From: a virus
Lineage: Duplodnaviria; Caudoviricetes
Direction: 5' to 3' (one strand)
Length of the DNA: 60,786 bases
IMG/VR virus record: IMGVR_UViG_3300046000_007143
Coordinates: 1 to 60,786 of that record
Shown here: positions 1 to 60,786 of the stretch, in pieces
How positions within the stretch are numbered: position 1 is the first letter of the stretch
How the letters are laid out: every line of letters begins with the position of its first letter
Notes under the pieces: generated by a model
Told to the model about the DNA's origin: nothing
Databases searched by the model: none
The model's input: the letters and a program-made list of their open reading frames with translations, nothing else
Program-made: the position numbers and the translations under genes

Positions 1-298
1 TGTCACCGTCGGGCTTGTCGGTGCTCGGCGGATCGATTGTGATGCGGGCTCGGTACTCGTGCTCGGCCTTGGTCACATACCGATCCGACCACCCGGCACG
101 ACCGTCAAACTGCTCGCACGTCTCGTTGCTGGCGATGCGATGCGCGCGGAGAAGCGAGGCGATGTCGGCGCGTGAATGGACGATGACGGGTTGTGTGATG
201 CGGTACGCCTGATCGGCGTATCGGACGCGAGGGGGGGCGTTGTCGGGGTGCAACTCGCCCCATGCCTCCGATCCGCTCGCTTCGCTCACAACGTCCAT
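1..298 (-). CDS. XRE-like HTH protein (runs off the left edge)
   Basis: Hand translation MDVVSEASGSEAWGELHPDNAPPRVRYADQAYRITQPVIVHSRADIASLLRAHRIAS... is homologous to 43354..43830; RBS-like AAGGGGG upstream. Confidence 0.75.
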   Translation of the reverse strand, partial: MDVVSEASGSEAWGELHPDNAPPRVRYADQAYRITQPVIVHSRADIASLLRAHRIASNETCEQFDGRAGWSDRYVTKAEHEYRARITIDPPSTDKPDGD

Positions 299-409
299 TC
301 GTCGCCCCCTTTGATCGGGTGCGGATCGGTGACCTGGAGCGCGCCAACGCCAGTGGAATGTGGGGTCGGGCGGTTACTGCGGGGTTACGGTGCGGAGGGG
401 GCAAGCGAA

Positions 410-540
410 CGAACGCTCCTACCCTATACCCCCTTCTCAGAACTGTTCATTCCTTTACACTTTCAAACAACCCCCCTTAGTTGTTGTACAATGATGATAT
501 AGACGTATTTTCATGTTTCACGGGCGTTTCACGTCCGTTC
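410..540. promoter_or_regulatory. AT-rich intergenic region: divergent promoters and/or candidate replication origin
   Basis: Markedly AT-rich, lies between divergent genes; an AT-rich counterpart occupies the same position in B (about 43940-44110). Confidence 0.4.
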
Positions 541-613
541 CGCTATCGCCACCTTGACGGTTGCCTATGTGAGCCTCACATACGGTCATCAGACGCCGCG
601 AGGAGACTTCCAC

Positions 614-1228
614 ATGGACATCATGGCCGAATACAAGGCTGAGAGGGCCTGCCTTGACCGCATCAAGCTGGTCCTCGCGGCCGGTGAAATGAGCCGAACG
701 GACCTTGGGCGTCAGTGTAGCGCGCACTCTACGGCGAGGGTTCAGTCCGTCATCGACGGCCTCAAGAGCGCAGGGCAGATGACGGAGACGATCATTCGCA
801 ATGGGCGCGCCGTCCGCACGATGCTGAAGCTGAGCGAGCCCGCCAGCGAGAAGCCGGACCCCCTGCTGGTTCGGATGTCACCCGAGGCGGTCGAGGCCCA
901 GGCTGATGCGCTGGCCCGGCTCAATGGCTGGTTCATTGCGCTGGAGGCGGACAAGACCAACACCGTGCTCTGGTCGGCCCGCAAGCCTATGCTGCTGGCC
1001 GCACGCGACATTCTGGTGGTCCTGCACCGAACGCCGTGGAAATACGCCGCAGAGACGCCTGTGTGGGCTGTCGCGGGCGATGCGGTCGACAGCTACGGAC
1101 ATGCCCGCGCGATGAAGGCGCTGCGCAAACTGGCAGAGATGGGCGCGATTGTCCTGAACGAGCGGCGGGGACGTGGAAAAACCTCAACCTTCAGGCTGTC
1201 CCGTGTCCCCCCGTATCCGATGGCCTAG
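614..1228 (+). CDS. Putative tandem winged-helix DNA-binding protein
   Basis: AGGAG RBS before ATG 614; homolog at 44165..44779; two HTH/wing-like segments (MSRTDLGRQC...; ERRGRGKTSTFRL). Confidence 0.7.
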   Translation: MDIMAEYKAERACLDRIKLVLAAGEMSRTDLGRQCSAHSTARVQSVIDGLKSAGQMTETIIRNGRAVRTMLKLSEPASEKPDPLLVRMSPEAVEAQADALARLNGWFIALEADKTNTVLWSARKPMLLAARDILVVLHRTPWKYAAETPVWAVAGDAVDSYGHARAMKALRKLAEMGAIVLNERRGRGKTSTFRLSRVPPYPMA

Positions 1229-3600
1229 CCGATCCAGCGATAGACCATCTGGGCCTTGCCGCCAGCGGCCGGTGTTGGACCGCGCGCCTCTGACACATAC
1301 TCGGCGTCGACGAGCGTCCTGAGAATGCCATCCAGCATCCGCCCGTCCACCCGCTGCGCCATGAGACGCACCACCTCGCCCCGCGTCATAGACTTGGCCT
1401 TGCGGATGGCGACCATGACCATGCTGGACCACTTGGCGAAGTCGTTCTCGTGCATGAACTCCACGCAGTCCCGCGCCATTTGAGCCGCCGACCAGACCGC
1501 GACGTCCCTGCCCCAGTCCATGTCCTCGAGCGTCACCTTGGGATTGGCCGGGTCAATGCCGATCGCCCGGATGACGGCCAACCTCTGCGCCATCTCGGCG
1601 GTGCGGGTGAAGAACACCGAGTCCTGCTCCATCCGCTCGATGCGCTCGCCGAGGGCCTGGTATGCCCCATGCGCGAACTTGTCCGCCCAAGGCACGACGA
1701 TCATCGGTGCGTCGGCGATGCTGGCGTGGCTGGTGGCGCGGGTCAGCGGATTGCCGGACGTGTAGATCGCCAGCATCTGATCGACCACCGCGGCCGGAAC
1801 CACCATCTTGTCGGCCGCGGGGTCGCGTTCGATCACGCGAGAGTGCGTCGACAGGATCAGGAAGCGGTTGAGGAAGCCGTTGAAGACGTCCCCGCCCTCG
1901 AGGTTCTGGAAGAACTCCTCGTGCGTCGACACCCCATAGATGGACAGCGCCGGGCTATGGATCGGCTCACCCACCCTGCCCGCCCATTCCGGAGGCGCCA
2001 TCGTGTCGAAGCTGGAGCCCCACGCGGTACGCAGGACGCCCGTGATCGCCTTCTCGTGCGTCGACGCCTTGCGCCCGTTGATCCGACCGAGGAACGCGCC
2101 GAACTCGTCGATGCAGGTCAGTGTCAGGGGCTGGCGTGTGATGCGGTTGATGAGCGCCGACATGGACATGAAGCCCGACGGCCCGTAGTGCGCGCCCATC
2201 GTGCAGGCGTGCAGCACCCGGCCGATGCACTTCAGCGGGTGGTCCTTCGCAGCACCTGACGGCGCCAGAAACAGGCCGTAGATGTGCGTCCCTGTCAGCG
2301 TCGGGCCTGCGTACTTCCGGCCGGCCGCTGTGCCGACCAGCTCCAGGGCCGCCAACAGGGCGCCGGCTCGCTGTGGTTTGCGTGCCGAGTCCGCGATCCA
2401 ATCGGTCAGGGCGCCGAGCAGGCCGGGGTTGCGGGTCAGGTGGTCGGGCAGGTCGCCATTCAACGCGCCGTTTGCAGCAGTTTGCACCACCGGAGCGGCG
2501 ATAACGGGCGCAATCGGTGCAATATCTGCGGTGATTGGAGGCGTTTTAACCCGCAACGGCTCAGGCAGGTCGTGGTCGTCATCTGAGTTAGCCAGCGATA
2601 CTGGCGCACTGAGCGCAATCACCACCCCGTCGTCCTTCAGCCCCAGCCGCTCACGCAGCCAGTCCGTAGCTTCTGCCTGTTCGCAGTCCCGCGCGGCCAT
2701 GACCAGGTCGATCGCGCTGTAGGTGTCGTTCGTCCCGAAGTCCTTGATGCCGTCGCGCTGGATGCTGAGGTTCCGCTTGCGGTCTGGGATCGCCTGCCCG
2801 GTGCTGGACGCCCGCCATGTTGCGACCGCCTCATAGCCGCCGCGCGCCGGACGACAGCCGTACAGGTTCAACGCCGGCACCCAGGCGTCGAGGTTGCCGA
2901 GCGCCGCGGCCTTGGTCTCGGACCAGATGTCGTCGATGTCGACAGGAGCCGGTCGTACTGGCCGGTCACGCTGCGTCGTCACCCGCTCTCGCGACCACCC
3001 GCACTGCTCCAGCGCCTCCTCCAGAGCCGTCATGTCGTCATCGGTCAGGACGGGCAGCTCGTCGGCGCGCACCGGGCCGGCCAGCCAGACGTAGGGCTTG
3101 CCGGTGTCGGGGTGGATCGAGGGCGGGATGACGGTCTGTCGTGTGTCGAAGCCGGTCAGCAGGTCGATGAGGCGTCCGTCCGGGCCGTCGTAGGGCTTGG
3201 ACTTCAGCGTCTTCGGCGCGAGATAGAAGCGGGTCTCGCCCGTCTTCCCGCGCTTGACCATCGGACTTGCAGGGGCGGCGCCGAGCAGCGTGTCGAGGTC
3301 GTCAGCGTCCTTGGCGTCGAAGTCCAGGGACACGACGTGCAGATCCTTGCGCGCCACCGTGCCCATGAGCACGCCGATGTTGGCGCCCGGCGCCTTGGAC
3401 CACAGCCCGAGCTCGAACGCGGACGGCGTACTGTCGCGGAACCGCTGCCACTTGCCCATGCCCTGCCAGTGACCGGAGCGGTACTCGCCGGGGCATTTGC
3501 CGCGGCCTGCGTGAGAGGCGTAGTCGGCGGGGATCAATGGGAGCACGCTGAAGCCCAACCCCTGCAGGTCAGTCGCAGCCGCCGAGAATGGAGACGTCAC
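1225..3600 (-). CDS. Bifunctional primase-polymerase (Prim-Pol) with C-terminal DUF3987-like NTPase domain
   Basis: N-terminal ANIGVLMG, VVSLDFD and TVIPPSIHPDTGKPYVW motifs; C-terminal APSGAAKD, IDEFG, NGFLNRF; GTG start overlaps the upstream stop. Confidence 0.88.
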   Translation of the reverse strand: MTSPFSAAATDLQGLGFSVLPLIPADYASHAGRGKCPGEYRSGHWQGMGKWQRFRDSTPSAFELGLWSKAPGANIGVLMGTVARKDLHVVSLDFDAKDADDLDTLLGAAPASPMVKRGKTGETRFYLAPKTLKSKPYDGPDGRLIDLLTGFDTRQTVIPPSIHPDTGKPYVWLAGPVRADELPVLTDDDMTALEEALEQCGWSRERVTTQRDRPVRPAPVDIDDIWSETKAAALGNLDAWVPALNLYGCRPARGGYEAVATWRASSTGQAIPDRKRNLSIQRDGIKDFGTNDTYSAIDLVMAARDCEQAEATDWLRERLGLKDDGVVIALSAPVSLANSDDDHDLPEPLRVKTPPITADIAPIAPVIAAPVVQTAANGALNGDLPDHLTRNPGLLGALTDWIADSARKPQRAGALLAALELVGTAAGRKYAGPTLTGTHIYGLFLAPSGAAKDHPLKCIGRVLHACTMGAHYGPSGFMSMSALINRITRQPLTLTCIDEFGAFLGRINGRKASTHEKAITGVLRTAWGSSFDTMAPPEWAGRVGEPIHSPALSIYGVSTHEEFFQNLEGGDVFNGFLNRFLILSTHSRVIERDPAADKMVVPAAVVDQMLAIYTSGNPLTRATSHASIADAPMIVVPWADKFAHGAYQALGERIERMEQDSVFFTRTAEMAQRLAVIRAIGIDPANPKVTLEDMDWGRDVAVWSAAQMARDCVEFMHENDFAKWSSMVMVAIRKAKSMTRGEVVRLMAQRVDGRMLDGILRTLVDAEYVSEARGPTPAAGGKAQMVYRWIG

Positions 3601-3803
3601 CCCTCTGCCCCCACCGGAATAGTCCACGCGGCCACGATGCGGTCGCCCGCCGCCTTGTTGGCTTCGTTGACGAGGATGCAGGCGAAGGTCAGGTACTCGT
3701 CTGCGGAGAGGGTGCGCAGGTCGAACTTGCCCAGTGCGTCGAGGTGGGCGCCGGCGATGTCGGATGCGCGCTTGATGTCGTCGCGGGTCAGGTAGGGGGT
3801 CAT
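3597..3803 (-). CDS. Conserved phage hypothetical protein
   Basis: MTPYLTRDDIKRASD..., near-identical to 47330..47536; coupled start/stop overlaps. Confidence 0.8.
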   Translation of the reverse strand: MTPYLTRDDIKRASDIAGAHLDALGKFDLRTLSADEYLTFACILVNEANKAAGDRIVAAWTIPVGAEG

Positions 3804-4096
3804 GCGTCCACCGCCTTCTTGACGCGCTTGGGCTCTTCGATGCCGACGCCTTGCGTCAGCCACTCGACGATGTTGCGGCGCTGGATCTTGCGGAAACAGG
3901 CGGCAGCGAACCCGTACTCGTCCTCGCTCTCGACATGGCCGATCTCGACGATCTGGACGGCGTCAATATCCGTGAACCAGTTCTCGTGACCGTCGCCAGC
4001 CGCCAGGAACTCCGCGACAGTGTAAATCTCGCCGACGCGCAGGAACTCGCCGCCCTCGTCGTCGATGCACTCGACTTCATCTCCCGGAGCAAACAT
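3800..4096 (-). CDS. Phage hypothetical protein
   Basis: FAPGDEVECID...FRKIQRRN; diverged homolog at 47533..47841. Confidence 0.75.
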   Translation of the reverse strand: MFAPGDEVECIDDEGGEFLRVGEIYTVAEFLAAGDGHENWFTDIDAVQIVEIGHVESEDEYGFAAACFRKIQRRNIVEWLTQGVGIEEPKRVKKAVDA

Positions 4097-4266
4097 CACT
4101 GCACCCCCACAATCTCGCCAGCCGCCAGCAGCACGCGCTTGCCGTCGGGCAGCGCCTCCCAGTGCTTGACCTGCACCGGATCACCCTTGTCGGGCTTCAC
4201 GTTCAGGACGATCTCGTTGTCGCGGGTCATGTATCCGCCAGTGACCGTGGCGTTGAAGCGGGTCAT
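4096..4266 (-). CDS. Small conserved phage protein
   Basis: MTRFNATVTGGY..., homolog at 47841..48011. Confidence 0.75.
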   Translation of the reverse strand: MTRFNATVTGGYMTRDNEIVLNVKPDKGDPVQVKHWEALPDGKRVLLAAGEIVGVQ

Positions 4267-4748
4267 GTGATGGGCTCCCGGAGAAGGTGGTCGGTGTGGC
4301 GCTGGACGCCCCAGAGAACGGTGCTGTGATCGCGACCACCGAAGTATTTGCCGATGGTCTGTGAGGTGAAGCGGCGCTTGCCGTCCGGCCGGCGCTGTTG
4401 CCACGCGAGCCAGAACGCCTCGTGCCGAGGGAATGCCAGGTCATTGGTGCGCGCGCCCGGCAGTCCGGCCGGCATGCGCAGGTCGTCCACGGACAGGCCG
4501 TGCTTGATGGCGACCTGCAGCGCGATCTCGGCCAGCGTCATCGGCTCACCGACACGGCGCGCGGCGTTCAACACGCCAGCCATGACGGTCGCGAGTGTCA
4601 GGACGCCGCGACGCTCGACCAGATGGCCGGCGACGTGAGCGAGCAACGCCTGCAGGTCAGCCGCGTCCATCGAGCCGAGAGTGCGCACGGCCGAGAACGC
4701 AGCCAGACCCAGGGGTCGCTCGTCGTCGTTCACAGGGACCGCGCTCAT
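4263..4748 (-). CDS. DnaA C-terminal (domain IV) HTH-containing protein
   Basis: LAFPRHEAFWL...IGKYFGGRDHSTVLWGV matches the DnaA domain IV signature (GGRDHxTV). Confidence 0.85.
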   Translation of the reverse strand: MSAVPVNDDERPLGLAAFSAVRTLGSMDAADLQALLAHVAGHLVERRGVLTLATVMAGVLNAARRVGEPMTLAEIALQVAIKHGLSVDDLRMPAGLPGARTNDLAFPRHEAFWLAWQQRRPDGKRRFTSQTIGKYFGGRDHSTVLWGVQRHTDHLLREPIT

Positions 4749-5119
4749 GCCGCCACCCGTTCATCGATCCACGCGCGGAGTTCGGGCGCGAGGGTGTAGC
4801 AGCCGGTCCCGTAGGCATTGCTGATCCCGCCGGGCGCTTTGAAGTCAGCGAACCGGCGACGCAGTTGGGACAGGCACACCTTGACGCTCGCGAGGTCCGG
4901 GCCGTCGCCGTTGTCGTGCTCGAACACGTTGAGATAGATCGCGGTCGTCGAGACGGGCCGGGTCGCGCCCATCAGCAGCGCCAGAGTGCCGGCCTGTTTC
5001 GGCGAGAGGCCGAATGCGTGACGCAACTTGGTCTTCTGGTCGACAGTTCCGATGACGCTGTCCAGCCGCTCGCGCAGATAGCGCACCTGCTCCTGCAGGT
5101 CTTCGATTTGGGGCGTCAT
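4745..5119 (-). CDS. Receiver-less OmpR/CtrA-type winged-helix protein
   Basis: LSPKQAGTLALL...VKVCLSQLRRRF...ISNAYGTGCYTL follows the Trans_reg_C pattern; N-terminal coiled coil instead of a receiver domain. Confidence 0.8.
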   Translation of the reverse strand: MTPQIEDLQEQVRYLRERLDSVIGTVDQKTKLRHAFGLSPKQAGTLALLMGATRPVSTTAIYLNVFEHDNGDGPDLASVKVCLSQLRRRFADFKAPGGISNAYGTGCYTLAPELRAWIDERVAA

Positions 5120-6744
5120 GCCGCCTGCTCCTGTGATTGAGTGAAGCGGCGCGAAACGATGTTCCACCACTTTCCATTTTTTCTGACGGCGATGAAGGCG
5201 GGCTGCGAAAGCTCGCTCCAACGCACGAGGGCTTCTTCGACGCTGTCCGGAGCCGGCATTTGACCCGCGTGGGCCTGCCACCACTTCTCAGCGCGGTATC
5301 TGCCCGGTCCTGAATGCTCGAACAGAACCCACTCCGGATACGACATCAGCCCGGCCGAGTAGGTCACCCTCAACGAGTCCGGCGACCCCGTCTTGACGTG
5401 CCGACGCGCCATCCACGTCACCACCGCGATCTCTTCGGGCGGCTGGTTGCGCAAATCGCGGCTCAGGATCGCGACGTCGTCCGCCTCAGCGTCGTGACGG
5501 GCCTTGTCCATCGTCCACTCGTGGCCGCAGAAGGCGCATGTCTGGGCGTTGAGGGCAGCCAGGGACTTGCAGGAGGGGCACTCCTTGGCGCGGACGGTAT
5601 CGACGGTGACGCCGGCCTCTTTCTTTCCGCCGCGGTTCGGCTTGATCTCGATCAGATCGACCGGCCCATGCCGGCGGACGTTGCCAGCCCAGTCGAGCAC
5701 CAGGCAGTTGTCCTTGCCCGGCGCCGTGCGGAACCCGCGACCCACCTGCTGCACGAACAGGCCGGTGCTGAGCGTCGGACGCATCATGCCAACGAGATCG
5801 ACGTGCGGGACATTGAAGCCGGTCGTCAGGACTCCGACTGAGGTCAGGCACCGGATCTCCCCGCGGCGGAACCGCTGGATGATCCCGTCGCGCTGGCCAC
5901 TGTCCATGTCGCCGGTGATGGCCTCGCAGGTGATCCCGTGACCGACGATCTCATCGCGAACGTGGGCGGCGTGTTTGACGCCAGAGCAGAACACCAGCCA
6001 TGCCTTGCGGTTAGCGCCATATGCGACGAGCTCAGCAACCGCGGCCTGCACGACAGCGTCGTCGTTCGCGGCCCGCTCGAGGTCACCAGCGACGAACTCC
6101 CCGCCCCTTTTCGACACGGACGAGACGTCGATCTCGCTCATGCCCTTGGAGATCAGCGGGGCGAGATAGCCTTCGTCGATCAGGTCGCTGAGCTTGGCTT
6201 CGTAGATGATCTTCTCGAACAGGGCGTCGCTGCCGTCGTCCAGTCGGCCGCTGTCGAGGCGGTACGGCGTGGCGGTCAGGCCGATGACGCGCATCTCCGG
6301 GTTCATCTCACGCAGAGCGCCAATGAACTTGCCGTAGGTCGTGTCGGTCGAGCGCGAGATCAGGTGCGCTTCGTCGATCAGAAGCAGATCGAAGGCCCCG
6401 AGCTCTCGGGTCCGGCGCCACGCCGACTGAATGCCGGCGAAGATAATGCGCTGTGACGTGTCCTTGCGTCCGAGCCCGGCCGCATAGATGCCGGCCGGAG
6501 CGCCGGGCCACAGACGCAGCAGTTCCTGATGGTCTTGCTGGATCAGCTCCCGCACATGGGTCACGATCCCGATGCGCATTCCAGGGTACTGAGCGAGCAG
6601 TTCCTGCACGATCGCTGCGAGCACGAGCGACTTACCGGCGCCGGTCGGATAGACCAGCAGGCCGTTGCCGCCGCCTTCAGACCAGTGGTCGTATAGGGCG
6701 TCAAGGCCGGCGCGCTGGTACGGCCTAAGAGTGAGCGCTGACAT
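5116..6744 (-). CDS. SF2 DEAD/H helicase with C-terminal zinc finger (RadD/YejH-like)
   Basis: LRPYQ, PTGAGKS, DEAH, TATP, LTTGFN, QQVGRG motifs; CPSC...CAFC; likely start MSALTLRPYQ at 6744. Confidence 0.92.
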   Translation of the reverse strand: MSALTLRPYQRAGLDALYDHWSEGGGNGLLVYPTGAGKSLVLAAIVQELLAQYPGMRIGIVTHVRELIQQDHQELLRLWPGAPAGIYAAGLGRKDTSQRIIFAGIQSAWRRTRELGAFDLLLIDEAHLISRSTDTTYGKFIGALREMNPEMRVIGLTATPYRLDSGRLDDGSDALFEKIIYEAKLSDLIDEGYLAPLISKGMSEIDVSSVSKRGGEFVAGDLERAANDDAVVQAAVAELVAYGANRKAWLVFCSGVKHAAHVRDEIVGHGITCEAITGDMDSGQRDGIIQRFRRGEIRCLTSVGVLTTGFNVPHVDLVGMMRPTLSTGLFVQQVGRGFRTAPGKDNCLVLDWAGNVRRHGPVDLIEIKPNRGGKKEAGVTVDTVRAKECPSCKSLAALNAQTCAFCGHEWTMDKARHDAEADDVAILSRDLRNQPPEEIAVVTWMARRHVKTGSPDSLRVTYSAGLMSYPEWVLFEHSGPGRYRAEKWWQAHAGQMPAPDSVEEALVRWSELSQPAFIAVRKNGKWWNIVSRRFTQSQEQAA

Positions 6745-7324
6745 ACTCGATTGCCCTCCGCATAATGGCTTCGCTCTCGCGCAGCAGGCCGATTCCTTGG
6801 TTGCAGGGACCGCACAGCAGGCCGCGCACGCGGTTGGTCGTATGGCAGTGGTCGATGTGAGTGCGATCGACGCCCGGAAGGGCCTCTGTGCAGATGGGGC
6901 AAAGGCCGTTCTGGGCTTCGCGGAGCGCCTGGAATGCAGCCTCGTCAACGCCGTACAGCTTGACCCTGCGGTTCCAGCGGGTCTTGTCCCGATCGCGTTG
7001 CTGTGCGCTTCGACCGCACTCCACGCAGTTTCCTGACGTGGTCCAGCGCTCGGCATGCCCCTTTGGGCAGACGGTTCCGATGTAGGTGATCTCGCCGGCA
7101 GCGGCGGCACGCTTTGCTGCCTCACACACCTTGCGGCGAGACCGAACGGCACCGCTCGTTTGGCACCCCAGTCGGATCGCGTTTGCTTCCCGCGTGCAAA
7201 CCATACAACGACCGCCGCGCGTGTAGCGGACGCTGCCGTGCCCATTCGGGCAGGTCTTGCCGTTGTCAAAGAACACGGCGCCGATGCGGAGTGCTTCGGC
7301 CTTGGAGGCAGGTAGCGCACTCAC
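6725..7324 (-). CDS. Endonuclease VII-family (His-Me) nuclease, probable free-standing homing endonuclease
   Basis: QNGLCPIC...HIDHCHTTNRVRGLLCGPCNQGIG; two N-terminal CPxGH zinc repeats; absent from B. Confidence 0.85.
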   Translation of the reverse strand: MSALPASKAEALRIGAVFFDNGKTCPNGHGSVRYTRGGRCMVCTREANAIRLGCQTSGAVRSRRKVCEAAKRAAAAGEITYIGTVCPKGHAERWTTSGNCVECGRSAQQRDRDKTRWNRRVKLYGVDEAAFQALREAQNGLCPICTEALPGVDRTHIDHCHTTNRVRGLLCGPCNQGIGLLRESEAIMRRAIEYVSAHS

Positions 7325-8253
7325 CGCGCACCCCCATCAACCCACACGTCACCCGTCGCCAGCCGGTAGGTCACCCGCTCGTTCTCGTGGTCGACGTCGG
7401 TCTGCTCGCCGGGAATGGTGGTCGGATTGAACAGGTGCTGAGGGCAGCCGGCCCGCTGCTCGTCGAGGGTCAGGTCGCGGTTCCAGCGAGCGCATGACCA
7501 GCGAGCGTCGCCGTCCAGATGCGCAGAACTGTGGAGACAGCTCCTGCACGACCGCGCCGGCATGAGGCCGTCGTTCGGCGCGCAGCCGTAGCCCGCCTTG
7601 AGGAAATAGACGGGGCAGGAACAGGCCGGGCGCCGGTCGGAGGTGACGATGCGCTCGGCGCGGACCATGAGGCGGGCGAACTCGACGGGGTCGAAGTCCA
7701 CGCGCTCGGCGTACAGGGTGTCGTCGTTCTTGTTGACGGCCAGGTACAGCGCGCGGGTCCGGTGACGCAGGCCCATATAAGTCTGCATCTGCGCGTGGTG
7801 CGTCGGCTTGGACTCGCGGACCGCCTTCTTCAGCAGATCCTTGAACGACTTGTCTTTGTGCGTCTTGAACTCGACGACGTGCACGGTCTTCGGCGCTTCG
7901 GGGACATTGGTCGCCTCGCCGTCGAGATGACCGCCGCCATGCCCGCCCGCAAACCGGACAGCGAACTGCTCGCCGGTGTCGGGATCGACATCGTGCAGGT
8001 CGAAGCCTGCCGCCTTCATCATCTCGACGAGGCGCGCTTCCCAGCGGTGACCGGTCTCAAAGATCGAGAGCTTTTGGCCGTCGAAAATCTCAGCGGGAAA
8101 CAGCCAGCGAAAGTTGTCCCAGAGTTTGCGTTCGCACTCGTCGCCCAGCACGGATGCGCCGAGATAGGTGCGGCGCGACGTGTCCTGCGTCTGCTCGAGG
8201 TGACCGAACAGCTTGGCCACCGTCGGCGGAGTGGTTTGCGGGAGCTCAGGCAC
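7321..8253 (-). CDS. PD-(D/E)XK exonuclease (Cas4-like)
   Basis: YLGASVLGDECERKLW, GHLDG, VVEFKT, QMQTYM and a Cys cluster; homolog 50860..51798. Confidence 0.85.
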   Translation of the reverse strand: MPELPQTTPPTVAKLFGHLEQTQDTSRRTYLGASVLGDECERKLWDNFRWLFPAEIFDGQKLSIFETGHRWEARLVEMMKAAGFDLHDVDPDTGEQFAVRFAGGHGGGHLDGEATNVPEAPKTVHVVEFKTHKDKSFKDLLKKAVRESKPTHHAQMQTYMGLRHRTRALYLAVNKNDDTLYAERVDFDPVEFARLMVRAERIVTSDRRPACSCPVYFLKAGYGCAPNDGLMPARSCRSCLHSSAHLDGDARWSCARWNRDLTLDEQRAGCPQHLFNPTTIPGEQTDVDHENERVTYRLATGDVWVDGGAR

Positions 8254-8425
8254 CGAGCGACTCCCGTTCCGTGCGATGCTCAAGCCGAGCCTCGCCGCAA
8301 TCCGGGCACACCCAGTCGCCGAGCAGGTCGAACTCCTCAGTGTTGATGTCGCCTTCGTCCGTGATGACGCCGCAGTCGGTGCAGGGCGCCTGTTCGGGGG
8401 TGACAGTGTCTTCGTACTCAGCCAT
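8246..8425 (-). CDS. Small zinc-ribbon protein
   Basis: CTDC...CPDC; homolog 51791..51955. Confidence 0.7.
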   Translation of the reverse strand: MAEYEDTVTPEQAPCTDCGVITDEGDINTEEFDLLGDWVCPDCGEARLEHRTERESLGA

Positions 8426-8607
8426 CACCCCACCTCCCCGCGATATGCGCGGTCCAGCAGGCGTTGAGCGGCGCTGATTTCGAGCCGGGCGGCAGTTTTG
8501 AAGCCCCCCTGGAACTCGACTTGGGCTTGGCGGATGATGCCTGCGACCTCAGTCAGCAGCGCCACCTCATCCTGTCGGCCATCGACAGGGCGCAGTTGTT
8601 CGGTCAT
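8425..8607 (-). CDS. Conserved phage hypothetical protein
   Basis: MTEQLRPVDGRQDEV..., homolog 52345..52524. Confidence 0.75.
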   Translation of the reverse strand: MTEQLRPVDGRQDEVALLTEVAGIIRQAQVEFQGGFKTAARLEISAAQRLLDRAYRGEVG

Positions 8608-8704
8608 CGTCAGGGGTTCCTGCGATGCTGTTGTTAGACAGCGGGTTGGAAGGGTCGCCGGACGGGTCGGAGTTGGAAGCTAGGCCCGTCCGGCGATGTT
8701 CAGT
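8608..8704 (-). promoter_or_regulatory. Conserved structured intergenic RNA element (long hairpin, UUCCAAC motifs)
   Basis: TCGCCGGACGGG/CCCGTCCGGCGA inverted repeat; almost identical at 52525-52621. Confidence 0.55.
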
Positions 8705-9172
8705 TTAGGCAGCCTTCTTGCCCCAGGGGGTAGAAGCGGGAGCGCCGGCAGCCGAGGCAGCGGCGGTCGCGGGTCCGGCAGCGCCAACTGCCTTGTATCC
8801 CTTGACCGTGTTCTGCTCGCCGTACTCGCCCTTGGCCGGCTGGATCGCGACGGTGATCTCGACCGGCTTGAAGTGCAGGGCCTCGCTGTTCGACAGGACG
8901 CCGGTGTGGCCGACAGCCGCACAGATGCGCTTCAGCGAACGCTCGGCGATGGCCTGCGCGTCGGGGTTGGAGTTGATGATGTTCAGGTTCTCCCAGACGC
9001 GGCGCTTGGCCTTGGGACCGTCGATGATCTCCCAGGTCAGCTTGAGCATCTGGCCGCCGGACTTGGTTTCGGCGAGCGAGGACTCGATGATCTGGGCGAC
9101 GTAGTTGCCGGCCTCGAGGATCTCGCGATCGTCGGTGACGGCATCGGGGTTGAATGAGCCGAGTTCGGCCAT
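8705..9172 (-). CDS. DUF669-type single-stranded DNA-binding protein
   Basis: AGNYVAQIIES...MLKLTWEIIDG...VWENLN, C-terminal TPWGKKAA; follows a Sak4-like gene. Confidence 0.8.
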   Translation of the reverse strand: MAELGSFNPDAVTDDREILEAGNYVAQIIESSLAETKSGGQMLKLTWEIIDGPKAKRRVWENLNIINSNPDAQAIAERSLKRICAAVGHTGVLSNSEALHFKPVEITVAIQPAKGEYGEQNTVKGYKAVGAAGPATAAASAAGAPASTPWGKKAA

Positions 9173-9187
9173 TGGTCAGTCTCCGGA

Positions 9188-9979
9188 TTAAGCCGCCTCA
9201 GCGGCCGGTTTATCTGCCGCGGGTGCGGCCGATGGGAAGAAGGGGGCGAGGGCGGTGAAGCCTTGGCCGCGCGTGAACATGATCTTCGCGGGCATGTTGT
9301 ACCGGTTGCCGGCGGTAAACGCGGGCTTGCCCTCGGTGTAGATCCAGCGCGTATCGCCGCCGTCGGCGCGGGCGCGGTCGCCCTTGCCTTCGGTCTTGAT
9401 CGTGACGTCCTTCTTGACCAGCAGGATGGCGTCGACCTCGCGCTTCAGCAGTGCCTCGGCCCGCTTGTGCAGGTCGATGTCGTAGCGGCTGTAGGACTGG
9501 GTCTCCGGGTCGTCGAACCGGCTTATGATCGCGTGACCGACCAGCACGACAGCCATGCCGCGCTCGTTGCGCAGATAGTTCAGGCCGTCGAGTACCTGGA
9601 GCCAGAGATTGTCGGCCTCGATGTAGCCCTTTCCGTAGCCACCGCCGGCCAGTTCGATCGACTTGACGTTGCTGTCGCGGCAGACCTTGTCCCAGACCAG
9701 CTTCTGCAGGGCGGAGACGCTGTCGAGCACGACGGTCTGGAAGCTGTGCTCTTCCTGAGCGAGCGACGCGATCGCCTCGACCACGCTCTCGAACGTGTCC
9801 AGCGTGCCGAAGCTGTCCAGCACCAGATCGCCGCTCTCGCCGCGCTCCGTCTGCAGGAACACCGGCGCCGGGAACTCGGCGGCGAGCGTCGTCTTGCCCA
9901 TCTTCTCGGGGCCGTAGATCAGCAGCCGGGGCGGCTGGTCAGCGCGGACCTTGCGCAGGGATGCGAGGGAGATAGCCAT
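9188..9979 (-). CDS. AAA_24 / Sak4-like recombination ATPase
   Basis: Walker A YGPEKMGKTT, Walker B TVVLDS, GYGKGY motif. Confidence 0.88.
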   Translation of the reverse strand: MAISLASLRKVRADQPPRLLIYGPEKMGKTTLAAEFPAPVFLQTERGESGDLVLDSFGTLDTFESVVEAIASLAQEEHSFQTVVLDSVSALQKLVWDKVCRDSNVKSIELAGGGYGKGYIEADNLWLQVLDGLNYLRNERGMAVVLVGHAIISRFDDPETQSYSRYDIDLHKRAEALLKREVDAILLVKKDVTIKTEGKGDRARADGGDTRWIYTEGKPAFTAGNRYNMPAKIMFTRGQGFTALAPFFPSAAPAADKPAAEAA

Positions 9980-10176
9980 TAGAAGGGCACCTCCAGATCG
10001 ACGCCGCCGGCCACCGTGACGGTCGCTCCGCCCGCCGTCAGGAAGCTGTGAAAGAGGTCAGCCGCCGACACGATGTCGTTGGGGGTGTAGGCGTTCAGCG
10101 GATTGTTGTTGCTGGCGAGATGAACTGCGGCCTGCAGCGCCTCGGCCCGCGTCGCATCGTACTGTTGGTCACTCAT
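9979..10176 (-). CDS. Hypothetical protein (A-specific)
   Basis: ORF fills the gap with overlapping start/stop; an unrelated ORF holds this position in B. Confidence 0.6.
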   Translation of the reverse strand: MSDQQYDATRAEALQAAVHLASNNNPLNAYTPNDIVSAADLFHSFLTAGGATVTVAGGVDLEVPF

Positions 10177-10741
10177 CTGCGTATTCTCCGGGCGCATTCA
10201 GAAACCACCCGCCCGTCGCGCCATCTGCGGAGGGATGAAACTCAAGCCGATGCGAGACGGCCGGCATGATCGCGATGCGGGCACGGGGCACACGGGCATT
10301 GCCGCGCGGCGCCCAGCATGCAGCCACGCCGACAACCCACCGGTCGTCCTCGATGACCTTGCAGGCGACCAGCAGATCGAGGATCGCCTTGCACCGGTTG
10401 TCGATGTCAGCCAGCAGGCTCTCGCGCTCGACGCTGATCGTGACGATGACGCGACCGGGAACGGCGTCGACCATCTGCTCGCGCACCATCCAGCCGGCCT
10501 CGGCCAGCCAGTCCTTGTAGTTCTTGGTCTTCGCGCGCCCGCCCGGCTTTCCGCCTCGCGGCATCAGGCTCTTGAACAGCTTGTTGACGCTCGGCGGCGC
10601 AGGGATTGTCAGGGTGGTACAGACGGGGGCTTGCGCCCCCGCCCGCTGGCGCACCCCAGGCACGGAAACCGCGCCGGGATCTTGGTTGAGGGCAGCGTGA
10701 TCCGCAGCCTCGGCGATGGGGCAGATGCGAGCCGCGGTCAT
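10169..10741 (-). CDS. rusA: RusA-family Holliday junction resolvase
   Basis: PPSVN, DIDNRCKAILDLL, IEDDRWV motifs. Confidence 0.88.
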   Translation of the reverse strand: MTAARICPIAEAADHAALNQDPGAVSVPGVRQRAGAQAPVCTTLTIPAPPSVNKLFKSLMPRGGKPGGRAKTKNYKDWLAEAGWMVREQMVDAVPGRVIVTISVERESLLADIDNRCKAILDLLVACKVIEDDRWVVGVAACWAPRGNARVPRARIAIMPAVSHRLEFHPSADGATGGWFLNAPGEYADE

Positions 10742-10959
10742 GCGCGCCTCCACCAGCGGAGGACGGCATTGGATGCGCGCGCAGCGACGAGCTGTGCACT
10801 TGCAGCGATCCAACCCGGCCCCGAGAGGAGCCAAGCGACCGATTTACCGAGAACCCATACCGGCGAGAGCAGGACGACAAGCGTCCACATCAACGGTGTG
10901 AAGGAAGGCTGCTGCCCGCCCAAGTTCTGCGGCTTGGAGACGCCGTTGTTCGGCCTCAT
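10738..10959 (-). CDS. Small putative membrane protein overlapping the cII-position gene
   Basis: Hydrophobic segment LMWTLVVLLSPVWVLG; conserved at 54646..54867; stop coupled to the rusA start. Confidence 0.6.
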   Translation of the reverse strand: MRPNNGVSKPQNLGGQQPSFTPLMWTLVVLLSPVWVLGKSVAWLLSGPGWIAASAQLVAARASNAVLRWWRRA

Positions 10960-11275
10960 GGTCCAGCCTGTTTTTCTCTGAGGTGAAGTAGTCGGTCAGG
11001 CGCTTGCCCGTGACGATCGCAAGGATCGTCACGCCGACACGCCAGCCGCCGTTCTTGTGTTGCAGGACCATTTCCATGGTCCTGATGGAGGTCTTGCCTT
11101 CGATCAGGCCCTTCGCCTGGTCAGCGGTCAGTCCCCACTCCCGCATCACGCGGCCGAGGGTTCCAACATCGCCGCCGCAGCGACGCCGTGCGACTTCCGC
11201 GAACGCTTCGCGAAGGCCGCCCGACACGGGGTGACTTTCCTGTTCGAAAGGTGAGCTTTCCTGTCCAACACGCAT
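10844..11275 (-). CDS. cII-position regulatory protein (putative HTH)
   Basis: Downstream of cro; GAGGT RBS; homolog 54752..55174 shares HKNGGW and RLDHEAEQRR. Confidence 0.65.
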   Translation of the reverse strand: MRVGQESSPFEQESHPVSGGLREAFAEVARRRCGGDVGTLGRVMREWGLTADQAKGLIEGKTSIRTMEMVLQHKNGGWRVGVTILAIVTGKRLTDYFTSEKNRLDHEAEQRRLQAAELGRAAAFLHTVDVDACRPALAGMGSR

Positions 11276-11416
11276 CAGAGTGAACCTCGTTGGAAGGCAG
11301 CACTGATGACGGTGTTGGAAACGGAGTTGGAGAAGTGATCGACACGGCCGGCGCCAACCGGAACGAGTCGAGCGGAGACGGTAAGGGGGTGCGCCAACAC
11401 CCCCGAAGCCGGGCCA
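11276..11416 (-). ncRNA. Candidate regulatory RNA: two hairpins with GUUGGCGC loops followed by CCAAC motifs
   Basis: Conserved at 55175-55307 while flanks diverge; GGGGGTG-TTGGCG-CACCCCC and CCGG-TTGGCG-CCGG on the minus strand. Confidence 0.5.
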
Positions 11417-11440
11417 CGGGAAAGAGGGTTAACGCTTACC

Positions 11441-11794
11441 GTGCGGCGACCTTTCCCCTTGCGCGGGAAAGCGTGGCTGTATCCACTGACCGTTGGTCTT
11501 TGGAGAGTCGCGTTGCAGTCACGAACAAAACCACACCCCGACCTAAACATTTCCGAGGAGTCAGCCGCCGAAATGGTTGCGGCGCTCATCTTCGCATTGT
11601 CAGACGGAAAGCCGCAGAAGATCGCCCGGCGCGTTGCCGTGATGCGAAAGCTGCTGGACGCCCGAGCGGCGGAGCAAAAGGTCGTGGCCTTGCGGGCGCT
11701 GCTATGTCCGAACGGCACCAAGGCGCGAGCAGGCGAAGCCGCCGCCCGGATGGAGCGGGTCGAGGTCATTCTAAAAGAAATCGCCCGGTTGTAG
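11441..11794 (+). CDS. Helical hypothetical protein, antisense within the cro operon (start uncertain)
   Basis: Protein-level homology to 55340..55696 (LSDGKPQKI/LSSGKPKRV; AAARMERVE/AAAWLERME). Confidence 0.65.
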   Translation: MRRPFPLRGKAWLYPLTVGLWRVALQSRTKPHPDLNISEESAAEMVAALIFALSDGKPQKIARRVAVMRKLLDARAAEQKVVALRALLCPNGTKARAGEAAARMERVEVILKEIARL

Positions 11795-11795
11795 G

Positions 11796-11996
11796 TCATG
11801 CGGCCACCATCTCAGCGATAGCAGCATCCGACAGCGCGGCGATCGGACCGAGCTTGACGCCGGTTGCCTTGAAGATCCGCAGCGCGAGATTGTGGTTCGG
11901 AATCCGCTTGCCGTTCGCGATGTCGTATGCGTAGCCGCCGTTCGCGATCTTCGCGTCCTGCAGTTGCTTGGCGAGGGATGGAGCTGAGCCGTTCAT
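11796..11996 (-). CDS. Cro-like repressor (A)
   Basis: 66 aa, YAYDIANGKRIPNHNLALRI HTH; divergent from the cI-like gene. Confidence 0.75.
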   Translation of the reverse strand: MNGSAPSLAKQLQDAKIANGGYAYDIANGKRIPNHNLALRIFKATGVKLGPIAALSDAAIAEMVAA

Positions 11997-12006
11997 GACC
12001 GAAACA

Positions 12007-12088
12007 TCGCAGACTGCGAGGTATCTGTCTATAGCCATTCCTCGCAATAACGACATGGTCCGGCTGGTCAGCCAGTCGCAGGCTGCGC
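12007..12088. promoter_or_regulatory. OR-like operators of A (TCGCA-N3-TGCGM)
   Basis: TCGCAGACTGCGA 12007-12019, degenerate TCGCAATAACGAC at 12042, TCGCAGGCTGCGC 12076-12088. Confidence 0.75.
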
Positions 12089-12090
12089 GG

Positions 12091-12408
12091 ATGCCCAAGA
12101 AGACATCCAAGCAAGCCGCCAACCACCTCCGAGCATGGCGGGAGTTCCGCCGCATGACCCAGGAACAGCTCGCCGAGTCGGTCGGCACCGCCGGCAATGT
12201 CATCGGCCTACTAGAGAGTGGCGAGCGCGGTCTGTCCCATAAGTGGCTGCTGAAGCTGGCCCCGGCACTCGGCACGACGCCCGGCTTCCTGCTGGACCAC
12301 AGCCCATACGACCTCGACACGTCATTTCTGGACGCAGCCCTGTCGGTCCCGCCAGAGAACCGGGCTCAGGCCTTGGCGATCCTGCAGACATTCAAGAAGC
12401 GCGCGTGA
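12091..12408 (+). CDS. CI-like XRE repressor (A), no S24 peptidase domain
   Basis: LRAWREFRRMTQEQLAESVGTAGNVIGLLESGERG XRE HTH. Confidence 0.88.
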   Translation: MPKKTSKQAANHLRAWREFRRMTQEQLAESVGTAGNVIGLLESGERGLSHKWLLKLAPALGTTPGFLLDHSPYDLDTSFLDAALSVPPENRAQALAILQTFKKRA

Positions 12409-12441
12409 GTCACCGGCTGCGAGGTCGGCTGAAATAATACC

Positions 12442-12479
12442 TCGCATTTTGCGCTAGACACTTAACTCGCAATCTGCGA
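12442..12479. promoter_or_regulatory. OL-like operators and early promoter of A
   Basis: TCGCATTTTGCGC 12442-12454 and TCGCAATCTGCGA 12467-12479 flank TAGACA, upstream of an AGGAGG RBS. Confidence 0.75.
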
Positions 12480-12509
12480 GGCTTCCTCCATCAACAGGAG
12501 GACATTGGC

Positions 12510-12785
12510 GTGTCGCACCCAAATCAAATCGCACTGCCCGTCGCCGTCTCGCGCTGGATCGACCAGTCGCAGACCATGCCCGATCACGTCGCCGTCGAGC
12601 GGCTGAGTGACAAGCTCATCTTCATCACCGAGGCGATCGACGTGCTGGCGTCGGACACCGATGACGTGCCCGTGGAGATCCGCGGCCTGTCGGTCATCGA
12701 CCTGATGTCGGCGAGCGCAACGCTGTCGGTCGAGATCGGTACGCGGCGTAGGTTCATGGCCGTTGAGATGCAGGTGGCAGCGTGA
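12510..12785 (+). CDS. First early-operon protein (conserved)
   Basis: AGGAGG RBS; homolog 56406..56690. Confidence 0.8.
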   Translation: MSHPNQIALPVAVSRWIDQSQTMPDHVAVERLSDKLIFITEAIDVLASDTDDVPVEIRGLSVIDLMSASATLSVEIGTRRRFMAVEMQVAA

Positions 12786-13111
12786 GCGCGCTCGAAGACG
12801 ACGCTGTCGACCACAGCAAGGCGTACAACCGCACGACAACTGGCTCGGCGCGTGAGCGCCAGATCGAAGCATACCGTGAGACGATCGCCGAACGCCTCGT
12901 CTATCACAAGCTGCGCATCGACGCCGGTCTCGACCCTCGCTGCGGTCTTCGCCTCATGACGCCGGACAGCGCATCGGTCGTTCCTGATGTGTCGCAAGCC
13001 GGGGTGACTCCGTTCGCGCAGTTCAGCCTCGATAGTCGAGACGCCGAGCTCTACGCGATCGCTCATCAAGCTGCGCGCGACCTCGTCGCTTATGCGGAGC
13101 CCGCCCAATGA
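12782..13111 (+). CDS. Hypothetical protein (A-specific)
   Basis: GTGA/ATGA coupled overlaps. Confidence 0.65.
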   Translation: MSALEDDAVDHSKAYNRTTTGSARERQIEAYRETIAERLVYHKLRIDAGLDPRCGLRLMTPDSASVVPDVSQAGVTPFAQFSLDSRDAELYAIAHQAARDLVAYAEPAQ

Positions 13112-13293
13112 CCGCCGCCTACTTCGACACGCCGGCACACCCGCTCGGCATCGTCACACACCCTGATTGGGACGCCGTTCGCGATCGCTGGAACGCGCTG
13201 TACTGCGCCAGCATCCTGAACGCCGCCCGCGATGACCGCGACCAGAAGAGGGGCCGGGTTTCGGCTCGGTCCCTCGGGAGCCTGGGAGCATGA
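13108..13293 (+). CDS. Conserved small early protein
   Basis: YFDTPAHPLGIVTHP; homolog 56687..56887. Confidence 0.75.
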   Translation: MTAAYFDTPAHPLGIVTHPDWDAVRDRWNALYCASILNAARDDRDQKRGRVSARSLGSLGA

Positions 13294-13631
13294 CCAGCCC
13301 TGATGAACTGGAAAAGCTGGCGAGGGCTGCGACGCCGGGGCCTTGGACTTGGGATGACCCGCTGTCGTGCGCGTCTGGCTTGTCTGGCCCATCCGGTACG
13401 CCCGTCATCGAGGACTTGGGCTACGACGGCCTCTGGATTGGTCCTGACAGCCCGAACGCCGCCTTCATCGCCGCCGCCAATCCCGCGACCATCCTCGATC
13501 TCCTCGCAGCCAACCGGAAGATGCGTGCGGCTTTGGAGCGGATTGCGGACCCTCGCAACATTCACTTTGCCGGTGACGCTCAAGTGGTCGCCCGCTCTGC
13601 CCTCTCTACGAAGGAGCAACCTGATGTCTGA
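13290..13631 (+). CDS. Ead/Ea22-like protein
   Basis: LARAATPGPW...NAAFIAAANPATILDLL motif. Confidence 0.8.
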   Translation: MTSPDELEKLARAATPGPWTWDDPLSCASGLSGPSGTPVIEDLGYDGLWIGPDSPNAAFIAAANPATILDLLAANRKMRAALERIADPRNIHFAGDAQVVARSALSTKEQPDV

Positions 13632-14304
13632 TGCAGTTATGGTTCCGAGTTCTTGGGTGAAAATCCTGCGGCTGATTGCCGAGGGCCACCCGGTTGAAGC
13701 CCATGAAGACCAGTTCATTGTTGTGCAGAACCCGGACTTTCAGCCGGACATGAACGACCCGAACTTTGTCATCGACACCCACGCCCTCGCAGCTTCTCCC
13801 TCTGTGGGAGGTTGGGAGAACGACCCTTATCTGGCTACCGATCTCGCGCTTGTGAATGACCTGATTTATCAGCACGGCGGCGACGCGGCCCTTGCGGGAT
13901 GGGTGCGGCTTTGTCGTCGGATCACAGCAGCCCCTCCACCACCCTCAGTCTCTATAGGTTCACGGCCCCAAGAGGCCGTACCCACCGCGCAAACGGTACC
14001 GGCTGTTGTAGGTTGGCAGGACATTGAAACGGCACCGCGCGACGGGCGCTGGTTGCTGCTTGAGGGTGAGATGAGCGGCGGGGACACCTCTACTGTCCGC
14101 GTTGGACGCTGGAACCCAACATACTCAGACGCGACCCGATGCACTTACGAGTGGCAGTGTGTTGACCCTTACGCGCACGGCACGGAAGACGAGGCGGTCG
14201 GCCCCGACGGTTTCTGGAACTGGTACTCGGACGGGCGCATCTCTGGCTGGCAACCACTCCCCGCCGCTGAAGGCTGTTCTAGCAATGAAGGAGTGGGACA
14301 GTGA
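13624..14304 (+). CDS. Modular early protein with C-terminal DUF551-like domain
   Basis: AAGGAG RBS; GWQDIETAPRDG...GWQPLP. Confidence 0.7.
   Translation: MSDAVMVPSSWVKILRLIAEGHPVEAHEDQFIVVQNPDFQPDMNDPNFVIDTHALAASPSVGGWENDPYLATDLALVNDLIYQHGGDAALAGWVRLCRRITAAPPPPSVSIGSRPQEAVPTAQTVPAVVGWQDIETAPRDGRWLLLEGEMSGGDTSTVRVGRWNPTYSDATRCTYEWQCVDPYAHGTEDEAVGPDGFWNWYSDGRISGWQPLPAAEGCSSNEGVGQ
13957..13986 (-). repeat. REP/attC-like bulged hairpin, copy 1
   Basis: Minus strand GTGGGTAC-GGCC-TCTTGG-GGCC-GTGAACC. Confidence 0.6.
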
Positions 14305-14561
14305 AGCGGACATTCCAGAACAAGCCGATGACCTTTCACGAAAGCCTGCACTGGTGCGGGTGCCCGTCGTGTCAGGCCGACATTGCCTACCGCGCGCAAA
14401 CTGAGCCGCCACAGAAGCCGGACTTCCTCGCCTATCTGCGGGAGGAATACCCTGAAACAGCCGGGCTGATGGAGGTTAGCGTTGCTGCTGAAACTGGCTC
14501 GCCGGGTACGCCGGAAGGCGTGAACCCCACCATCCTCCCTCAGACGGAGAAGGGGTCATGA
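14301..14561 (+). CDS. Hypothetical protein
   Basis: AAGGAG RBS, coupled overlaps, CGCPSC. Confidence 0.6.
   Translation: MKRTFQNKPMTFHESLHWCGCPSCQADIAYRAQTEPPQKPDFLAYLREEYPETAGLMEVSVAAETGSPGTPEGVNPTILPQTEKGS
14501..14526 (+). repeat. REP/attC-like bulged hairpin, copy 2
   Basis: GCCGGGTAC-GCC-GGAA-GGC-GTGAACC. Confidence 0.55.
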
Positions 14562-15013
14562 GTAAGGTTCATTCCGGCCAAGAGGCCGTCATACCCACCG
14601 AGGGTCACGGAAGAGATGTTGTTTCGGGTCTGACACCTTGGATCGTAGAGGACACCGGCTCCCGTCTTTGGGTGGGGCCTTCGAAAGCATGGGCACACAA
14701 AGTCGGTGACGTGGTGTGCGCTTTCGATATTGGCTCGGACCTTACCGAAGAGGCAAACGAACGCGCCCGTATCAGGGCAAGCTTGATTGCCGCCGCCCCT
14801 GAGATGCTTGAAGCGTTAGATGGCATTCTTCACTTCACCGACGGCTTCGGCTTCTACCGCACGCAGTCTCCCGCCGGGAAAGCTCTTGAGGGCTGGATCG
14901 AGGCTGCTCGCGCAATCATCGACAAAGCTACCACTGCAAACTCGGTAGGTACGGAGGCCCCCTTGGGCCGAAGTGCACCCAGCATCCCTCCCGTGAAGAC
15001 CGGGGAGGGCTAG
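14558..15013 (+). CDS. Phage early protein (TPW...A.LIAAAPEMLEAL family)
   Basis: Common phage early-gene motif; hairpin repeats at both ends of the ORF. Confidence 0.7.
   Translation: MSKVHSGQEAVIPTEGHGRDVVSGLTPWIVEDTGSRLWVGPSKAWAHKVGDVVCAFDIGSDLTEEANERARIRASLIAAAPEMLEALDGILHFTDGFGFYRTQSPAGKALEGWIEAARAIIDKATTANSVGTEAPLGRSAPSIPPVKTGEG
14566..14598 (-). repeat. REP/attC-like bulged hairpin, copy 3
   Basis: Minus strand GTGGGTATGACGGCC-TCTT-GGCCGGAATGAACC. Confidence 0.55.
14945..14979 (+). repeat. REP/attC-like bulged hairpin, copy 4
   Basis: GTAGGTACGGAGGCCC-CCTT-GGGCCGAAGTGCACC. Confidence 0.55.
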
Positions 15014-15220
15014 ATGGCTGGCTTTAGCGCGAAGGCTCGGGTGTTTGTCGATGGCGAAGACAAGACCGAAATGTACGAGCGGTTCATGAGAAACCTGCTG
15101 ATCGGAGGACTGAGAAACCAGATCACGCGGCGATTTGATCGGTGCTGTCATCCGGGAAAACCGGGCGACGGCGACCTTTATCTCAGCCGAATGATCCGTG
15201 AGAGGAGCGAGTTTTCATGA
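15014..15220 (+). CDS. Small protein, homolog of B 47148..47333
   Basis: VFVDGED...GLRNQI.RRFDRCCHPGKPGDG shared. Confidence 0.75.
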   Translation: MAGFSAKARVFVDGEDKTEMYERFMRNLLIGGLRNQITRRFDRCCHPGKPGDGDLYLSRMIRERSEFS

Positions 15221-15660
15221 CCCAACCTCACCAGATAGACCGGGAGCTGGCGGAGATCGTCAGCGACGAGGAAATCACCCGCGTCCACGGCAGCGCCAAC
15301 TTCGGCCCCATGCCGCCTCGGCAGGTCGTGAACGACGGCATCAGCAAGATCGCGGTCGGCTATCATTGCGGCCACACGCAGTTCAGCATCCTGCGTGGCC
15401 ACGGCCTCATTACCAAGCCCAAGGGAATGAGCTACGACTGCAACCTGACCAAAAAGGGCAAGCGGTATTTTCGGGCTCTGTCCAGCCGTCCCGCCCCTAT
15501 GGAGGCTGTGGCTTGGCGGTTGAGGCGTGTCGGTTCGGAGCAGTGGAACTTTTGGGACACCCCGCCGTGGCTTGCTCTTCCGGTGTATGCCGACGCGACA
15601 AAGTGGGAAGTCCAAGCCCTCGCAGTCATCCCCACAGAAGGGGGAGAAGGCCATGACTGA
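15217..15660 (+). CDS. Hypothetical modular early protein
   Basis: GAGGAG RBS, coupled overlaps; AVAWR module also present in 58665..58967. Confidence 0.65.
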   Translation: MTQPHQIDRELAEIVSDEEITRVHGSANFGPMPPRQVVNDGISKIAVGYHCGHTQFSILRGHGLITKPKGMSYDCNLTKKGKRYFRALSSRPAPMEAVAWRLRRVGSEQWNFWDTPPWLALPVYADATKWEVQALAVIPTEGGEGHD

Positions 15661-16006
15661 GCGCATCCACCTGCCCCAGGTGCTCGCCCTCGCCGGCTAC
15701 AGCCGCACCACGCTGCGCAACCGGCAACTCGCCGGCACCATGCCCCTGCCGATCGACCGCGGTGCCAGGGGCGGGATCTTCGACAAGGCCGCGGTTCTCA
15801 AAGCCCTTGGGATGACGCAAGATGCAGCCCCCGACCCGACCGAAGCATGGACGTGCGACATCAATGCCCTCCGTGACGATCTCGCTAGGAAAGTACGTCG
15901 TCCTCAAGAAGCGCGCGGACGGCACCAGCAGGGCATACTTTCAGGTTCCGGCACGTCTGCGTCCCTCCGGCTGGTCTCCGGCCATACCGCTGCCCCGCAC
16001 GGCTGA
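15653..16006 (+). CDS. xis: Excisionase / AlpA-like HTH protein overlapping int
   Basis: IHLPQVLALAGYSRTTLRNRQLAGTMPLP; immediately upstream of the integrase. Confidence 0.7.
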   Translation: MTERIHLPQVLALAGYSRTTLRNRQLAGTMPLPIDRGARGGIFDKAAVLKALGMTQDAAPDPTEAWTCDINALRDDLARKVRRPQEARGRHQQGILSGSGTSASLRLVSGHTAAPHG

Positions 16007-17018
16007 TCGACGGGGCACGCTGGACGCGGCCGAGGTCGCTGCCATCAAGCGCGACGCGGAGGCCCTGTACGGCGATCTCATGCAGGCGAAGACCGGCGAC
16101 ACGGTCCGGCCGCCCGAACGCAGCCTGTCGACGCTTGTGGACGCCCTGCAGCGGTCTCCTGAGTGGGCGGCGCTGTCGGACAAGACGCGCGTCGGCTACG
16201 AGACCGGGTTCAAGAAGATCCTGGCATGGTCGAAACGTTGCGGCCATCCTGACCCGACGGCCCTGCCCCGCTCAGCGATCCTGCAGTTCCTGTCGATGTT
16301 CGATGCGGGTGTGGAGCCGGACGGCAGCGTGAGGCCTGCACGCCACACCGCCAAGAAGCACACCGCCGCGGTCCTGCGCCTCGTGCTCGAGCAGGCGATC
16401 AACAAGGGCTGGCGAACGGACAACCCGGCGCGCGGCATCCGCATCAAGGTGCCGAAGACCAAGGCGACGATCTGGGAGCAGAAGGACGTCGACTGCTATG
16501 TGAAGGCGGCGCGCGATACGGGCGTGCCGTCGATCGCCCTCATCATCCTGCTGGAATGGGAGATCGGACAGCGGCTGACCGACGTGCGCGCGTTCCGTCC
16601 GGGCGCCGAGTACGATGCCGAGCGTGGTGTGTTCTCGTTCCGGCAGTCCAAGACCGACGAGCCGGTATCGATCGAGGTGTCGCTGGAGTTGCGGGGGCTG
16701 CTGAAGACGGCTGGCGAGGGGCAGCTGTTCCTGTTCCGCAACGACCGCACCGGCAAGGCCTACACCGAGAACCGGCTGTCCAAGACATTCGCCTGGGTGC
16801 GGGTCGCTGCGGTCAAGGCCGGCGGTCGCCCGCTGATCCTGAAGCAGCTTCGTCACTCGTGCATTGTCCAGCTTGCGCGCGCCGGGTGCACTGTGCCTGA
16901 GATTGCGGCCATCACAGGCCATGCGCTGACGAGCGTGAACGGGATTTTGAGCGTGTACCTGCCCCGCGATACTGCGGTGGCGAGGGCGGCTCAGGTGAAG
17001 AGGGGGCTGGTGGTTTGA
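15864..17018 (+). CDS. int: Tyrosine recombinase (phage integrase) A
   Basis: GQR, QSKT, KQLRHS (K in place of the usual H), ITGH, SVYL catalytic motifs; adjacent to att. Confidence 0.93.
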   Translation: MPSVTISLGKYVVLKKRADGTSRAYFQVPARLRPSGWSPAIPLPRTADRRGTLDAAEVAAIKRDAEALYGDLMQAKTGDTVRPPERSLSTLVDALQRSPEWAALSDKTRVGYETGFKKILAWSKRCGHPDPTALPRSAILQFLSMFDAGVEPDGSVRPARHTAKKHTAAVLRLVLEQAINKGWRTDNPARGIRIKVPKTKATIWEQKDVDCYVKAARDTGVPSIALIILLEWEIGQRLTDVRAFRPGAEYDAERGVFSFRQSKTDEPVSIEVSLELRGLLKTAGEGQLFLFRNDRTGKAYTENRLSKTFAWVRVAAVKAGGRPLILKQLRHSCIVQLARAGCTVPEIAAITGHALTSVNGILSVYLPRDTAVARAAQVKRGLVV

Positions 17019-17245
17019 TGAAGCAGCGCGAAGGCTACCGCGATCTTGGCGTCATACCGCCCGATGGCCAAGTCGCTCTTTTCGGACAGCGGTTCGTTGT
17101 CGTCCACCCGAACGGCCCGCCGTTCACGATCGACACCGTGACCGGGCAGCGCGAGATGATCGAAATGCGCGGCGACCAAATGGTGATTCACACTGTCGGG
17201 GACGGGCCGATGACGGGGACGATTACGGCGGTGCTGGTCGAATGA
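17018..17245 (+). CDS. Hypothetical protein
   Basis: TGATG overlap with the int stop. Confidence 0.55.
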   Translation: MKQREGYRDLGVIPPDGQVALFGQRFVVVHPNGPPFTIDTVTGQREMIEMRGDQMVIHTVGDGPMTGTITAVLVE

Positions 17246-17457
17246 GCGACGACCCCATCAAGAACATCGCGTGGGGGCCGGCCCTCCGGCAGCCCGCCGG
17301 GCCTGAGTTCGACTGGCTGAGAGAGCAAGCAGCCAAGACGCCGGACGCTGCGGTATTCAAGGGCCTGATCCCGACGACCACTATGCACGACGCGGAAGGG
17401 GGAATCTGGCTCATTTGCTGGGGGCCTCAAGGCCCGATCAAACCATCCACCCCATGA
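17242..17457 (+). CDS. Hypothetical protein
   Basis: ATGA overlap; ends at the att arm region. Confidence 0.5.
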   Translation: MSDDPIKNIAWGPALRQPAGPEFDWLREQAAKTPDAAVFKGLIPTTTMHDAEGGIWLICWGPQGPIKPSTP

Positions 17458-17473
17458 ACCTTCCGCTAACAAA

Positions 17474-17681
17474 AGTTGGACGTCCCGCCCCTCAAGAGTT
17501 GGACGCCTCGACCAATCACAGCCCGCAAACCCTTGCGGTGATTGGTCGGAGTGAGAGGATTCGAACCTCCGACCCTCTGGTCCCAAACCAGATTGTCACC
17601 GTTGAATTCGTTCAGGTCCGTCCAACTGTTTCTGAAATGTTCGCGTGTTATGAATCAAACACTTGCGGACCGAGTTGGACG
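17474..17681. promoter_or_regulatory. Integrase arm-type sites (AGTTGGACG x4) and IHF consensus flanking the att core
   Basis: AGTTGGACG at 17474, 17497, 17673 and inverted at 17619-17627; AATCAAACACTTG (WATCAANNNNTTR) at 17653-17665. Confidence 0.75.
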
Positions 17682-17720
17682 GATTTGCCCCGGTTGACCG
17701 TCCGAAAAAGAAGGCAGAAA
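17540..17720. repeat. 181-bp direct repeat (attP-like junction), identical to 60602-60782
   Basis: Base-by-base comparison. Confidence 0.95.
17543..17593 (-). pseudogene. 3' half of tRNA-Pro(TGG), att core
   Basis: Minus strand ATCTGGTTTGGGACCAGAGGGTCGGAGGTTCGAATCCTCTCACTCCGACCA; no D arm or 5' acceptor strand. Confidence 0.92.
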
Positions 17721-17729
17721 GTCGACCCC

Positions 17730-18542
17730 ATGCACAGCACCGAAGACTTGGCTCGACGGATTGAGGCGCACATCATCGAGAGCGCGGATGCGGCTCGCGC
17801 ACAGTGGCGGCATCCGGCCGGCACGACGACCCGGCACTTCACGATCGACGACCTTCTGCCGGCTGAAATCGCCCGCGAGATTTACGCAGCCTATCCCAAG
17901 GACGGCGCCGGGTTCGAGGCGCGTGAGAGCTTCCGCGAACGCAAGTACACGTCGGCCAGGCTCTCCACGCATCCGGTGATCCTGTCCGCGATCACCTACG
18001 CCATTCAGGATCCGCGCGTCGTCGCTGCCATCGCAGACATCGTCGGCTGGGAGAACATCGACCCCGACCCCATGCTCTATGCCGGCGGGCTGTCGATGAT
18101 GTTCGGCGGCGGCTTCCTGAACCCGCACATCGACAACAGCCACGACGCCAAGCGCGACCGCTACCGACGCCTGAACCTGCTCTACTACGTCACGCCAGAG
18201 TGGAAGCGCGAGGACGGCGGGCACCTCGAGCTATGGGACAGGGCCGCGTCGAAGCCGGTCGTGATCGAATCCCGGTTCAACCGCCTCGTCATCATGGAGA
18301 CGAACCGGACCAGCCTGCACTCGGTCAGTCCGGTCGTTGCGCCCGGCCCGCGGTGCTGCGTCAGCTCGTACTATTTCTCGGAGCAGTCGCCAGACGGGTC
18401 AGAATACTTCCACGTCACGTCGTTCACAGGGCGGCCGGAAGAGAGACTGAAGCGTGCGCTGGGTCCGGTGGACAACGGGCTGCGGCAGTGCGTGGCGAGC
18501 GCCCTGAAGGTCGGGCGCGGCAAGCATCAGATGAACGCCTAG
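17730..18542 (+). CDS. 2OG-Fe(II) oxygenase (prolyl-hydroxylase-like) cargo gene
   Basis: LNPHIDNSHD (HxD), GGHLELW, SLHSV, R-x-x-x-S-x-Y; opposite strand to the late genes, next to att. Confidence 0.85.
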   Translation: MHSTEDLARRIEAHIIESADAARAQWRHPAGTTTRHFTIDDLLPAEIAREIYAAYPKDGAGFEARESFRERKYTSARLSTHPVILSAITYAIQDPRVVAAIADIVGWENIDPDPMLYAGGLSMMFGGGFLNPHIDNSHDAKRDRYRRLNLLYYVTPEWKREDGGHLELWDRAASKPVVIESRFNRLVIMETNRTSLHSVSPVVAPGPRCCVSSYYFSEQSPDGSEYFHVTSFTGRPEERLKRALGPVDNGLRQCVASALKVGRGKHQMNA

Positions 18543-20326
18543 GTGCAGACCACGACGGCCGGCGCCGACGAGTACGTCACGACCAGCGCATCGCCCGGCT
18601 CCAGAACGAACTGCCCAGATACCGGCAGGGGGTCGCCCGACAGTCGCGAGAAGACGAGACTGGAAACCGTGCCGCCGTACACCAAAACCCGCTGCTGATT
18701 GCCGCTGGTATTGGTGTAGGTGTACGGGCTCGCACCGACCGTCTGGGCGGTGCGGCTGACAGGCGCATCATGCACGATGCCGTCTGTGCCGTTGCGCAGG
18801 TCACGGAACCGGGTGCGCGTGCCGGCGTCCGTCAGCGTGCCGGTTCCGGGCAACCCGAGGCGGTTGTAGGTGAAGCTGGACAGAAGAGTGTCCTGCGCGC
18901 CGCTCGCAACCGTCACGCTCTGGGTCGTCCCGCCCATCGCGGTTCCGTCCTTCGAGTCGGCGGTGAACGTCGCGCCGACCTCCATGTCGCAGTACAGGAA
19001 CGCCGTTCCAAGGCCGTGCACCTCGGCGTCCGCCGTGTTGGCCTCAAGGTCCATGGCGAACAGTTTGTTGTGCCAGGAGCCGGTGCCGGCGCCCACATCC
19101 CGAACCGTATCCTTGAACCCAAGAGCGCAGTTCTGGATGGTTCCGTAGAACACATTGCCCAGCGCGGTTTCCAACAGGACGCCGACCGGGATCAGGCCGC
19201 CGTCGTAGCCCGAGATCCGCAGGCGGATTTGGTTGTAGCTGGAGTCCTCACCTGCCCCCCGCAGGGTCAGGTGAATGCCCTTGCCGGGAATGGACGGAAG
19301 TTGCCCTTCCAGCCCGGTCACCGTGAAGTCGATCTGATTATCCACCAGCCACTCGCCGTAGAGCGCGGCGTAGGACGTGCCGGCGCTGCTGCACCTGAGT
19401 TGAAGGAGGCTGTTGTGCAGGGCTCGCAGGTAGATGCCGTGGTGGTTCGCGCTGTCATTGAAGACGCGCGGATAGCCGGTGATCGACAGGCCGTGCAGCC
19501 CAGTCCCAGACGCGCCGCCGTCAACGATAAAGGCCGGACCGGCGCCGTACTTGGCCAACCACACCTCGCCCTCAAAGTGCATATCCAGCCGGTCGATCTC
19601 GCCCCAGTTCGGCGACGTTGCGTAGGAGTAGCGCCCGGCAGGCCATACGATACGAATGGCGTTGCCCGCGGCCGACTTGGTGACCGCATAGGCGTGCATG
19701 GCGTAGATGGCTGCGGTCTCGTCGGTGATGCTGTCACCAACCGCGCCGAAGTCCTTGACCGAGACGCGCTCGCGGAGCTTGTCGCGGATCGTCCGCAGGA
19801 TCGCGCCGATGCCGGCCTGAATCCAGCCCAGCAAGCCGCTGCCGCCCTCTTCTGCCAGATCGGTACGCAGGCCGGCATCCGCTCCGGTCCCTGCCGACGC
19901 CACCTCGTTGCCTTCAGAGTCGAACGCGAGGTACTTGCCGGCCGCGCCATAGGGGCGGTTCGCCTTCTTGCGCTGAAGATCCTGCAGGATTGCGGTCGCC
20001 CGGTTCAGGGCCTGATCGACGCTGCCGACGGGCGTCGTGCTGGCCGGCGCGAAGTTCGAGGTGCGGGCGGGCTGCACGTCGCGCTCAATGCGAACCGTGA
20101 CGTCGTCGACCGCCGCGTTCAGCGTGACTGTGCCGCCGTCGTAGCCGCCGCCCTCAAGCACCGCGCCCGAGAAGCTGAAATCGGACTGGTCCATCGCGAC
20201 GCCGTCGACCAGCACCGTCAGGTCCGCCTTGGCGAACACGCTGAACGTGATCGGGAACACGGATGTCGAGGTGACGACCGTGAACTCGGCGAACGTCTGC
20301 TCGTCGGGGATTGTCAGCCTGGCCAT
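18539..20326 (-). CDS. Tailspike / tail fibre (T7 gp17-like N-terminal anchor plus beta-helix)
   Basis: VFPITF...VRIER...LNRATAILQ anchor; RTIRDKLRERVSVKDFGAVGD..DETAAI. Confidence 0.88.
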   Translation of the reverse strand: MARLTIPDEQTFAEFTVVTSTSVFPITFSVFAKADLTVLVDGVAMDQSDFSFSGAVLEGGGYDGGTVTLNAAVDDVTVRIERDVQPARTSNFAPASTTPVGSVDQALNRATAILQDLQRKKANRPYGAAGKYLAFDSEGNEVASAGTGADAGLRTDLAEEGGSGLLGWIQAGIGAILRTIRDKLRERVSVKDFGAVGDSITDETAAIYAMHAYAVTKSAAGNAIRIVWPAGRYSYATSPNWGEIDRLDMHFEGEVWLAKYGAGPAFIVDGGASGTGLHGLSITGYPRVFNDSANHHGIYLRALHNSLLQLRCSSAGTSYAALYGEWLVDNQIDFTVTGLEGQLPSIPGKGIHLTLRGAGEDSSYNQIRLRISGYDGGLIPVGVLLETALGNVFYGTIQNCALGFKDTVRDVGAGTGSWHNKLFAMDLEANTADAEVHGLGTAFLYCDMEVGATFTADSKDGTAMGGTTQSVTVASGAQDTLLSSFTYNRLGLPGTGTLTDAGTRTRFRDLRNGTDGIVHDAPVSRTAQTVGASPYTYTNTSGNQQRVLVYGGTVSSLVFSRLSGDPLPVSGQFVLEPGDALVVTYSSAPAVVVCT

Positions 20327-20355
20327 CGGGCCAGATTGCGGGTGCGGGGGTGCGG

Positions 20356-20368
20356 CTCAACGCACGGG
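20356..20368 (-). promoter_or_regulatory. Late promoter motif CCCGTGCGTTGAG (tailspike, leaderless)
   Basis: One of 8 copies; motif edge lies 30 nt from ATG 20326. Confidence 0.75.
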
Positions 20369-20379
20369 CTGAATGAGCA

Positions 20380-20492
20380 ACGGGCGGCGCTGGTTTCCCC
20401 TCACCGCCCGTCCCGCTCTACCACTGGCGTACACGACAACCGAGGCTGTCGCGGTGGGATTCGAACCCACGACCGTCGTTGGGCCGAAGCCC
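20380..20492 (-). ncRNA. Circularly permuted tRNA-like RNA (YrlA/Y-RNA-like)
   Basis: Minus strand GGTC, T arm GTGGG-TTCGAAT-CCCAC, closed acceptor-like hairpin CGCGACAGC-CTCG-GTTGTCGTG, TA, D arm CGC-CAGTGGTAGA-GCG. Confidence 0.7.
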
Positions 20493-20497
20493 GATCT

Positions 20498-20614
20498 TGT
20501 GCGAGGCCGGGCGCTACTCCGGCTTGATGGTTAGGACACCCAACCGCTACCGGCGTCCGCTCTCACCACCTCTGCTGTGCAACCAGCCGCGTGTCTGCTT
20601 TCCACGCCGCTCGC
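20498..20614 (-). ncRNA. Second degenerate tRNA-like structured RNA
   Basis: GCGAG/CTCGC closing stem, GCGTG-GAAAGCAGA-CACGC arm, GCCGG-AGTAGCGC-CCGGC arm, ACA tail. Confidence 0.5.
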
Positions 20615-20648
20615 CCGCGCATTCCTACACCACCCGGTTACGACGCGG

Positions 20649-20825
20649 TTACCGCCTACGCAGCCACACCACCAGCGACAGCCCGACCAGCATCCTGGGC
20701 GACGCGAGGAACTGCCACCGCTCGGTCCAGAGCGACGCGACCGTGCCGGCGCCAATGGCAAGCGCGATGACGGCGGCGAATGCCACCCCCACCGTCGCCA
20801 GAAGCCATTTGCCAGCCCGGACCAT
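20649..20825 (-). CDS. 58-aa putative membrane protein (absent from the ORF track)
   Basis: MVRAGKWLLATVGVAFAAVIALAIGAGTVASLWTERWQFLASPRMLVGLSLVVWLRRR; TGATG coupling to the upstream gene. Confidence 0.6.
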   Translation of the reverse strand: MVRAGKWLLATVGVAFAAVIALAIGAGTVASLWTERWQFLASPRMLVGLSLVVWLRRR

Positions 20826-23800
20826 CACTCGCCTGCCCTTGCCTCCTCGCGCCGCCGCACCTTGTCAGACGCCATCGCCTGCAGGTCGCTCGCGAACATC
20901 TCGGTCACCGCGGCCCGCGCCTCGTCGCGATAGGCGCTGACCACGTCCCGAATGTAGTCAGCCTTGCCGCCGTCCGGACCGTCGGTCAAGCCGAAGTAGA
21001 ACTCGCTGTCCGAGTGGCGACCCTCAGCGACGGCGTTCAGTTGCTCAAACGCAGGCGCACCGGCGAGCCGCATGAACTCGCTGTAGATGTCCGGCCGGTT
21101 CTTCAGCGACACCGTCTCGCCCATGTAGGAGATCGACCGGTTCGGCATGGCCACCGACACGCCGTTGTTCAGGATCTCAAGGTCGATCGCCGACCCGCCC
21201 TGCCCGCGCGACTGCAGTCCCAGGGTGTTGTACATCTGGTCGGACGCCGCCTCGGTGTAGTACCGGCGCTCACGGCCCCACAAATCGCGCTGCGGAGGCA
21301 GGTCGTCGGACAGGCCCGGCATCGTGTTCATCATCGCGGTGGCAATGTTGTGCGTCTCGCGCATGTACGGGTCATCGGCGCGACGCATCGTGCGGGCTGC
21401 GCTGCTGCCGGGGATCATGGCGGATGCGCGGGCCATCAGCAGCCGCTCGGCCTCGCCGTTGCTGCCGTCCAGCAGGGCGCTGGTCAGCTCGGTGATGCCG
21501 CTCAACATGGTCTTGTCGAAGAAGGCCTGGCCGACGGACGCGACGGCGTGCGCCATCACCTCGTCGATCTCGGTACGCCCCGCCTCATCCCAGTCGCCGT
21601 TCTTCATCAGGTCGGCCATGTCCGCCATCAGGCCCATCATCTGCCCCATCGGATCGGCGCGTTCGAAGCTGACCCAGCGGTTGCCGACGCGGATGCTGTA
21701 GGGCTGGAAGACGGACCCGCCGTATTCGTCCTGACGCTGCATGGCCTCACGCTGTGCACGGTTGCCCGGACCACGACCGGTGATCTCGCCGTCCATCGCC
21801 ATGCCGATATAGACCGACGTCAGCGCCGTACCGACCGCCATGCGCGCCTTGGCCGTCTCAGCCGCCGCACCGCCCTCAGCCAGCGCGTCGCGATACCGCT
21901 TCATCATCGGAGCCAGGGGCGAGTAGCGCATGCCCACGCTGACGAGGTTCGCGGGCGTGCGCAGGAACGGCATAACCATCGTGCCGATCGGGATCGGACC
22001 CGCGTTCTCGTCCATCATGCGGCGACCGGCGGAGGCCCATTTGTCGAAGCCGCCCGCGTTGGTGAAGGTCAGCTCGTGCATCTCCTTCTCCGCTGCCGCC
22101 ATCATGTCGTCGGTCGGGTTCTGGATCAGGTCGGCATATCGCGTGCGCGCGGCCTCGCCGGTCAGCCCCTCGGTCGTCACGCGGCGGAAGGCTTGAGCGT
22201 GCAGTTCGCCACGCGCCGCGACCGTCTTGAAGAAGTCATCGGTCAGCGAGTTGAAGTTCGAGGGCGCCTCGGCCAGCATCTGCACGACGTCGAGGAACCG
22301 GCCCAGCGGCGAGTCCTCGCTGACACGCCACGCAGCAGCCGACAGCGGGCGCCCGGCCTGGGACCCGGCCTCTTCACGCTCGGCACGCAGGCTCACGCCC
22401 GGAGGCACAGCATCGTCCAGACCGGGCGCCATGCCGCGGAACAGGCCGTCACGACGCAGCCGCTCACCCGCGTTCGCGCCGATCTCCTGAGCCGCCTGCA
22501 TGGGGTTCATGCGGAAGGTGTCTCGCAGGGCCTGCTGGTAGCCGTGAACCATTGCCGACGCCTCGCCAGCCTTCATGGTCGCAGCGCCACCGAACGCACT
22601 GGCCAGACGGGGCGACACGACGCGCGTGGCGTAGTTCAGGCCCAGCATCATGCCGTTGCCGGCGACGTTGATGATCGGCGTGCCGAGACCTGACAGCAGG
22701 CTGTTGGTGTACACCAGCTTGACGATCTCGCGGGTACGCGCCATCGCGCCGCCACGAACCATCTGGTTGAGCGCGTTGTCGCCCTTCTCGGCGGCCTGCC
22801 GGATGCGACGTGCCAGTTCCTGCGCGCTGTTCGCGCCGCCCGCGTCAGCGATCAGGCTGTCGACCTGACGCAGGTAGGTGGCGGGAGCGTCGGCCGGGAT
22901 CTTGAAGGCATTGAGCGCACGACCGGCTTCAGCGCGAGCGCCCATCAGCTCGTTCTGGATGGCGGAGTGCGTGGCCGTGGCGCGACGGAAGGCGAACTGG
23001 TTGGCCAGCGTCGGCTCGGCCTCGACCTTGCGCGCCAGTTCCAGCAGCTTCGTCGCCGACGAGTTCAGCGCGAGCCTGTAGGCCAGCGCCGTCTCGGCAT
23101 TGACCGCACCGCCCGGCTGACGAGCGCCCATCGCCGACACCCAGTCGACACCGTTCGCGGCCTCGCGCGTCTGGTCCCAGGATCGCGTGCCCCGGCGAGC
23201 CAGGTCGACGTCCTTGGCCATGCGGTCAGCCATGCCGACGATGACCGCCTGCACGTCCTCGGGCGTGTTGATGCGCGCGAGGTTGATGTCGAACACGTTG
23301 TCGGTGGCTTCGGCGCGCGCGACCGTGGCCGACATATCAGCCGGAAGGCGGCGCGTCGTGCGCTCGGCTGCGTCGATCTTCTTCTCAAACGGCGTGATGA
23401 CGGGGGCCTCAGCCTCCTTCGCCACCCGGAACCGCGGCCCCTCGGGATTGCCCAGTGCCTCACGGACGGCGTCTTGGACCTCGACGCCGCGCGCGGCGGC
23501 CTCATCCATCGCCAGCGTCGGGTCGATCTGCAGGCCTTCGGCGCGGGCGGCGTCACGAGCAGCAGTTCGGACCTCACGCGCGGCCTTCAGTCGGCGGATG
23601 CCCACACCCAATACATCGACCGCGCCGCCAAGGATGCCGCCCTCAATCGCGTTCTTGAACCGGCCCTCGACCTCGCCGTCCTCGGGATCAGCGGCCAGCC
23701 AGTTCAGCGCCGGCGCCAGCGCCTCGGGGGCGTGTTCGGCCAGCAGGTTGGACAGGCGCTCCTCTTGCCCGTCGAACGCGGTGAAGTCAGCCAGCGCGCC

Positions 23801-24802
23801 CTGCACAAGGTTCTTGCCGATACGGCCAGCCGTGCCCGCCGTCTTCCAGCCCTGCAGCGCACGCCCGCCACCGACAAAGCCGGTCGCGAACTGGGACACA
23901 CCCTCAATCAGGCGACCGGTGACGGACTCGGGGCGCTCGTTCTCGCGCACGGGCGCGGTGATCTGCGCCATGCCGAGACGCTGAAGCAGCGTCAGGTCGC
24001 CGCCCTGAGCCGCGCGCATGCGGCGCTCGGCGTCGTTCTGCGTGGTCAGGCGGATGCTCATGGGGGTAGAGGCGTCGCCGTCGATGCCCTCCCACATCAC
24101 CGTCCCAGGGACGTATTTCTCGATCCAGTCGCCGGTCTCGTCGATCAGGTCCATCGTGGCGTTGAAGCCGCGCTTGACGCCCGACAGGACAGCCGTGCCA
24201 CCCTCGAGGAACACGCCCTTGGCCACGTCACCGGCCACAGCGCCAGCGCCGTCCAGCACGGCCTGCGGCACCATGCCGGCCTGAATGATCTGGGCCTCTT
24301 CCTGATCCAGCGCCAGCGACTCACGCGCGGCCTGACGTTCGGCGTAGGCGTTGTCGAGGGGTGCGGGGATAGAGGGGGCGTCGAGGTTGCGGAACCAGCG
24401 GTTCGTCGAGGCGTCGAACTGGTAGCCCTGAGCCGCCAGCGATTCCGGTGTGTCACCGGGCGCCAAGTCCTGCACGTTGACCGAACGGTAGCCGGGCTGC
24501 TCGCCGCCGGGGGCGGCCGGATCGCGCGGACGACCGTCGACGGCGACGTGGATGTGGTCACCCTCGTTGATGAGCTCAACCGTGTTCGCGCCACTCGAGC
24601 GCAGACGCGCCTCAAGCTGGCCCATGCTCTCGCCCTCGGCAGGGATGAGGTCAACGGCTCGCGGGTCATCCGGCGACCCGCGCGTGTGGAAGCTGCCGGG
24701 CACACCGCCGACGCGGCGGTTATGCTCGGGCGTGCGGAAGGTGTTGGTCGGCTGTGCACCGGGGACTGCGCCCAGAACGTCGCGGACTGTGTCGATGGCC
24801 AT
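20825..24802 (-). CDS. Large internal virion (ejection) protein with N-terminal peptidase M15-like domain
   Basis: 1325 aa at the T7 gp16 position; RTPEHNRRVGG..SFH...AVD...DHIHV zinc-peptidase motif. Confidence 0.82.
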   Translation of the reverse strand: MAIDTVRDVLGAVPGAQPTNTFRTPEHNRRVGGVPGSFHTRGSPDDPRAVDLIPAEGESMGQLEARLRSSGANTVELINEGDHIHVAVDGRPRDPAAPGGEQPGYRSVNVQDLAPGDTPESLAAQGYQFDASTNRWFRNLDAPSIPAPLDNAYAERQAARESLALDQEEAQIIQAGMVPQAVLDGAGAVAGDVAKGVFLEGGTAVLSGVKRGFNATMDLIDETGDWIEKYVPGTVMWEGIDGDASTPMSIRLTTQNDAERRMRAAQGGDLTLLQRLGMAQITAPVRENERPESVTGRLIEGVSQFATGFVGGGRALQGWKTAGTAGRIGKNLVQGALADFTAFDGQEERLSNLLAEHAPEALAPALNWLAADPEDGEVEGRFKNAIEGGILGGAVDVLGVGIRRLKAAREVRTAARDAARAEGLQIDPTLAMDEAAARGVEVQDAVREALGNPEGPRFRVAKEAEAPVITPFEKKIDAAERTTRRLPADMSATVARAEATDNVFDINLARINTPEDVQAVIVGMADRMAKDVDLARRGTRSWDQTREAANGVDWVSAMGARQPGGAVNAETALAYRLALNSSATKLLELARKVEAEPTLANQFAFRRATATHSAIQNELMGARAEAGRALNAFKIPADAPATYLRQVDSLIADAGGANSAQELARRIRQAAEKGDNALNQMVRGGAMARTREIVKLVYTNSLLSGLGTPIINVAGNGMMLGLNYATRVVSPRLASAFGGAATMKAGEASAMVHGYQQALRDTFRMNPMQAAQEIGANAGERLRRDGLFRGMAPGLDDAVPPGVSLRAEREEAGSQAGRPLSAAAWRVSEDSPLGRFLDVVQMLAEAPSNFNSLTDDFFKTVAARGELHAQAFRRVTTEGLTGEAARTRYADLIQNPTDDMMAAAEKEMHELTFTNAGGFDKWASAGRRMMDENAGPIPIGTMVMPFLRTPANLVSVGMRYSPLAPMMKRYRDALAEGGAAAETAKARMAVGTALTSVYIGMAMDGEITGRGPGNRAQREAMQRQDEYGGSVFQPYSIRVGNRWVSFERADPMGQMMGLMADMADLMKNGDWDEAGRTEIDEVMAHAVASVGQAFFDKTMLSGITELTSALLDGSNGEAERLLMARASAMIPGSSAARTMRRADDPYMRETHNIATAMMNTMPGLSDDLPPQRDLWGRERRYYTEAASDQMYNTLGLQSRGQGGSAIDLEILNNGVSVAMPNRSISYMGETVSLKNRPDIYSEFMRLAGAPAFEQLNAVAEGRHSDSEFYFGLTDGPDGGKADYIRDVVSAYRDEARAAVTEMFASDLQAMASDKVRRREEARAGE

Positions 24803-26449
24803 CTATCGCCCCTGTGCTTCGTTACGCATGCGGTTGGCCTCAGCCGCGGAATATGGTCGGCCGGCGCGAGCGCGGGCCGCGATGTCGGCGTTGACGGCGC
24901 GGATGCGGGCGATGCGCGCCTGATCGGCGGCACCGCTCTCGCCCCCACCCGCCGCCGGGCTGTTCGCCCCGGCGCCGAAGTGACGTTCAGCGTACCAGCG
25001 ACCAGCCTGCAGGCGTTGCTCGAGCGTAGCGTTCGGGTTGTCGCGCACCCACGCAGCAGCACCCTCTTCAGCCGCAGCCATGCGCGTGCTGTAATCGCGG
25101 ACCAGTCGCCGACGGCGTTCACCAGCGTCACGCACTGGCGCCATCACGTCATCGACCAGCGGACGCAGCGTGCGGTTGTTCATGGTGCGCAGGGTCTGAG
25201 CGCGGCCGGGGCTGATGAGCCCGGCCTGCACGTCGTCGGCAAGCTCGGCTGCGTTCAGGGTGCCGGCCTGCGCATCGTCGCGCAGGGTGTTATAGTGCGT
25301 GGTGTTGGCCAGGTTCTCGGCAGCCGTCGCCGCGCGCTGCTCGGTACGCTCACGCGATTCACGCGACCGGATAGCTCCCAGCACGCGGTTCTTGGCGGCG
25401 TCGTCCAGATCGGTACGCGCCAGAACTTCGGCCTCAGTCACTTCGCCCAGAGACGCATCCAGCACGAGGCTGTCGCGCTCGTCCCGCATCGCCGCCTGGC
25501 GCTGACGTTCTTGCTCCTCCGCCACCCGCCGCTCCTCGCGGTCCGCCGTGCTGAACGCGCGCAACTCGGTCAGAGCGTCGCGGTGCATCTTGGCGAGGCG
25601 GCCCGGATCGACACCCTCGGCAAAGTCGCCGTTCAGCAGCTCCTCGTCGAGGAAGCGCGCGGCGGCGGCATAGCCAGCCAGACCGCGACCCGAGTCGTTG
25701 TACGTCTCGACGGCGTTGCGGTTGATCGTCGCCAGCATCATGCCGTCGCCAAGCATTTCATCGTCAGCGATGCGCTGCTCGGTCGAGTACAGGATCGCCG
25801 GGTTCGCCTCGCGCTGATCCTGCAGGGCAATGTACTCAGCCTGCGTCTCAAGGAACTCCATCGACGACGTATCGCCGCGAGCCGCCAGAGCGACCAGATC
25901 CTCGCCCAGCTTCGCATGCCGCACGCTCAGCGCCTGCACGACCTCCTGATCGTCACGCACCATGCGCGCGCTCGACACAGCCTCCAGCCCACGCGCAGAC
26001 CGCTCGCCGGCATAGGTCTCGACGTCGACGGCGAACTCGGGCGGAGCCTCCTGAATGAAGCCCGACCGCACGCGGCCCATCTCGGCCTCGTACCCCTCCG
26101 GATCGTACCGGAACTGCTGGCGTACCTGCGCCTCGCGCGTGTCGAAGTCCGTCCGCACGCGCGCGGTGTACGCCGTCTGCAGGGCTGCGGTGCGCGCCTC
26201 AGCCACGTCGCCGGTAAACAGGAACCCTCGCTCAGGCATGGGTGCGCCGTCCGCGACAGCCGCACCCTCGACCGCTCCGCGCTGCTGCGCACGGCGGATC
26301 AGGTTCGTCTTGTTCGCCTCTTCGTATTTCTTGAGGATGCGCTCGCCCGTCTGGAACACATCACCCTCGCCGGTGCGGAAGTCCGCGCCGGGGGTGATGT
26401 TGGACAGGACCATGCCCCTGCCCTGTTGTGCGCTTTGACCGGTAGCCAT
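24803..26449 (-). CDS. Internal virion protein (gp15 position)
   Basis: 548 aa, helical and Ala/Arg-rich; synteny. Confidence 0.7.
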   Translation of the reverse strand: MATGQSAQQGRGMVLSNITPGADFRTGEGDVFQTGERILKKYEEANKTNLIRRAQQRGAVEGAAVADGAPMPERGFLFTGDVAEARTAALQTAYTARVRTDFDTREAQVRQQFRYDPEGYEAEMGRVRSGFIQEAPPEFAVDVETYAGERSARGLEAVSSARMVRDDQEVVQALSVRHAKLGEDLVALAARGDTSSMEFLETQAEYIALQDQREANPAILYSTEQRIADDEMLGDGMMLATINRNAVETYNDSGRGLAGYAAAARFLDEELLNGDFAEGVDPGRLAKMHRDALTELRAFSTADREERRVAEEQERQRQAAMRDERDSLVLDASLGEVTEAEVLARTDLDDAAKNRVLGAIRSRESRERTEQRAATAAENLANTTHYNTLRDDAQAGTLNAAELADDVQAGLISPGRAQTLRTMNNRTLRPLVDDVMAPVRDAGERRRRLVRDYSTRMAAAEEGAAAWVRDNPNATLEQRLQAGRWYAERHFGAGANSPAAGGGESGAADQARIARIRAVNADIAARARAGRPYSAAEANRMRNEAQGR

Positions 26450-26896
26450 CTATCGGCCTCCGCCGCCGGAGCCAGCCGACACGGCGTTCGAGATGCCGTC
26501 GACCAGCGTGCCTCCCGCCTGCAGCCAACCCGACAAGTTGGCGTTGGACGCAGCACGGCGGCGCATCGTGGCGGAGGTGCGCAGCGAGTAGGCCTGATTT
26601 TTGAAGCCCAGGTTCTCGGCGCCCTCGTCGACCACCGACTGACGACGCAGTTCTCGCTCGACCGCAATGCCCGACGGGCTGTCCAGCGACAGACCCTTGG
26701 CCGAGCGGTTGGCGGTCCACGCAGCGATGCCGGCACGCAGTTCCTCGCGACGCCGGGCCGAAGCCTGCGTGGCCTGCAGGTCAACGTCGCCCGCCTGACG
26801 CTTCAGCATCAGGCTTTCCATGCCGAGTTGCTTGGCTTGAGCGCGGCCCTGACCGACCTGCATGATCGCGGAGAAGAGTGGGGTCGACTGGCCCAT
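26450..26896 (-). CDS. Internal virion protein (gp14 position)
   Basis: 148 aa, AKGLSLDSPS motif; synteny. Confidence 0.7.
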   Translation of the reverse strand: MGQSTPLFSAIMQVGQGRAQAKQLGMESLMLKRQAGDVDLQATQASARRREELRAGIAAWTANRSAKGLSLDSPSGIAVERELRRQSVVDEGAENLGFKNQAYSLRTSATMRRRAASNANLSGWLQAGGTLVDGISNAVSAGSGGGGR

Positions 26897-28998
26897 CAGC
26901 TTGTGACTTCCATTGTGACAGACCGGATCTGCAGCGGGCCGCCGACGGTCTGTTGAATCGTGAACGTCGGGTATTTGCCGCGACCCAGCGGGCGGAAGCG
27001 ACGCACGCCGGTTTGAGAGCCAGTGCTGCCGCCGATCGACCCGACCCAGCCGGACGGGTTGCGACCGTTGCCGGTGAACCCGGTCGAGTTGACCGCATCC
27101 ACATCGACGCGCGTGATCTTGTAGTTCGGACGCAGGCCCATCTGCTGATCGACCGGCGGCACGCCCTCGACCGTCACGGTGAAGTCCAGCCCCACCTGCA
27201 CGGCGCCGAAGCTGTCATCGACGCCGACCAGAACCCCATCGCCGCCCACCGCGAACTCGCCGATCTTGTCGTCGCCATCCCAGACGCCGACCGTGTGTCC
27301 GGCGTACTGCGTCACCGGCGTCGTGATGGCCGCGAGCGAGATCATGCCGTCTGCCCACGCCGTTGAGGAAAACTTTTCCAGCCGGAAGGTCGTCGAGCCG
27401 TTGATCGTGCGCTCCGCCACCGCGTACAGGGAACCGCCCGCATAGACGAGCGAGCGCCACGAGCCGACGGTCGACCACACGCCCCAGGCTGAGAACTGCG
27501 CGCTGCGGCGGAACGTCAGAACGGCCATGTCGCCGGCGCTGTTGAGCACCGGCACGAGGCGGTCGCTCTCGGTGCCGGCCGCCATCAGCTCCATCTCGAC
27601 CGGCGTGCCCATCAGGTGATAGGCCAGCTCGGACAGGTCGCTGATGTCCCACGAACGGCGGACGTTGCCGGTCGGGATGCAGATCATGGCGCGCCCGCTG
27701 TCGCGCTCGATGAACATCTTGCCCTCGGTCACGTCCAGCGGCACGGGATCGCCAGCCGCTTCCGGCCCGATCTTCAGCAGTTCGAAGTTGGTCGGCGACA
27801 GGGGCGCGGCCACCTGCTCGGGGACGTAATAGACGCCGCCTTCGGTGAAGAGCAGAAGCTGCTCGGTCGACCCGAAGTGACGCAGCCCCAGGGACGTCTC
27901 GCGACCGACACGCTCGATGATCGCGTCCGTCTCCAGACCGGTGCCGGTGTTGAAGTCCGTGATGTCGCCGGTCGAGCTCGCAGCCATTACGTTCTGCGCA
28001 GCCGGGAAGTCGCCCAGCATGAGGCGGTTGCGGTGAAGCGCGCATGCACCGGGGTATCCGCGCTCGACACCGATCAGCGCCTCGTCCCACTCGGTCGTCG
28101 CGGCTGGGGTCGCTGACGGGGTTATCGAGCTGATCGCGCTCTTGGCTGTCGGGCCGATCAGATCCTCAGTCGCGTCGAAATAGGTGTAGCCGTCCAGCAG
28201 TTGAATGGTCAGGCTCGACCCGCTCGGCACGCCAGCAACAACGCCGGTCACCTGCGAGTCCTCGCCCTGCACCTCTTGCCCGACGAGGAAGCCGGTCGAT
28301 GATGCGACGTTCACGGTGTAGGTGCGGTACAGCGCGCCGATGACGGTGCCGGTCGCGGTATCGGCGTCGGTCACCGCGGTCACGGCGATCTCGATGCCCG
28401 TGTAGCGCAGGCGCGTGCCGACATGGTCCGCGGTGAAGAACGACGCACTGGTCTCCAGCGTCACGCCAGATCCGGAATAGGTGCTCGGCGTCAGGCTCAC
28501 GCCACGCGCGGCGAAGCGCCAGTACGGCTGCAGCTTCGACCCGTTCAGGCCATCGGCGAAGCTCAGAGTCGAAATCGCCCAGGTCGAGCCGGTCAGGGTC
28601 AGAATACGCGGCGCGAACGCCCGGCTGCAGACGACGATCTTGCCGTCCTCGATCGCGATCTGCATTGTGAAGAGGTCAGCAGCGACCCACGGCACGGACG
28701 AGCTGATCGTCTGGATGACCGCGCCGGCCAGATCGCGGACCTCGAACACGCCATTGCTGAACAGCAGCAGACGCGCATCGTCGGTGCCGACGCCATAGGT
28801 TTCCAGCCGCGTCAGCGCCGAAAGCGCCGCAACGTGCGTGGTGCCGTAGCGCCGGCGGAACCCGCCGCCGGCAAGCGTCTGCGCATTGCGGAACTGGCGA
28901 CAAGCCTCATTGCGAACCTGCAGGTCGGTCCGCATCTGGTATTCCTCGGCGATCTCTCCCGCCGCGAAACTGGTGATGAAGGGGAAGCGCCTAGCCAC
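26896..28998 (-). CDS. Tail tubular protein B / nozzle (T7 gp12-like)
   Basis: SFAAGEI...GGFRRRYGT, GYPGACALHRNRL; GTG start at 28998. Confidence 0.85.
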   Translation of the reverse strand: MARRFPFITSFAAGEIAEEYQMRTDLQVRNEACRQFRNAQTLAGGGFRRRYGTTHVAALSALTRLETYGVGTDDARLLLFSNGVFEVRDLAGAVIQTISSSVPWVAADLFTMQIAIEDGKIVVCSRAFAPRILTLTGSTWAISTLSFADGLNGSKLQPYWRFAARGVSLTPSTYSGSGVTLETSASFFTADHVGTRLRYTGIEIAVTAVTDADTATGTVIGALYRTYTVNVASSTGFLVGQEVQGEDSQVTGVVAGVPSGSSLTIQLLDGYTYFDATEDLIGPTAKSAISSITPSATPAATTEWDEALIGVERGYPGACALHRNRLMLGDFPAAQNVMAASSTGDITDFNTGTGLETDAIIERVGRETSLGLRHFGSTEQLLLFTEGGVYYVPEQVAAPLSPTNFELLKIGPEAAGDPVPLDVTEGKMFIERDSGRAMICIPTGNVRRSWDISDLSELAYHLMGTPVEMELMAAGTESDRLVPVLNSAGDMAVLTFRRSAQFSAWGVWSTVGSWRSLVYAGGSLYAVAERTINGSTTFRLEKFSSTAWADGMISLAAITTPVTQYAGHTVGVWDGDDKIGEFAVGGDGVLVGVDDSFGAVQVGLDFTVTVEGVPPVDQQMGLRPNYKITRVDVDAVNSTGFTGNGRNPSGWVGSIGGSTGSQTGVRRFRPLGRGKYPTFTIQQTVGGPLQIRSVTMEVTS

Positions 28999-29605
28999 GA
29001 AGCGCCGTCCGCGACGGACGCGAGCCGCGCCACGCCTCGGCCAGCGGGACGAACTCAATGCTGACGCCGGGCTCCTGGCGCTTGTCGCGGATGATCGCGT
29101 CGCGCATCAGCACGTCGGCGTCACGGGTCTTCAGGCGCGCGTCCTGCGGCTTGTCGCACAGGGCCTCGAGGAACAGCGCCTGCATGCGCACGACGACGGC
29201 CTCGGAGAAGTCGCCGGGCCACATCGACTCATCAGCGCGCACAGTGGCCACGACCTGCAGATCGCTGTTCGAGCGCGTCAGAACCCGGCCGCTCTCGATC
29301 GCGTACTCGCCGGCACGCAGCCGAACACCGTCCTGCATGATGTAGCGGACGTTCATGACCGTCGAAGGCCACACGAACGCGTGCAGGTACGGCCCCAGCT
29401 CAACCTCGCCCTGATAGGTCAGGTCCAGCGTCTGCTTGGCGAAGGTCCATGCATGGCGCGCGAAGAAGCTGCGGACGATGCCCTCGTAGTTCGACGACGC
29501 GACACGGGCACCGGACGAGTCATCGTCCAGCGACGTGATCTCCTCCTCGCCAATGCGGTGAAGGGCGGCCTGAACGACCTCGATGGGGGCGGAGAAGGCA
29601 GGCAT
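28991..29605 (-). CDS. Tail tubular protein A / adaptor (T7 gp11-like)
   Basis: ALHRIGEEEITSLDD...HAWTFA. Confidence 0.85.
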   Translation of the reverse strand: MPAFSAPIEVVQAALHRIGEEEITSLDDDSSGARVASSNYEGIVRSFFARHAWTFAKQTLDLTYQGEVELGPYLHAFVWPSTVMNVRYIMQDGVRLRAGEYAIESGRVLTRSNSDLQVVATVRADESMWPGDFSEAVVVRMQALFLEALCDKPQDARLKTRDADVLMRDAIIRDKRQEPGVSIEFVPLAEAWRGSRPSRTALRG

Positions 29606-29634
29606 AGGCGCAGGTTGCGCGCGGGCGGTGGTGG

Positions 29635-29647
29635 CTCAACGCACGGG
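29635..29647 (-). promoter_or_regulatory. Late promoter motif (tail operon, leaderless)
   Basis: CCCGTGCGTTGAG, 30 nt from ATG 29605. Confidence 0.75.
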
Positions 29648-29648
29648 C

Positions 29649-29682
29649 AAAAAAGAACCCCCGCCGCGAACGACGAGGGTTC
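29649..29682 (-). terminator. Rho-independent terminator after the capsid operon
   Basis: Minus strand GAACCCTCGTCG-TTCG-CGGCGGGGGTTC followed by TTTTTT. Confidence 0.88.
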
Positions 29683-29707
29683 AGTTCAGCCCCACCCGGA
29701 GAGAGTG

Positions 29708-30097
29708 TTACTTTGCGCGCTTGTCCCAGGCCGTATCGACCTCTTCGGTGAAGACGGGATAGCCCACGATGTTCTCGACCGCCGAGCATTTCGGCCGCCC
29801 GACGCGCGGGCCGCCCTTCACGAAGTCATGCTCGTTCAACAGGTCCAGCGCAGCCGCGATGTCGGCGTCACGCTTTTCCTGATCGGCACGCGGCTCGTCA
29901 GCGACGGCGACAGGGGCCTGAGCGGGAACGGCGAGCTTGCCGTCCCACAGATCCTTGTCGACGTACCGCGGCGCTCCATCATGAGCCGGCGAGGCCAGCG
30001 TCAGGATCTCACGCGCGATATGAAGGATGCAGATGTGGTCCTCGCCGGTCTCCCGATCGACGAGGGCCACATTGCCTGCAGGGTCCAGAACCTTCAT
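29708..30097 (-). CDS. Hypothetical head-region protein
   Basis: ORF between the decoration gene and the terminator. Confidence 0.7.
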   Translation of the reverse strand: MKVLDPAGNVALVDRETGEDHICILHIAREILTLASPAHDGAPRYVDKDLWDGKLAVPAQAPVAVADEPRADQEKRDADIAAALDLLNEHDFVKGGPRVGRPKCSAVENIVGYPVFTEEVDTAWDKRAK

Positions 30098-30107
30098 GCG
30101 TCAGGCC

Positions 30108-30563
30108 TTAGCAGCCCAGCCGGTCGAGGCCGACGAGAGCGGTGTAGTTGATGCCGGTGGCGATGGCGCCGGCGACATCCGTGTAAACGCGCAGGTATGG
30201 GTAGGTCACCCCGTTCTGCTCGTTGATGAACGGCAGCTCGTAGCGGCCGGTCGTCGAGTCGATGGCGCCGCCAGGGTTCACCTCGGTCGCGCCCAGGGAC
30301 AGGATCGCGAGGTTCTGCACGTCGGAGGCGAAGGTGGCCGAGGTCGAGCCCTGCACGCAGATGCGATAGACCTCGTCGTTCGAGGCGATCTCGATGGCCG
30401 TGACGTCGACCACGAGAACGCCGCGGTAGGCGGCCTCGCCGACGGCCAGCACCTTGGCGGAGCCGGAGACCGTGGCAGCGGCATCAGCCGCGACCAGGCC
30501 GGCGTCCTTCAGGAGCTGGTCGGCGTCGTAGGTGTAGGAGCGGATTTGAGTTGCGGTAGCCAT
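30108..30563 (-). CDS. Putative capsid cement/decoration protein
   Basis: Beta-rich 151 aa directly after the MCP, PYLRVY motif; position as in BPP-1/epsilon15. Confidence 0.65.
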   Translation of the reverse strand: MATATQIRSYTYDADQLLKDAGLVAADAAATVSGSAKVLAVGEAAYRGVLVVDVTAIEIASNDEVYRICVQGSTSATFASDVQNLAILSLGATEVNPGGAIDSTTGRYELPFINEQNGVTYPYLRVYTDVAGAIATGINYTALVGLDRLGC

Positions 30564-30576
30564 GTTCGTGCGCCCC

Positions 30577-31500
30577 TTAAGCCGTGATCGCGGCGTTGGT
30601 GATGGAGGTCAGGCGGGTCACGGCGTACGGGTTCTCGATGCACATGCCGGGATACCACTCGATGCGGGTGCGGTGCTTGGGCTCCGACTGCAGCTCGCCC
30701 AGATCCTTGACGGTCATGCCGCCCATCTGGATGCCGCAGACGTGGCCCTCCTTCAGCGAGACGACGTACAGCGAGGTGCAGACGGCAGAGCCGCCGCCCG
30801 AGCCGGTCTCGGTGAAAGGCAGGATGCGGCTGTCCGGGCCGGCCTCGTAGCCGACGAGGAACTGCTTGCCGTCATACTGGATGACGTCGCGGCCGAACTC
30901 GTCCTTGGCCAACTGCAGGTTGCCGGACAAGGTCTGGTTCCGCATCGTCTGCTTGAACCAGGTCCGCATCGAGCGGTTCATGATGATGTGCGTCGGGTCG
31001 ACCGTGGCGTCCAGCGCGTCGTCCAGCGCCTTCAGCGACAGGGCGGCACCGCCGGAAGCGGCCGAGTTGGCGATGACCTGACCACCGCGCACGCGACGCG
31101 ACAGGCCGTCGAACGACTTGGGGTTGGCCGAGTTGTCGCCGCTGATGATGGCGGAGGTCACGGCGCGAGCCATCGACTTGATCTTGCGGCTCTCTTCGCG
31201 CGAGCGGCGCGAGGGGTCCATCGCGATCAAGAAGTTGTCGACGTCGGCCTCACCGCCGGCGATGAACAGTTGCTCGACCTGGGGGTTCTCGATCGACGTG
31301 TCGGCGGTGTACGACTCGTTGATGCCGCGGAACGCGATGCCCGGCAGCGAACCTTCAAGCGTGTACTGGTAGGGGCCGCCCGTGGTCTTCCACGGCATTG
31401 CGCCGAGAATGTCCGAGGAAGCCGCATAGAGCTCGACGACGGCCCGAGAGACCGGGTTGTCGATGCCCTTGGCGTATTCGTTGAGAGTGATGGCGGCCAT
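30577..31500 (-). CDS. Major capsid protein (epsilon15/BPP-1-type)
   Basis: LPGIAFRGINE, EADVD, IISGD...PKSFDGLSRR. Confidence 0.88.
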   Translation of the reverse strand: MAAITLNEYAKGIDNPVSRAVVELYAASSDILGAMPWKTTGGPYQYTLEGSLPGIAFRGINESYTADTSIENPQVEQLFIAGGEADVDNFLIAMDPSRRSREESRKIKSMARAVTSAIISGDNSANPKSFDGLSRRVRGGQVIANSAASGGAALSLKALDDALDATVDPTHIIMNRSMRTWFKQTMRNQTLSGNLQLAKDEFGRDVIQYDGKQFLVGYEAGPDSRILPFTETGSGGGSAVCTSLYVVSLKEGHVCGIQMGGMTVKDLGELQSEPKHRTRIEWYPGMCIENPYAVTRLTSITNAAITA

Positions 31501-31515
31501 GTTTGGTAGATCCCC

Positions 31516-32259
31516 TTATCCGGCCTTGATGGCGCGGGCGGCTGCGAGACGTTGTTCGACAGGAAGTTCGGCGATGGTCTCGTCGTAGGACGAGGCGCCG
31601 GCGGCGGGCGGTGCAGCCGAGATGGCAGCGCCGGTTAGTTTCGAGACGAGGGCTTCGAGCGCGATGACCGCGTCGGCGGAGCGCGTCGACTGGCGAAGGG
31701 CATTGGCCGCGTCAGCGCCCACGGCGGCGACGAGGGACGAGTGAATGGCGCCGGTGCGCTTGACGTGCTCTGAGCCCAGCTTGGCCTGCTCGGCAACGAC
31801 ATGTGCCTGCTCAGCCTTGGCGGCCTCAACCTCCAGCTTGGTGAAGGCGGCCAGAAGCTTCTCGACGCCGGCCTGCGGGACGCCGCATTCGTGCAACACC
31901 GGGAGGACAGCCTGCGCCAGCGGGTCGGTCGGGTCGAACTGGACGGGCTTGCCGTCAAGGCCGACGATGTCCTCGCCCAGCTTGAGCTCGTACTTGTCAG
32001 CGGTTTCGGGCAGGCCTTCGCGGCGCGCCACGTCGGCGGCCTCAAGCTCAGCAAGGCGCGAGAAGGCCTCGGGCTTGATGGCGTTGGTGTCGGCGTCCCA
32101 GTAGGTTTCAGGCAGGGCGTCCGGGCGCTGAGGCGCGGCGGCTTCAGCCGGAGCGGCGGCCATCAGGCTCGCGTCGACGGCAGGAGACACCGGCACGCTC
32201 GTCGCGGCGGTGGTCTCGGTCGTCTCGGTCGTCTCGGTAGTGGCGGTTGTGTCCGTCAT
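31516..32259 (-). CDS. Capsid scaffolding protein
   Basis: Acidic and Ala-rich, PETADKYEL motif, upstream of the MCP. Confidence 0.75.
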   Translation of the reverse strand: MTDTTATTETTETTETTAATSVPVSPAVDASLMAAAPAEAAAPQRPDALPETYWDADTNAIKPEAFSRLAELEAADVARREGLPETADKYELKLGEDIVGLDGKPVQFDPTDPLAQAVLPVLHECGVPQAGVEKLLAAFTKLEVEAAKAEQAHVVAEQAKLGSEHVKRTGAIHSSLVAAVGADAANALRQSTRSADAVIALEALVSKLTGAAISAAPPAAGASSYDETIAELPVEQRLAAARAIKAG

Positions 32260-32290
32260 GGCCGGGACCGTGCGGTCGAGCGGTTCGAGC

Positions 32291-32303
32291 TTCAACGCAC
32301 GGG
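32291..32303 (-). promoter_or_regulatory. Late promoter motif (scaffold-capsid, leaderless)
   Basis: CCCGTGCGTTGAA, 32 nt from ATG 32259. Confidence 0.75.
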
Positions 32304-32305
32304 CC

Positions 32306-32566
32306 TCATGATGCGGGCACGCCCTTGGCGATCAGCTTCTGGACCAGACGCCGCGCGCCCTCAGCGTCACGCAGGGCCGCCTCGCTGCATCCGAGAGGCG
32401 TTGCTGCACTCACCTCGTCCTGCAGCCAGGCGAGGATGCGCTGGCCGTCGACGCTCGCCAGCATGTGCCGGCGGATGACGGACTCGATGGTTTCCTCTTG
32501 CGAGGCGATCGACGCCGGCTGCGCACCAGAGGCGCGGAGCCGGTCAAACCTACGCGGCCCCGACAT
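32306..32566 (-). CDS. Bbp19-like small protein
   Basis: DGQRILAWL...EGARRLV, between portal and scaffold. Confidence 0.65.
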   Translation of the reverse strand: MSGPRRFDRLRASGAQPASIASQEETIESVIRRHMLASVDGQRILAWLQDEVSAATPLGCSEAALRDAEGARRLVQKLIAKGVPAS

Positions 32567-34073
32567 CGCCCATGCCTCCGCCTTGCGCCATCGCAGCCGC
32601 GGCCTGCTCGGCCATGATCTGCTCGTCGGACTTCATCACGATGTGCCGCTCCTTGGCCGTCGCGATCAGGTTCTCCATCGTGCCCTTGGCGTCGATCGGA
32701 ACGCCGACCTGCAGGGCAGCGCCGATGCTGGCGCCGAACGACAGCACCTGACCGGTCAGGTTCATGTCCTCCAGATCCTTGGCCTTCGACAGCGGGCTGA
32801 TCGGTCGGCAGTTGACGACCTTGCCGCCCTTCAGCTTGACCTCTGGCAGCACGCCGCGCTTGGCGAGAATCCACGCCACGCGCTCGATGATGGGCAGAAC
32901 CCACTCGCGGACGCAGCGGTCGCGAGGCAGTTCCTTGCGGCGCGTGTTCCACGCCTTCTCGTCCATCCACTGACCGAGCGTCGGCGGGGTATCGCCGGGC
33001 TGCTCGGGGCGGTCCTGGTAGCAGGCGCGCTTGATACCCTTGCGCATCTCGTCGGCGGCGAAAAACGAGGCATCGAACCGCACGTCTGGCAGGAAGGCCT
33101 CGGGCGCCTTGGATTGCGGCGCGCGAGCGAAGCCCTTGCCGGGCTCCATGCCGCCGTCGAAATTGGCGAGGCCGTCTTCCTCGTAGGAGAACGCCGGGTC
33201 GATCGTGCGGCCCAGCCCCTTCAGGTTCAGGTACGCAAGCTCATCCAGCACGCGCGCGCGCGGCGTCGCCTTCTTGAACGGCCCCGGACCCCAAGCGGAA
33301 TCGGCCTGCTGGCGGAACCGGCAGGTGATGATCGGGCACGAGCCGGCGCCCTCATAGGTGAACTTCACCCGCTCCTTGTCGTCGACGAAGATGCGGTAGT
33401 TCCAACGCTCGACGCCGGGGGTCGACCAGTCGCGGTCGCAGCCCTCGACGACGCTCTGCTTCTTGTCCTTGTTGCCGCCGCGGAACGGAGGGAAGTACAT
33501 TCCCATCGACGCGCCCCAGAGCATGTTCTGCTCTGCCTGGGTCAGCTTCATCTCGCGCCACTTGCCGGTCACGGACCCATCGGGGCCACGCTCCATCAGC
33601 AGGTCGGGGATCTCGATCGGCTGGAAGTGCAGCGGGTTCAGCGGACCCATGTCCGACAGGGCGACGGCCATCGCCGACACGCCCCAGTACGCGAAGCACT
33701 CCTGCGCGGCGTCCCAGTAGTTTGACCGTTCCAGTTCCGCAAACACGGCGTCACCGATCGCGGCGAGCTGCGGCGCAATCTCGCGCTGCTGGCCCTCCGA
33801 CAGGTCGTCCGCCGGCTCGAACATCACCCACCGCTCGTGGCGAGGCGTGAAGGTCGAGATCATGTCGGACGCAAAGTCCTCGGCGACGATCTCCAGCTCG
33901 TTGTCGAACTGGTCGTCCTGCTCCTCAATGCGAAGCGAGGTGTCGGATCGCTCGTTGCATCGACGATAGGTCGGCAGGGCGAGCCGAAGCGTCTCGTCAA
34001 TCCATGTGGCGTGGCGCGCCTTGTCCTGCTTCGCCGCAGCGATACGGGCGAGGATCTGCTTGGGGGTCGTCAT
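32550..34073 (-). CDS. Portal (head-tail connector) protein
   Basis: 507 aa; FAELERSNY, WGPGP, ISPLSKA features of T7 gp8-like portals; synteny. Confidence 0.88.
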   Translation of the reverse strand: MTTPKQILARIAAAKQDKARHATWIDETLRLALPTYRRCNERSDTSLRIEEQDDQFDNELEIVAEDFASDMISTFTPRHERWVMFEPADDLSEGQQREIAPQLAAIGDAVFAELERSNYWDAAQECFAYWGVSAMAVALSDMGPLNPLHFQPIEIPDLLMERGPDGSVTGKWREMKLTQAEQNMLWGASMGMYFPPFRGGNKDKKQSVVEGCDRDWSTPGVERWNYRIFVDDKERVKFTYEGAGSCPIITCRFRQQADSAWGPGPFKKATPRARVLDELAYLNLKGLGRTIDPAFSYEEDGLANFDGGMEPGKGFARAPQSKAPEAFLPDVRFDASFFAADEMRKGIKRACYQDRPEQPGDTPPTLGQWMDEKAWNTRRKELPRDRCVREWVLPIIERVAWILAKRGVLPEVKLKGGKVVNCRPISPLSKAKDLEDMNLTGQVLSFGASIGAALQVGVPIDAKGTMENLIATAKERHIVMKSDEQIMAEQAAAAMAQGGGMGDVGAA

Positions 34074-34381
34074 CAGTACAGGACCGCGAGGCTGCGATCG
34101 AAGCCGCTGCCGCGGGAAGACCCACCCGACCCGGTCGCTCCGCTGAAGACAGAGCCCATGCCGCCAGACACGCCGGCGCCCGGACTTGTCGGGCCGCCCG
34201 CGATCGGAACAGACCCCCCGCCGCCCAGCGAGCCGAATCGGCGGTTACGCCGGCCTGTTGCGCCCAGCAGCCAGGCTTGGGTCTCTTCCGTGCGTGCGTT
34301 CTCAGCCCGACGCTCCTCACGCTCGCGCGCGGCTTTCGTGGCCGGATCTTCTTCGGGAAGCGTGACCTTCGGAGTCCTCAT
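34073..34381 (-). CDS. Small Gly-rich virion assembly protein
   Basis: MRTPKVTLPEEDPA...; coupled overlaps; directly upstream of the portal. Confidence 0.6.
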   Translation of the reverse strand: MRTPKVTLPEEDPATKAAREREERRAENARTEETQAWLLGATGRRNRRFGSLGGGGSVPIAGGPTSPGAGVSGGMGSVFSGATGSGGSSRGSGFDRSLAVLY

Positions 34382-34803
34382 GCCTGCCTGCTCTCGAACG
34401 CGGGTCGCGCACCTTGAGCAAGCAGATCGCGGTAGAAGGCCTCCGGTCTCAACGCACGGGACCGCGCGCCGACGAGATGGGCGACAGCCGGCGTGCACCA
34501 GAACCCGACGCGGAGCGCCGGATCGCCCGGCTCCTCGGTCGGCTCGAACTCGAGGATGCGGCGGTTGTCCGGCAGGGCCGCGACCCACGCGTCCATCTGG
34601 CTTGGCGTCATGACCCGGATCAGGGTCCGGCGCGTGGTCACATCGTACAGAATCCACGCCGCCTGATCGGCGCAGTAGCCGAACGCGGCGACATGGCGGA
34701 ATCCATCGCGGCAAAGGCGGGACCACCAGTACTGCTGCCCGTCGTTGTAGAAGGCGACGAACCAGTTGGGCGGCATACCTGAGAGCGCATCGACCTCTGT
34801 CAT
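34378..34803 (-). CDS. Conserved phage hypothetical protein
   Basis: GFRHV...W.LYD motif, coupled to the terL stop. Confidence 0.7.
   Translation of the reverse strand: MTEVDALSGMPPNWFVAFYNDGQQYWWSRLCRDGFRHVAAFGYCADQAAWILYDVTTRRTLIRVMTPSQMDAWVAALPDNRRILEFEPTEEPGDPALRVGFWCTPAVAHLVGARSRALRPEAFYRDLLAQGARPAFESRQA
34448..34460 (-). promoter_or_regulatory. Late promoter motif embedded in coding sequence (portal operon)
   Basis: CCCGTGCGTTGAG. Confidence 0.6.
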
Positions 34804-36425
34804 CGACGCGCCCGGAACAGCGGAGCGCGCGCCCCGCGGTCAAACACCCGCGTTTGCACCTTGGTCTGGACGGCAGCGACGTTGCGGCCGGCGCCGAACA
34901 GCAGGTTGCCGCCCTCGCCCATGCCCAGCACCATGTACCCCAGAGCCTCGCACGGGTGGCTGTACTGGTTCTTGACGATGTCGCCCGACGTGAACTGGCC
35001 GGCGCTCGTGTTCGTGACCTTGAACTGGTAGCCGCCGCCCAGCCCCTGCTCGAGCATCCGGCACTTAGGGTCGATCAGGAACGCCTGGTAGCCGTCGACC
35101 TGACGCGTCAGGATGCTGTCAACGACCTCCTTGCGACCACCCTTGCCGACGAAGCGGTTGGCGCCAGGGGCACGCATGACCGGCATGCCGTTCTGGCGGA
35201 AGATGTCGAAGGCCGTCTTTTCCTCGGCCTGACCGCGGATGTCGCCGCCGGGGTCGCCGAAGAACTTGACCTTGTTCGGGTCGAGGCCGGGGAAGCGGCG
35301 CAGGATCTCGGCCTTGACGAACGGAGCGAACGTCACGGCGCCCACGTCCTCGGCATAGAGCTCAGCCAGCACGAAGATCCGGCCCCGCACGGTCTGGCCG
35401 AACACGGCGGCCGGCGTCAGGCCGAAGTCGAGGCCGCAGTACAGGTCGAGGTCGGGGCTGAACTTGAGCGAGTTGGAGGCAACGTGGCTGTTGCGCTCGT
35501 TCGCCGACCGGAACAGCGGGTGCACCGCCTTGCCCTTCATCTGGCTGGCGGCGATGTTCCGGCAGTTGGCGTCGATCCACTGGCGCGTGACGCCGTGGAT
35601 CTTCTTCGGATAGTAGTCGGGCCGCAGCCAGCGCAGGTTCTCAGCGCCGGGATTGACGCAATACTCGACCTCGTCGCCGGGGTTCAGCGCCTCAAGGCCC
35701 GAGGCCTTCAAGCCCTCGTCCAGCACGAGCAGCGCCGGTGGTTGTACGAACAGGCACCAGTCCGGCGGACGGCGGTGGCGCTGCACGTCATCCGGCGTGA
35801 AGTGGTCCGGCACGGGCGCCTTGCCGAACATGATGGGCGCCCAGTGCAGGCTCTCCGGCGCGTTCATGTCGGCGATGCCGCCGGACCAGTTGCAGCCGCC
35901 ATTCTTGACCGATGGATAGCGGCCGCAACGCGACAGCCCCTCGGTCACCAGCATCAGGTTGATGTACTGGAGCTCGTTGAAATAGATCCCGGTGAGCTGC
36001 AGCGAGCGCAGCTTCTTGACGTCGTCGTCCTTGTCCAGCGCGAGGAAGATGAACTCGGCTTCGATGTCGCCATAGCGCATGTGGTAGGTGAACGGCGGCG
36101 ACCACGACATCTCGCCGAACCCGCCCTGTGCCTCGGACCCCTCCGGAAACAAGTTCACGAACGAGGGGATCGTCGTCGTCTTCAGTTCAGGGAAGGTCGA
36201 GCGGACGATCGCGAAGCGCGCGCGTCGGACGCCGTCTCGCTGCGCCGGTTGCTGGCTGGCGTGACGGAACAGGCGCATGATCGCCGCGTCCGTCTTTCCC
36301 GAGCCGATCGGCCCCTGAATGATGTCGAACTCACTGTCCGCGAGCAGGAACGCCGACAGGATCCGGCCGTCAGGCTCAAAGCGGATGGGCTCGCGGGGTG
36401 GTGTGGATGCTGCCTTGCGGGCCAT
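34800..36425 (-). CDS. terL: Terminase large subunit
   Basis: Walker A GPIGSGKT, YFNE, nuclease GLDFG, GDPGG, SHPCEALGY. Confidence 0.92.
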   Translation of the reverse strand: MARKAASTPPREPIRFEPDGRILSAFLLADSEFDIIQGPIGSGKTDAAIMRLFRHASQQPAQRDGVRRARFAIVRSTFPELKTTTIPSFVNLFPEGSEAQGGFGEMSWSPPFTYHMRYGDIEAEFIFLALDKDDDVKKLRSLQLTGIYFNELQYINLMLVTEGLSRCGRYPSVKNGGCNWSGGIADMNAPESLHWAPIMFGKAPVPDHFTPDDVQRHRRPPDWCLFVQPPALLVLDEGLKASGLEALNPGDEVEYCVNPGAENLRWLRPDYYPKKIHGVTRQWIDANCRNIAASQMKGKAVHPLFRSANERNSHVASNSLKFSPDLDLYCGLDFGLTPAAVFGQTVRGRIFVLAELYAEDVGAVTFAPFVKAEILRRFPGLDPNKVKFFGDPGGDIRGQAEEKTAFDIFRQNGMPVMRAPGANRFVGKGGRKEVVDSILTRQVDGYQAFLIDPKCRMLEQGLGGGYQFKVTNTSAGQFTSGDIVKNQYSHPCEALGYMVLGMGEGGNLLFGAGRNVAAVQTKVQTRVFDRGARAPLFRARR

Positions 36426-36455
36426 GCGCGGAGAAGGCGCGGAGGCAGGGCCACC

Positions 36456-36468
36456 CTCAACGCACCGG
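36456..36468 (-). promoter_or_regulatory. Late promoter motif (terL, leaderless)
   Basis: CCGGTGCGTTGAG, 31 nt from ATG 36425. Confidence 0.75.
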
Positions 36469-36470
36469 CG

Positions 36471-37313
36471 CTACGATAGCCACGTCCGAAAGACGAGCTC
36501 AGACGTGCCCACCGCTCCCTTGCCGGCAGCGATGGTGGGGGTGACGACGTCAAACGACCCTCCAGGCGTGAGCCCTTCGATGATCTCGGTGCTCGCGTCG
36601 GCGAAGATCAAGCGCGCCTTGGTACAGGCAGCGGGCACCGTCTCGGTCATGGTCGGCAAGCCGCGGGTGGCTTCGGTTCCGGCCGTTCGGATGTAGGATG
36701 TCGGCGTTAGTCCCGCCTCAAACTGAGCACCCCAAATCAGGAACGAACTCGCAGGGGCGGCGCCCGAGGCTATGTAGATCAGAACGGCCAGCGCACCGCC
36801 GGCCGACGCCGGCTTCGGAAGAGCGATGCGGGTCCATGTGTCTGTCGGCGTGAAGTCGACCCCGACCCCGTCGACCAACAACGACTTCACGGACTGGGCT
36901 GTGCCATCAGATTTCACCCAGACGCTCAGCACCAGGTCGCCAGCGGGCGCAGCCGCGTAGGCGAATATCTGCGGGAAGGCCGCAACGCCAGATTCCCACT
37001 TCACGGCGGTTAGCGTTCCATCGGGAGCCTCGCCCGCGGCGGGCGTGATCGTCACCGACGATTTGGTCCACGCGGCATCGGCTAGGTTCTCGGATTGCGT
37101 CAGCAGGTTCGTTGCGGCAGGCTCAAGCAGTAGCCCGCGATCGGTCCGCTGAGGAACATTCGCCGCAAAGAACGAAATTCCTCCAGCTAGGGTCTTGCCG
37201 GTCGCCTGGCCGAGGCGGCCATAGGTCGACCCCGCCGGCATCCCAGCGCGAAAATCACTGCGCAGCGGGGTGCTGGACGGTGAAAAAACCCCGAGGGCCA
37301 ACCCGATGTTCAT
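36471..37313 (-). CDS. Head-spike fibre-like / carbohydrate-binding protein
   Basis: GLLLEPAATNLL..SE...WGAQFEAG..PTSYI.T motif; follows a spike-base gene. Confidence 0.7.
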   Translation of the reverse strand: MNIGLALGVFSPSSTPLRSDFRAGMPAGSTYGRLGQATGKTLAGGISFFAANVPQRTDRGLLLEPAATNLLTQSENLADAAWTKSSVTITPAAGEAPDGTLTAVKWESGVAAFPQIFAYAAAPAGDLVLSVWVKSDGTAQSVKSLLVDGVGVDFTPTDTWTRIALPKPASAGGALAVLIYIASGAAPASSFLIWGAQFEAGLTPTSYIRTAGTEATRGLPTMTETVPAACTKARLIFADASTEIIEGLTPGGSFDVVTPTIAAGKGAVGTSELVFRTWLS

Positions 37314-37573
37314 TAGTAAAGCGCAACCATATTTGTCGCGGTCGTGCTCGTGGCGTTAACGCGCTGCGCGTTGACCGGAAGAATGGTGCCGGCAAGTGCG
37401 TTCTTGAAGGTGATGGCGACGTCGCCGGGCGTCACCACGACCACATCGCCACCGACACCAACATAGATTCCGCGACACACGGGAAAATAAGCCGTGTCAG
37501 AGGGGGTGATCGCGACAGCGTCGTCAGCCGGTCCGCTATCACCGGCAGCGTGAGGATTACGCGCAACGGCCAT
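37313..37573 (-). CDS. Head-spike base protein (RcGTA Rcc01079-like)
   Basis: GPADDAVAITPSD...RGIYVGVGGDV...GTILPV..QRV.ATSTTAT.MVAL. Confidence 0.75.
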   Translation of the reverse strand: MAVARNPHAAGDSGPADDAVAITPSDTAYFPVCRGIYVGVGGDVVVVTPGDVAITFKNALAGTILPVNAQRVNATSTTATNMVALY

Positions 37574-37620
37574 GTCTGTGCCTCCTGTTCTTGAGCACCA
37601 CGCCGCACCCGGCCCCTGCC

Positions 37621-37632
37621 CTCAACGCACCG
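37621..37632 (-). promoter_or_regulatory. Late promoter motif (head-spike pair)
   Basis: CGGTGCGTTGAG followed by an AGGAGG leader. Confidence 0.7.
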
Positions 37633-37986
37633 TCAGTGCACCCAGCCGTTCAGGTGCGCCTTCTCATGCCGCAGCAGCTTGCCGCAGTACGCGTCCTGAT
37701 CGGGCGTGCAGTGCGGCATCACGATCACGCGCCGCGGCATGAAGGTGCAGGCCATGACGATATAGCGCGTCGGGGGCGGCTGGCCTCCGCAGGCAATGTG
37801 GACCTGATACGGCGTGCCGACGATCACGACGAACGGCGCGCCGGGGATGCGGTCGTATTCAGCCGGCGGCGCCTCGACCGCCTCGGGCGACGGGACGAAC
37901 GTCCGGACTTCCTGCATGGAGGCGGAGGGGCCTGACATGGCGGTTATGAGCGTGACGACCGAAGCCGCGGCTATGGTTTTCAGCAT
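37633..37986 (-). CDS. Exported small protein with HExxH motif
   Basis: Signal-peptide-like N-terminus; four Cys; RHEKAH. Confidence 0.65.
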   Translation of the reverse strand: MLKTIAAASVVTLITAMSGPSASMQEVRTFVPSPEAVEAPPAEYDRIPGAPFVVIVGTPYQVHIACGGQPPPTRYIVMACTFMPRRVIVMPHCTPDQDAYCGKLLRHEKAHLNGWVH

Positions 37987-38027
37987 GCGCCCCTCCTGTG
38001 CGGAGTGGGCGGTCTGAGCGGGTTGCG

Positions 38028-38040
38028 CTCAACGCACGGG
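38028..38040 (-). promoter_or_regulatory. Late promoter motif
   Basis: CCCGTGCGTTGAG followed by an AGGAGG leader. Confidence 0.7.
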
Positions 38041-38041
38041 G

Positions 38042-38278
38042 CTAGTCGTCCATTGCGGGGCAGCCCGCGAGAATCCACGCCTTGCCTTGGTCAATCAGCC
38101 AGTTCGTGTCGGATGCGCCGTGACTGGCGCCCGCATAGATGTCGCCGTTCTCGTCATAGCCAATGACGACCACATCGGTCAGCCCGGCCGCTCGTGCGCC
38201 CGCCAGCACGCGATTCACCGGCACGACCGCGCCATTGCCACAGCCGTCAACCAGCTTCAGGTGCACCACGTTCTCCAT
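38042..38278 (-). CDS. Hypothetical protein
   Basis: DVVVIGYDENGDIY motif; coupled to the upstream stop. Confidence 0.7.
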   Translation of the reverse strand: MENVVHLKLVDGCGNGAVVPVNRVLAGARAAGLTDVVVIGYDENGDIYAGASHGASDTNWLIDQGKAWILAGCPAMDD

Positions 38279-39468
38279 CACGCCGCCTCAAGCATCTCAG
38301 GCGTCACCGTGACCGAGCCGACCTGTCCCCAGACCGAGTGGTAGGTGTAGGCCGTAGCCTGGCGCTCCGACATCCAGCCTCCGCGGGCCGCGTAGGCGTC
38401 GCGGGCCGACAGGGTCGAGTGCTGGACGACCTTCATCCCCGAGTGCTCCTTGATTTCCTCGTGGTGACGGTGACCACAGTGGGCGAACCGCTTGGTCGTG
38501 GCGCCCCACTCGCGCGGGTACTGGGCCGCGAACAGCAGGGGCAGGCCCTCGTTCTTCTTGAGGTGGCCGTGGTGGAAGGCCAGCATCGTCGCGCCGTGGA
38601 CGTGGACGTAGTAGGGCAGCTCGCTGTCGATCACCCGGACCCGCGGCTCATTCTCGTACAGGGCCGCGAACATGATGCGCAGCCAGACGCTCGAGGCGAG
38701 GTCGTGGTTGCCCTCGGCCATGACAACGAACACGGTCTGGTGCCGGGCCAGCGCCATGTCGATCACGCGCCGGAGAATGCGGATCGCCGTGCGGACCATC
38801 TTCGAAAACCGGCCGTCGGCGTCGAGGATGTGGCCGTGCCCCGGCGTCACCGGCAGCAGGCCGTCCCAGTGCAGGAAGTCGCCGAGCTGGTTGACGACGC
38901 AGGTCGTGGCGGACGGCGATCGCTCGACCATCTGCTCGAACGCGCCGATCAGGGTTTGCTCCGCGATCGCCAGGTCCCAGTCGGCGCCGCCCTCCTTGCG
39001 CCACGCCATCATGCCGACGTGGCAGTCGGTCAGGGTGAAGACGTTGCACAGGTGGTCGGCGGTTCCCGCCGGCGCCGGGAACGGCGACATCCGCGGCACG
39101 TCCTCGCTGATCGCGACGAACGCCTCCCGCAGCATCTCCGCCCGGCGCTCCTCGTCGGCGCTGGTCTTGTCCCACGACAGCACCTCGACCCGCTGGCCCG
39201 TGACCGGATCCAGTTTGCGAAGGACCGAGCGGCCCTTGAGCTTGAAGCCGTCCGGCACCTGCTCGGTCATGCCGAACTCGGGCGCATGACCCTGGGCGGC
39301 AGCCTTGGCGCGGATCTGCGCCAGCAGGCGCCGCACGGTGCGCTCGTCCCTTTGCAGATGACGGGCTGCGGCGGCGACATTGCCGATGTCGATGATCGCG
39401 GAGATAGTCTCGCGCTGGACCTCAGTCTCGCACCAGCGGAGAAGTTCTGTCGTCGGGGCGACGGTCAA
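38278..39468 (-). CDS. Metallophosphoesterase-fold protein with N-terminal HTH
   Basis: TDCH, LGD, GNHD, HHGH, GHRH motifs; probable TTG start overlapping the o-spanin stop. Confidence 0.82.
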   Translation of the reverse strand: MTVAPTTELLRWCETEVQRETISAIIDIGNVAAAARHLQRDERTVRRLLAQIRAKAAAQGHAPEFGMTEQVPDGFKLKGRSVLRKLDPVTGQRVEVLSWDKTSADEERRAEMLREAFVAISEDVPRMSPFPAPAGTADHLCNVFTLTDCHVGMMAWRKEGGADWDLAIAEQTLIGAFEQMVERSPSATTCVVNQLGDFLHWDGLLPVTPGHGHILDADGRFSKMVRTAIRILRRVIDMALARHQTVFVVMAEGNHDLASSVWLRIMFAALYENEPRVRVIDSELPYYVHVHGATMLAFHHGHLKKNEGLPLLFAAQYPREWGATTKRFAHCGHRHHEEIKEHSGMKVVQHSTLSARDAYAARGGWMSERQATAYTYHSVWGQVGSVTVTPEMLEAA

Positions 39469-39680
39469 GCCGACCACCCGCAAAGCCGCTTGCCGACAGC
39501 GTTGTGGGCCTTCACCTCCAGCACCGTCTCCGGCGTATCGCGCGTCGACCATGTGATCGGGCGGGCGATGTCGCAGAACGACTGAGCGCCCGGCAGCGGA
39601 TCAGTCGCGGCGGAACCCGTCGTCGCGCATGAGCTCAGCAGGATCGGCATTGCGCAGATCAGAGCGCACGCGCTCCGCAT
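39465..39680 (-). CDS. o-spanin (Rz1-like lipoprotein)
   Basis: Lipobox LLSSC; overlaps the i-spanin 3' end; start uncertain. Confidence 0.75.
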   Translation of the reverse strand: MRSACALICAMPILLSSCATTGSAATDPLPGAQSFCDIARPITWSTRDTPETVLEVKAHNAVGKRLCGWSA

Positions 39681-39900
39681 CCGCGGTCCGTTCGGCGCGT
39701 CCGGCATCGGTTCGTTCCTTCTCGATGGTGGCTGTCCGACCGTCTGCGCGGCCTTTGCGGTAGAGTCCGAGGGTCGCCAGCGCGATCAGGCCGGCGGCGA
39801 CACCGCGCCAACCGAAGAACCGGTGCGCGAAAAACAGGAGGGCGACCGCGAGCGCGATGCCGAAGACGAGTTGGGCGGTCTGGAAGAGGTCGGCGACCAT
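39601..39900 (-). CDS. i-spanin (Rz-like)
   Basis: N-terminal TM segments, YRKGR.DG, charged tail ending DDGFRRD; follows the endolysin. Confidence 0.75.
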   Translation of the reverse strand: MVADLFQTAQLVFGIALAVALLFFAHRFFGWRGVAAGLIALATLGLYRKGRADGRTATIEKERTDAGRAERTADAERVRSDLRNADPAELMRDDGFRRD

Positions 39901-40751
39901 CAAACCCCCCCCACCCGCTTGATCTGCACCCGGCCGGTCAGCACGAGGAACACGCCGACCGCGACCAGCGCGAAGGCCGCAAACGCCCAGGGACTTGCGA
40001 TGCCCTGCAGGACAGGCTGCGCGAACGCGGCGACACCGCCGATGCCGCCGAGCCCGGCGAGGACACCCCCCACAGCCGTCTTGTCCGTCTTCAGGTCAGC
40101 GCCGTCCGGCTTCGCGGCCTCGGCCACAGCAGCGGGCGCCGGGAACGGGCGGGCCTGTTCGGCGCGCGCGGCCTTGATGCTGTCGAGGAAGGCCGTGTGA
40201 TAGCCCGCGATCAGGCTGGCCTTGTCGGTGCCGTTGACGATGCGACGGGCGCCTACAGGGTCGTCGGTGGTGGCGTTGAAGAAGTCTTCGAGCGAGTGCT
40301 TGGTGAAGTCGCCGACGCCGGTCTCGCCGTTCGTCATCCCCTCGATCAGGATGCGGACGCTCACCTGCAGGTCCAGCGCCAGATCGGGATTGCCGACCAG
40401 ATCCAGACCCAGCACCTCGCCCATTTTGCGGTAGTTCGACAGCCACGTCAGTTGCACATGGCCCCGGCCGTAATAGACCCTGCCGTCGTACTCCCGTGCA
40501 TACCGGCGGCCAGCAACCGCACGGCGCGCTCCCGCGTCCGTTCGCGCGAAGCCCTCGCGCACCGGCTGCATCTTGCCGCCCGTCTCGTGGAAGGCGGTGG
40601 CGAGGATGTAGGCGAGATGGCGGTCGTCGGTGATGTCGCGGGCCGCGGCGATAATCGCCTCGCAGCCCTGCACCTGCGCCTGCGTCAGACGACCACCGAA
40701 CGGGGCGCGGCGGGCGTAGGCGAAGAAGGTGGGGAGATGGAGGGCGGTCAT
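39900..40751 (-). CDS. Endolysin, GH19-like, with C-terminal hydrophobic segments
   Basis: LATAFHETG, YYGRGHVQLTW..NY, ARRIVNG. Confidence 0.88.
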   Translation of the reverse strand: MTALHLPTFFAYARRAPFGGRLTQAQVQGCEAIIAAARDITDDRHLAYILATAFHETGGKMQPVREGFARTDAGARRAVAGRRYAREYDGRVYYGRGHVQLTWLSNYRKMGEVLGLDLVGNPDLALDLQVSVRILIEGMTNGETGVGDFTKHSLEDFFNATTDDPVGARRIVNGTDKASLIAGYHTAFLDSIKAARAEQARPFPAPAAVAEAAKPDGADLKTDKTAVGGVLAGLGGIGGVAAFAQPVLQGIASPWAFAAFALVAVGVFLVLTGRVQIKRVGGV

Positions 40752-40981
40752 TCCGACACCCTCCGACGCGCGGCCGGCCTCAGCGCAGACGCCAGATCCT
40801 GAATGCTCTGGGTCAGGAACTTCACCTGCTCCTGCAGGCGGATGACTTCGTCGCGCGTCGCGTCGTGTCCGGCCTCTTTCGCCTTCAGCGCATTGACCCG
40901 ACCCTCAAGCCGGACCAGCCATGTGACGAACCCGATCGCGGCGAGCGCCAGGGTGATGTAGTGGCCGGGTTCGAGGGTCAC
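40748..40981 (-). CDS. Holin-like single-TM coiled-coil protein
   Basis: ITLALAAIGFVTWLVRLEGRV; ATGA overlap with the endolysin. Confidence 0.6.
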   Translation of the reverse strand: MTLEPGHYITLALAAIGFVTWLVRLEGRVNALKAKEAGHDATRDEVIRLQEQVKFLTQSIQDLASALRPAARRRVSE

Positions 40982-41031
40982 GAGCGAACCCCCAGACCAC
41001 CCCAACCTTCGACGTTCGCGCGCGTTTTCAT
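40978..41031 (-). CDS. 17-aa leaderless uORF coupled to the lysis cassette
   Basis: MKTRANVEGWGGLGVRS; ATG lies 31 nt from the late motif; stop overlaps the holin-like GTG (GTGA). Confidence 0.45.
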   Translation of the reverse strand: MKTRANVEGWGGLGVRS

Positions 41032-41061
41032 CCCCGCACCACGCCGGAGCCCACCCCTCGC

Positions 41062-41074
41062 CTCAACGCACGGG
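41062..41074 (-). promoter_or_regulatory. Late promoter motif (lysis cassette)
   Basis: CCCGTGCGTTGAG. Confidence 0.75.
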
Positions 41075-41075
41075 C

Positions 41076-41825
41076 TCACGACGCGCGCCTCGCGAACACA
41101 TACAGGCTCAGACTTGTGACCGCCGGGCCGGAGATGATGCGCGCGTCGATCCGGTACGAGACAGCGCCAGTCGAGGTCCGCGCCGACGTGAAGTTGGCCA
41201 CATCTTCCGTGTCGGCGTTGATGACAACCGCCGGCGTACCCGTCGTGACGGCAAAGGAGCCGGTGAACAGAACCGTATCAGTCCCGCCGATGTCCTCGAC
41301 AATCCTGTACTCGCCGACCGCGAAGCCGGAGAAGAACAGCGCGACGTCCGAGTCCTGCAGCGGTCCCGAGCCGGTGATGGTCAGATTGCCCGCGACCACG
41401 CTGGTCAGATCGACCTGCGGCCCCTCGACCCAAACGCTGTCCGAGAACAGATCAATGGCCGGGTTCGTTGCGGATCCAGACACCGTGCCCGTCGCAGACA
41501 GCACGTCCACCTGGCTCTGTGTCGCATTGCCCGCGGACTGGGCGCCCTGCACGCTCTGCGCCAGCGACACGGCCTGCGGGGTCAGCACGTCGTCGATCGT
41601 CGCCTGCACCGTGTCCGCGTCGGTCTGGGCGTTAGCCGCATCCAGCAACGCCTGATCCGCGTCGTCCTGCGCCGCCTCAGCCTTGGCGTCGACGACAGCC
41701 ACGTCCGCAGCGACAACCGCAGCAGCAGCCGTCGCCAGATCAGCCTGACGCTGAGCACGGAAAAGCCGCACATCAGCCGACAGGGGTGTCGGCGTTCGGG
41801 GGATGGAGCGACGGACGGTGGTCAT
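41076..41825 (-). CDS. Coiled-coil plus beta-rich protein, possibly a virion appendage
   Basis: Ala/Asp heptads followed by a Ser/Thr/Val/Gly-rich domain. Confidence 0.6.
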   Translation of the reverse strand: MTTVRRSIPRTPTPLSADVRLFRAQRQADLATAAAAVVAADVAVVDAKAEAAQDDADQALLDAANAQTDADTVQATIDDVLTPQAVSLAQSVQGAQSAGNATQSQVDVLSATGTVSGSATNPAIDLFSDSVWVEGPQVDLTSVVAGNLTITGSGPLQDSDVALFFSGFAVGEYRIVEDIGGTDTVLFTGSFAVTTGTPAVVINADTEDVANFTSARTSTGAVSYRIDARIISGPAVTSLSLYVFARRAS

Positions 41826-42010
41826 GCCACATACATTCCCACCGCAGGGCCCCCCCCCAGGATGCGCGTCAGCTCGTCGACCGTGTACGGACTGCCAGTG
41901 TTCTCCAGCACGCAGTTCAGGACGGCGCGGGTGATGGCGGGATAGTCGGGGCAGCCCTCGTCGAGGTCGACCAGGCGCGCCTCATCAACGCATTGTTCGA
42001 ACAGGGTCAT
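41822..42010 (-). CDS. Hypothetical protein
   Basis: Coupled overlaps at both ends. Confidence 0.5.
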   Translation of the reverse strand: MTLFEQCVDEARLVDLDEGCPDYPAITRAVLNCVLENTGSPYTVDELTRILGGGPAVGMYVA

Positions 42011-42852
42011 CAGATCAGCACCTCAAGCGTCGCGCCCTTGCGCAGATTGTCCTCCGCCCAGAGCGGACGCAGGTTTGAGAAGTGACAGGCGGCCCGAAGC
42101 TGGTCTGGGTCGGTCAGGTCGAATGATGCGAGCGGACGGATATGGTCGACATGCCAGTCAGCGCGGTTCGCCCACGACATGCCTTTGAGGAACTGGCGCT
42201 CGATATGGACGCGAAGTTCAGCCGGGGTGCAGCCGAGCGAATAGTGACCCTTGGGAAGCGGACCCAACGCGCGACGGATGCGATCACGGAGGCGGTGAGT
42301 GATGCGACCAATCGTCCGATCCGTGTTGAGAACCCGCGGAACCGGTGGTGGGAGGCCGCGCCGCTCCCGGCGGCGAAGACGCTGCTGGCGCCTCTTCTCT
42401 TTCGCGGCTTCAGGACTCTCGACACTCCACGCCGTTTTGCCCTGGCCTCTCGGAAGGCCCCGAGCGCGAACGGCCGCCGCGTTTGCGCGGGCTCGCTCTG
42501 GGTTGGCCGCCGCCCACGCACGCGCCTTGGCGCGGTCACAGTCGCGACAGGCCGCAGCCAATCCAGTTGAGGCCGCGCCGTTAGAGCGAAAGTAATCGAG
42601 GGTGGCGGGATGGGTTACCCCACACTTGGTGCAGACCTTTTCAGGGGCTGAAAAATTTTGAGGTTTCTCTTCAAAATTCTTCGTCCGGTACACCCCTCGG
42701 GTCACGCCGGCCTCAGACTTTACCCCTGGGGCGGTGGGGGTGCCCCCTCGCGCATTTCTCCCCGCAACGAGACGCGGCCGACCGAGGCCCGCTTCAGGAC
42801 GGACACCCGCAAACGGAGGCCCGTTAACCGGGGCCACTAGGGGGCTATTCAT
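42010..42852 (-). CDS. HNH endonuclease (start uncertain)
   Basis: KVCTKC...CRDC zinc finger; WHVDHIRPL...HFSNLRPLWAEDNLRK. Confidence 0.8.
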   Translation of the reverse strand: MNSPLVAPVNGPPFAGVRPEAGLGRPRLVAGRNARGGTPTAPGVKSEAGVTRGVYRTKNFEEKPQNFSAPEKVCTKCGVTHPATLDYFRSNGAASTGLAAACRDCDRAKARAWAAANPERARANAAAVRARGLPRGQGKTAWSVESPEAAKEKRRQQRLRRRERRGLPPPVPRVLNTDRTIGRITHRLRDRIRRALGPLPKGHYSLGCTPAELRVHIERQFLKGMSWANRADWHVDHIRPLASFDLTDPDQLRAACHFSNLRPLWAEDNLRKGATLEVLI

Positions 42853-43354
42853 CGTCGGATTCATCGCGTCCAACTGGGCCAGAGTTGGATGTGTCACCCG
42901 CTACGGGCGACCACGGCAGGGCTTCAATGACGCCGGGCATCTGACTAGCGGTCAGATTGCCCGTCATTGTCAGGTTGTTGGTGACGATCTGGACAAGCTG
43001 GCGGGCCTGCTCTGGCATGGCGTTGCGGGCCGCTGCGTCGGCCTCGATGAACACCTTGGCGGCCTTAAGCCGGACGTCCTCGGAGTTGGCGCGCGTGGCC
43101 AGGTCGGAGACCGTCAACCACGCCTGGTCTGTTTGAGACGTCAACCACGCGCGTTTGACAGATGATCGAAACGCCCGGACGTGAGGCTTTTTCAGAGCCT
43201 GTGTCAGTGAATGCGGCTTATAGCCTGTGCGCAAGGCCGCATCTGCAACCGTGAGGCCTTCAGATACGATTAGCGTGATAGCGGTGCGCAATGCGGGGCT
43301 AATCCGCCCCTTGCGTATCTCTTCACCGTCGCGATTGACCAGCAGGTCTGTCAT
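42845..43354 (-). CDS. Putative terminase small subunit
   Basis: N-terminal HTH (TVADAALRTGY), SEDVRLKAA motif; first gene of the late region. Confidence 0.6.
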   Translation of the reverse strand: MTDLLVNRDGEEIRKGRISPALRTAITLIVSEGLTVADAALRTGYKPHSLTQALKKPHVRAFRSSVKRAWLTSQTDQAWLTVSDLATRANSEDVRLKAAKVFIEADAAARNAMPEQARQLVQIVTNNLTMTGNLTASQMPGVIEALPWSPVAGDTSNSGPVGRDESDDE

Positions 43355-43830
43355 CACGCCCGCTCTTTGCGCGGAGCCGGAACCGCACCCAGTGACGCGG
43401 CGAGTTCGGCCGGCATGAGCACAAGCGCGATCCCTGCAGTCTCGAGCCAAACCTCGGCCATGAATGAGAGGGCGATGTCACCGTCGGGCTTGTCGGTGCT
43501 CGGCGGATCGATTGTGATGCGGGCTCGGTACTCGTGCTCGGCCTTGGTCACATACCGATCCGACCACCCGGCACGACCGTCAAACTGTTCGCACGTCAAC
43601 CCGGAGGCGATGCGGTGCGCGCGGAGCATCGACGCGATGTCAGCGCGGGAATGGACGATGTAAGGCTGGGTGATCGCATGCGCCTGGTCGGCGTATCGGA
43701 TCGCGGGCGGTGTGATGACCGCGGTGTGTTCGCTGACTTGCGTGCCGGGATAGGCCGCCTCTTCGGCAAGCCACGCGTCCAGCGTCTCAAGGTCGCTCGG
43801 GTCGCGGTATTGTTGCGCTGATACGTCCAC
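43354..43830 (-). CDS. XRE-like HTH protein
   Basis: GGAGG RBS and GTG; LRAHRIASGLTCEQFDGRAGWSDRYVTKAE. Confidence 0.75.
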   Translation of the reverse strand: MDVSAQQYRDPSDLETLDAWLAEEAAYPGTQVSEHTAVITPPAIRYADQAHAITQPYIVHSRADIASMLRAHRIASGLTCEQFDGRAGWSDRYVTKAEHEYRARITIDPPSTDKPDGDIALSFMAEVWLETAGIALVLMPAELAASLGAVPAPRKERA

Positions 43831-44164
43831 TCTTCGCCTCCCTTGCCGGGGGCGGTATCTGTGTCCTGGGGCGCGCCAACGCATGAGCAAGATGCGGCGA
43901 GACGGTTACGGCGGGGTTAGTGCGATGCAGTGACCGACGGTTAGCGAATTATTCGATCGAGTGGCCCCATACCCTACCCCTATGTATTCTGTATCACTTG
44001 TTACACTTATGAATACCCCCCCCACATAGGGACACTCGATCGGTTTTAAGGCTGTGTTCCAGTCCACGACTGAGAAACCGAGTGGCGCCAGATGTCCCGG
44101 AATTTGCACTCCCGAGTCGTAAGGCTTACATACGGCGTGGGCGCCACTCGGGACACTCGATTTC

Positions 44165-44779
44165 ATGGATATTGTCGCGGAATACAGGGCCGATCGAGCA
44201 TGCCTTGACCGGGTCAAGACGGTGCTTTCCGAGGGCGAAATGAGCCGCAGCGAGCTTGGTCGCCGGTGTAGCGCACACCCAACGGCGCGGGTCCAGGGTG
44301 TGATCGACGGCCTGAAAGAGTCCGGCCGCATTGCCGAAACGATCATCCGGCAGGGGCGCGGCGTGCGAACGATGCTCCGCCTATCCGAGCCCAAGCAACC
44401 CGTCCACGACCCCTTGCTGGTGCGGATGAGCGAAGAGGCTGCGGCCGAACAGGCGGTCTGTGTCGCGCGGCTCAATGGCTGGTTTAGCGCGCTTGACGCC
44501 GACAGGACACTCACCCCGACGCGGTCAGCGGCATGCCCTGTGTTGGTTGCAGCGCGCGACATGCTGGTGATGCTGCACCGGACGCCGTGGAAATACGCCG
44601 TCGAGGCGCCGTTGTGGACGCTGACGGGCGATGTTGCTGATGTCCGTGGTGATACGGCGGCGAAGAAGGCAGCGCGCAAACTGGCTGATCTGGGCGCGAT
44701 CGTCCTGAAAGAGCGGCGTGGACGGGGGCGGACCAGCACGTTCAGGCTGGCCCACCTCCCGCCGTGGCCGATGGGCTAG
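44165..44779 (+). CDS. Putative tandem winged-helix DNA-binding protein
   Basis: Homolog of 614..1228. Confidence 0.7.
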   Translation: MDIVAEYRADRACLDRVKTVLSEGEMSRSELGRRCSAHPTARVQGVIDGLKESGRIAETIIRQGRGVRTMLRLSEPKQPVHDPLLVRMSEEAAAEQAVCVARLNGWFSALDADRTLTPTRSAACPVLVAARDMLVMLHRTPWKYAVEAPLWTLTGDVADVRGDTAAKKAARKLADLGAIVLKERRGRGRTSTFRLAHLPPWPMG

Positions 44780-47151
44780 TCCGCGACCCTGTACAGCTTG
44801 ATCTTGTGGCCGCCGGCAGGGGGTTGGTCCTCCCGCCGGTCCAGATCACCGCCGTCAACCAGACCATCCAGCATGTCCTTGAGGTCGCGAGCCTTCATGC
44901 GGTTCTTCATGGCCCGAGCGATGTCGCGGAACGTCATCCAGCCGCCGCCACGAAGGGCCCGCACCACCCGCTGCGCCTCACCCTGGTGCTGCGTATCGGC
45001 CATGTAGTCGCGCGCCATCTGCACGGTCTGTTCCGCCGACCAGCGGGCGAGGGCGATGCCCCAGTCCATGTCCTCGAGCGTGATCCGCGGTCGACCAGGG
45101 TTGATGCCAATGGCCCTGATCGTGGCCATGCGCTGCGCCATCTCCGCCGAGCGGGTGAAGAACACCGCGTCCTGCTCGCGCCGCTCGCACTCCTGCCCGA
45201 ACGCCATGTAGGACCGGTGCGCGAACTGATCGTCCCACGGCACGACAATCAGCGGCCCGTCGGACATGGCGTTGTGGCTGGTGGCGCGACTGAGTGGCGG
45301 CACCGCAGTCAGGATCGCGACCATAGCCTCCGAGATGGCCTCCGGAACAAGCGTCTTGTCCAGCAGTGGCTCGCGCTCCTCGACACGCCCGTGCGTCGAG
45401 AAAATCAGGAACCGGTTGAGGAAGCCGTTGAAGACGTCCGCCCCGTCGACGTTGTCGAAGAACTCCTCGTGCGTCGACACGCCATAGATGGACAGCGCCG
45501 GCGAGAAGATCGGCTCGCCCACCCTGCCCGCCCATTCCGGCGTCTGCATCGTGTCGAAACTGGAGCCCCAGGCCGAGCGCAGCGTGCGTGTGATCGCCTT
45601 CTCGTGCGTCGACGCCTTGCGCCCATTGATCCGGCCGAGATACCCGCCGAACTCGTCGATGCAGGTCAGTGTCAACGGCTGGCGATTGAGCCGCGAGACC
45701 AGCGCCGACATGGACATGAACTCGCCGGGCCCGACGTGTGCGCCCATGCCGGACGCACGCAGCACGCGGTCGATCGCCTTGAGCGGGTGATCCTTGGCCG
45801 CGCCAGACGGCGCCAGAAACAGCCCGTACAGGTGCGTTCCGGTGCGTGTAGGGCCCGAAAACGTGCGTCCAGCAGCCGTTCCGACGATTTCCAGCGCCGC
45901 CATCAGACTGCCGGCGCGCTGCGGCTTGCGTGCCGTGTCGCAGATCCAGTCGGTGAGATCGCCGACAAGGCCGGGGACCTGGGTGAGGGCGTCGGGGAGG
46001 TCGGATGAACCGGAACTAATGGATGGCAATGGAGGGTAATGAACCTCCGCAACCTGCTGATTTTGTTCCGTTATGGGAATCTGCAGGGCGGCCCTCACCC
46101 GCAACGGCTCCGGCAGGTCGTTGTCTTCGCATGGGGTCGATGCTGTCGAGGTCACCCCCAACGCGATCACCACCCCGTCGTCCTTCAGCCCCAGCCGCTC
46201 ACGCAGCCAGTCCGTCGCCTCCGCCTGCTCGCAGTCCCGCGCGGCCATCACGAGGTCGATCGCGCTGTAGGTGTCGTTCGTGCCGAAGTCCTTGATGCCG
46301 TCGCGCTGGATCGACAGGTTGCGCTTGCGATCCGGGATTGCCTGACCTGTGGACGACGCCCGCCATGTCGCGACCGCCTCATAGCCACCGCGTGCAGGCC
46401 TGCACCCGTACAGGTCGAGGGCGGGAACCCAGCGATCCAACGACGCCAACGCCGCACTTTTCGTCTCGGACCAGATGTCGTCGGGGTCGATTTCACCGCA
46501 ACGGGGTGCACGCGGCGCACGATCGTTGCCCGACACCCGCTCACGCGACCACCCGCACTGCTCCAGCGCCTCCTCAAGCGCCGTCATGTCCTCATCGGTC
46601 AACACAGGCAGTTCGTCGGCGCGCACCGGGCCAGCCAGCCAGACGTAGGGCTTGCCGGTTTCCGGGTGAATCGAGGGCGGGACGACGGTCTGTCGCGTGT
46701 CGAACCCGGTCAGACGATCAAGCAGGCGTCCGTCGGGGCCGTCATACGAGGCGGTCTTCAGCGACTTGGGGGCGAGGTAGAACCGGCTCTCACCCTTCTG
46801 CCCGCGCTTGACCATCGGGCTTGCCGGGGCCGCACGCAGCAGGGTGTCGAGGGCGTCCGCATCCTGGGCGTCGAAGTCCAGCACCACGACGTGCAGATCC
46901 TTGCGAGCGACCGTGCCCATGAGCAGGCCGATGTTGGCGCCCGGCGCCTTGGACCACAGCCCCAGCTCGAAAGCCGAGGGCGTGGTGTCACGGAACCGCT
47001 GCCACTTGCCCATGCCCTGCCAGTGACCGGAGCGGTACTCGCCGGGGCATTTGCCGCGCCCCTGGTGCTGGGTCCAGTCTGCCGGTATCAATGGGAGCAC
47101 GCTGAAGCCGAGGGCCTGCAGGTCGGATGCGGATGAGGCGAAGGGGCTCAT
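44776..47151 (-). CDS. Prim-Pol primase with DUF3987-like domain (B)
   Basis: Homolog of 1225..3600. Confidence 0.88.
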   Translation of the reverse strand: MSPFASSASDLQALGFSVLPLIPADWTQHQGRGKCPGEYRSGHWQGMGKWQRFRDTTPSAFELGLWSKAPGANIGLLMGTVARKDLHVVVLDFDAQDADALDTLLRAAPASPMVKRGQKGESRFYLAPKSLKTASYDGPDGRLLDRLTGFDTRQTVVPPSIHPETGKPYVWLAGPVRADELPVLTDEDMTALEEALEQCGWSRERVSGNDRAPRAPRCGEIDPDDIWSETKSAALASLDRWVPALDLYGCRPARGGYEAVATWRASSTGQAIPDRKRNLSIQRDGIKDFGTNDTYSAIDLVMAARDCEQAEATDWLRERLGLKDDGVVIALGVTSTASTPCEDNDLPEPLRVRAALQIPITEQNQQVAEVHYPPLPSISSGSSDLPDALTQVPGLVGDLTDWICDTARKPQRAGSLMAALEIVGTAAGRTFSGPTRTGTHLYGLFLAPSGAAKDHPLKAIDRVLRASGMGAHVGPGEFMSMSALVSRLNRQPLTLTCIDEFGGYLGRINGRKASTHEKAITRTLRSAWGSSFDTMQTPEWAGRVGEPIFSPALSIYGVSTHEEFFDNVDGADVFNGFLNRFLIFSTHGRVEEREPLLDKTLVPEAISEAMVAILTAVPPLSRATSHNAMSDGPLIVVPWDDQFAHRSYMAFGQECERREQDAVFFTRSAEMAQRMATIRAIGINPGRPRITLEDMDWGIALARWSAEQTVQMARDYMADTQHQGEAQRVVRALRGGGWMTFRDIARAMKNRMKARDLKDMLDGLVDGGDLDRREDQPPAGGHKIKLYRVAD

Positions 47152-47333
47152 GTTTTGTACTCGCGGAACATTCGCCGGAGGCCGAGCGCGCCATCTCCGG
47201 GCTTTCCGGGATGGCAGCAGCGGTCAAAGCGACGGTTGATCTGGTTGCGCAGGCCGAGCAGTTTCATGCGCACCAGCGTTTCGGCGTACAGCGCAGTCCG
47301 ATCCTCTCCGTCGACAAAAACTTGGTACCTCAC
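47148..47333 (-). CDS. Small protein inserted upstream of the primase (homolog of A 15014..15220)
   Basis: GTGA/ATGA coupling; RRFDRCCHPGKPGDG. Confidence 0.7.
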   Translation of the reverse strand: MRYQVFVDGEDRTALYAETLVRMKLLGLRNQINRRFDRCCHPGKPGDGALGLRRMFREYKT

Positions 47334-47536
47334 CCCTCTGCCCCCACCGGAATCGTCCACGCGCTGACGATGCGGTCGCCCGCGGCCTTGTTCGCCTCGT
47401 TGACCATGATGCAGGCGAAGGTCAGGTACTCGTCGGGCGTGAGCAGGCGCAGGTCGAGCTTGCCGATGCTGTCGAGGTGCGCGCCGGCGATGTCGGACGC
47501 GCGCTTGATGTCGTCGAGGGTGAGGTAGGGGGTCAT
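47330..47536 (-). CDS. Conserved hypothetical protein
   Basis: Homolog of 3597..3803. Confidence 0.8.
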   Translation of the reverse strand: MTPYLTLDDIKRASDIAGAHLDSIGKLDLRLLTPDEYLTFACIMVNEANKAAGDRIVSAWTIPVGAEG

Positions 47537-47841
47537 GCGTCGACTCCCTTGCGTGCGGGCGTCTTCGTGCGGCGAGGCTCTTCAAAGCCCGGCTTGATCG
47601 TCAGGAAGGCTTCAATCGACAGGCTGTCGTTGCGACGCTGGACCTTGCGGAAAATGGTGTGCGCCCACCCCTGCGCGGGAAGATCGAACATATCCTCCGT
47701 GTCAGTGGTCAGCCGAATACCGAAAAGATGGCTGGACAGCGGAGGAAGCACTGCCGCGACGGTGTAGGTGACGCCCCGAAACGGGTATCCCTCCTCGGCG
47801 GATATGCACACCACCTCATCGCCCGGTTTGAAATCGCACAT
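47533..47841 (-). CDS. Hypothetical protein
   Basis: Homolog of 3800..4096. Confidence 0.75.
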   Translation of the reverse strand: MCDFKPGDEVVCISAEEGYPFRGVTYTVAAVLPPLSSHLFGIRLTTDTEDMFDLPAQGWAHTIFRKVQRRNDSLSIEAFLTIKPGFEEPRRTKTPARKGVDA

Positions 47842-48011
47842 CACTGCACCCCCACGATTTCACCGGCCACCAGCAGCACGCGCTTGCCGTCGGGCAGCGC
47901 CTCCCAGTGCTTGACCTGCACCGGGTCGCCCTTGTCGGGCTTGAGGTTCAGGACGAACTCACCGGCACGGTTGACGTATCCGCCCGTCACCTTGGCGTTG
48001 AAGCGGGTCAT
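47841..48011 (-). CDS. Small conserved protein
   Basis: Homolog of 4096..4266. Confidence 0.75.
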   Translation of the reverse strand: MTRFNAKVTGGYVNRAGEFVLNLKPDKGDPVQVKHWEALPDGKRVLLVAGEIVGVQ

Positions 48012-48238
48012 GCGTGCTGTTCCCATGAGAAGCGGCGGGGCGGGGTGGGTGGCTGGATCCGCACCGGAGCGTTCCAGACTGCGGCCTCAAAGCGCCGAAG
48101 GCCGATCAGTCCGAGGCGGTCGAGCTTCCCGATCACCGCGTTGCGGGTGGTCTCGAACACGGCCGCAATCTCGGCCGCCGAATGTCCCTCGTTCCACATG
48201 GCGCGGAGCGCGCCTTCGTTCTGGCTCCAGTCGGTCAT
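48008..48238 (-). CDS. gcrA: GcrA-family protein (N-terminal DNA-binding domain only)
   Basis: W...LRAMWNEGHSAAEIAAVFETTRNAVIGKLDRLGL matches the GcrA N-terminus (LW..G.SASQIA..LG..TRNAVIGK.HRLGL). Confidence 0.85.
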   Translation of the reverse strand: MTDWSQNEGALRAMWNEGHSAAEIAAVFETTRNAVIGKLDRLGLIGLRRFEAAVWNAPVRIQPPTPPRRFSWEQHA

Positions 48239-48843
48239 GCCGACACCTCCGCCGACTGGCGTGCCGCGTGAGCGCGAATGCCGTGGAGAATGGTGGTGTG
48301 ATCGCGCCCACCGAAGATTCGGCCGAGCGCCGGCAGCGAGAGCCAGGGACGCAGCGACTTGACCTCTGAATAGGCAGCTTGACGTGCGTCCGAGATGCCC
48401 CTTCGCGTCTCCCGACCCATGATTTCCTCGGGCGTCACCCCGTAGGCGACAGCAATGCGGCCCACGATGTTCTGCACGGAAGGCGCGGACGCCCGGCGCG
48501 CGGCGTTGACGACGTTGGTCATCGCAGTCTCGGCAACCTCTTGGCCCTGCTCCGCAGCGATCAGCCCGGCGATCAGGGCCAGCGCCCGACGCAGCGCAAC
48601 CTCATCGAGACCCACGGCGATGCGCGCGATGCGGTCGATGGGATCAGCGGACAGCTCGGGCGCCGGGGCGGCAATGGCAGGCGCCACCACCCGAAGGTCC
48701 GGAACCGCCCGCACGTCATCCTGGCTGCAGCCGACCATGCGGGCGATGTTGCTGACCCCCACGCCCATGCCGCGCTTCTCGACGATGAAGGCGCGATCGG
48801 CCGAGGCCAAACCCCGCCGCGCCGTGGCAAACTCCCCGCCCAT
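48235..48843 (-). CDS. DnaA C-terminal domain protein with an extra N-terminal HTH
   Basis: ISDARQAAY...LSLPALGRIFGGRDHTTILHGI. Confidence 0.85.
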   Translation of the reverse strand: MGGEFATARRGLASADRAFIVEKRGMGVGVSNIARMVGCSQDDVRAVPDLRVVAPAIAAPAPELSADPIDRIARIAVGLDEVALRRALALIAGLIAAEQGQEVAETAMTNVVNAARRASAPSVQNIVGRIAVAYGVTPEEIMGRETRRGISDARQAAYSEVKSLRPWLSLPALGRIFGGRDHTTILHGIRAHAARQSAEVSA

Positions 48844-49235
48844 CACGCTGCAATCTCCATCGGTTCAATACGCGACGTCAGCCACGCGCGGGCCTCGGGC
48901 GTCAGGCTGTAGGTGCCGGTGCCGAACGCAGCCGGGATGCACCGCTCAGGGGCGCCAAGCGGGATGATGTGCTTGCGGATCTCGCAGATCGCGACCTTGA
49001 CGCACTCAATGATCGGCCCGTCGCCGTTGTCGTACTCGAACACGTTGCGGTAGATCGCGTCGACGCTCAGCGACCGGTTCGTGTTGAGCATGAGCGCGAG
49101 CACAGCGGCGTGCTTCGGCCGCAGCCCAAGCGCCGAGCGCAGGCGGGTGATCTGGTCTTCCGTGCCGGTCAGTTCTTCGATCCGGCCGCGCAGGTAGCGC
49201 ACCTGTTCTTGCAGGTCTTCGATTTGGGGCGTCAT
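48843..49235 (-). CDS. Receiver-less OmpR/CtrA-type winged-helix protein (B)
   Basis: LRPKHAAVLALML...VKVAICEIRKHI...FGTGTYSL. Confidence 0.8.
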   Translation of the reverse strand: MTPQIEDLQEQVRYLRGRIEELTGTEDQITRLRSALGLRPKHAAVLALMLNTNRSLSVDAIYRNVFEYDNGDGPIIECVKVAICEIRKHIIPLGAPERCIPAAFGTGTYSLTPEARAWLTSRIEPMEIAA

Positions 49236-50863
49236 GCCGCCTGCTCCTGTGATTGAGTGAAGCGGCGCGAAACGATGTTCCACCACTTTCCATTTCGTTT
49301 CACGCCTATGAAGGCGGGCTGCGTGAGCTCGGCCCAACGCACGAGGGCGCCGTCCACCGTCTCCGGCACCGGCATCTGCCCGCCATGCGCCGCCCACCAC
49401 TTCTCGGCGCGGTATCTGCCCGGTCCGCTGTGGGCCAGCAGCACCCACTCCGGATAGGACATGAGCCCCGCCGAGTAGGTCACCCGCAGGCTGTCCGGTG
49501 ACCCGGCCTTGACGTGCCGACGCGCCATCCACGTCACCACCGCGATCTCTTCGGGTGGCTGGTTGCGCAGGTCGCGCGACAGGATCGCGACGTCGTCCGC
49601 CTCCGCATCATGCCGGGCCTTGTCGAGCGTCCATTCGTGGCCACAGAAGGCGCAGGTCTGGGCGTTCAGCGCGGCGAGGGACTTGCAGGAGGGGCATTCC
49701 TTGGCTCGGACGTCGGAGATCTTGGCCGCGTCGGGCGCACCCTTCTTGCCGGGCCGCCGATCGACGGTGAGCGTGTCGACAGGACCGAGGCGGCGAATGG
49801 TGCCGGTGTAGTCGAGCACCAGGCAGTCATCCTTGCCGTCAGCCAGTCTCGTACCGCGGCCGAGCATCTGGACCAGCAGTCCGGGCGAGAGCGTCGGACG
49901 CAGCAACGCGATCATGTCGAGGCCGGGCGCATCGAACCCGGTCGTCAGGACGTTGGCGTTCGTGAGCACGCGCAGGCGTCCGGCACGGAAGTCGTCGATG
50001 AACCGCGACCGGTCGCCCGGATGCGTGTCGCCCGTGATCGTCTCCGCATGCACCCCCTGCCTGCGGAACTCGTCGCGGACATGGTGAGCGTGCTTGACCC
50101 CGGCGCAGAACGTCAGGATCGACCGACGCTCGGCTCCGAGGGTGATGATCTCCGACACGGCCGCGCGGGTGATCGCATCCTGATCGGCTGCAGCCTCGAG
50201 GGCGCCGGAGACGAACTCCCCTCCCCGCTTGGCCACCATCGAGACGTCGATCTCCGTCGCGCCACGCTTGGACACCAGCGGCGAGAGCCAGCCGTCGTCG
50301 ATGCCTTTGCCGATGCCGTAGGAGAACACGATCTCGTCGAACAGGCGGTCCTTGCCGTCGTCGAGGCGGCCAGTGTCCATGCGGAACGGCGTGGCGGTGA
50401 AGCCTGCAACGCGCAGGTCCGGCCGCATCTCGCGCAGGGCGTCCAGCAGGTGCCGGTACATGCCCTCGCCCGCCGACGGGACCAGATGCGCCTCGTCGAT
50501 GAGCACCAGGTCGAACGCGCCGAGCTCCTTCGCGCGGCGATAGACCGACTGCACGCTGGCGAAGATGATGCGCTGCGAGGTGTCGCGGCGCCCGAGGCCG
50601 GCGGAGTAGATGCCGACGGGGGCCGAGGGCCAGAGGGAGATCAGCGCCTTGGCGTTCTGGGCGACGAGTTCCCTGACGTGCACCAGCATGAGCACGCGCA
50701 TTTGGGGATAGGCCCCCAAAAGTCGCTGCGTCAGGTCGCCGATCGTGATCGACTTGCCGAGGCCGGTCGCCATGTCGACGAGCGGGTTGCCCCCGCCCTG
50801 TTGCCAGTAGGACAGGACGGAGTCGATGGCGGCGGATTGGTATGGGCGGAGTTGGGTTGTCAT
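49232..50863 (-). CDS. SF2 DEAD/H helicase (B)
   Basis: LRPYQ, ATGLGKS, DEAH, TATP, QMLGRG. Confidence 0.92.
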   Translation of the reverse strand: MTTQLRPYQSAAIDSVLSYWQQGGGNPLVDMATGLGKSITIGDLTQRLLGAYPQMRVLMLVHVRELVAQNAKALISLWPSAPVGIYSAGLGRRDTSQRIIFASVQSVYRRAKELGAFDLVLIDEAHLVPSAGEGMYRHLLDALREMRPDLRVAGFTATPFRMDTGRLDDGKDRLFDEIVFSYGIGKGIDDGWLSPLVSKRGATEIDVSMVAKRGGEFVSGALEAAADQDAITRAAVSEIITLGAERRSILTFCAGVKHAHHVRDEFRRQGVHAETITGDTHPGDRSRFIDDFRAGRLRVLTNANVLTTGFDAPGLDMIALLRPTLSPGLLVQMLGRGTRLADGKDDCLVLDYTGTIRRLGPVDTLTVDRRPGKKGAPDAAKISDVRAKECPSCKSLAALNAQTCAFCGHEWTLDKARHDAEADDVAILSRDLRNQPPEEIAVVTWMARRHVKAGSPDSLRVTYSAGLMSYPEWVLLAHSGPGRYRAEKWWAAHGGQMPVPETVDGALVRWAELTQPAFIGVKRNGKWWNIVSRRFTQSQEQAA

Positions 50864-51798
50864 GCGGCCACCCCTCCCCCATCAACCCACGTATCCCCCG
50901 ACGCCAGCCGGTACGTGACCCGCTCGTTCTCGAAGTCGACGTCGGTCTGCTCGCCGGGAATGGTGCTCGGGTTGTAGAGGTGCTGGGGGCACCCGACGCG
51001 CTGCTCGTCGAGCGTCAGATCCCGCCCCCACCGCGCGCACGACCAGCGAGCATCGCCGTCCAATGTCGCGGATGAATGGAGACACGTCCGGCAAGACCGT
51101 GCCGGCATGAGCCCGTCGTTCGGCGCGCAGCCGTAGCCCGCCTTCAGGAAATAGACGGGGCAACTGCATGCCGGACGTCGGTCGGAGGTGACGATGCGTT
51201 CGGCGCGGGTCATCAGCCGGGCGAACTCGAGGGCGTCGAAGTCAACGCGCTCCGCGTACAGGGTGTCGTCGTTCTTGTTGACGGCCAGGTACAGCGCACG
51301 CGTCCTGCCGCGCAGACCCATGTAGGTCTGCATCTGCGCGTGGTGCGTCGGCTTGGATTCGCGAACCGCCTTCTTCAGCAGATCCTTGAACGACTTGTCC
51401 TTGTGCGTCTTGAACTCGACGACGTGCACGGTCTTCGGCGCTTCCGGCACATTGGTCGCCTCACCGTCGAGGTGACCGCCGCCATGCCCGCCTGCAAACC
51501 GGACAGCGAACTGTTCGCCGGTCTCAGGATCGACATCATGCAGGTCGAAGCCCGCGGCCTTCATCATCTCGACAAGGCGCGCTTCCCAGCGGTGGCCGGT
51601 CTCAAAGATCGAGAGCTTTTGACCGTCAAAAATCTCAGCCGGAAACAGCCAGCGAAAGTTGTCCCAGAGCTTGCGTTCGCACTCGTCGCCAAGCACGGAC
51701 GCGCCAAGGTAGGCGCGGCGACTGCGATCCTGGGTCTGCTCGAGGTGAGCGAACAGCTTGGCCACCGTAGGCGGCGTGGTTTGCGGGAGCTCAGGCAT
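50860..51798 (-). CDS. PD-(D/E)XK exonuclease (B)
   Basis: Homolog of 7321..8253. Confidence 0.85.
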   Translation of the reverse strand: MPELPQTTPPTVAKLFAHLEQTQDRSRRAYLGASVLGDECERKLWDNFRWLFPAEIFDGQKLSIFETGHRWEARLVEMMKAAGFDLHDVDPETGEQFAVRFAGGHGGGHLDGEATNVPEAPKTVHVVEFKTHKDKSFKDLLKKAVRESKPTHHAQMQTYMGLRGRTRALYLAVNKNDDTLYAERVDFDALEFARLMTRAERIVTSDRRPACSCPVYFLKAGYGCAPNDGLMPARSCRTCLHSSATLDGDARWSCARWGRDLTLDEQRVGCPQHLYNPSTIPGEQTDVDFENERVTYRLASGDTWVDGGGVAA

Positions 51799-51955
51799 CT
51801 GGCGCCTGCCCGGTGCACGCCATCTGCGCCTCGCCGCACGACTCGCACAGCCAGTCGCCGTCGAGGCGGATGACCTCGCCCTCGTCGACCAGCATGCCGC
51901 AGTCGTCGCAGGGAGCGATCTCGGGCTCGACGGTGTCTTCGTATTGGAGGGTCAT
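51791..51955 (-). CDS. Small zinc-ribbon protein
   Basis: MTLQYEDTVEPEIAPCDDC...CESC; homolog of 8246..8425. Confidence 0.7.
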   Translation of the reverse strand: MTLQYEDTVEPEIAPCDDCGMLVDEGEVIRLDGDWLCESCGEAQMACTGQAPDA

Positions 51956-52269
51956 GCGGACACCTCGGGGATGAAGGCCTGGCTGTCCCCGAACAGGCCG
52001 TCTCCGCTCGGGAGTAGCCGACCGTTTTCGATCAGCCGCTCGCAGACGGAGGCGTTCAGCGCGCGGCCACTGGGGAGGCTAAAAAAGCTCCCCTTGAGGG
52101 CTTCGGGCGTGATCGTCTGTTCGACGTGGCCGCTGGACCGGATCAGGCCGAGGCACCGATCCTCCACCTTCCGCAGCGCCTTCGCGCGCTTCCGGCTCGC
52201 CGCATTTTCTTTCGGGGAGGAAGTCGCCGGGCAGGCAGCTTCGGCAGTAGTGGTGGTCGGTGAGGCCAT
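51952..52269 (-). CDS. B-specific hypothetical protein (start uncertain)
   Basis: LIENGRLLPSGDGLFGDSQ; stop coupled to the next gene. Confidence 0.55.
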   Translation of the reverse strand: MASPTTTTAEAACPATSSPKENAASRKRAKALRKVEDRCLGLIRSSGHVEQTITPEALKGSFFSLPSGRALNASVCERLIENGRLLPSGDGLFGDSQAFIPEVSA

Positions 52270-52348
52270 CACCGCCTCGCCCCCAGCCCCAAAGGCTGAA
52301 TGGTGCATCGTTTCCGCAGATGCATCGCGGGAGTGCGTGTGCATTCAC
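52079..52348 (-). CDS. B-specific zinc-finger protein ending QGELF
   Basis: CIC...CRSC; GGAGGGG RBS; GTGA coupling. Confidence 0.5.
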   Translation of the reverse strand: MNAHALPRCICGNDAPFSLWGWGRGGDGLTDHHYCRSCLPGDFLPERKCGEPEAREGAAEGGGSVPRPDPVQRPRRTDDHARSPQGELF

Positions 52349-52524
52349 ACCCCTCCCCTGAACGCACGGTCCAGCAGGCGTTGTGCGGCGCTGATCTCGA
52401 GGCGACCGGCGGTGACAAAGCCGCCCTCGAACTCGGTTTTGGCTTGGCGAACGATCTCGGCGACTTGCGTGAGCAGGTCGACCTCATCCTGTCGGCCATC
52501 GACAGGGCGCAGTTGTTCGGTCAT
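52345..52524 (-). CDS. Conserved hypothetical protein
   Basis: Homolog of 8425..8607. Confidence 0.75.
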   Translation of the reverse strand: MTEQLRPVDGRQDEVDLLTQVAEIVRQAKTEFEGGFVTAGRLEISAAQRLLDRAFRGGV

Positions 52525-52621
52525 CGTCAGGGGCTCCTGCGATGCTGTTGGAAGACAGCGGGTTGGAAGGGTCGCCGGACGGGTCGGAGTTGGAAGCTAG
52601 GCCCGTCCGGCGATGTTCAGT
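52525..52621 (-). promoter_or_regulatory. Conserved structured intergenic element with three UUCCAAC motifs
   Basis: Near-identical to 8608-8704. Confidence 0.55.
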
Positions 52622-53098
52622 TTAGGCAGCCTTCTTGCCCCAGGGCGTTCCGGCCGGCGACAGCGCCGCGGTCGCGGGTCCGGCAGCGCCAACTGCGGAG
52701 ACTGGCGAGTACCGGGCGACCTTGTTCTTCGGGCCGTAGCCGTTCTGGGCGGGTTCCGTGCGGACGCGGATGAGGACCGGCTTGAACTCGATCTGGTCGC
52801 TGTTCGTGACCGCGCCGTTGTGGCCGACGGCCTTGGCGATGTCCTTCACGGCGCGCGTCGCGATCTCCTGCGTCTGCGGGTTGGGGTGGACGATGTTCTG
52901 CCCATCCCAGATGCGGCGCTTGGCGTATTCGCCCTCGAGGATTTCCCAGGTGAAGACCGCGCGCTGCTTGATGCCGCCGTCCTTCACCGTGTGAACAGTC
53001 TCGATGATGTGGGCCACGACATCGCAGTCGGGGATCGGGTCGAAGTCACCGCCTTCGCGGTCAGGGACGCTATCAACGTCGATGTTGAGGGCAACCAT
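52622..53098 (-). CDS. DUF669-type SSB (B, diverged allele)
   Basis: FTWEILEGEYAKRRIW; TPWGKKAA. Confidence 0.8.
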   Translation of the reverse strand: MVALNIDVDSVPDREGGDFDPIPDCDVVAHIIETVHTVKDGGIKQRAVFTWEILEGEYAKRRIWDGQNIVHPNPQTQEIATRAVKDIAKAVGHNGAVTNSDQIEFKPVLIRVRTEPAQNGYGPKNKVARYSPVSAVGAAGPATAALSPAGTPWGKKAA

Positions 53099-53122
53099 GT
53101 TGGAAGTCTCCTTTCGGGAGGG

Positions 53123-53917
53123 TTAGGCCGCTTGAGCAGCCGGGGTCTCGACCGCGCCAACGGCCGATTGGGGGAAGAAGGGAGCCAGGGCAGCAAAGCC
53201 CTCGCCGCGCTTGAACATGATGCGGGCCGGCATGTTGTACCGGTTGCCGGCGGTGAACGCGGGCTTGCCCTCGGTGTAGATCCAGCGTGTGTCGCCGCCG
53301 TCTGCACGGGCGCGCTCGCCCTTGCCCTCGGTCTTGATGGTCACGTCCTTCTTGACCAGCAGGATGGCGTCGACCTCGCGCTTCAGCAGCGCCTCGGCCC
53401 GCTTGTGCAGGTCGATGTCGTAGCGGCTGTAGGACTGCGTCTCGGGGTCGTCGAAGCGGCTGATGATCGCGTGACCGACCAGCACGACGGCCATGCCGCG
53501 CTCGTTGCGGAGGTAGTTCAGGCCGTCGAGTACCTGGAGCCACAGATTGTCGGCCTCGATGTAGCCCTTGCCGTAGCCGCCACCTGCCAGCTCGATCGAC
53601 TTGACGTTGGAGTCGCGGCAGACCTTGTCCCAGACCAGCTTCTGCAGGGCGGAGACGCTGTCGAGGACGACGGTCTGGAAGCTGTGCTCTTCCTGACAGA
53701 GCGACGTGATGGCCTCGATGACGCTCTCGAACGTGTCCAGCGTGCCGAAACTGTCCAGCACCAGGTCGCCGCTCTCGCCGCGTTCGGTTTGCAGGAACAC
53801 CGGCGCCGGGAATTCTGCCGCCAGCGTCGTCTTGCCCATCTTCTCGGGGCCGTAGATCAGGAGGCGCGGGGGTTGGTCAGCGCGGACCTTGCGCAGGGAT
53901 GAAAGGGTGATGGCCAT
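53123..53917 (-). CDS. AAA_24 / Sak4-like ATPase (B)
   Basis: Near-identical to 9188..9979. Confidence 0.88.
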   Translation of the reverse strand: MAITLSSLRKVRADQPPRLLIYGPEKMGKTTLAAEFPAPVFLQTERGESGDLVLDSFGTLDTFESVIEAITSLCQEEHSFQTVVLDSVSALQKLVWDKVCRDSNVKSIELAGGGYGKGYIEADNLWLQVLDGLNYLRNERGMAVVLVGHAIISRFDDPETQSYSRYDIDLHKRAEALLKREVDAILLVKKDVTIKTEGKGERARADGGDTRWIYTEGKPAFTAGNRYNMPARIMFKRGEGFAALAPFFPQSAVGAVETPAAQAA

Positions 53918-54069
53918 TATGCGGCGTCCTTCTGCGTGACTGCCCAGCCGTTCTTGGACAGCGCCGCGATCGTGCGAAACGCGATGTTGATGTCGTCATC
54001 GTCTCGGTTCTTGCGACCGGCTTGATTTGCCAGCGCGTCCGCCAGTGCGGCGACTTCAGTCGGGATCAT
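53917..54069 (-). CDS. 50-aa hypothetical protein (B-specific)
   Basis: MIPTEVAALADALANQAGRK...; TAATG coupling. Confidence 0.55.
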   Translation of the reverse strand: MIPTEVAALADALANQAGRKNRDDDDINIAFRTIAALSKNGWAVTQKDAA

Positions 54070-54070
54070 C

Positions 54071-54646
54071 TCAAACTTCTCCGTCTTCATCTGGCGCGTC
54101 GATGAACCAGCCGCCGGTCGCGCCGTCCGTGTGCGGGTGGAAGTTGAGGGTGATCGGTTCCGCCGGGCGGATCATCACTCGGGCAATGGGTGTGCGGTGA
54201 CCGCCCTGCGGCATCCATGCGAGGACCAGGCCGGTCACGAACCGGTCGTCGTCGATGACGTGGTGCGCGGTCAGCAAATCCAGAACCGCCTTGGCCTGAT
54301 TGTCGAGATCGGCGCGCAGGTTCGTCCGCTCGACGCCGATCATCACGACGACGCGGCCCGGCACGCGGTCGCATCCGTCAGCAGCCATCTGCTCGCGAAT
54401 GCGCCAGCCGGCCTCTTGCAGCCACGCCTTGTACTTCGGCGTCTTGAAGCGACCGCGGACGCTGTTCGAGAACAGGTTGTTGACCGACGGCGGCGCGGGA
54501 ATGGTGAGGGTGGTGCAGGCGGAAGCGCCGGGGGACGACGCTCCCGCCTGCTGGCGCACCCCAGGCACGGAAACCGCGCCGGGATTCTGTTCGCCCATCA
54601 GGGCAATGTGGTCGGCGGCTTCGGCCGCAGCGATGTGAGCACGCAT
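54071..54646 (-). CDS. rusA: RusA-family resolvase (B)
   Basis: PPSVN, DLDNQAKAVLDLL, IDDDRFV. Confidence 0.88.
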   Translation of the reverse strand: MRAHIAAAEAADHIALMGEQNPGAVSVPGVRQQAGASSPGASACTTLTIPAPPSVNNLFSNSVRGRFKTPKYKAWLQEAGWRIREQMAADGCDRVPGRVVVMIGVERTNLRADLDNQAKAVLDLLTAHHVIDDDRFVTGLVLAWMPQGGHRTPIARVMIRPAEPITLNFHPHTDGATGGWFIDAPDEDGEV

Positions 54647-54867
54647 CAGCGACGCTCCCGCCAGCGACGGACAGCGACGAGCACACGGGCAGCCAGAAGC
54701 TGCAGGTGCGACGCGATCCAGCCCGGCCCCGAAAGGAACCAAGCGGTCGCTTTACCGAGAACCCATACCGGCCCGAGGATGATCGCAAGGACCACCATCA
54801 ACGGCGTGAAGGAGGGCCGCTGCCCGTCCGAGTTCTGCGGCTTGGATGCGGCGTTGTTCTGCCTCAT
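54646..54867 (-). CDS. Small putative membrane protein overlapping the cII-position gene
   Basis: Homolog of 10738..10959. Confidence 0.6.
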   Translation of the reverse strand: MRQNNAASKPQNSDGQRPSFTPLMVVLAIILGPVWVLGKATAWFLSGPGWIASHLQLLAARVLVAVRRWRERR

Positions 54868-55174
54868 GGTCCAGCCTGTTTCTTTCCGATGCGATGAAAT
54901 CGGTCAGCCCGTGTCCGATCACGCCACCCAGGATCGGGAGCGCGAGGGACCAGCCGCCGTTTTTGTGGCTCAGGATCTTTTCGACCGTCCTGAGTGATGC
55001 TTCACCACGGAGTAGGCGCTTGGCCTCATCCGGGGTCAGGTCCCAGCACCGCTCGATGTTCTTAAGGGTGTGCGTGGGCCACCGCCCCTGCACGTAGGCC
55101 CGCAGGCCGGACTTGAAGTCCGGTGCGGAAACGCCCCTATCGTGGTGCTGGAATGTCATCATCGCGTCCGTCAC
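54752..55174 (-). CDS. cII-position protein (B)
   Basis: Homolog of 10844..11275. Confidence 0.65.
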   Translation of the reverse strand: MTDAMMTFQHHDRGVSAPDFKSGLRAYVQGRWPTHTLKNIERCWDLTPDEAKRLLRGEASLRTVEKILSHKNGGWSLALPILGGVIGHGLTDFIASERNRLDHEAEQRRIQAAELGRAAALLHAVDGGPCDHPRAGMGSR

Positions 55175-55307
55175 AGTGAACCTCGTTGGAAGGCACTGAA
55201 GACAGCAGCGAAGAGGGAGTTGGAGAAGTGATCGACACGGCCGGCGCCAACCGGAACGGGTCGAATGGAAGCGGCAAGGGGGTGCGCCAACACCCCCGAA
55301 GCCGGGC
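55175..55307 (-). ncRNA. Candidate regulatory RNA (GUUGGCGC-loop hairpins)
   Basis: Conserved with 11276-11416. Confidence 0.5.
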
Positions 55308-55339
55308 GCGTTACAGAGATGTAACGGCAGTCGCTCAGA

Positions 55340-55696
55340 TTGTGGTTGCGCGCGGCTCTATTGCCACGCTTGATGGAAATCCGGCGCACGGGGGCGTCAC
55401 GGAGAGTACCATTGCAGAGCGTAGCCAAGCTGGCGGAGGCGTCGGTCGTCGCCCCGCCCTCGACCGAACTGTGCCTGATCGCAGGCGTCATCATCCACCT
55501 GTCATCCGGCAAGCCCAAACGGGTCGAGCGGATGGTCAAGTCGATGCGGGAGTTCACGGACGGGCACCGCAACATGGCGTCGGTCATCCGCATCCGGGGG
55601 GCGGAGTACGACGAGCAAGTGCTGGACAGCATGGAGAAGGCCGCCGCCTGGCTGGAGCGAATGGAGCCGTTCCTGCTGATGATGGCCAAGCGGTAG
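55340..55696 (+). CDS. Antisense helical protein in the cro operon (start uncertain)
   Basis: Homolog of 11441..11794. Confidence 0.65.
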   Translation: MWLRAALLPRLMEIRRTGASRRVPLQSVAKLAEASVVAPPSTELCLIAGVIIHLSSGKPKRVERMVKSMREFTDGHRNMASVIRIRGAEYDEQVLDSMEKAAAWLERMEPFLLMMAKR

Positions 55697-55697
55697 G

Positions 55698-55889
55698 TCA
55701 TGCCACGCCCCGCATCAGGTCTAGAGCTGGAACGCCGACGATAGCCGCCAGCTTCTCTGCGCTCTCGAAACTCGGACGACTTGCGCCAGTCTCGATGCGC
55801 CAGATTTGTTGCCTCGACAGTCCGACCTTCTCGCCCAACTCTCGCTGGGTGATTTCGGCCTTCTCGCGAAATGAAGTGATCGGGTGCAT
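55698..55889 (-). CDS. Cro-like XRE repressor (B)
   Basis: FREKAEITQRELGEKVGLSRQQIWRIETGASRPS. Confidence 0.82.
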   Translation of the reverse strand: MHPITSFREKAEITQRELGEKVGLSRQQIWRIETGASRPSFESAEKLAAIVGVPALDLMRGVA

Positions 55890-55898
55890 GTCGATCAA

Positions 55899-55983
55899 GT
55901 TACACGGGGTGTGACCTGATGCAAGCGGAAAGTTACACCCGGCGATGACGACAGCGACTGCCGTCCGTTTCACCCTGTGCGAC
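55899..55983. promoter_or_regulatory. OR-like operators of B (GTYACA-N5-TGTRAC)
   Basis: GTTACACGGGGTGTGAC 55899-55915, half-site GTTACA at 55932, GTTTCACCCTGTGCGAC 55967-55983. Confidence 0.72.
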
Positions 55984-56325
55984 ATGGGGAAAAAGGTCAG
56001 GCCAACGACGTCGGAGATGATCGAGCCGCTGCCGATGCTGCGCGTCATCCGCAAGGAGATGGGCAAGACCCAGGATTGGCTGGCCGAGCAGGTCGGCATG
56101 ACCAAGGCCAGCATCTCGCGCATAGAGAAGGGCGACCAGAACTGGGACGCCGCTTTCCTGCGAGCTGCAGCGCGCGCCCTCTCGGTTGATTCGGCAGATC
56201 TCCTGAAGCGCCGGACACCACAAGAGACAGCCGTCATGCTGGCCATGCGAGGCCTTGGACCCAAAGGCCAGCAAGCCGCCGTCGACATGGTTCGAGCCTT
56301 GGAGCGTAGCGGCACCGACAGCTAG
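55984..56325 (+). CDS. CI-like XRE repressor (B), no S24 domain
   Basis: LRVIRKEMGKTQDWLAEQVGMTKASISRIEKG. Confidence 0.88.
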   Translation: MGKKVRPTTSEMIEPLPMLRVIRKEMGKTQDWLAEQVGMTKASISRIEKGDQNWDAAFLRAAARALSVDSADLLKRRTPQETAVMLAMRGLGPKGQQAAVDMVRALERSGTDS

Positions 56326-56358
56326 TTCCACCCCGCGCAACTTTTCCTGTTGCGCTAA

Positions 56359-56375
56359 GTCACACGCCATGTAAC
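56359..56375. promoter_or_regulatory. OL-like operator of B
   Basis: GTCACACGCCATGTAAC between TTGCGC and TAACTT promoter-like hexamers. Confidence 0.72.
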
Positions 56376-56405
56376 TTTGTGGTCATCACAAAGGAGGACA
56401 TTGGC

Positions 56406-56690
56406 GTGTCGCACCCCAACCAAATCGCACTCCCCGTCGCCGTCGGCCGCTGGATCGACCAGTCGCAGGCGCTGCCTGACGCGGTCGCCGTTGAGCGGCT
56501 GAGTGACAAGTTCATCTTCATCACCGAGGCGATCGACGTGCTGGCGTCCGACACGGACGATGCGCCGGTCGAGATCCGCGGCCTGTCCGTCATCGATCTC
56601 ATGTCGGCGCAGGCGACGCTCACGATCGAGATCGGCACGCGGCGTCGGCATGCCGAGATTGGCGAGCGGATGCTGGAGCGTGCAGCGTGA
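56406..56690 (+). CDS. First early-operon protein
   Basis: Homolog of 12510..12785. Confidence 0.8.
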   Translation: MSHPNQIALPVAVGRWIDQSQALPDAVAVERLSDKFIFITEAIDVLASDTDDAPVEIRGLSVIDLMSAQATLTIEIGTRRRHAEIGERMLERAA

Positions 56691-56887
56691 CCGCCCTCTC
56701 CTACTTCGACACGCCGGCGCACCCGCTCGGCATCGTCACGCACCCGAACTGGGACGCCGTTCGTGATCGCTGGAACGCGCTGTACTGCGCCCGCATCCTG
56801 AACGCCGCCCGCGAAGACCGCGACCAGAAGAGGGGCCGGGCTCCGGCTCGGCCCCTCGGGAGCGTCAACCTGGGAGCCGACCAATGA
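56687..56887 (+). CDS. Conserved small early protein
   Basis: Homolog of 13108..13293. Confidence 0.75.
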   Translation: MTALSYFDTPAHPLGIVTHPNWDAVRDRWNALYCARILNAAREDRDQKRGRAPARPLGSVNLGADQ

Positions 56888-57306
56888 CTGCCTCAGACAG
56901 CCTGATAGAGCGGCTTTCCGTTGCGGAGGTGGGGAGCCGGGAGTTGGATGCTCACGTCGAGGTCGCCGTTCGTCGCGTAGAGGCCTCGCGTGTTCTGCCA
57001 AACCCGGCCACGTGGGCAAAGTGGGAGCCGTGCCGCGATGGCTATGTGCAAGACCCGCACACCCGATACGCGAGCAACCCCGTCACCACCTCCCTAGACG
57101 CTGCTCTTGCTCTGGCGGAGCGGGTTCTGCCGGGGTGGGCGTGGGAAATCCGTACAGACCTCGCGGGAGCCTCCGTTCAGGCCGCGCCTTCATGGTGGCT
57201 TGAGGGCCTCGCCGCGCCGGACGAGGGCGGCGTGTCAGTCGATGGAAAGACAAGCGCACTGGCTGTCTGTCTAGGGGTCCTGAAAGCCAAGGAAGCATCT
57301 CAATGA
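56884..57306 (+). CDS. Phage early protein (SRELDA...T.SLDAALAL..RVLPGW family)
   Basis: Common phage motif; coupled overlaps. Confidence 0.7.
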   Translation: MTASDSLIERLSVAEVGSRELDAHVEVAVRRVEASRVLPNPATWAKWEPCRDGYVQDPHTRYASNPVTTSLDAALALAERVLPGWAWEIRTDLAGASVQAAPSWWLEGLAAPDEGGVSVDGKTSALAVCLGVLKAKEASQ

Positions 57307-57725
57307 CTGGATTAGAAGAGTTGGGTTCACTCCCGGCTGCGCCGTCCGTACTCGGCGGTGATGTGTCGAAGACCGTCACTGACCTTCAGGCATGGCTGGC
57401 CCCGGCTCCGCGAACCGTGACCTATCCGAGCGGGAGCTATTTGAGCCTCGCGCCGCATATGGAATGCGCTGACGGGTTTAAGATGTCGGTGCAGGCCAGC
57501 CGGACGCACTACTGCCAGCCCCGCGAAGACTACGGGCGCTGGTACTTGGTCGAGGTCGGCTATCCGAGCGCGAGGGTCGAGGCCTTCATGGAATATATGG
57601 ACGGGGCGGACAGCGTCCCGACCGACACCGTCTATGGCTACGTCCCGATTGAGGTCGTTGCTCAGGCGATCATCGACCACGGCGGCTTCAAGGCTACCAC
57701 AGCCGCCGAAACGGTCTCGGCATGA
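57303..57725 (+). CDS. Phage protein (C.DGF.MSVQAS..HYC.PR family)
   Basis: VEVGYPS, TVYGYVP, HGG motifs. Confidence 0.75.
   Translation: MTGLEELGSLPAAPSVLGGDVSKTVTDLQAWLAPAPRTVTYPSGSYLSLAPHMECADGFKMSVQASRTHYCQPREDYGRWYLVEVGYPSARVEAFMEYMDGADSVPTDTVYGYVPIEVVAQAIIDHGGFKATTAAETVSA
57324..57356 (-). repeat. REP/attC-like bulged hairpin, copy 5
   Basis: Minus strand GCCGAGTACGGACGGC-GCA-GCCGGGAGTGAACC. Confidence 0.5.
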
Positions 57726-57988
57726 GCGGGGTAGAGGGGCTGAAGCCTTGTCCGTTTTGCGGTGGCGAGGCATGGTTGAACGACTACGAGGCAAAATACA
57801 GCGACCTGCCGCCCCAGAGCAGGGCTCCGCAATGCAGATCGTGCGGTGTGTCGCCCGGCTATCTGGCCACGTCCGCTAAAGCCATCGCCGCATGGAACCG
57901 CCGCGCCGCTCTCTCCGCTATAGAAGGAAGAGGGGGTGCACTACAGCCTTCGGCTTCCGTACCCACGGAGCGTGAGGTCAGGCCCTAA
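57722..57988 (+). CDS. Lar-family restriction-alleviation-like protein
   Basis: LKPCPFCGGEA...CRSCG...AIAAWNRR. Confidence 0.8.
   Translation: MSGVEGLKPCPFCGGEAWLNDYEAKYSDLPPQSRAPQCRSCGVSPGYLATSAKAIAAWNRRAALSAIEGRGGALQPSASVPTEREVRP
57935..57966 (-). repeat. REP/attC-like bulged hairpin, copy 6
   Basis: Minus strand GTGGGTACGGAAGC-CGAA-GGCTGTAGTGCACC. Confidence 0.55.
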
Positions 57989-58023
57989 CTATGCATTATA
58001 CATACCATTAGGAATATGTTCAC

Positions 58024-58194
58024 ATGGCAGATGACAGGCCGGCACCAGATTACGAAGCCCACCAGAAAGCAGAGGTGATCCGCTATTTGACGGCATGGGA
58101 TGCGGGGGAAGAGTTGGGCGAGCCAGAATTCGACCGATGCCTAACTCTCAATGAGTTGGCTGGCTTCTTGGTCGGTATATTTCAGCGCCGATAA
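58024..58194 (+). CDS. 56-aa acidic protein (absent from the ORF track)
   Basis: MADDRPAPDYEAHQKAEVIRYLTAWDAGEELGEPEFDRCLTLNELAGFLVGIFQRR after an AT-rich promoter-like stretch. Confidence 0.45.
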   Translation: MADDRPAPDYEAHQKAEVIRYLTAWDAGEELGEPEFDRCLTLNELAGFLVGIFQRR

Positions 58195-58666
58195 GCGACA
58201 CTTCGAGTTGGGCCGTTTCCAAATCGTCAGCAGCCTGCACAAGCTCGGCGGCTGTGTACTGGACGATGACGTGGCGCATACCCGGAAGGCCTACCTTCTT
58301 GCCGATTTCGTCGTACCACTTCTGAAGACCACCAACGTCTGCGACGGCCACTGCATCGCCCTTCGACACGACCCGTCCGTGAGTCAATCGCCCTCGGATT
58401 TCCACAGCTTTTGCAACAGCCCCTATAGCTTTGTCGTAGCGACGGACCTCGGGTGACTTGTCTGCGGTCAGGCGAACCAGGTGGCGGCGGAACTGTTTCG
58501 TTCGGTGTGAGAAGCGACCATCAATCCGCTCGCGCTGACTTTCATCGCGGGTCTTGTCCTTTTCGAACCAGTGTATCTGGGTTTGGATTTCTTGATCGAG
58601 CCGCCCAAAGGCAAGAATGATCTTGCCTACCAAAAGCGGCAACACATCTTCTTTGGAGGCTGACAT
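58148..58666 (-). CDS. Low-GC antisense moron, HEPN-like protein
   Basis: LVGKIILAFGRLDQEI helix and R-x4-H (RGRLTH); GGAGAGGGG RBS. Confidence 0.6.
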   Translation of the reverse strand: MSASKEDVLPLLVGKIILAFGRLDQEIQTQIHWFEKDKTRDESQRERIDGRFSHRTKQFRRHLVRLTADKSPEVRRYDKAIGAVAKAVEIRGRLTHGRVVSKGDAVAVADVGGLQKWYDEIGKKVGLPGMRHVIVQYTAAELVQAADDLETAQLEVSLIGAEIYRPRSQPTH

Positions 58667-58967
58667 GACCGCCCCCTCTCCCCAAGAAGCAGGGGCTGTG
58701 GCTTGGCGATGGCGGTTCCATGCTGACGATGCTTGGCACTACGGCCCCGACCATCCCGGCCCGTTCCGGTTTGGCGACCCTGACGACATTGAACCCCTCT
58801 ACGCAGCAGCCCCCGCCCCTCAAGGGATGCTACGGGAGGCGATTGCGGCATGGGGCGCGGTCGAGGAGGTCGCCTTCGCCCAGCGCGATCTTGGTGTTGC
58901 GGTCGTTCTTTTCGACGCCGTCAACCGCAGTCGCGCCCTTCTCGCAGCAAAAGGGGAAGGGCGGTGA
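58665..58967 (+). CDS. Hypothetical early protein
   Basis: GGAGG RBS; AVAWRWR...EPLYA module. Confidence 0.65.
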   Translation: MTAPSPQEAGAVAWRWRFHADDAWHYGPDHPGPFRFGDPDDIEPLYAAAPAPQGMLREAIAAWGAVEEVAFAQRDLGVAVVLFDAVNRSRALLAAKGEGR

Positions 58968-59317
58968 GCGAGCGCATCCATTTGCCCGACCTCCTCAAGC
59001 TCGCCGGCTACAGCCGCACCACCCTGCGCAACCGGCAGATCGCCGGCGCCATGCCCCTGCCGATCGACCGCGGCGCCAGGGGCGGGATCTTCGACAAGGC
59101 CGCGGTTCTCAAAGCCCTTGGGATGACGCAAGATGCAACCCCCGACCCCGCCGACGCATGGACATTCAAACCCGATGCCTACCGTGACGCTCTCGCTGGG
59201 AAGGTACGTCGTCCTCAAGAAGCGCGCGGACGGCACCAGCAGGGCGTACTTTCAAGTTCCGGCACGTCTGCGCCCCTCCGGCTGGTCTCCGGCCATACCG
59301 CTGCCCCGCACGGCTGA
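58964..59317 (+). CDS. xis: Excisionase / AlpA-like protein (B)
   Basis: Homolog of 15653..16006. Confidence 0.7.
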   Translation: MSERIHLPDLLKLAGYSRTTLRNRQIAGAMPLPIDRGARGGIFDKAAVLKALGMTQDATPDPADAWTFKPDAYRDALAGKVRRPQEARGRHQQGVLSSSGTSAPLRLVSGHTAAPHG

Positions 59318-60314
59318 TCGACGGGGCATTCTGGACGCGACCGAGGTCGCTGCGATCAGGCGTGACGCGGAGACCCTGTACGGCGAGCTCATGCAGGCGA
59401 AGACCGGCGACACCGTCCGACCGCCTGAGCGCAGCCTGTCGACGCTCGTGGATGCCCTGCAGCGGTCTCCTGAGTGGGCCGCGCTGTCGGAGAAGACGCG
59501 CGTCGGCTACGAGACCGGGTTCAAGAAGATCCTGGCATGGTCGAAGTCGTGCGGTCACCCGGACCCGACCGCCCTGCCCCGCTCGGCGATCCTGCAGTTC
59601 CTCGCGGACTTTGACGCGACGCCAGACCGCCCTGCCCGGCATACGGCCAAGAAGCACACCGCCGCGGTCCTGCGCCTCGTTCTCGAGCAGGCGATCAACA
59701 AGGGCTGGCGCACGGACAACCCGGCGCGCGGCATCCGGATCAAGGTGCCGAAGACCAAGGCGACGATCTGGGAGCAGAAGGACGTCGACTGCTATGTGAA
59801 GGCCGCGCGCGATACGGGCGTGCCGTCGATCGCCCTCATCATCCTGCTGGAATGGGAGATCGGGCAGCGCCTGACCGACGTGCGCGCGTTCCGGCCGGGC
59901 GCCGAGTACGATGCCGAGCGTGGCGTGTTCTCGTTCCGGCAGTCCAAGACCGACGAGCCGGTGTCGATCGAGGTGTCGCTGGAGTTGCGGGCGCTGCTGA
60001 AGACGGCCGGCGAGGGGCAGTTGTTCCTATTCCGCAACGACCGCACCGGCAAGGCCTACACCGAGAACCGGCTGTCCAAGACCTTCGCCTGGGTGCGTGT
60101 CGCCGCGGTCAAAGCGGGCGGTCGTCCGCTGATCCTGAAGCAACTCCGGCACTCGTGCATCGTGCAGTTGGCACGCGCCGGATGCACCGTGCCCGAGATC
60201 GCAGCCATCACAGGCCATGCGCTGACGAGCGTGAACAGCATATTGAGCGTGTATCTGCCGCGCGATACGGCGGTCGCGAGGGCGGCGCAGGTGAAGAGGG
60301 GGTTGGTGAAGTGA
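59175..60314 (+). CDS. int: Tyrosine recombinase (integrase) B
   Basis: Nearly identical to A int apart from one loop indel. Confidence 0.93.
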   Translation: MPTVTLSLGRYVVLKKRADGTSRAYFQVPARLRPSGWSPAIPLPRTADRRGILDATEVAAIRRDAETLYGELMQAKTGDTVRPPERSLSTLVDALQRSPEWAALSEKTRVGYETGFKKILAWSKSCGHPDPTALPRSAILQFLADFDATPDRPARHTAKKHTAAVLRLVLEQAINKGWRTDNPARGIRIKVPKTKATIWEQKDVDCYVKAARDTGVPSIALIILLEWEIGQRLTDVRAFRPGAEYDAERGVFSFRQSKTDEPVSIEVSLELRALLKTAGEGQLFLFRNDRTGKAYTENRLSKTFAWVRVAAVKAGGRPLILKQLRHSCIVQLARAGCTVPEIAAITGHALTSVNSILSVYLPRDTAVARAAQVKRGLVK

Positions 60315-60520
60315 GGGGAACGATTGGCGAGCTTGAGGCCACGGAGTGGGCCAGACGCCTCTTTGATTTGGCGCCCGACGACACGCCTCGTGGCATCATG
60401 ATCGAGATCGCGGCGCGGTCCCTGTCGGACATCCGCGCAGTTCGTGAGGGGGCGCAAAGGGATGCGGCGATCCTCATGCGCAGGTTGGCCCGAGGCTGCC
60501 CCTGCTGCGGAAGACCATGA
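60311..60520 (+). CDS. Hypothetical protein
   Basis: GTGA overlap with the int stop; C-terminal CPCCG. Confidence 0.5.
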   Translation: MRGTIGELEATEWARRLFDLAPDDTPRGIMIEIAARSLSDIRAVREGAQRDAAILMRRLARGCPCCGRP

Positions 60521-60601
60521 ACCTTTCGCAAACAAAAGTTGGACGTCCACCCGTTTCAGAGTTGGACGCCCAACATTGCGAAGGCTCTAAAAGCCCGCTG
60601 C

Positions 60602-60782
60602 GATTGGTCGGAGTGAGAGGATTCGAACCTCCGACCCTCTGGTCCCAAACCAGATTGTCACCGTTGAATTCGTTCAGGTCCGTCCAACTGTTTCTGAAAT
60701 GTTCGCGTGTTATGAATCAAACACTTGCGGACCGAGTTGGACGGATTTGCCCCGGTTGACCGTCCGAAAAAGAAGGCAGAAA
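60602..60782. repeat. 181-bp direct repeat (attP-like junction), identical to 17540-17720
   Basis: Base-by-base comparison; upstream arm sites AGTTGGACG at 60537 and 60560. Confidence 0.95.
60605..60655 (-). pseudogene. 3' half of tRNA-Pro(TGG), att core
   Basis: Same 51-bp fragment as 17543-17593, again lacking the 5' half. Confidence 0.92.
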
Positions 60783-60786
60783 TCCT
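60605..60786. mobile_element. Start of a probable third related prophage
   Basis: The core is followed by phage arm sequence (arm sites, IHF site), not the host tRNA 5' half. Confidence 0.65.

Follow-up and report, generated by a model that had tools for sequence, protein, structure and literature searches.

The bacterial cell-cycle circuit studied in most depth has CtrA, DnaA, and GcrA at its core, and phages and gene transfer agents (GTAs) in Alphaproteobacteria are already known to be regulated by host CtrA. Regulation of alphaproteobacterial phage promoters by host CtrA has been described (PMC9437464), and the last 15 residues of CtrA are, according to an excerpt of 10.1101/301606, a ClpXP degron that needs no adaptors. 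For the roseophage RDJLΦ1, a phage CtrA lacking the receiver has already been published, and excerpts of PMC6363796 place it between homologues of gafA and rcc01866. GafA (in its N-terminus) and GafY are small phage-derived proteins with a DnaA-type helix-turn-helix (HTH) that activate structural genes in Alphaproteobacteria, the DnaA-like HTH activating GTA genes via contacts with RNA polymerase (excerpts of PMC9638019 and PMC11150451). GcrA-family proteins, in turn, are encoded by Caulobacterales phages, among them gp222 of phiCbK, and a host-directed role has been proposed for the phiCbK homologue (excerpts of PMC3556154). The initial annotation noted that phage gcrA homologues are known individually; the published record also includes a receiver-less phage CtrA. 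PMC13392355 and PMC8601537 contain nothing on phage-encoded CtrA.

Organization of the locus

In the window, that is, the whole 60,786-nucleotide stretch of viral DNA analyzed here (IMG/VR record IMGVR_UViG_3300046000_007143), we found three small genes encoding a CtrA-type winged-helix protein (hereafter designated WH), a protein with DnaA domain IV (DnaA-IV), and the N-terminal domain of GcrA (GcrA-N), located between the helicase and primase-polymerase genes (Table 1). The coordinates of the open reading frames and the start/stop overlaps bear out the initial description of three consecutive overlapping genes after the helicase. Four junctions overlap, namely, helicase/WH (ATGA), WH/DnaA-IV (GTGA), DnaA-IV/GcrA-N (ATGA), and GcrA-N/next gene (ATGA). 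P0002 comprises 203 residues when translated from the GTG and 202 from the ATG at 48843, one codon downstream, the latter form being the version on record as P0167. The preceding helicase was identified by Pfam ResIII (81.9 bits) and Helicase_C (52.3 bits) and by the PHROG 16 DNA helicase profile (320 bits). The gene bordering the cassette downstream, orf61, likely starts in the ATGA overlap at 48011; it was present in all eight syntenic loci with 57–86% identity and had no match in Pfam or PHROG. Contigs from three lake-water metagenome runs covered the trio end to end with 0 differences (independent contigs spanning 47895–49239, 47895–49236, and 48017–49236). None of the 14 runs in which the stretch occurs is listed as an RNA run, which has no bearing on whether the genes are expressed.

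Table 1 Features of the cassette, its neighbors, and its second copy in the window.
Feature	Position	Strand	Remarks
SF2 helicase, 543 aa	49232..50863	minus	Upstream neighbor of WH
WH gene, P0001, 130 aa	48843..49235	minus	Receiver-less CtrA-type winged helix-turn-helix
WH coiled-coil segment, residues 3–23	49167..49229	minus	Helix in AlphaFold model
WH winged helix-turn-helix, residues 38–111	48903..49124	minus	Pfam match, model, CtrA alignment
DnaA-IV gene, P0002	48235..48846	minus	N-terminal HTH, helical linker, and DnaA domain IV
Weak N-terminal HTH of P0002, residues 18–46	48709..48795	minus	Tentative; Pfam HTH_29 only, E 0.063
DnaA domain IV proper of P0002, residues 95–192	48271..48564	minus	Contains GGRDHTT
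GcrA-N gene, P0003, 76 aa	48008..48238	minus	GcrA DNA-binding domain and linker stub
orf61	47841..48026	minus	Conserved downstream border of cassette
Second WH copy, P0012	4745..5119	minus	Identity to P0001, 54%; located in the other, diverged early region of the window
Second DnaA-IV gene, 161 aa	4263..4748	minus	29% identical; Bac_DnaA_C 33.0 bits

The phage is a temperate Brevundimonas phage of ~43 kb, with the trio in its early (replication) operon. The hosts of related prophages, found via a genome scan with the primase alignment A3, are Brevundimonas and Caulobacteraceae and carry CtrA, DnaA, and GcrA, so that the circuit invoked in the initial annotation is indeed present in the host clade. 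One such prophage (L030) resides in Brevundimonas faecalis. The proposed homologies of the trio, namely, to an OmpR-type winged helix, DnaA domain IV with GGRDHTT, and the GcrA N-domain, all hold; judged from the sequences, what remains of a host cell-cycle regulator in each gene is the DNA-binding module alone.

The winged-helix protein and its relationship to CtrA

WH lacks a receiver domain and the phospho-accepting Asp, its 130 residues beginning with a helical coiled coil and linker (residues 1–36). The heptad a/d positions are I5, L8, V12, L15, I19, and L22, of which L8, V12, L15, and L22 show no variation in alignment A1, and this heptad pattern suggests that WH may dimerize. Pfam Trans_reg_C (PF00486) matched residues 38–102 with 23.6 bits, below the gathering cut-off of 26.2, and the family relative P0010 has a precomputed PF00486 match. 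In the AlphaFold model (pLDDT 82), helices 40–50, 58–66, and 77–93 together with a hairpin form a three-helix winged HTH with a C-terminal β-hairpin wing. The top matches of this model in a Foldseek search against PDB were the DNA-binding domains of ArlR, CovR, PhoB, and PhoP (target TM ~0.6, rmsd 2.0–2.6 Å, ~76 columns), the best at E 3e-3 and none at E ≤ 0.001. An N-terminal four-stranded β-sheet platform is a feature of the OmpR/PhoB-type effector domain; in the WH model, helices 3–23 and 26–36 stand in its place. A PDB sequence search with the WH family profile gave PmrA/BasR as the best match (E 0.0045), which is not decisive alone.

At E ≤ 0.001, the WH family profile matched 209 representative proteins. 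Of the 149 matches listed with the query excluded, 141 were ≤180 aa in length; WH belongs to a real family of small proteins. The C-terminal tail of WH ends in IAA. Of the 38 closest representatives, 24 have an Ala-Ala end, as do 7 of the 10 A1 sequences, although the terminal Ala may be partly dictated by the start codon of the following gene, which overlaps the end of WH. No relative was found by a genome scan with A1 and no match by tblastn of P0001 against cultured phages, the cultured-phage relatives having emerged only with the CtrA DNA-binding domain or P0027 as the query.

The CtrA-type assignment, made tentatively at first, was strengthened by both the HMM ranking and the phylogeny, which placed the winged helix with CtrA and not away from it. 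Thus, when the A2 profile was run against 14 host OmpR-type proteins, CtrA (NF045991, 414 bits) ranked first with 40.1 bits, followed by two proteins with 32.8 and 32.7 bits. In 29 sampled alphaproteobacterial genomes, CtrA was the top NCBIfam family of the protein matched in 25 of the 29 best loci, and 11 of these 25 proteins passed the equivalog cut-off for CtrA. In a tree, 43 WH rows grouped with 4 CtrA rows against 13 other regulators with a branch support of 100/97, and the WH/CtrA grouping was recovered in a second tree with a support of 97; both trees have the regulators of a single genome as the outgroup and are based on a short domain of 93–94 columns. Moreover, the sole matches of response-regulator length in the profile search, P0109 and P0157, are CtrA-like, and WH and CtrA have in common the motifs P..KI[IV]DV[FV][IV]CK[IL]R.K and WG.GY and the terminal AA. 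The DNA-binding domain of cellular CtrA (NF045991) is thus the nearest cellular relative of WH, and an Ala-Ala C-terminus is common to both, whereas WH has a coiled coil in place of the N-terminal part bearing the receiver and phosphorylation site.

P0001 itself shares 27.5% identity with host CtrA across 40 aa, and it matched no NCBIfam family at E ≤ 1e-5, its score remaining below the CtrA equivalog cut-off (350 bits). Its recognition helix, IIECVKVAICEIRKHI, differs from that of CtrA at several positions. The CtrA recognition-helix signature KIIDVFICKLRKK is kept in some members of the family, among them P0027 and P0036, the recognition helix of P0027 being nearly that of CtrA (KIIDVFICKIRKK), and P0001 has ECVKVAICEIRKH.

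Among cultured phages, a CtrA-type winged helix without a receiver, like WH, is encoded by RDJLΦ1 and RDJLΦ2 (gp32, 151 aa), where it lies in the early/replication region beside a protein with a DnaA-like HTH, as in the window. Comparison of the WH family with gp32 by hhalign gave a probability of 98.5 and E 4e-15. However, gp32 has no N-terminal coiled coil, carries a C-terminal extension of ~55 aa, and keeps the CtrA recognition helix (EVKIIDVFICKVRAKL), which has diverged in P0001; its identity to the CtrA DNA-binding domain is 58–61%, far from the value given above for P0001, and its host is in Rhodobacterales. The neighbors of gp32 also differ, being a GafA homologue (DUF6456) and a DUF6477 protein, neither of which was found among the 67 ORFs of the window scanned. 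In RDJLΦ2, the protein adjoining gp32 is gp33, consisting of an HTH_38/DnaA-like HTH and DUF6456. Furthermore, DUF6456 is fused to a CtrA-type winged helix in gp58 of the Rhodobacter phage RcSalem and in the 'CzcR-like' protein of Paracoccus phage vB_PmaS-R3. These fusions are sister to the WH family (SH-aLRT 84) and belong to the same winged-helix lineage, with a profile match that starts from position 10 and takes in part of the helix preceding the domain; RcSalem gp58 ends in AAA. With scores of 32.3 and 26.8 bits, their GafA-C-type domains exceed the cut-off of 26.3, whereas WH stands alone.

Accessory modules and variability of the cassette

In P0002, Bac_DnaA_C (PF08299) matched residues 125–191 with 53.1 bits (cut-off, 31.5), and the NCBIfam DnaA model TIGR00362 aligned at positions 321–415 of 437 only, with 50.4 bits against a cut-off of 343.9; P0002 thus has neither the AAA+ domain III nor the score of a full-length DnaA equivalog. 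It is 35–36% identical to host DnaA domain IV, and its relative P0169 has a precomputed match to PF13936 (HTH_38). Short proteins matching DnaA domain IV only are also encoded by the Rhizobium phages RHph_TM3_3_3 and RHph_N28_2 and the Microcystis phage Mae-JY35; they are 37–43% identical to P0002 but differ in their N-terminal parts, and at the loci examined, no CtrA-type or GcrA-type gene is annotated next to any of them. In contrast to GafA, whose likeness to DnaA is remote, P0002 has a complete and strongly scoring domain IV with RDHTT. A GafA link for P0002 was considered and rejected, DUF6456 being absent from P0002, from the relatives occupying its slot, and from a 407-aa host protein that resembles it; BLASTP of P0002 against gp33 of RDJLΦ2 was not significant (E 0.11).

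P0003 shares 52% identity with host GcrA across 46 aa. Pfam GcrA (PF07750) matched it with 40.7 bits (cut-off, 26.9) at profile positions 3–59 of 155 only, and the NCBIfam GcrA model (NF050816) at positions 8–48 of 173 only. Alignment A4 shows that the protein ends in the linker, PPTPPRRFSWEQHA, and has no sigma-70-binding domain; in this it differs from phiCbK gp222-type GcrA, the full-length form of which is present in two relatives of the phage (L002 and L004). Read-through of GcrA-N at TGA was also considered, as a search extended the match across three TGA codons as far as profile position 124, and was rejected, as the translation is Pro/Arg/Ser-rich and lacks the GcrA C-domain. The short form was represented by only six protein clusters in a word-index search, and tblastn of P0003 against cultured phages gave no match.

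Comparison of the eight syntenic loci revealed that WH was present in all of them, DnaA-IV and GcrA in five each, and the whole trio in three, with GcrA being short in three loci and full-length in two. The gene order varies as well, and the DnaA-IV and GcrA genes are 29–54% identical across loci (DnaA-IV, 29–49%), compared with 63–94% for the flanks. In the second copy of the cassette, an orf61 homologue directly follows the DnaA-IV gene and GcrA is lacking. These results show that WH, the only member kept in all related loci, is the constant part of the cassette. The suggestion that the three regulators act together as a set is not supported by this comparison, in which the three genes do not behave as one conserved unit.

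Possible functions of the cassette

We tentatively favor, with confidence somewhat short of even, the reading that the locus is a translationally coupled cassette of transcription factors that controls phage transcription and has a phosphorylation-independent stand-in for CtrA as its core. WH would then be a CtrA-type winged helix minus the receiver plus a three-heptad leucine zipper, in many members retaining a CtrA-like Ala-Ala C-terminus that may permit turnover by ClpXP, and would bind DNA as a constitutive dimer without needing phosphorylation through CckA-ChpT. As a result, CtrA-style promoter control would be available to the phage regardless of the cell-cycle state of the host. The DnaA-domain-IV protein and the GcrA module would serve as exchangeable accessory DNA-binding factors, their combinations differing among related phages. 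Presumably, the likeliest job of the cassette is the control of phage transcription, its putative targets being middle or late genes to be activated or switched, after the pattern of GTAs and roseophages, in which CtrA, a DnaA-like HTH protein (GafA/GafY), and RNA polymerase contacts drive structural genes. A role as the late activator, offered as an alternative in the initial annotation, becomes more plausible in view of cultured alphaproteobacterial phages, where CtrA-type winged helices adjoin, or are fused with, GafA-type activator modules; the link of this cassette to GafA is one of analogy, since neither DUF6456 nor DUF6477 was found among the ORFs scanned and P0002 has no significant pairwise similarity to the RDJLΦ2 GafA homologue.

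Scans for binding sites were also performed. TTAA-N7-TTAA with ≤1 mismatch occurred 0 times in the window (0.55 expected), and intergenic DNA (6,359 bp) contained no recurrent tandem half-sites (5–6-mers with 10–12 bp spacing). Repeat and promoter scans of 41.5–56.5 kb gave no candidate WH site. DnaA boxes numbered 28 in the window, none of them exact, against 21.8 ± 4.5 expected, and hence were not in excess. Variant-specific repeat clusters were found just past the primase gene (43954–44164 in one copy and 515–536 in the other), in the divergent promoter region beside an XRE-type HTH gene. Scans that yield no WH binding site, the divergence of the P0001 recognition helix from that of CtrA, and a cassette located among replication genes and not at the start of the late operon, are observations that speak against a role in transcription.

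A rather unlikely but serious rival, put forward in the initial annotation, is mimicry of the host regulators, in which the stripped domains would bind the host's CtrA boxes, DnaA boxes, and GANTC-methylated promoters and act there as dominant-negative or constitutive forms. The host cycle would thereby be arrested or reprogrammed, for example because the chromosomal origin is silenced, division is blocked, or pili and flagella are shut off. Each of the three host regulators has a counterpart in the cassette, the host clade possesses the circuit, and a host-directed role has been proposed for the phiCbK GcrA homologue in the excerpts cited above. Since CtrA boxes are lacking from the phage genome itself and DnaA boxes are not overrepresented in it, canonical sites, if bound, would be on the host chromosome. 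The short GcrA without its sigma-70-binding domain would fit a decoy, but two relatives carry the full-length protein, which is not one; likewise, the nearly CtrA-like recognition helix of some family members such as P0027 is set against the diverged helix and low CtrA identity of P0001 and the limited identity of P0002 to host DnaA domain IV. Moreover, WH alone is constant, the full trio being confined to three of eight loci, and in cultured phages this winged helix occurs together with GafA-type activator modules.

An improbable further explanation is that WH, with or without DnaA-IV, marks the phage replication origin and recruits the helicase and primase-polymerase, the variable members setting specificity. 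This would agree with the position of the cassette between the two genes, with DnaA domain IV being an origin-binding module, and with the divergence of the DnaA-IV and GcrA genes relative to their flanks, which is typical of specificity determinants. The variant-specific repeats past the primase gene would also fit this reading, but they may equally belong to the adjoining XRE-type HTH gene; DnaA-IV is absent from three of the eight loci, and the window contains no cluster of DnaA boxes. OmpR-type winged helices are not known to act as phage initiators. Finally, that the reading frames or family matches arose by chance or the arrangement by misassembly, as the Pfam score of WH below its cut-off and the origin of the window in a metagenome assembly wrapping round the genome might suggest, is already refuted by same-position orthologues with 36–92% identity in seven other loci, by the OmpR-type fold of the WH model, and by the identical contigs from three runs.

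Apart from the favored reading of a phage transcription-factor cassette, a more far-reaching and quite doubtful proposal is that the small coiled-coil winged helices are portable, zipper-dimerized, phosphorylation-independent, and ClpXP-tagged CtrA DNA-binding domains forming a modular take-over cassette. If this were true, temperate phages of Caulobacterales and other Alphaproteobacteria could force the CtrA state on the host or prevent it, with, for example, the origin silenced, division halted, and pilus or flagellar receptors switched off, and would swap GcrA and DnaA DNA-binding decoys through a single slot.

Collectively, temperate Brevundimonas phages carry a CtrA-type protein of their own, without phosphorylation input and with a predicted dimerization helix, adjoining a slot that accepts GcrA-type and DnaA-type DNA-binding modules in varying combinations. 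With the B. faecalis prophage providing a cultivable lysogen, the locus is a testable system for how phages couple to or bypass the host cycle, and it bears on the role of the truncated roseophage CtrA and on the origin of the CtrA-GafA control of GTAs from phage regulators.

Organization of the three-gene cassette

Directly 3' of the helicase gene, three small genes encode a winged-helix protein (P0001), a protein with the DNA-binding domain IV of DnaA (P0002), and a short GcrA (P0003), and from the helicase on, the start and stop codons overlap at all junctions (ATGA, GTGA, ATGA, and then ATGA into the gene after P0003). In Pfam, P0002 and P0003 scored above the cut-offs, with 53.1 bits for Bac_DnaA_C (cut-off, 31.5) and 40.7 bits for GcrA (cut-off, 26.9; profile positions 3–59 of 155 only), and P0001 scored below the cut-off for Trans_reg_C (23.6 against 26.2 bits). 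The NCBIfam models were matched only at positions 321–415 of 437 for DnaA by P0002 and 8–48 of 173 for GcrA by P0003. Moreover, contigs of three lake-water metagenome runs covered the full trio with 0 differences. The initial annotation had described a trio of regulator-like DNA-binding genes after the helicase, and all of these data agree that it is present. A genome search carried the GcrA match across three TGA codons in frame (47834–48229); this was taken as an alignment artefact and not as recoding, because the read-through product is rich in Pro, Arg, and Ser and unlike the GcrA C-domain.

The window (60,786 bases) amounts to about 1.4 genome equivalents, as positions 1–17720, from the early operon through to the integrase, are colinear with 43476–60786 at 69–91% DNA identity, and a contig of run X1 continues from 60782 straight into the sequence at 17721–17750. 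The early region is thus present twice in the window, in diverged copies, which reflects either a wrap-around assembly of two strains (with a ~43-kb genome, circular or concatemeric) or prophages in tandem. The three-run contigs covering the trio stop at its borders (47895 and 49236–49239), and summed depth is higher over some conserved flanks, which fits several co-resident variants of the phage cassette in the same lakes. The two genome copies also carry different repeats: in one, two units of 17–18-nt inverted repeats (arms like ATCGAGTGxCCC, 55 nt apart) lie 121 bp apart and flank an AT-rich core; in the other, the repeats include two tandem GTTTCACG units spaced by 11 bp. Such repeats might serve as operators specific to each variant or as an origin.

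Positions of the cassette genes and of other features in the window and in related records
Feature	Record	Position	Strand	Remarks
Helicase	Window	49232–50863	minus	Directly 5' of the three small genes
Winged helix (P0001)	Window	48843–49235	minus	130 aa
DnaA domain IV (P0002)	Window	48235–48846	minus	203 aa from GTG; 202 aa from adjacent ATG (form on record)
Short GcrA (P0003)	Window	48008–48238	minus	76 aa
Inverted repeats	Window	43954–44164		Intergenic, between XRE-type HTH gene (43354–43890, minus) and gene 44165–44779 (plus)
Repeats of other genome copy	Window	515–536
GANTC cluster	Window	11365–12411		6 sites
GANTC cluster	Window	17185–17656		4 sites
Winged-helix paralogue	L002; L004	3663–3908; 3097–3384		81–95 aa, no coiled coil; Trans_reg_C 18.5–20.6 bits; directly after winged-helix gene
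HNH-like gene	L029; L004	3866–4462; 2034–2708		Between helicase and winged-helix gene; low GC3; named from motifs
RcSalem gp58	L095	2638–3243		DUF6456 fused to CtrA-type winged helix
Paracoccus phage R3 protein	L096	2650–3450		DUF6456 and CtrA-type winged helix; HTH_23/HTH_38 at end

Relation of the winged helix to CtrA

A word-index search with P0001 found only 9 relatives, whose profile gave 209 matches at E ≤ 0.001 among 1.84 billion representative proteins. Most of the matches listed covered the whole profile, and 141 of 149 (query excluded) were no longer than 180 aa, indicating by sequence a family of small stand-alone proteins. In the AlphaFold model of P0001 (pLDDT 82), a long N-terminal helix (residues 3–23) is followed by a second helix, a winged HTH of three helices, and one more helix at the end; the best PDB matches in Foldseek were OmpR/PhoB-type DNA-binding domains, none of which reached E ≤ 0.001.

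The assignment to CtrA, tentative in the initial annotation, has gained support from several comparisons. Against 14 of the 15 proteins matching Trans_reg_C above cut-off in the Brevundimonas faecalis genome carrying a related prophage (a 940-aa frame, L046, was left out), the family profile ranked CtrA (NF045991, 414 bits) first, with 40.1 bits versus 32.8 and 32.7 for the next. Among 401 genomes sampled from the host's class, 349 had a profile match at E ≤ 1e-5 (a tally that includes G243 and G043, two genomes flagged as unpublished, which enter into no other claim); when the 29 best loci were inspected, the prophage excluded, CtrA was the top NCBIfam family in 25, 11 of these 25 passing the equivalog cut-off, and the other 4 were short frames without an NCBIfam family. 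P0109 and P0157, the sole proteins of response-regulator length in the profile search, likewise matched CtrA far better than any other NCBIfam family. In a careful tree (60 rows, 94 columns), a branch with support 100/97 separated 43 family members and 4 CtrA rows from 13 other host regulators, and a second tree, built quickly and including 13 CtrA rows, joined the family to CtrA with support 97. The family alignment and CtrA share the motifs P..KI[IV]DV[FV][IV]CK[IL]R.K and WG.GY. On profile ranks, genome survey, trees, and shared motifs, the family groups with CtrA and not away from it, and its winged helix is judged to be of the CtrA type. In the genome samples, with only 10–14 first-look candidates scored per genome, strong family matches (E ≤ 1e-13) were seen in 3/301 genomes at the level of the host's order and 2/401 at that of the class; at the level of the phylum (401 genomes), the starting genome was the sole one.

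P0001 contains three a/d heptads (I5, L8, V12, L15, I19, and L22), and its close relatives keep L8, V12, L15, and L22 without exception; this pattern suggests a zipper dimer that would replace the phosphorylation-driven dimer of response regulators. The terminal Ala-Ala is required in the ClpXP degron of CtrA. The same ending occurs in 24 of the 38 closest representatives, mostly as [VIL]AA, in 7 of 10 sequences of the close alignment, and in 41 of the 149 matches listed. The degron comprises the last 15 residues of CtrA and does not need adaptors (10.1101/301606). Overlap with the start codon of the following gene could partially constrain the final Ala. The recognition helix reads ECVKVAICEIRKH in P0001 versus LKIIDVFICKLRKK in CtrA, and is nearly as in CtrA in other members such as P0027.

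A variable slot behind the helicase

Eight loci are syntenic from helicase to primase-polymerase, namely two window copies, four IMG/VR relatives (L002–L005), and two Brevundimonas prophages (L029 and L030); L031 was left out because its match is confined to the primase. Winged helix, DnaA domain IV, and short GcrA occur together in window copy B and L003, winged helix and DnaA domain IV in window copy A and L030, winged helix and short GcrA in L005, and the winged helix alone in L029. L002 has the winged helix, its short paralogue, and a full-length GcrA (150 aa), and L004 the winged helix, the paralogue, a full-length GcrA (153 aa from ATG), and DnaA domain IV. The paralogue is confined to exactly these two full-length-GcrA loci. 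Thus, three regulator look-alikes in one operon, as initially proposed, hold for 3/8 loci, window copy B included, but not as a constant set, since only the winged helix is found in 8/8 (DnaA domain IV, 5/8; GcrA, 5/8); the trio represents one of several contents that this slot can have. Identity across loci is much lower for the accessory genes (DnaA domain IV, 29–49%; GcrA, 40–54%) than for the flanks (helicase, 63–94%; primase, 70–84%). The HNH-like gene of L029 and L004 looks like a homing endonuclease from its sequence, and the L029 copy matched no Pfam family.

Phage counterparts, host sites, and possible roles

A Foldseek search of viral models retrieved 'Transcriptional regulator CtrA' of Roseobacter phage RDJL Phi 2. 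By tblastn, the host CtrA DNA-binding domain matched 83 phage records, including RDJLΦ1 and Φ2 (58–61% identity, annotated ctrA), RDJL6, RDJL3, Paracoccus phage vB_PmaS-R3, and 21 phages of Rhodobacter capsulatus; many other records of the collection look bacterial. P0027 as query also matched Rhizobium phage RHph_X2_30. Homologues of gafA and rcc01866 are described in roseophages such as RDJLΦ1 (Fogg 2019, PMC6363796). In RDJLΦ2, gp33 combines an N-terminal HTH_38/sigma-r4/DnaA-like HTH with DUF6456, gp32 is a winged helix, and gp31 is DUF6477. RDJLΦ2, RcSalem, and Paracoccus phage R3 thus carry DUF6456 near or in CtrA-type winged-helix genes, whereas no DUF6456 was detected in the window, nor any significant similarity between P0002 and the RDJL GafA homologue. 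The RcSalem and R3 proteins, from cultured Rhodobacter and Paracoccus phages, fuse a DUF6456 domain of the GafA-C type to the winged helix, and the records name them only 'HTH DNA binding domain protein' or 'CzcR-like response regulator'. The second tree grouped the family with the Rhizobium phage protein (support 94) and placed these fusions as sister to that group (84), with RDJL gp32 unresolved at the CtrA base.

Gene transfer agents offer a precedent: their genes are switched on by the DnaA-like HTH of GafA and by GafY of Caulobacter, which work through RNA polymerase omega or sigma-70 (PMC9638019, PMC11150451). Since winged helices of this lineage recur in association with GafA-type activator modules, we tentatively favour, at somewhat less than even confidence, a cassette of phage transcription factors, whose core would be a phosphorylation-independent CtrA surrogate and whose exchangeable partners would be the DnaA-type and GcrA-type proteins. 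Its location among replication genes is a weakness of this reading, and the failure to find a binding site for the winged helix, a DUF6456 in the window, or significant similarity of P0002 to the RDJL GafA homologue also counts against it.

Primase relatives were found in a Brevundimonas MAG, Brevundimonas faecalis, and a Caulobacteraceae MAG, all encoding DnaA and GcrA; CtrA was seen in two, as an equivalog in B. faecalis and, in the Brevundimonas MAG, as a homologue of 233 aa. Compared with its host counterpart, P0003 was 52% identical to GcrA over 46 aa, P0002 35–36% to DnaA domain IV, and P0001 27.5% to CtrA over 40 aa. In the whole window, TTAA-N7-TTAA with ≤1 mismatch was absent (0.55 expected), DnaA boxes showed no excess (28 versus 21.8 ± 4.5), and GANTC, the CcrM site, was in strong deficit (69 versus 294 ± 19 from shuffles), with two local clusters; no methyltransferase domain appeared among the window ORFs scanned. 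Host mimicry by stripped CtrA, DnaA, and GcrA look-alikes would accord with a phage genome lacking canonical sites and with the sigma-less GcrA of the window, but it is the less probable reading, given the variable slot, the full-length GcrA of two relatives, and the diverged recognition helix of P0001. Origin recognition, to which the cassette's location and the fast evolution of the partner genes might point, is unlikely, as some loci lack DnaA domain IV.

Host CtrA itself acts at phage promoters, binding and regulating those of Brevundimonas phage Delta, of phiCbK, and of a Mesorhizobium phage (PMC9437464), and is needed for infection by phage Jorvik (PMC10589892). As the initial annotation stated, phage gcrA homologues were already known, being described in phiCbK-like phages (PMC3556154); taken together, each of the three homologues has a phage precedent. 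The only phage CtrA-like protein that our literature searches found is in the RDJL description. What appears to be new is a small, coiled-coil, AA-tailed phage form of CtrA that in Brevundimonas phages has a fixed place after the helicase, a short GcrA form with a conserved PPTPPRRFSWEQ tail (6 clusters), and one exchangeable slot common to all three regulator look-alikes.
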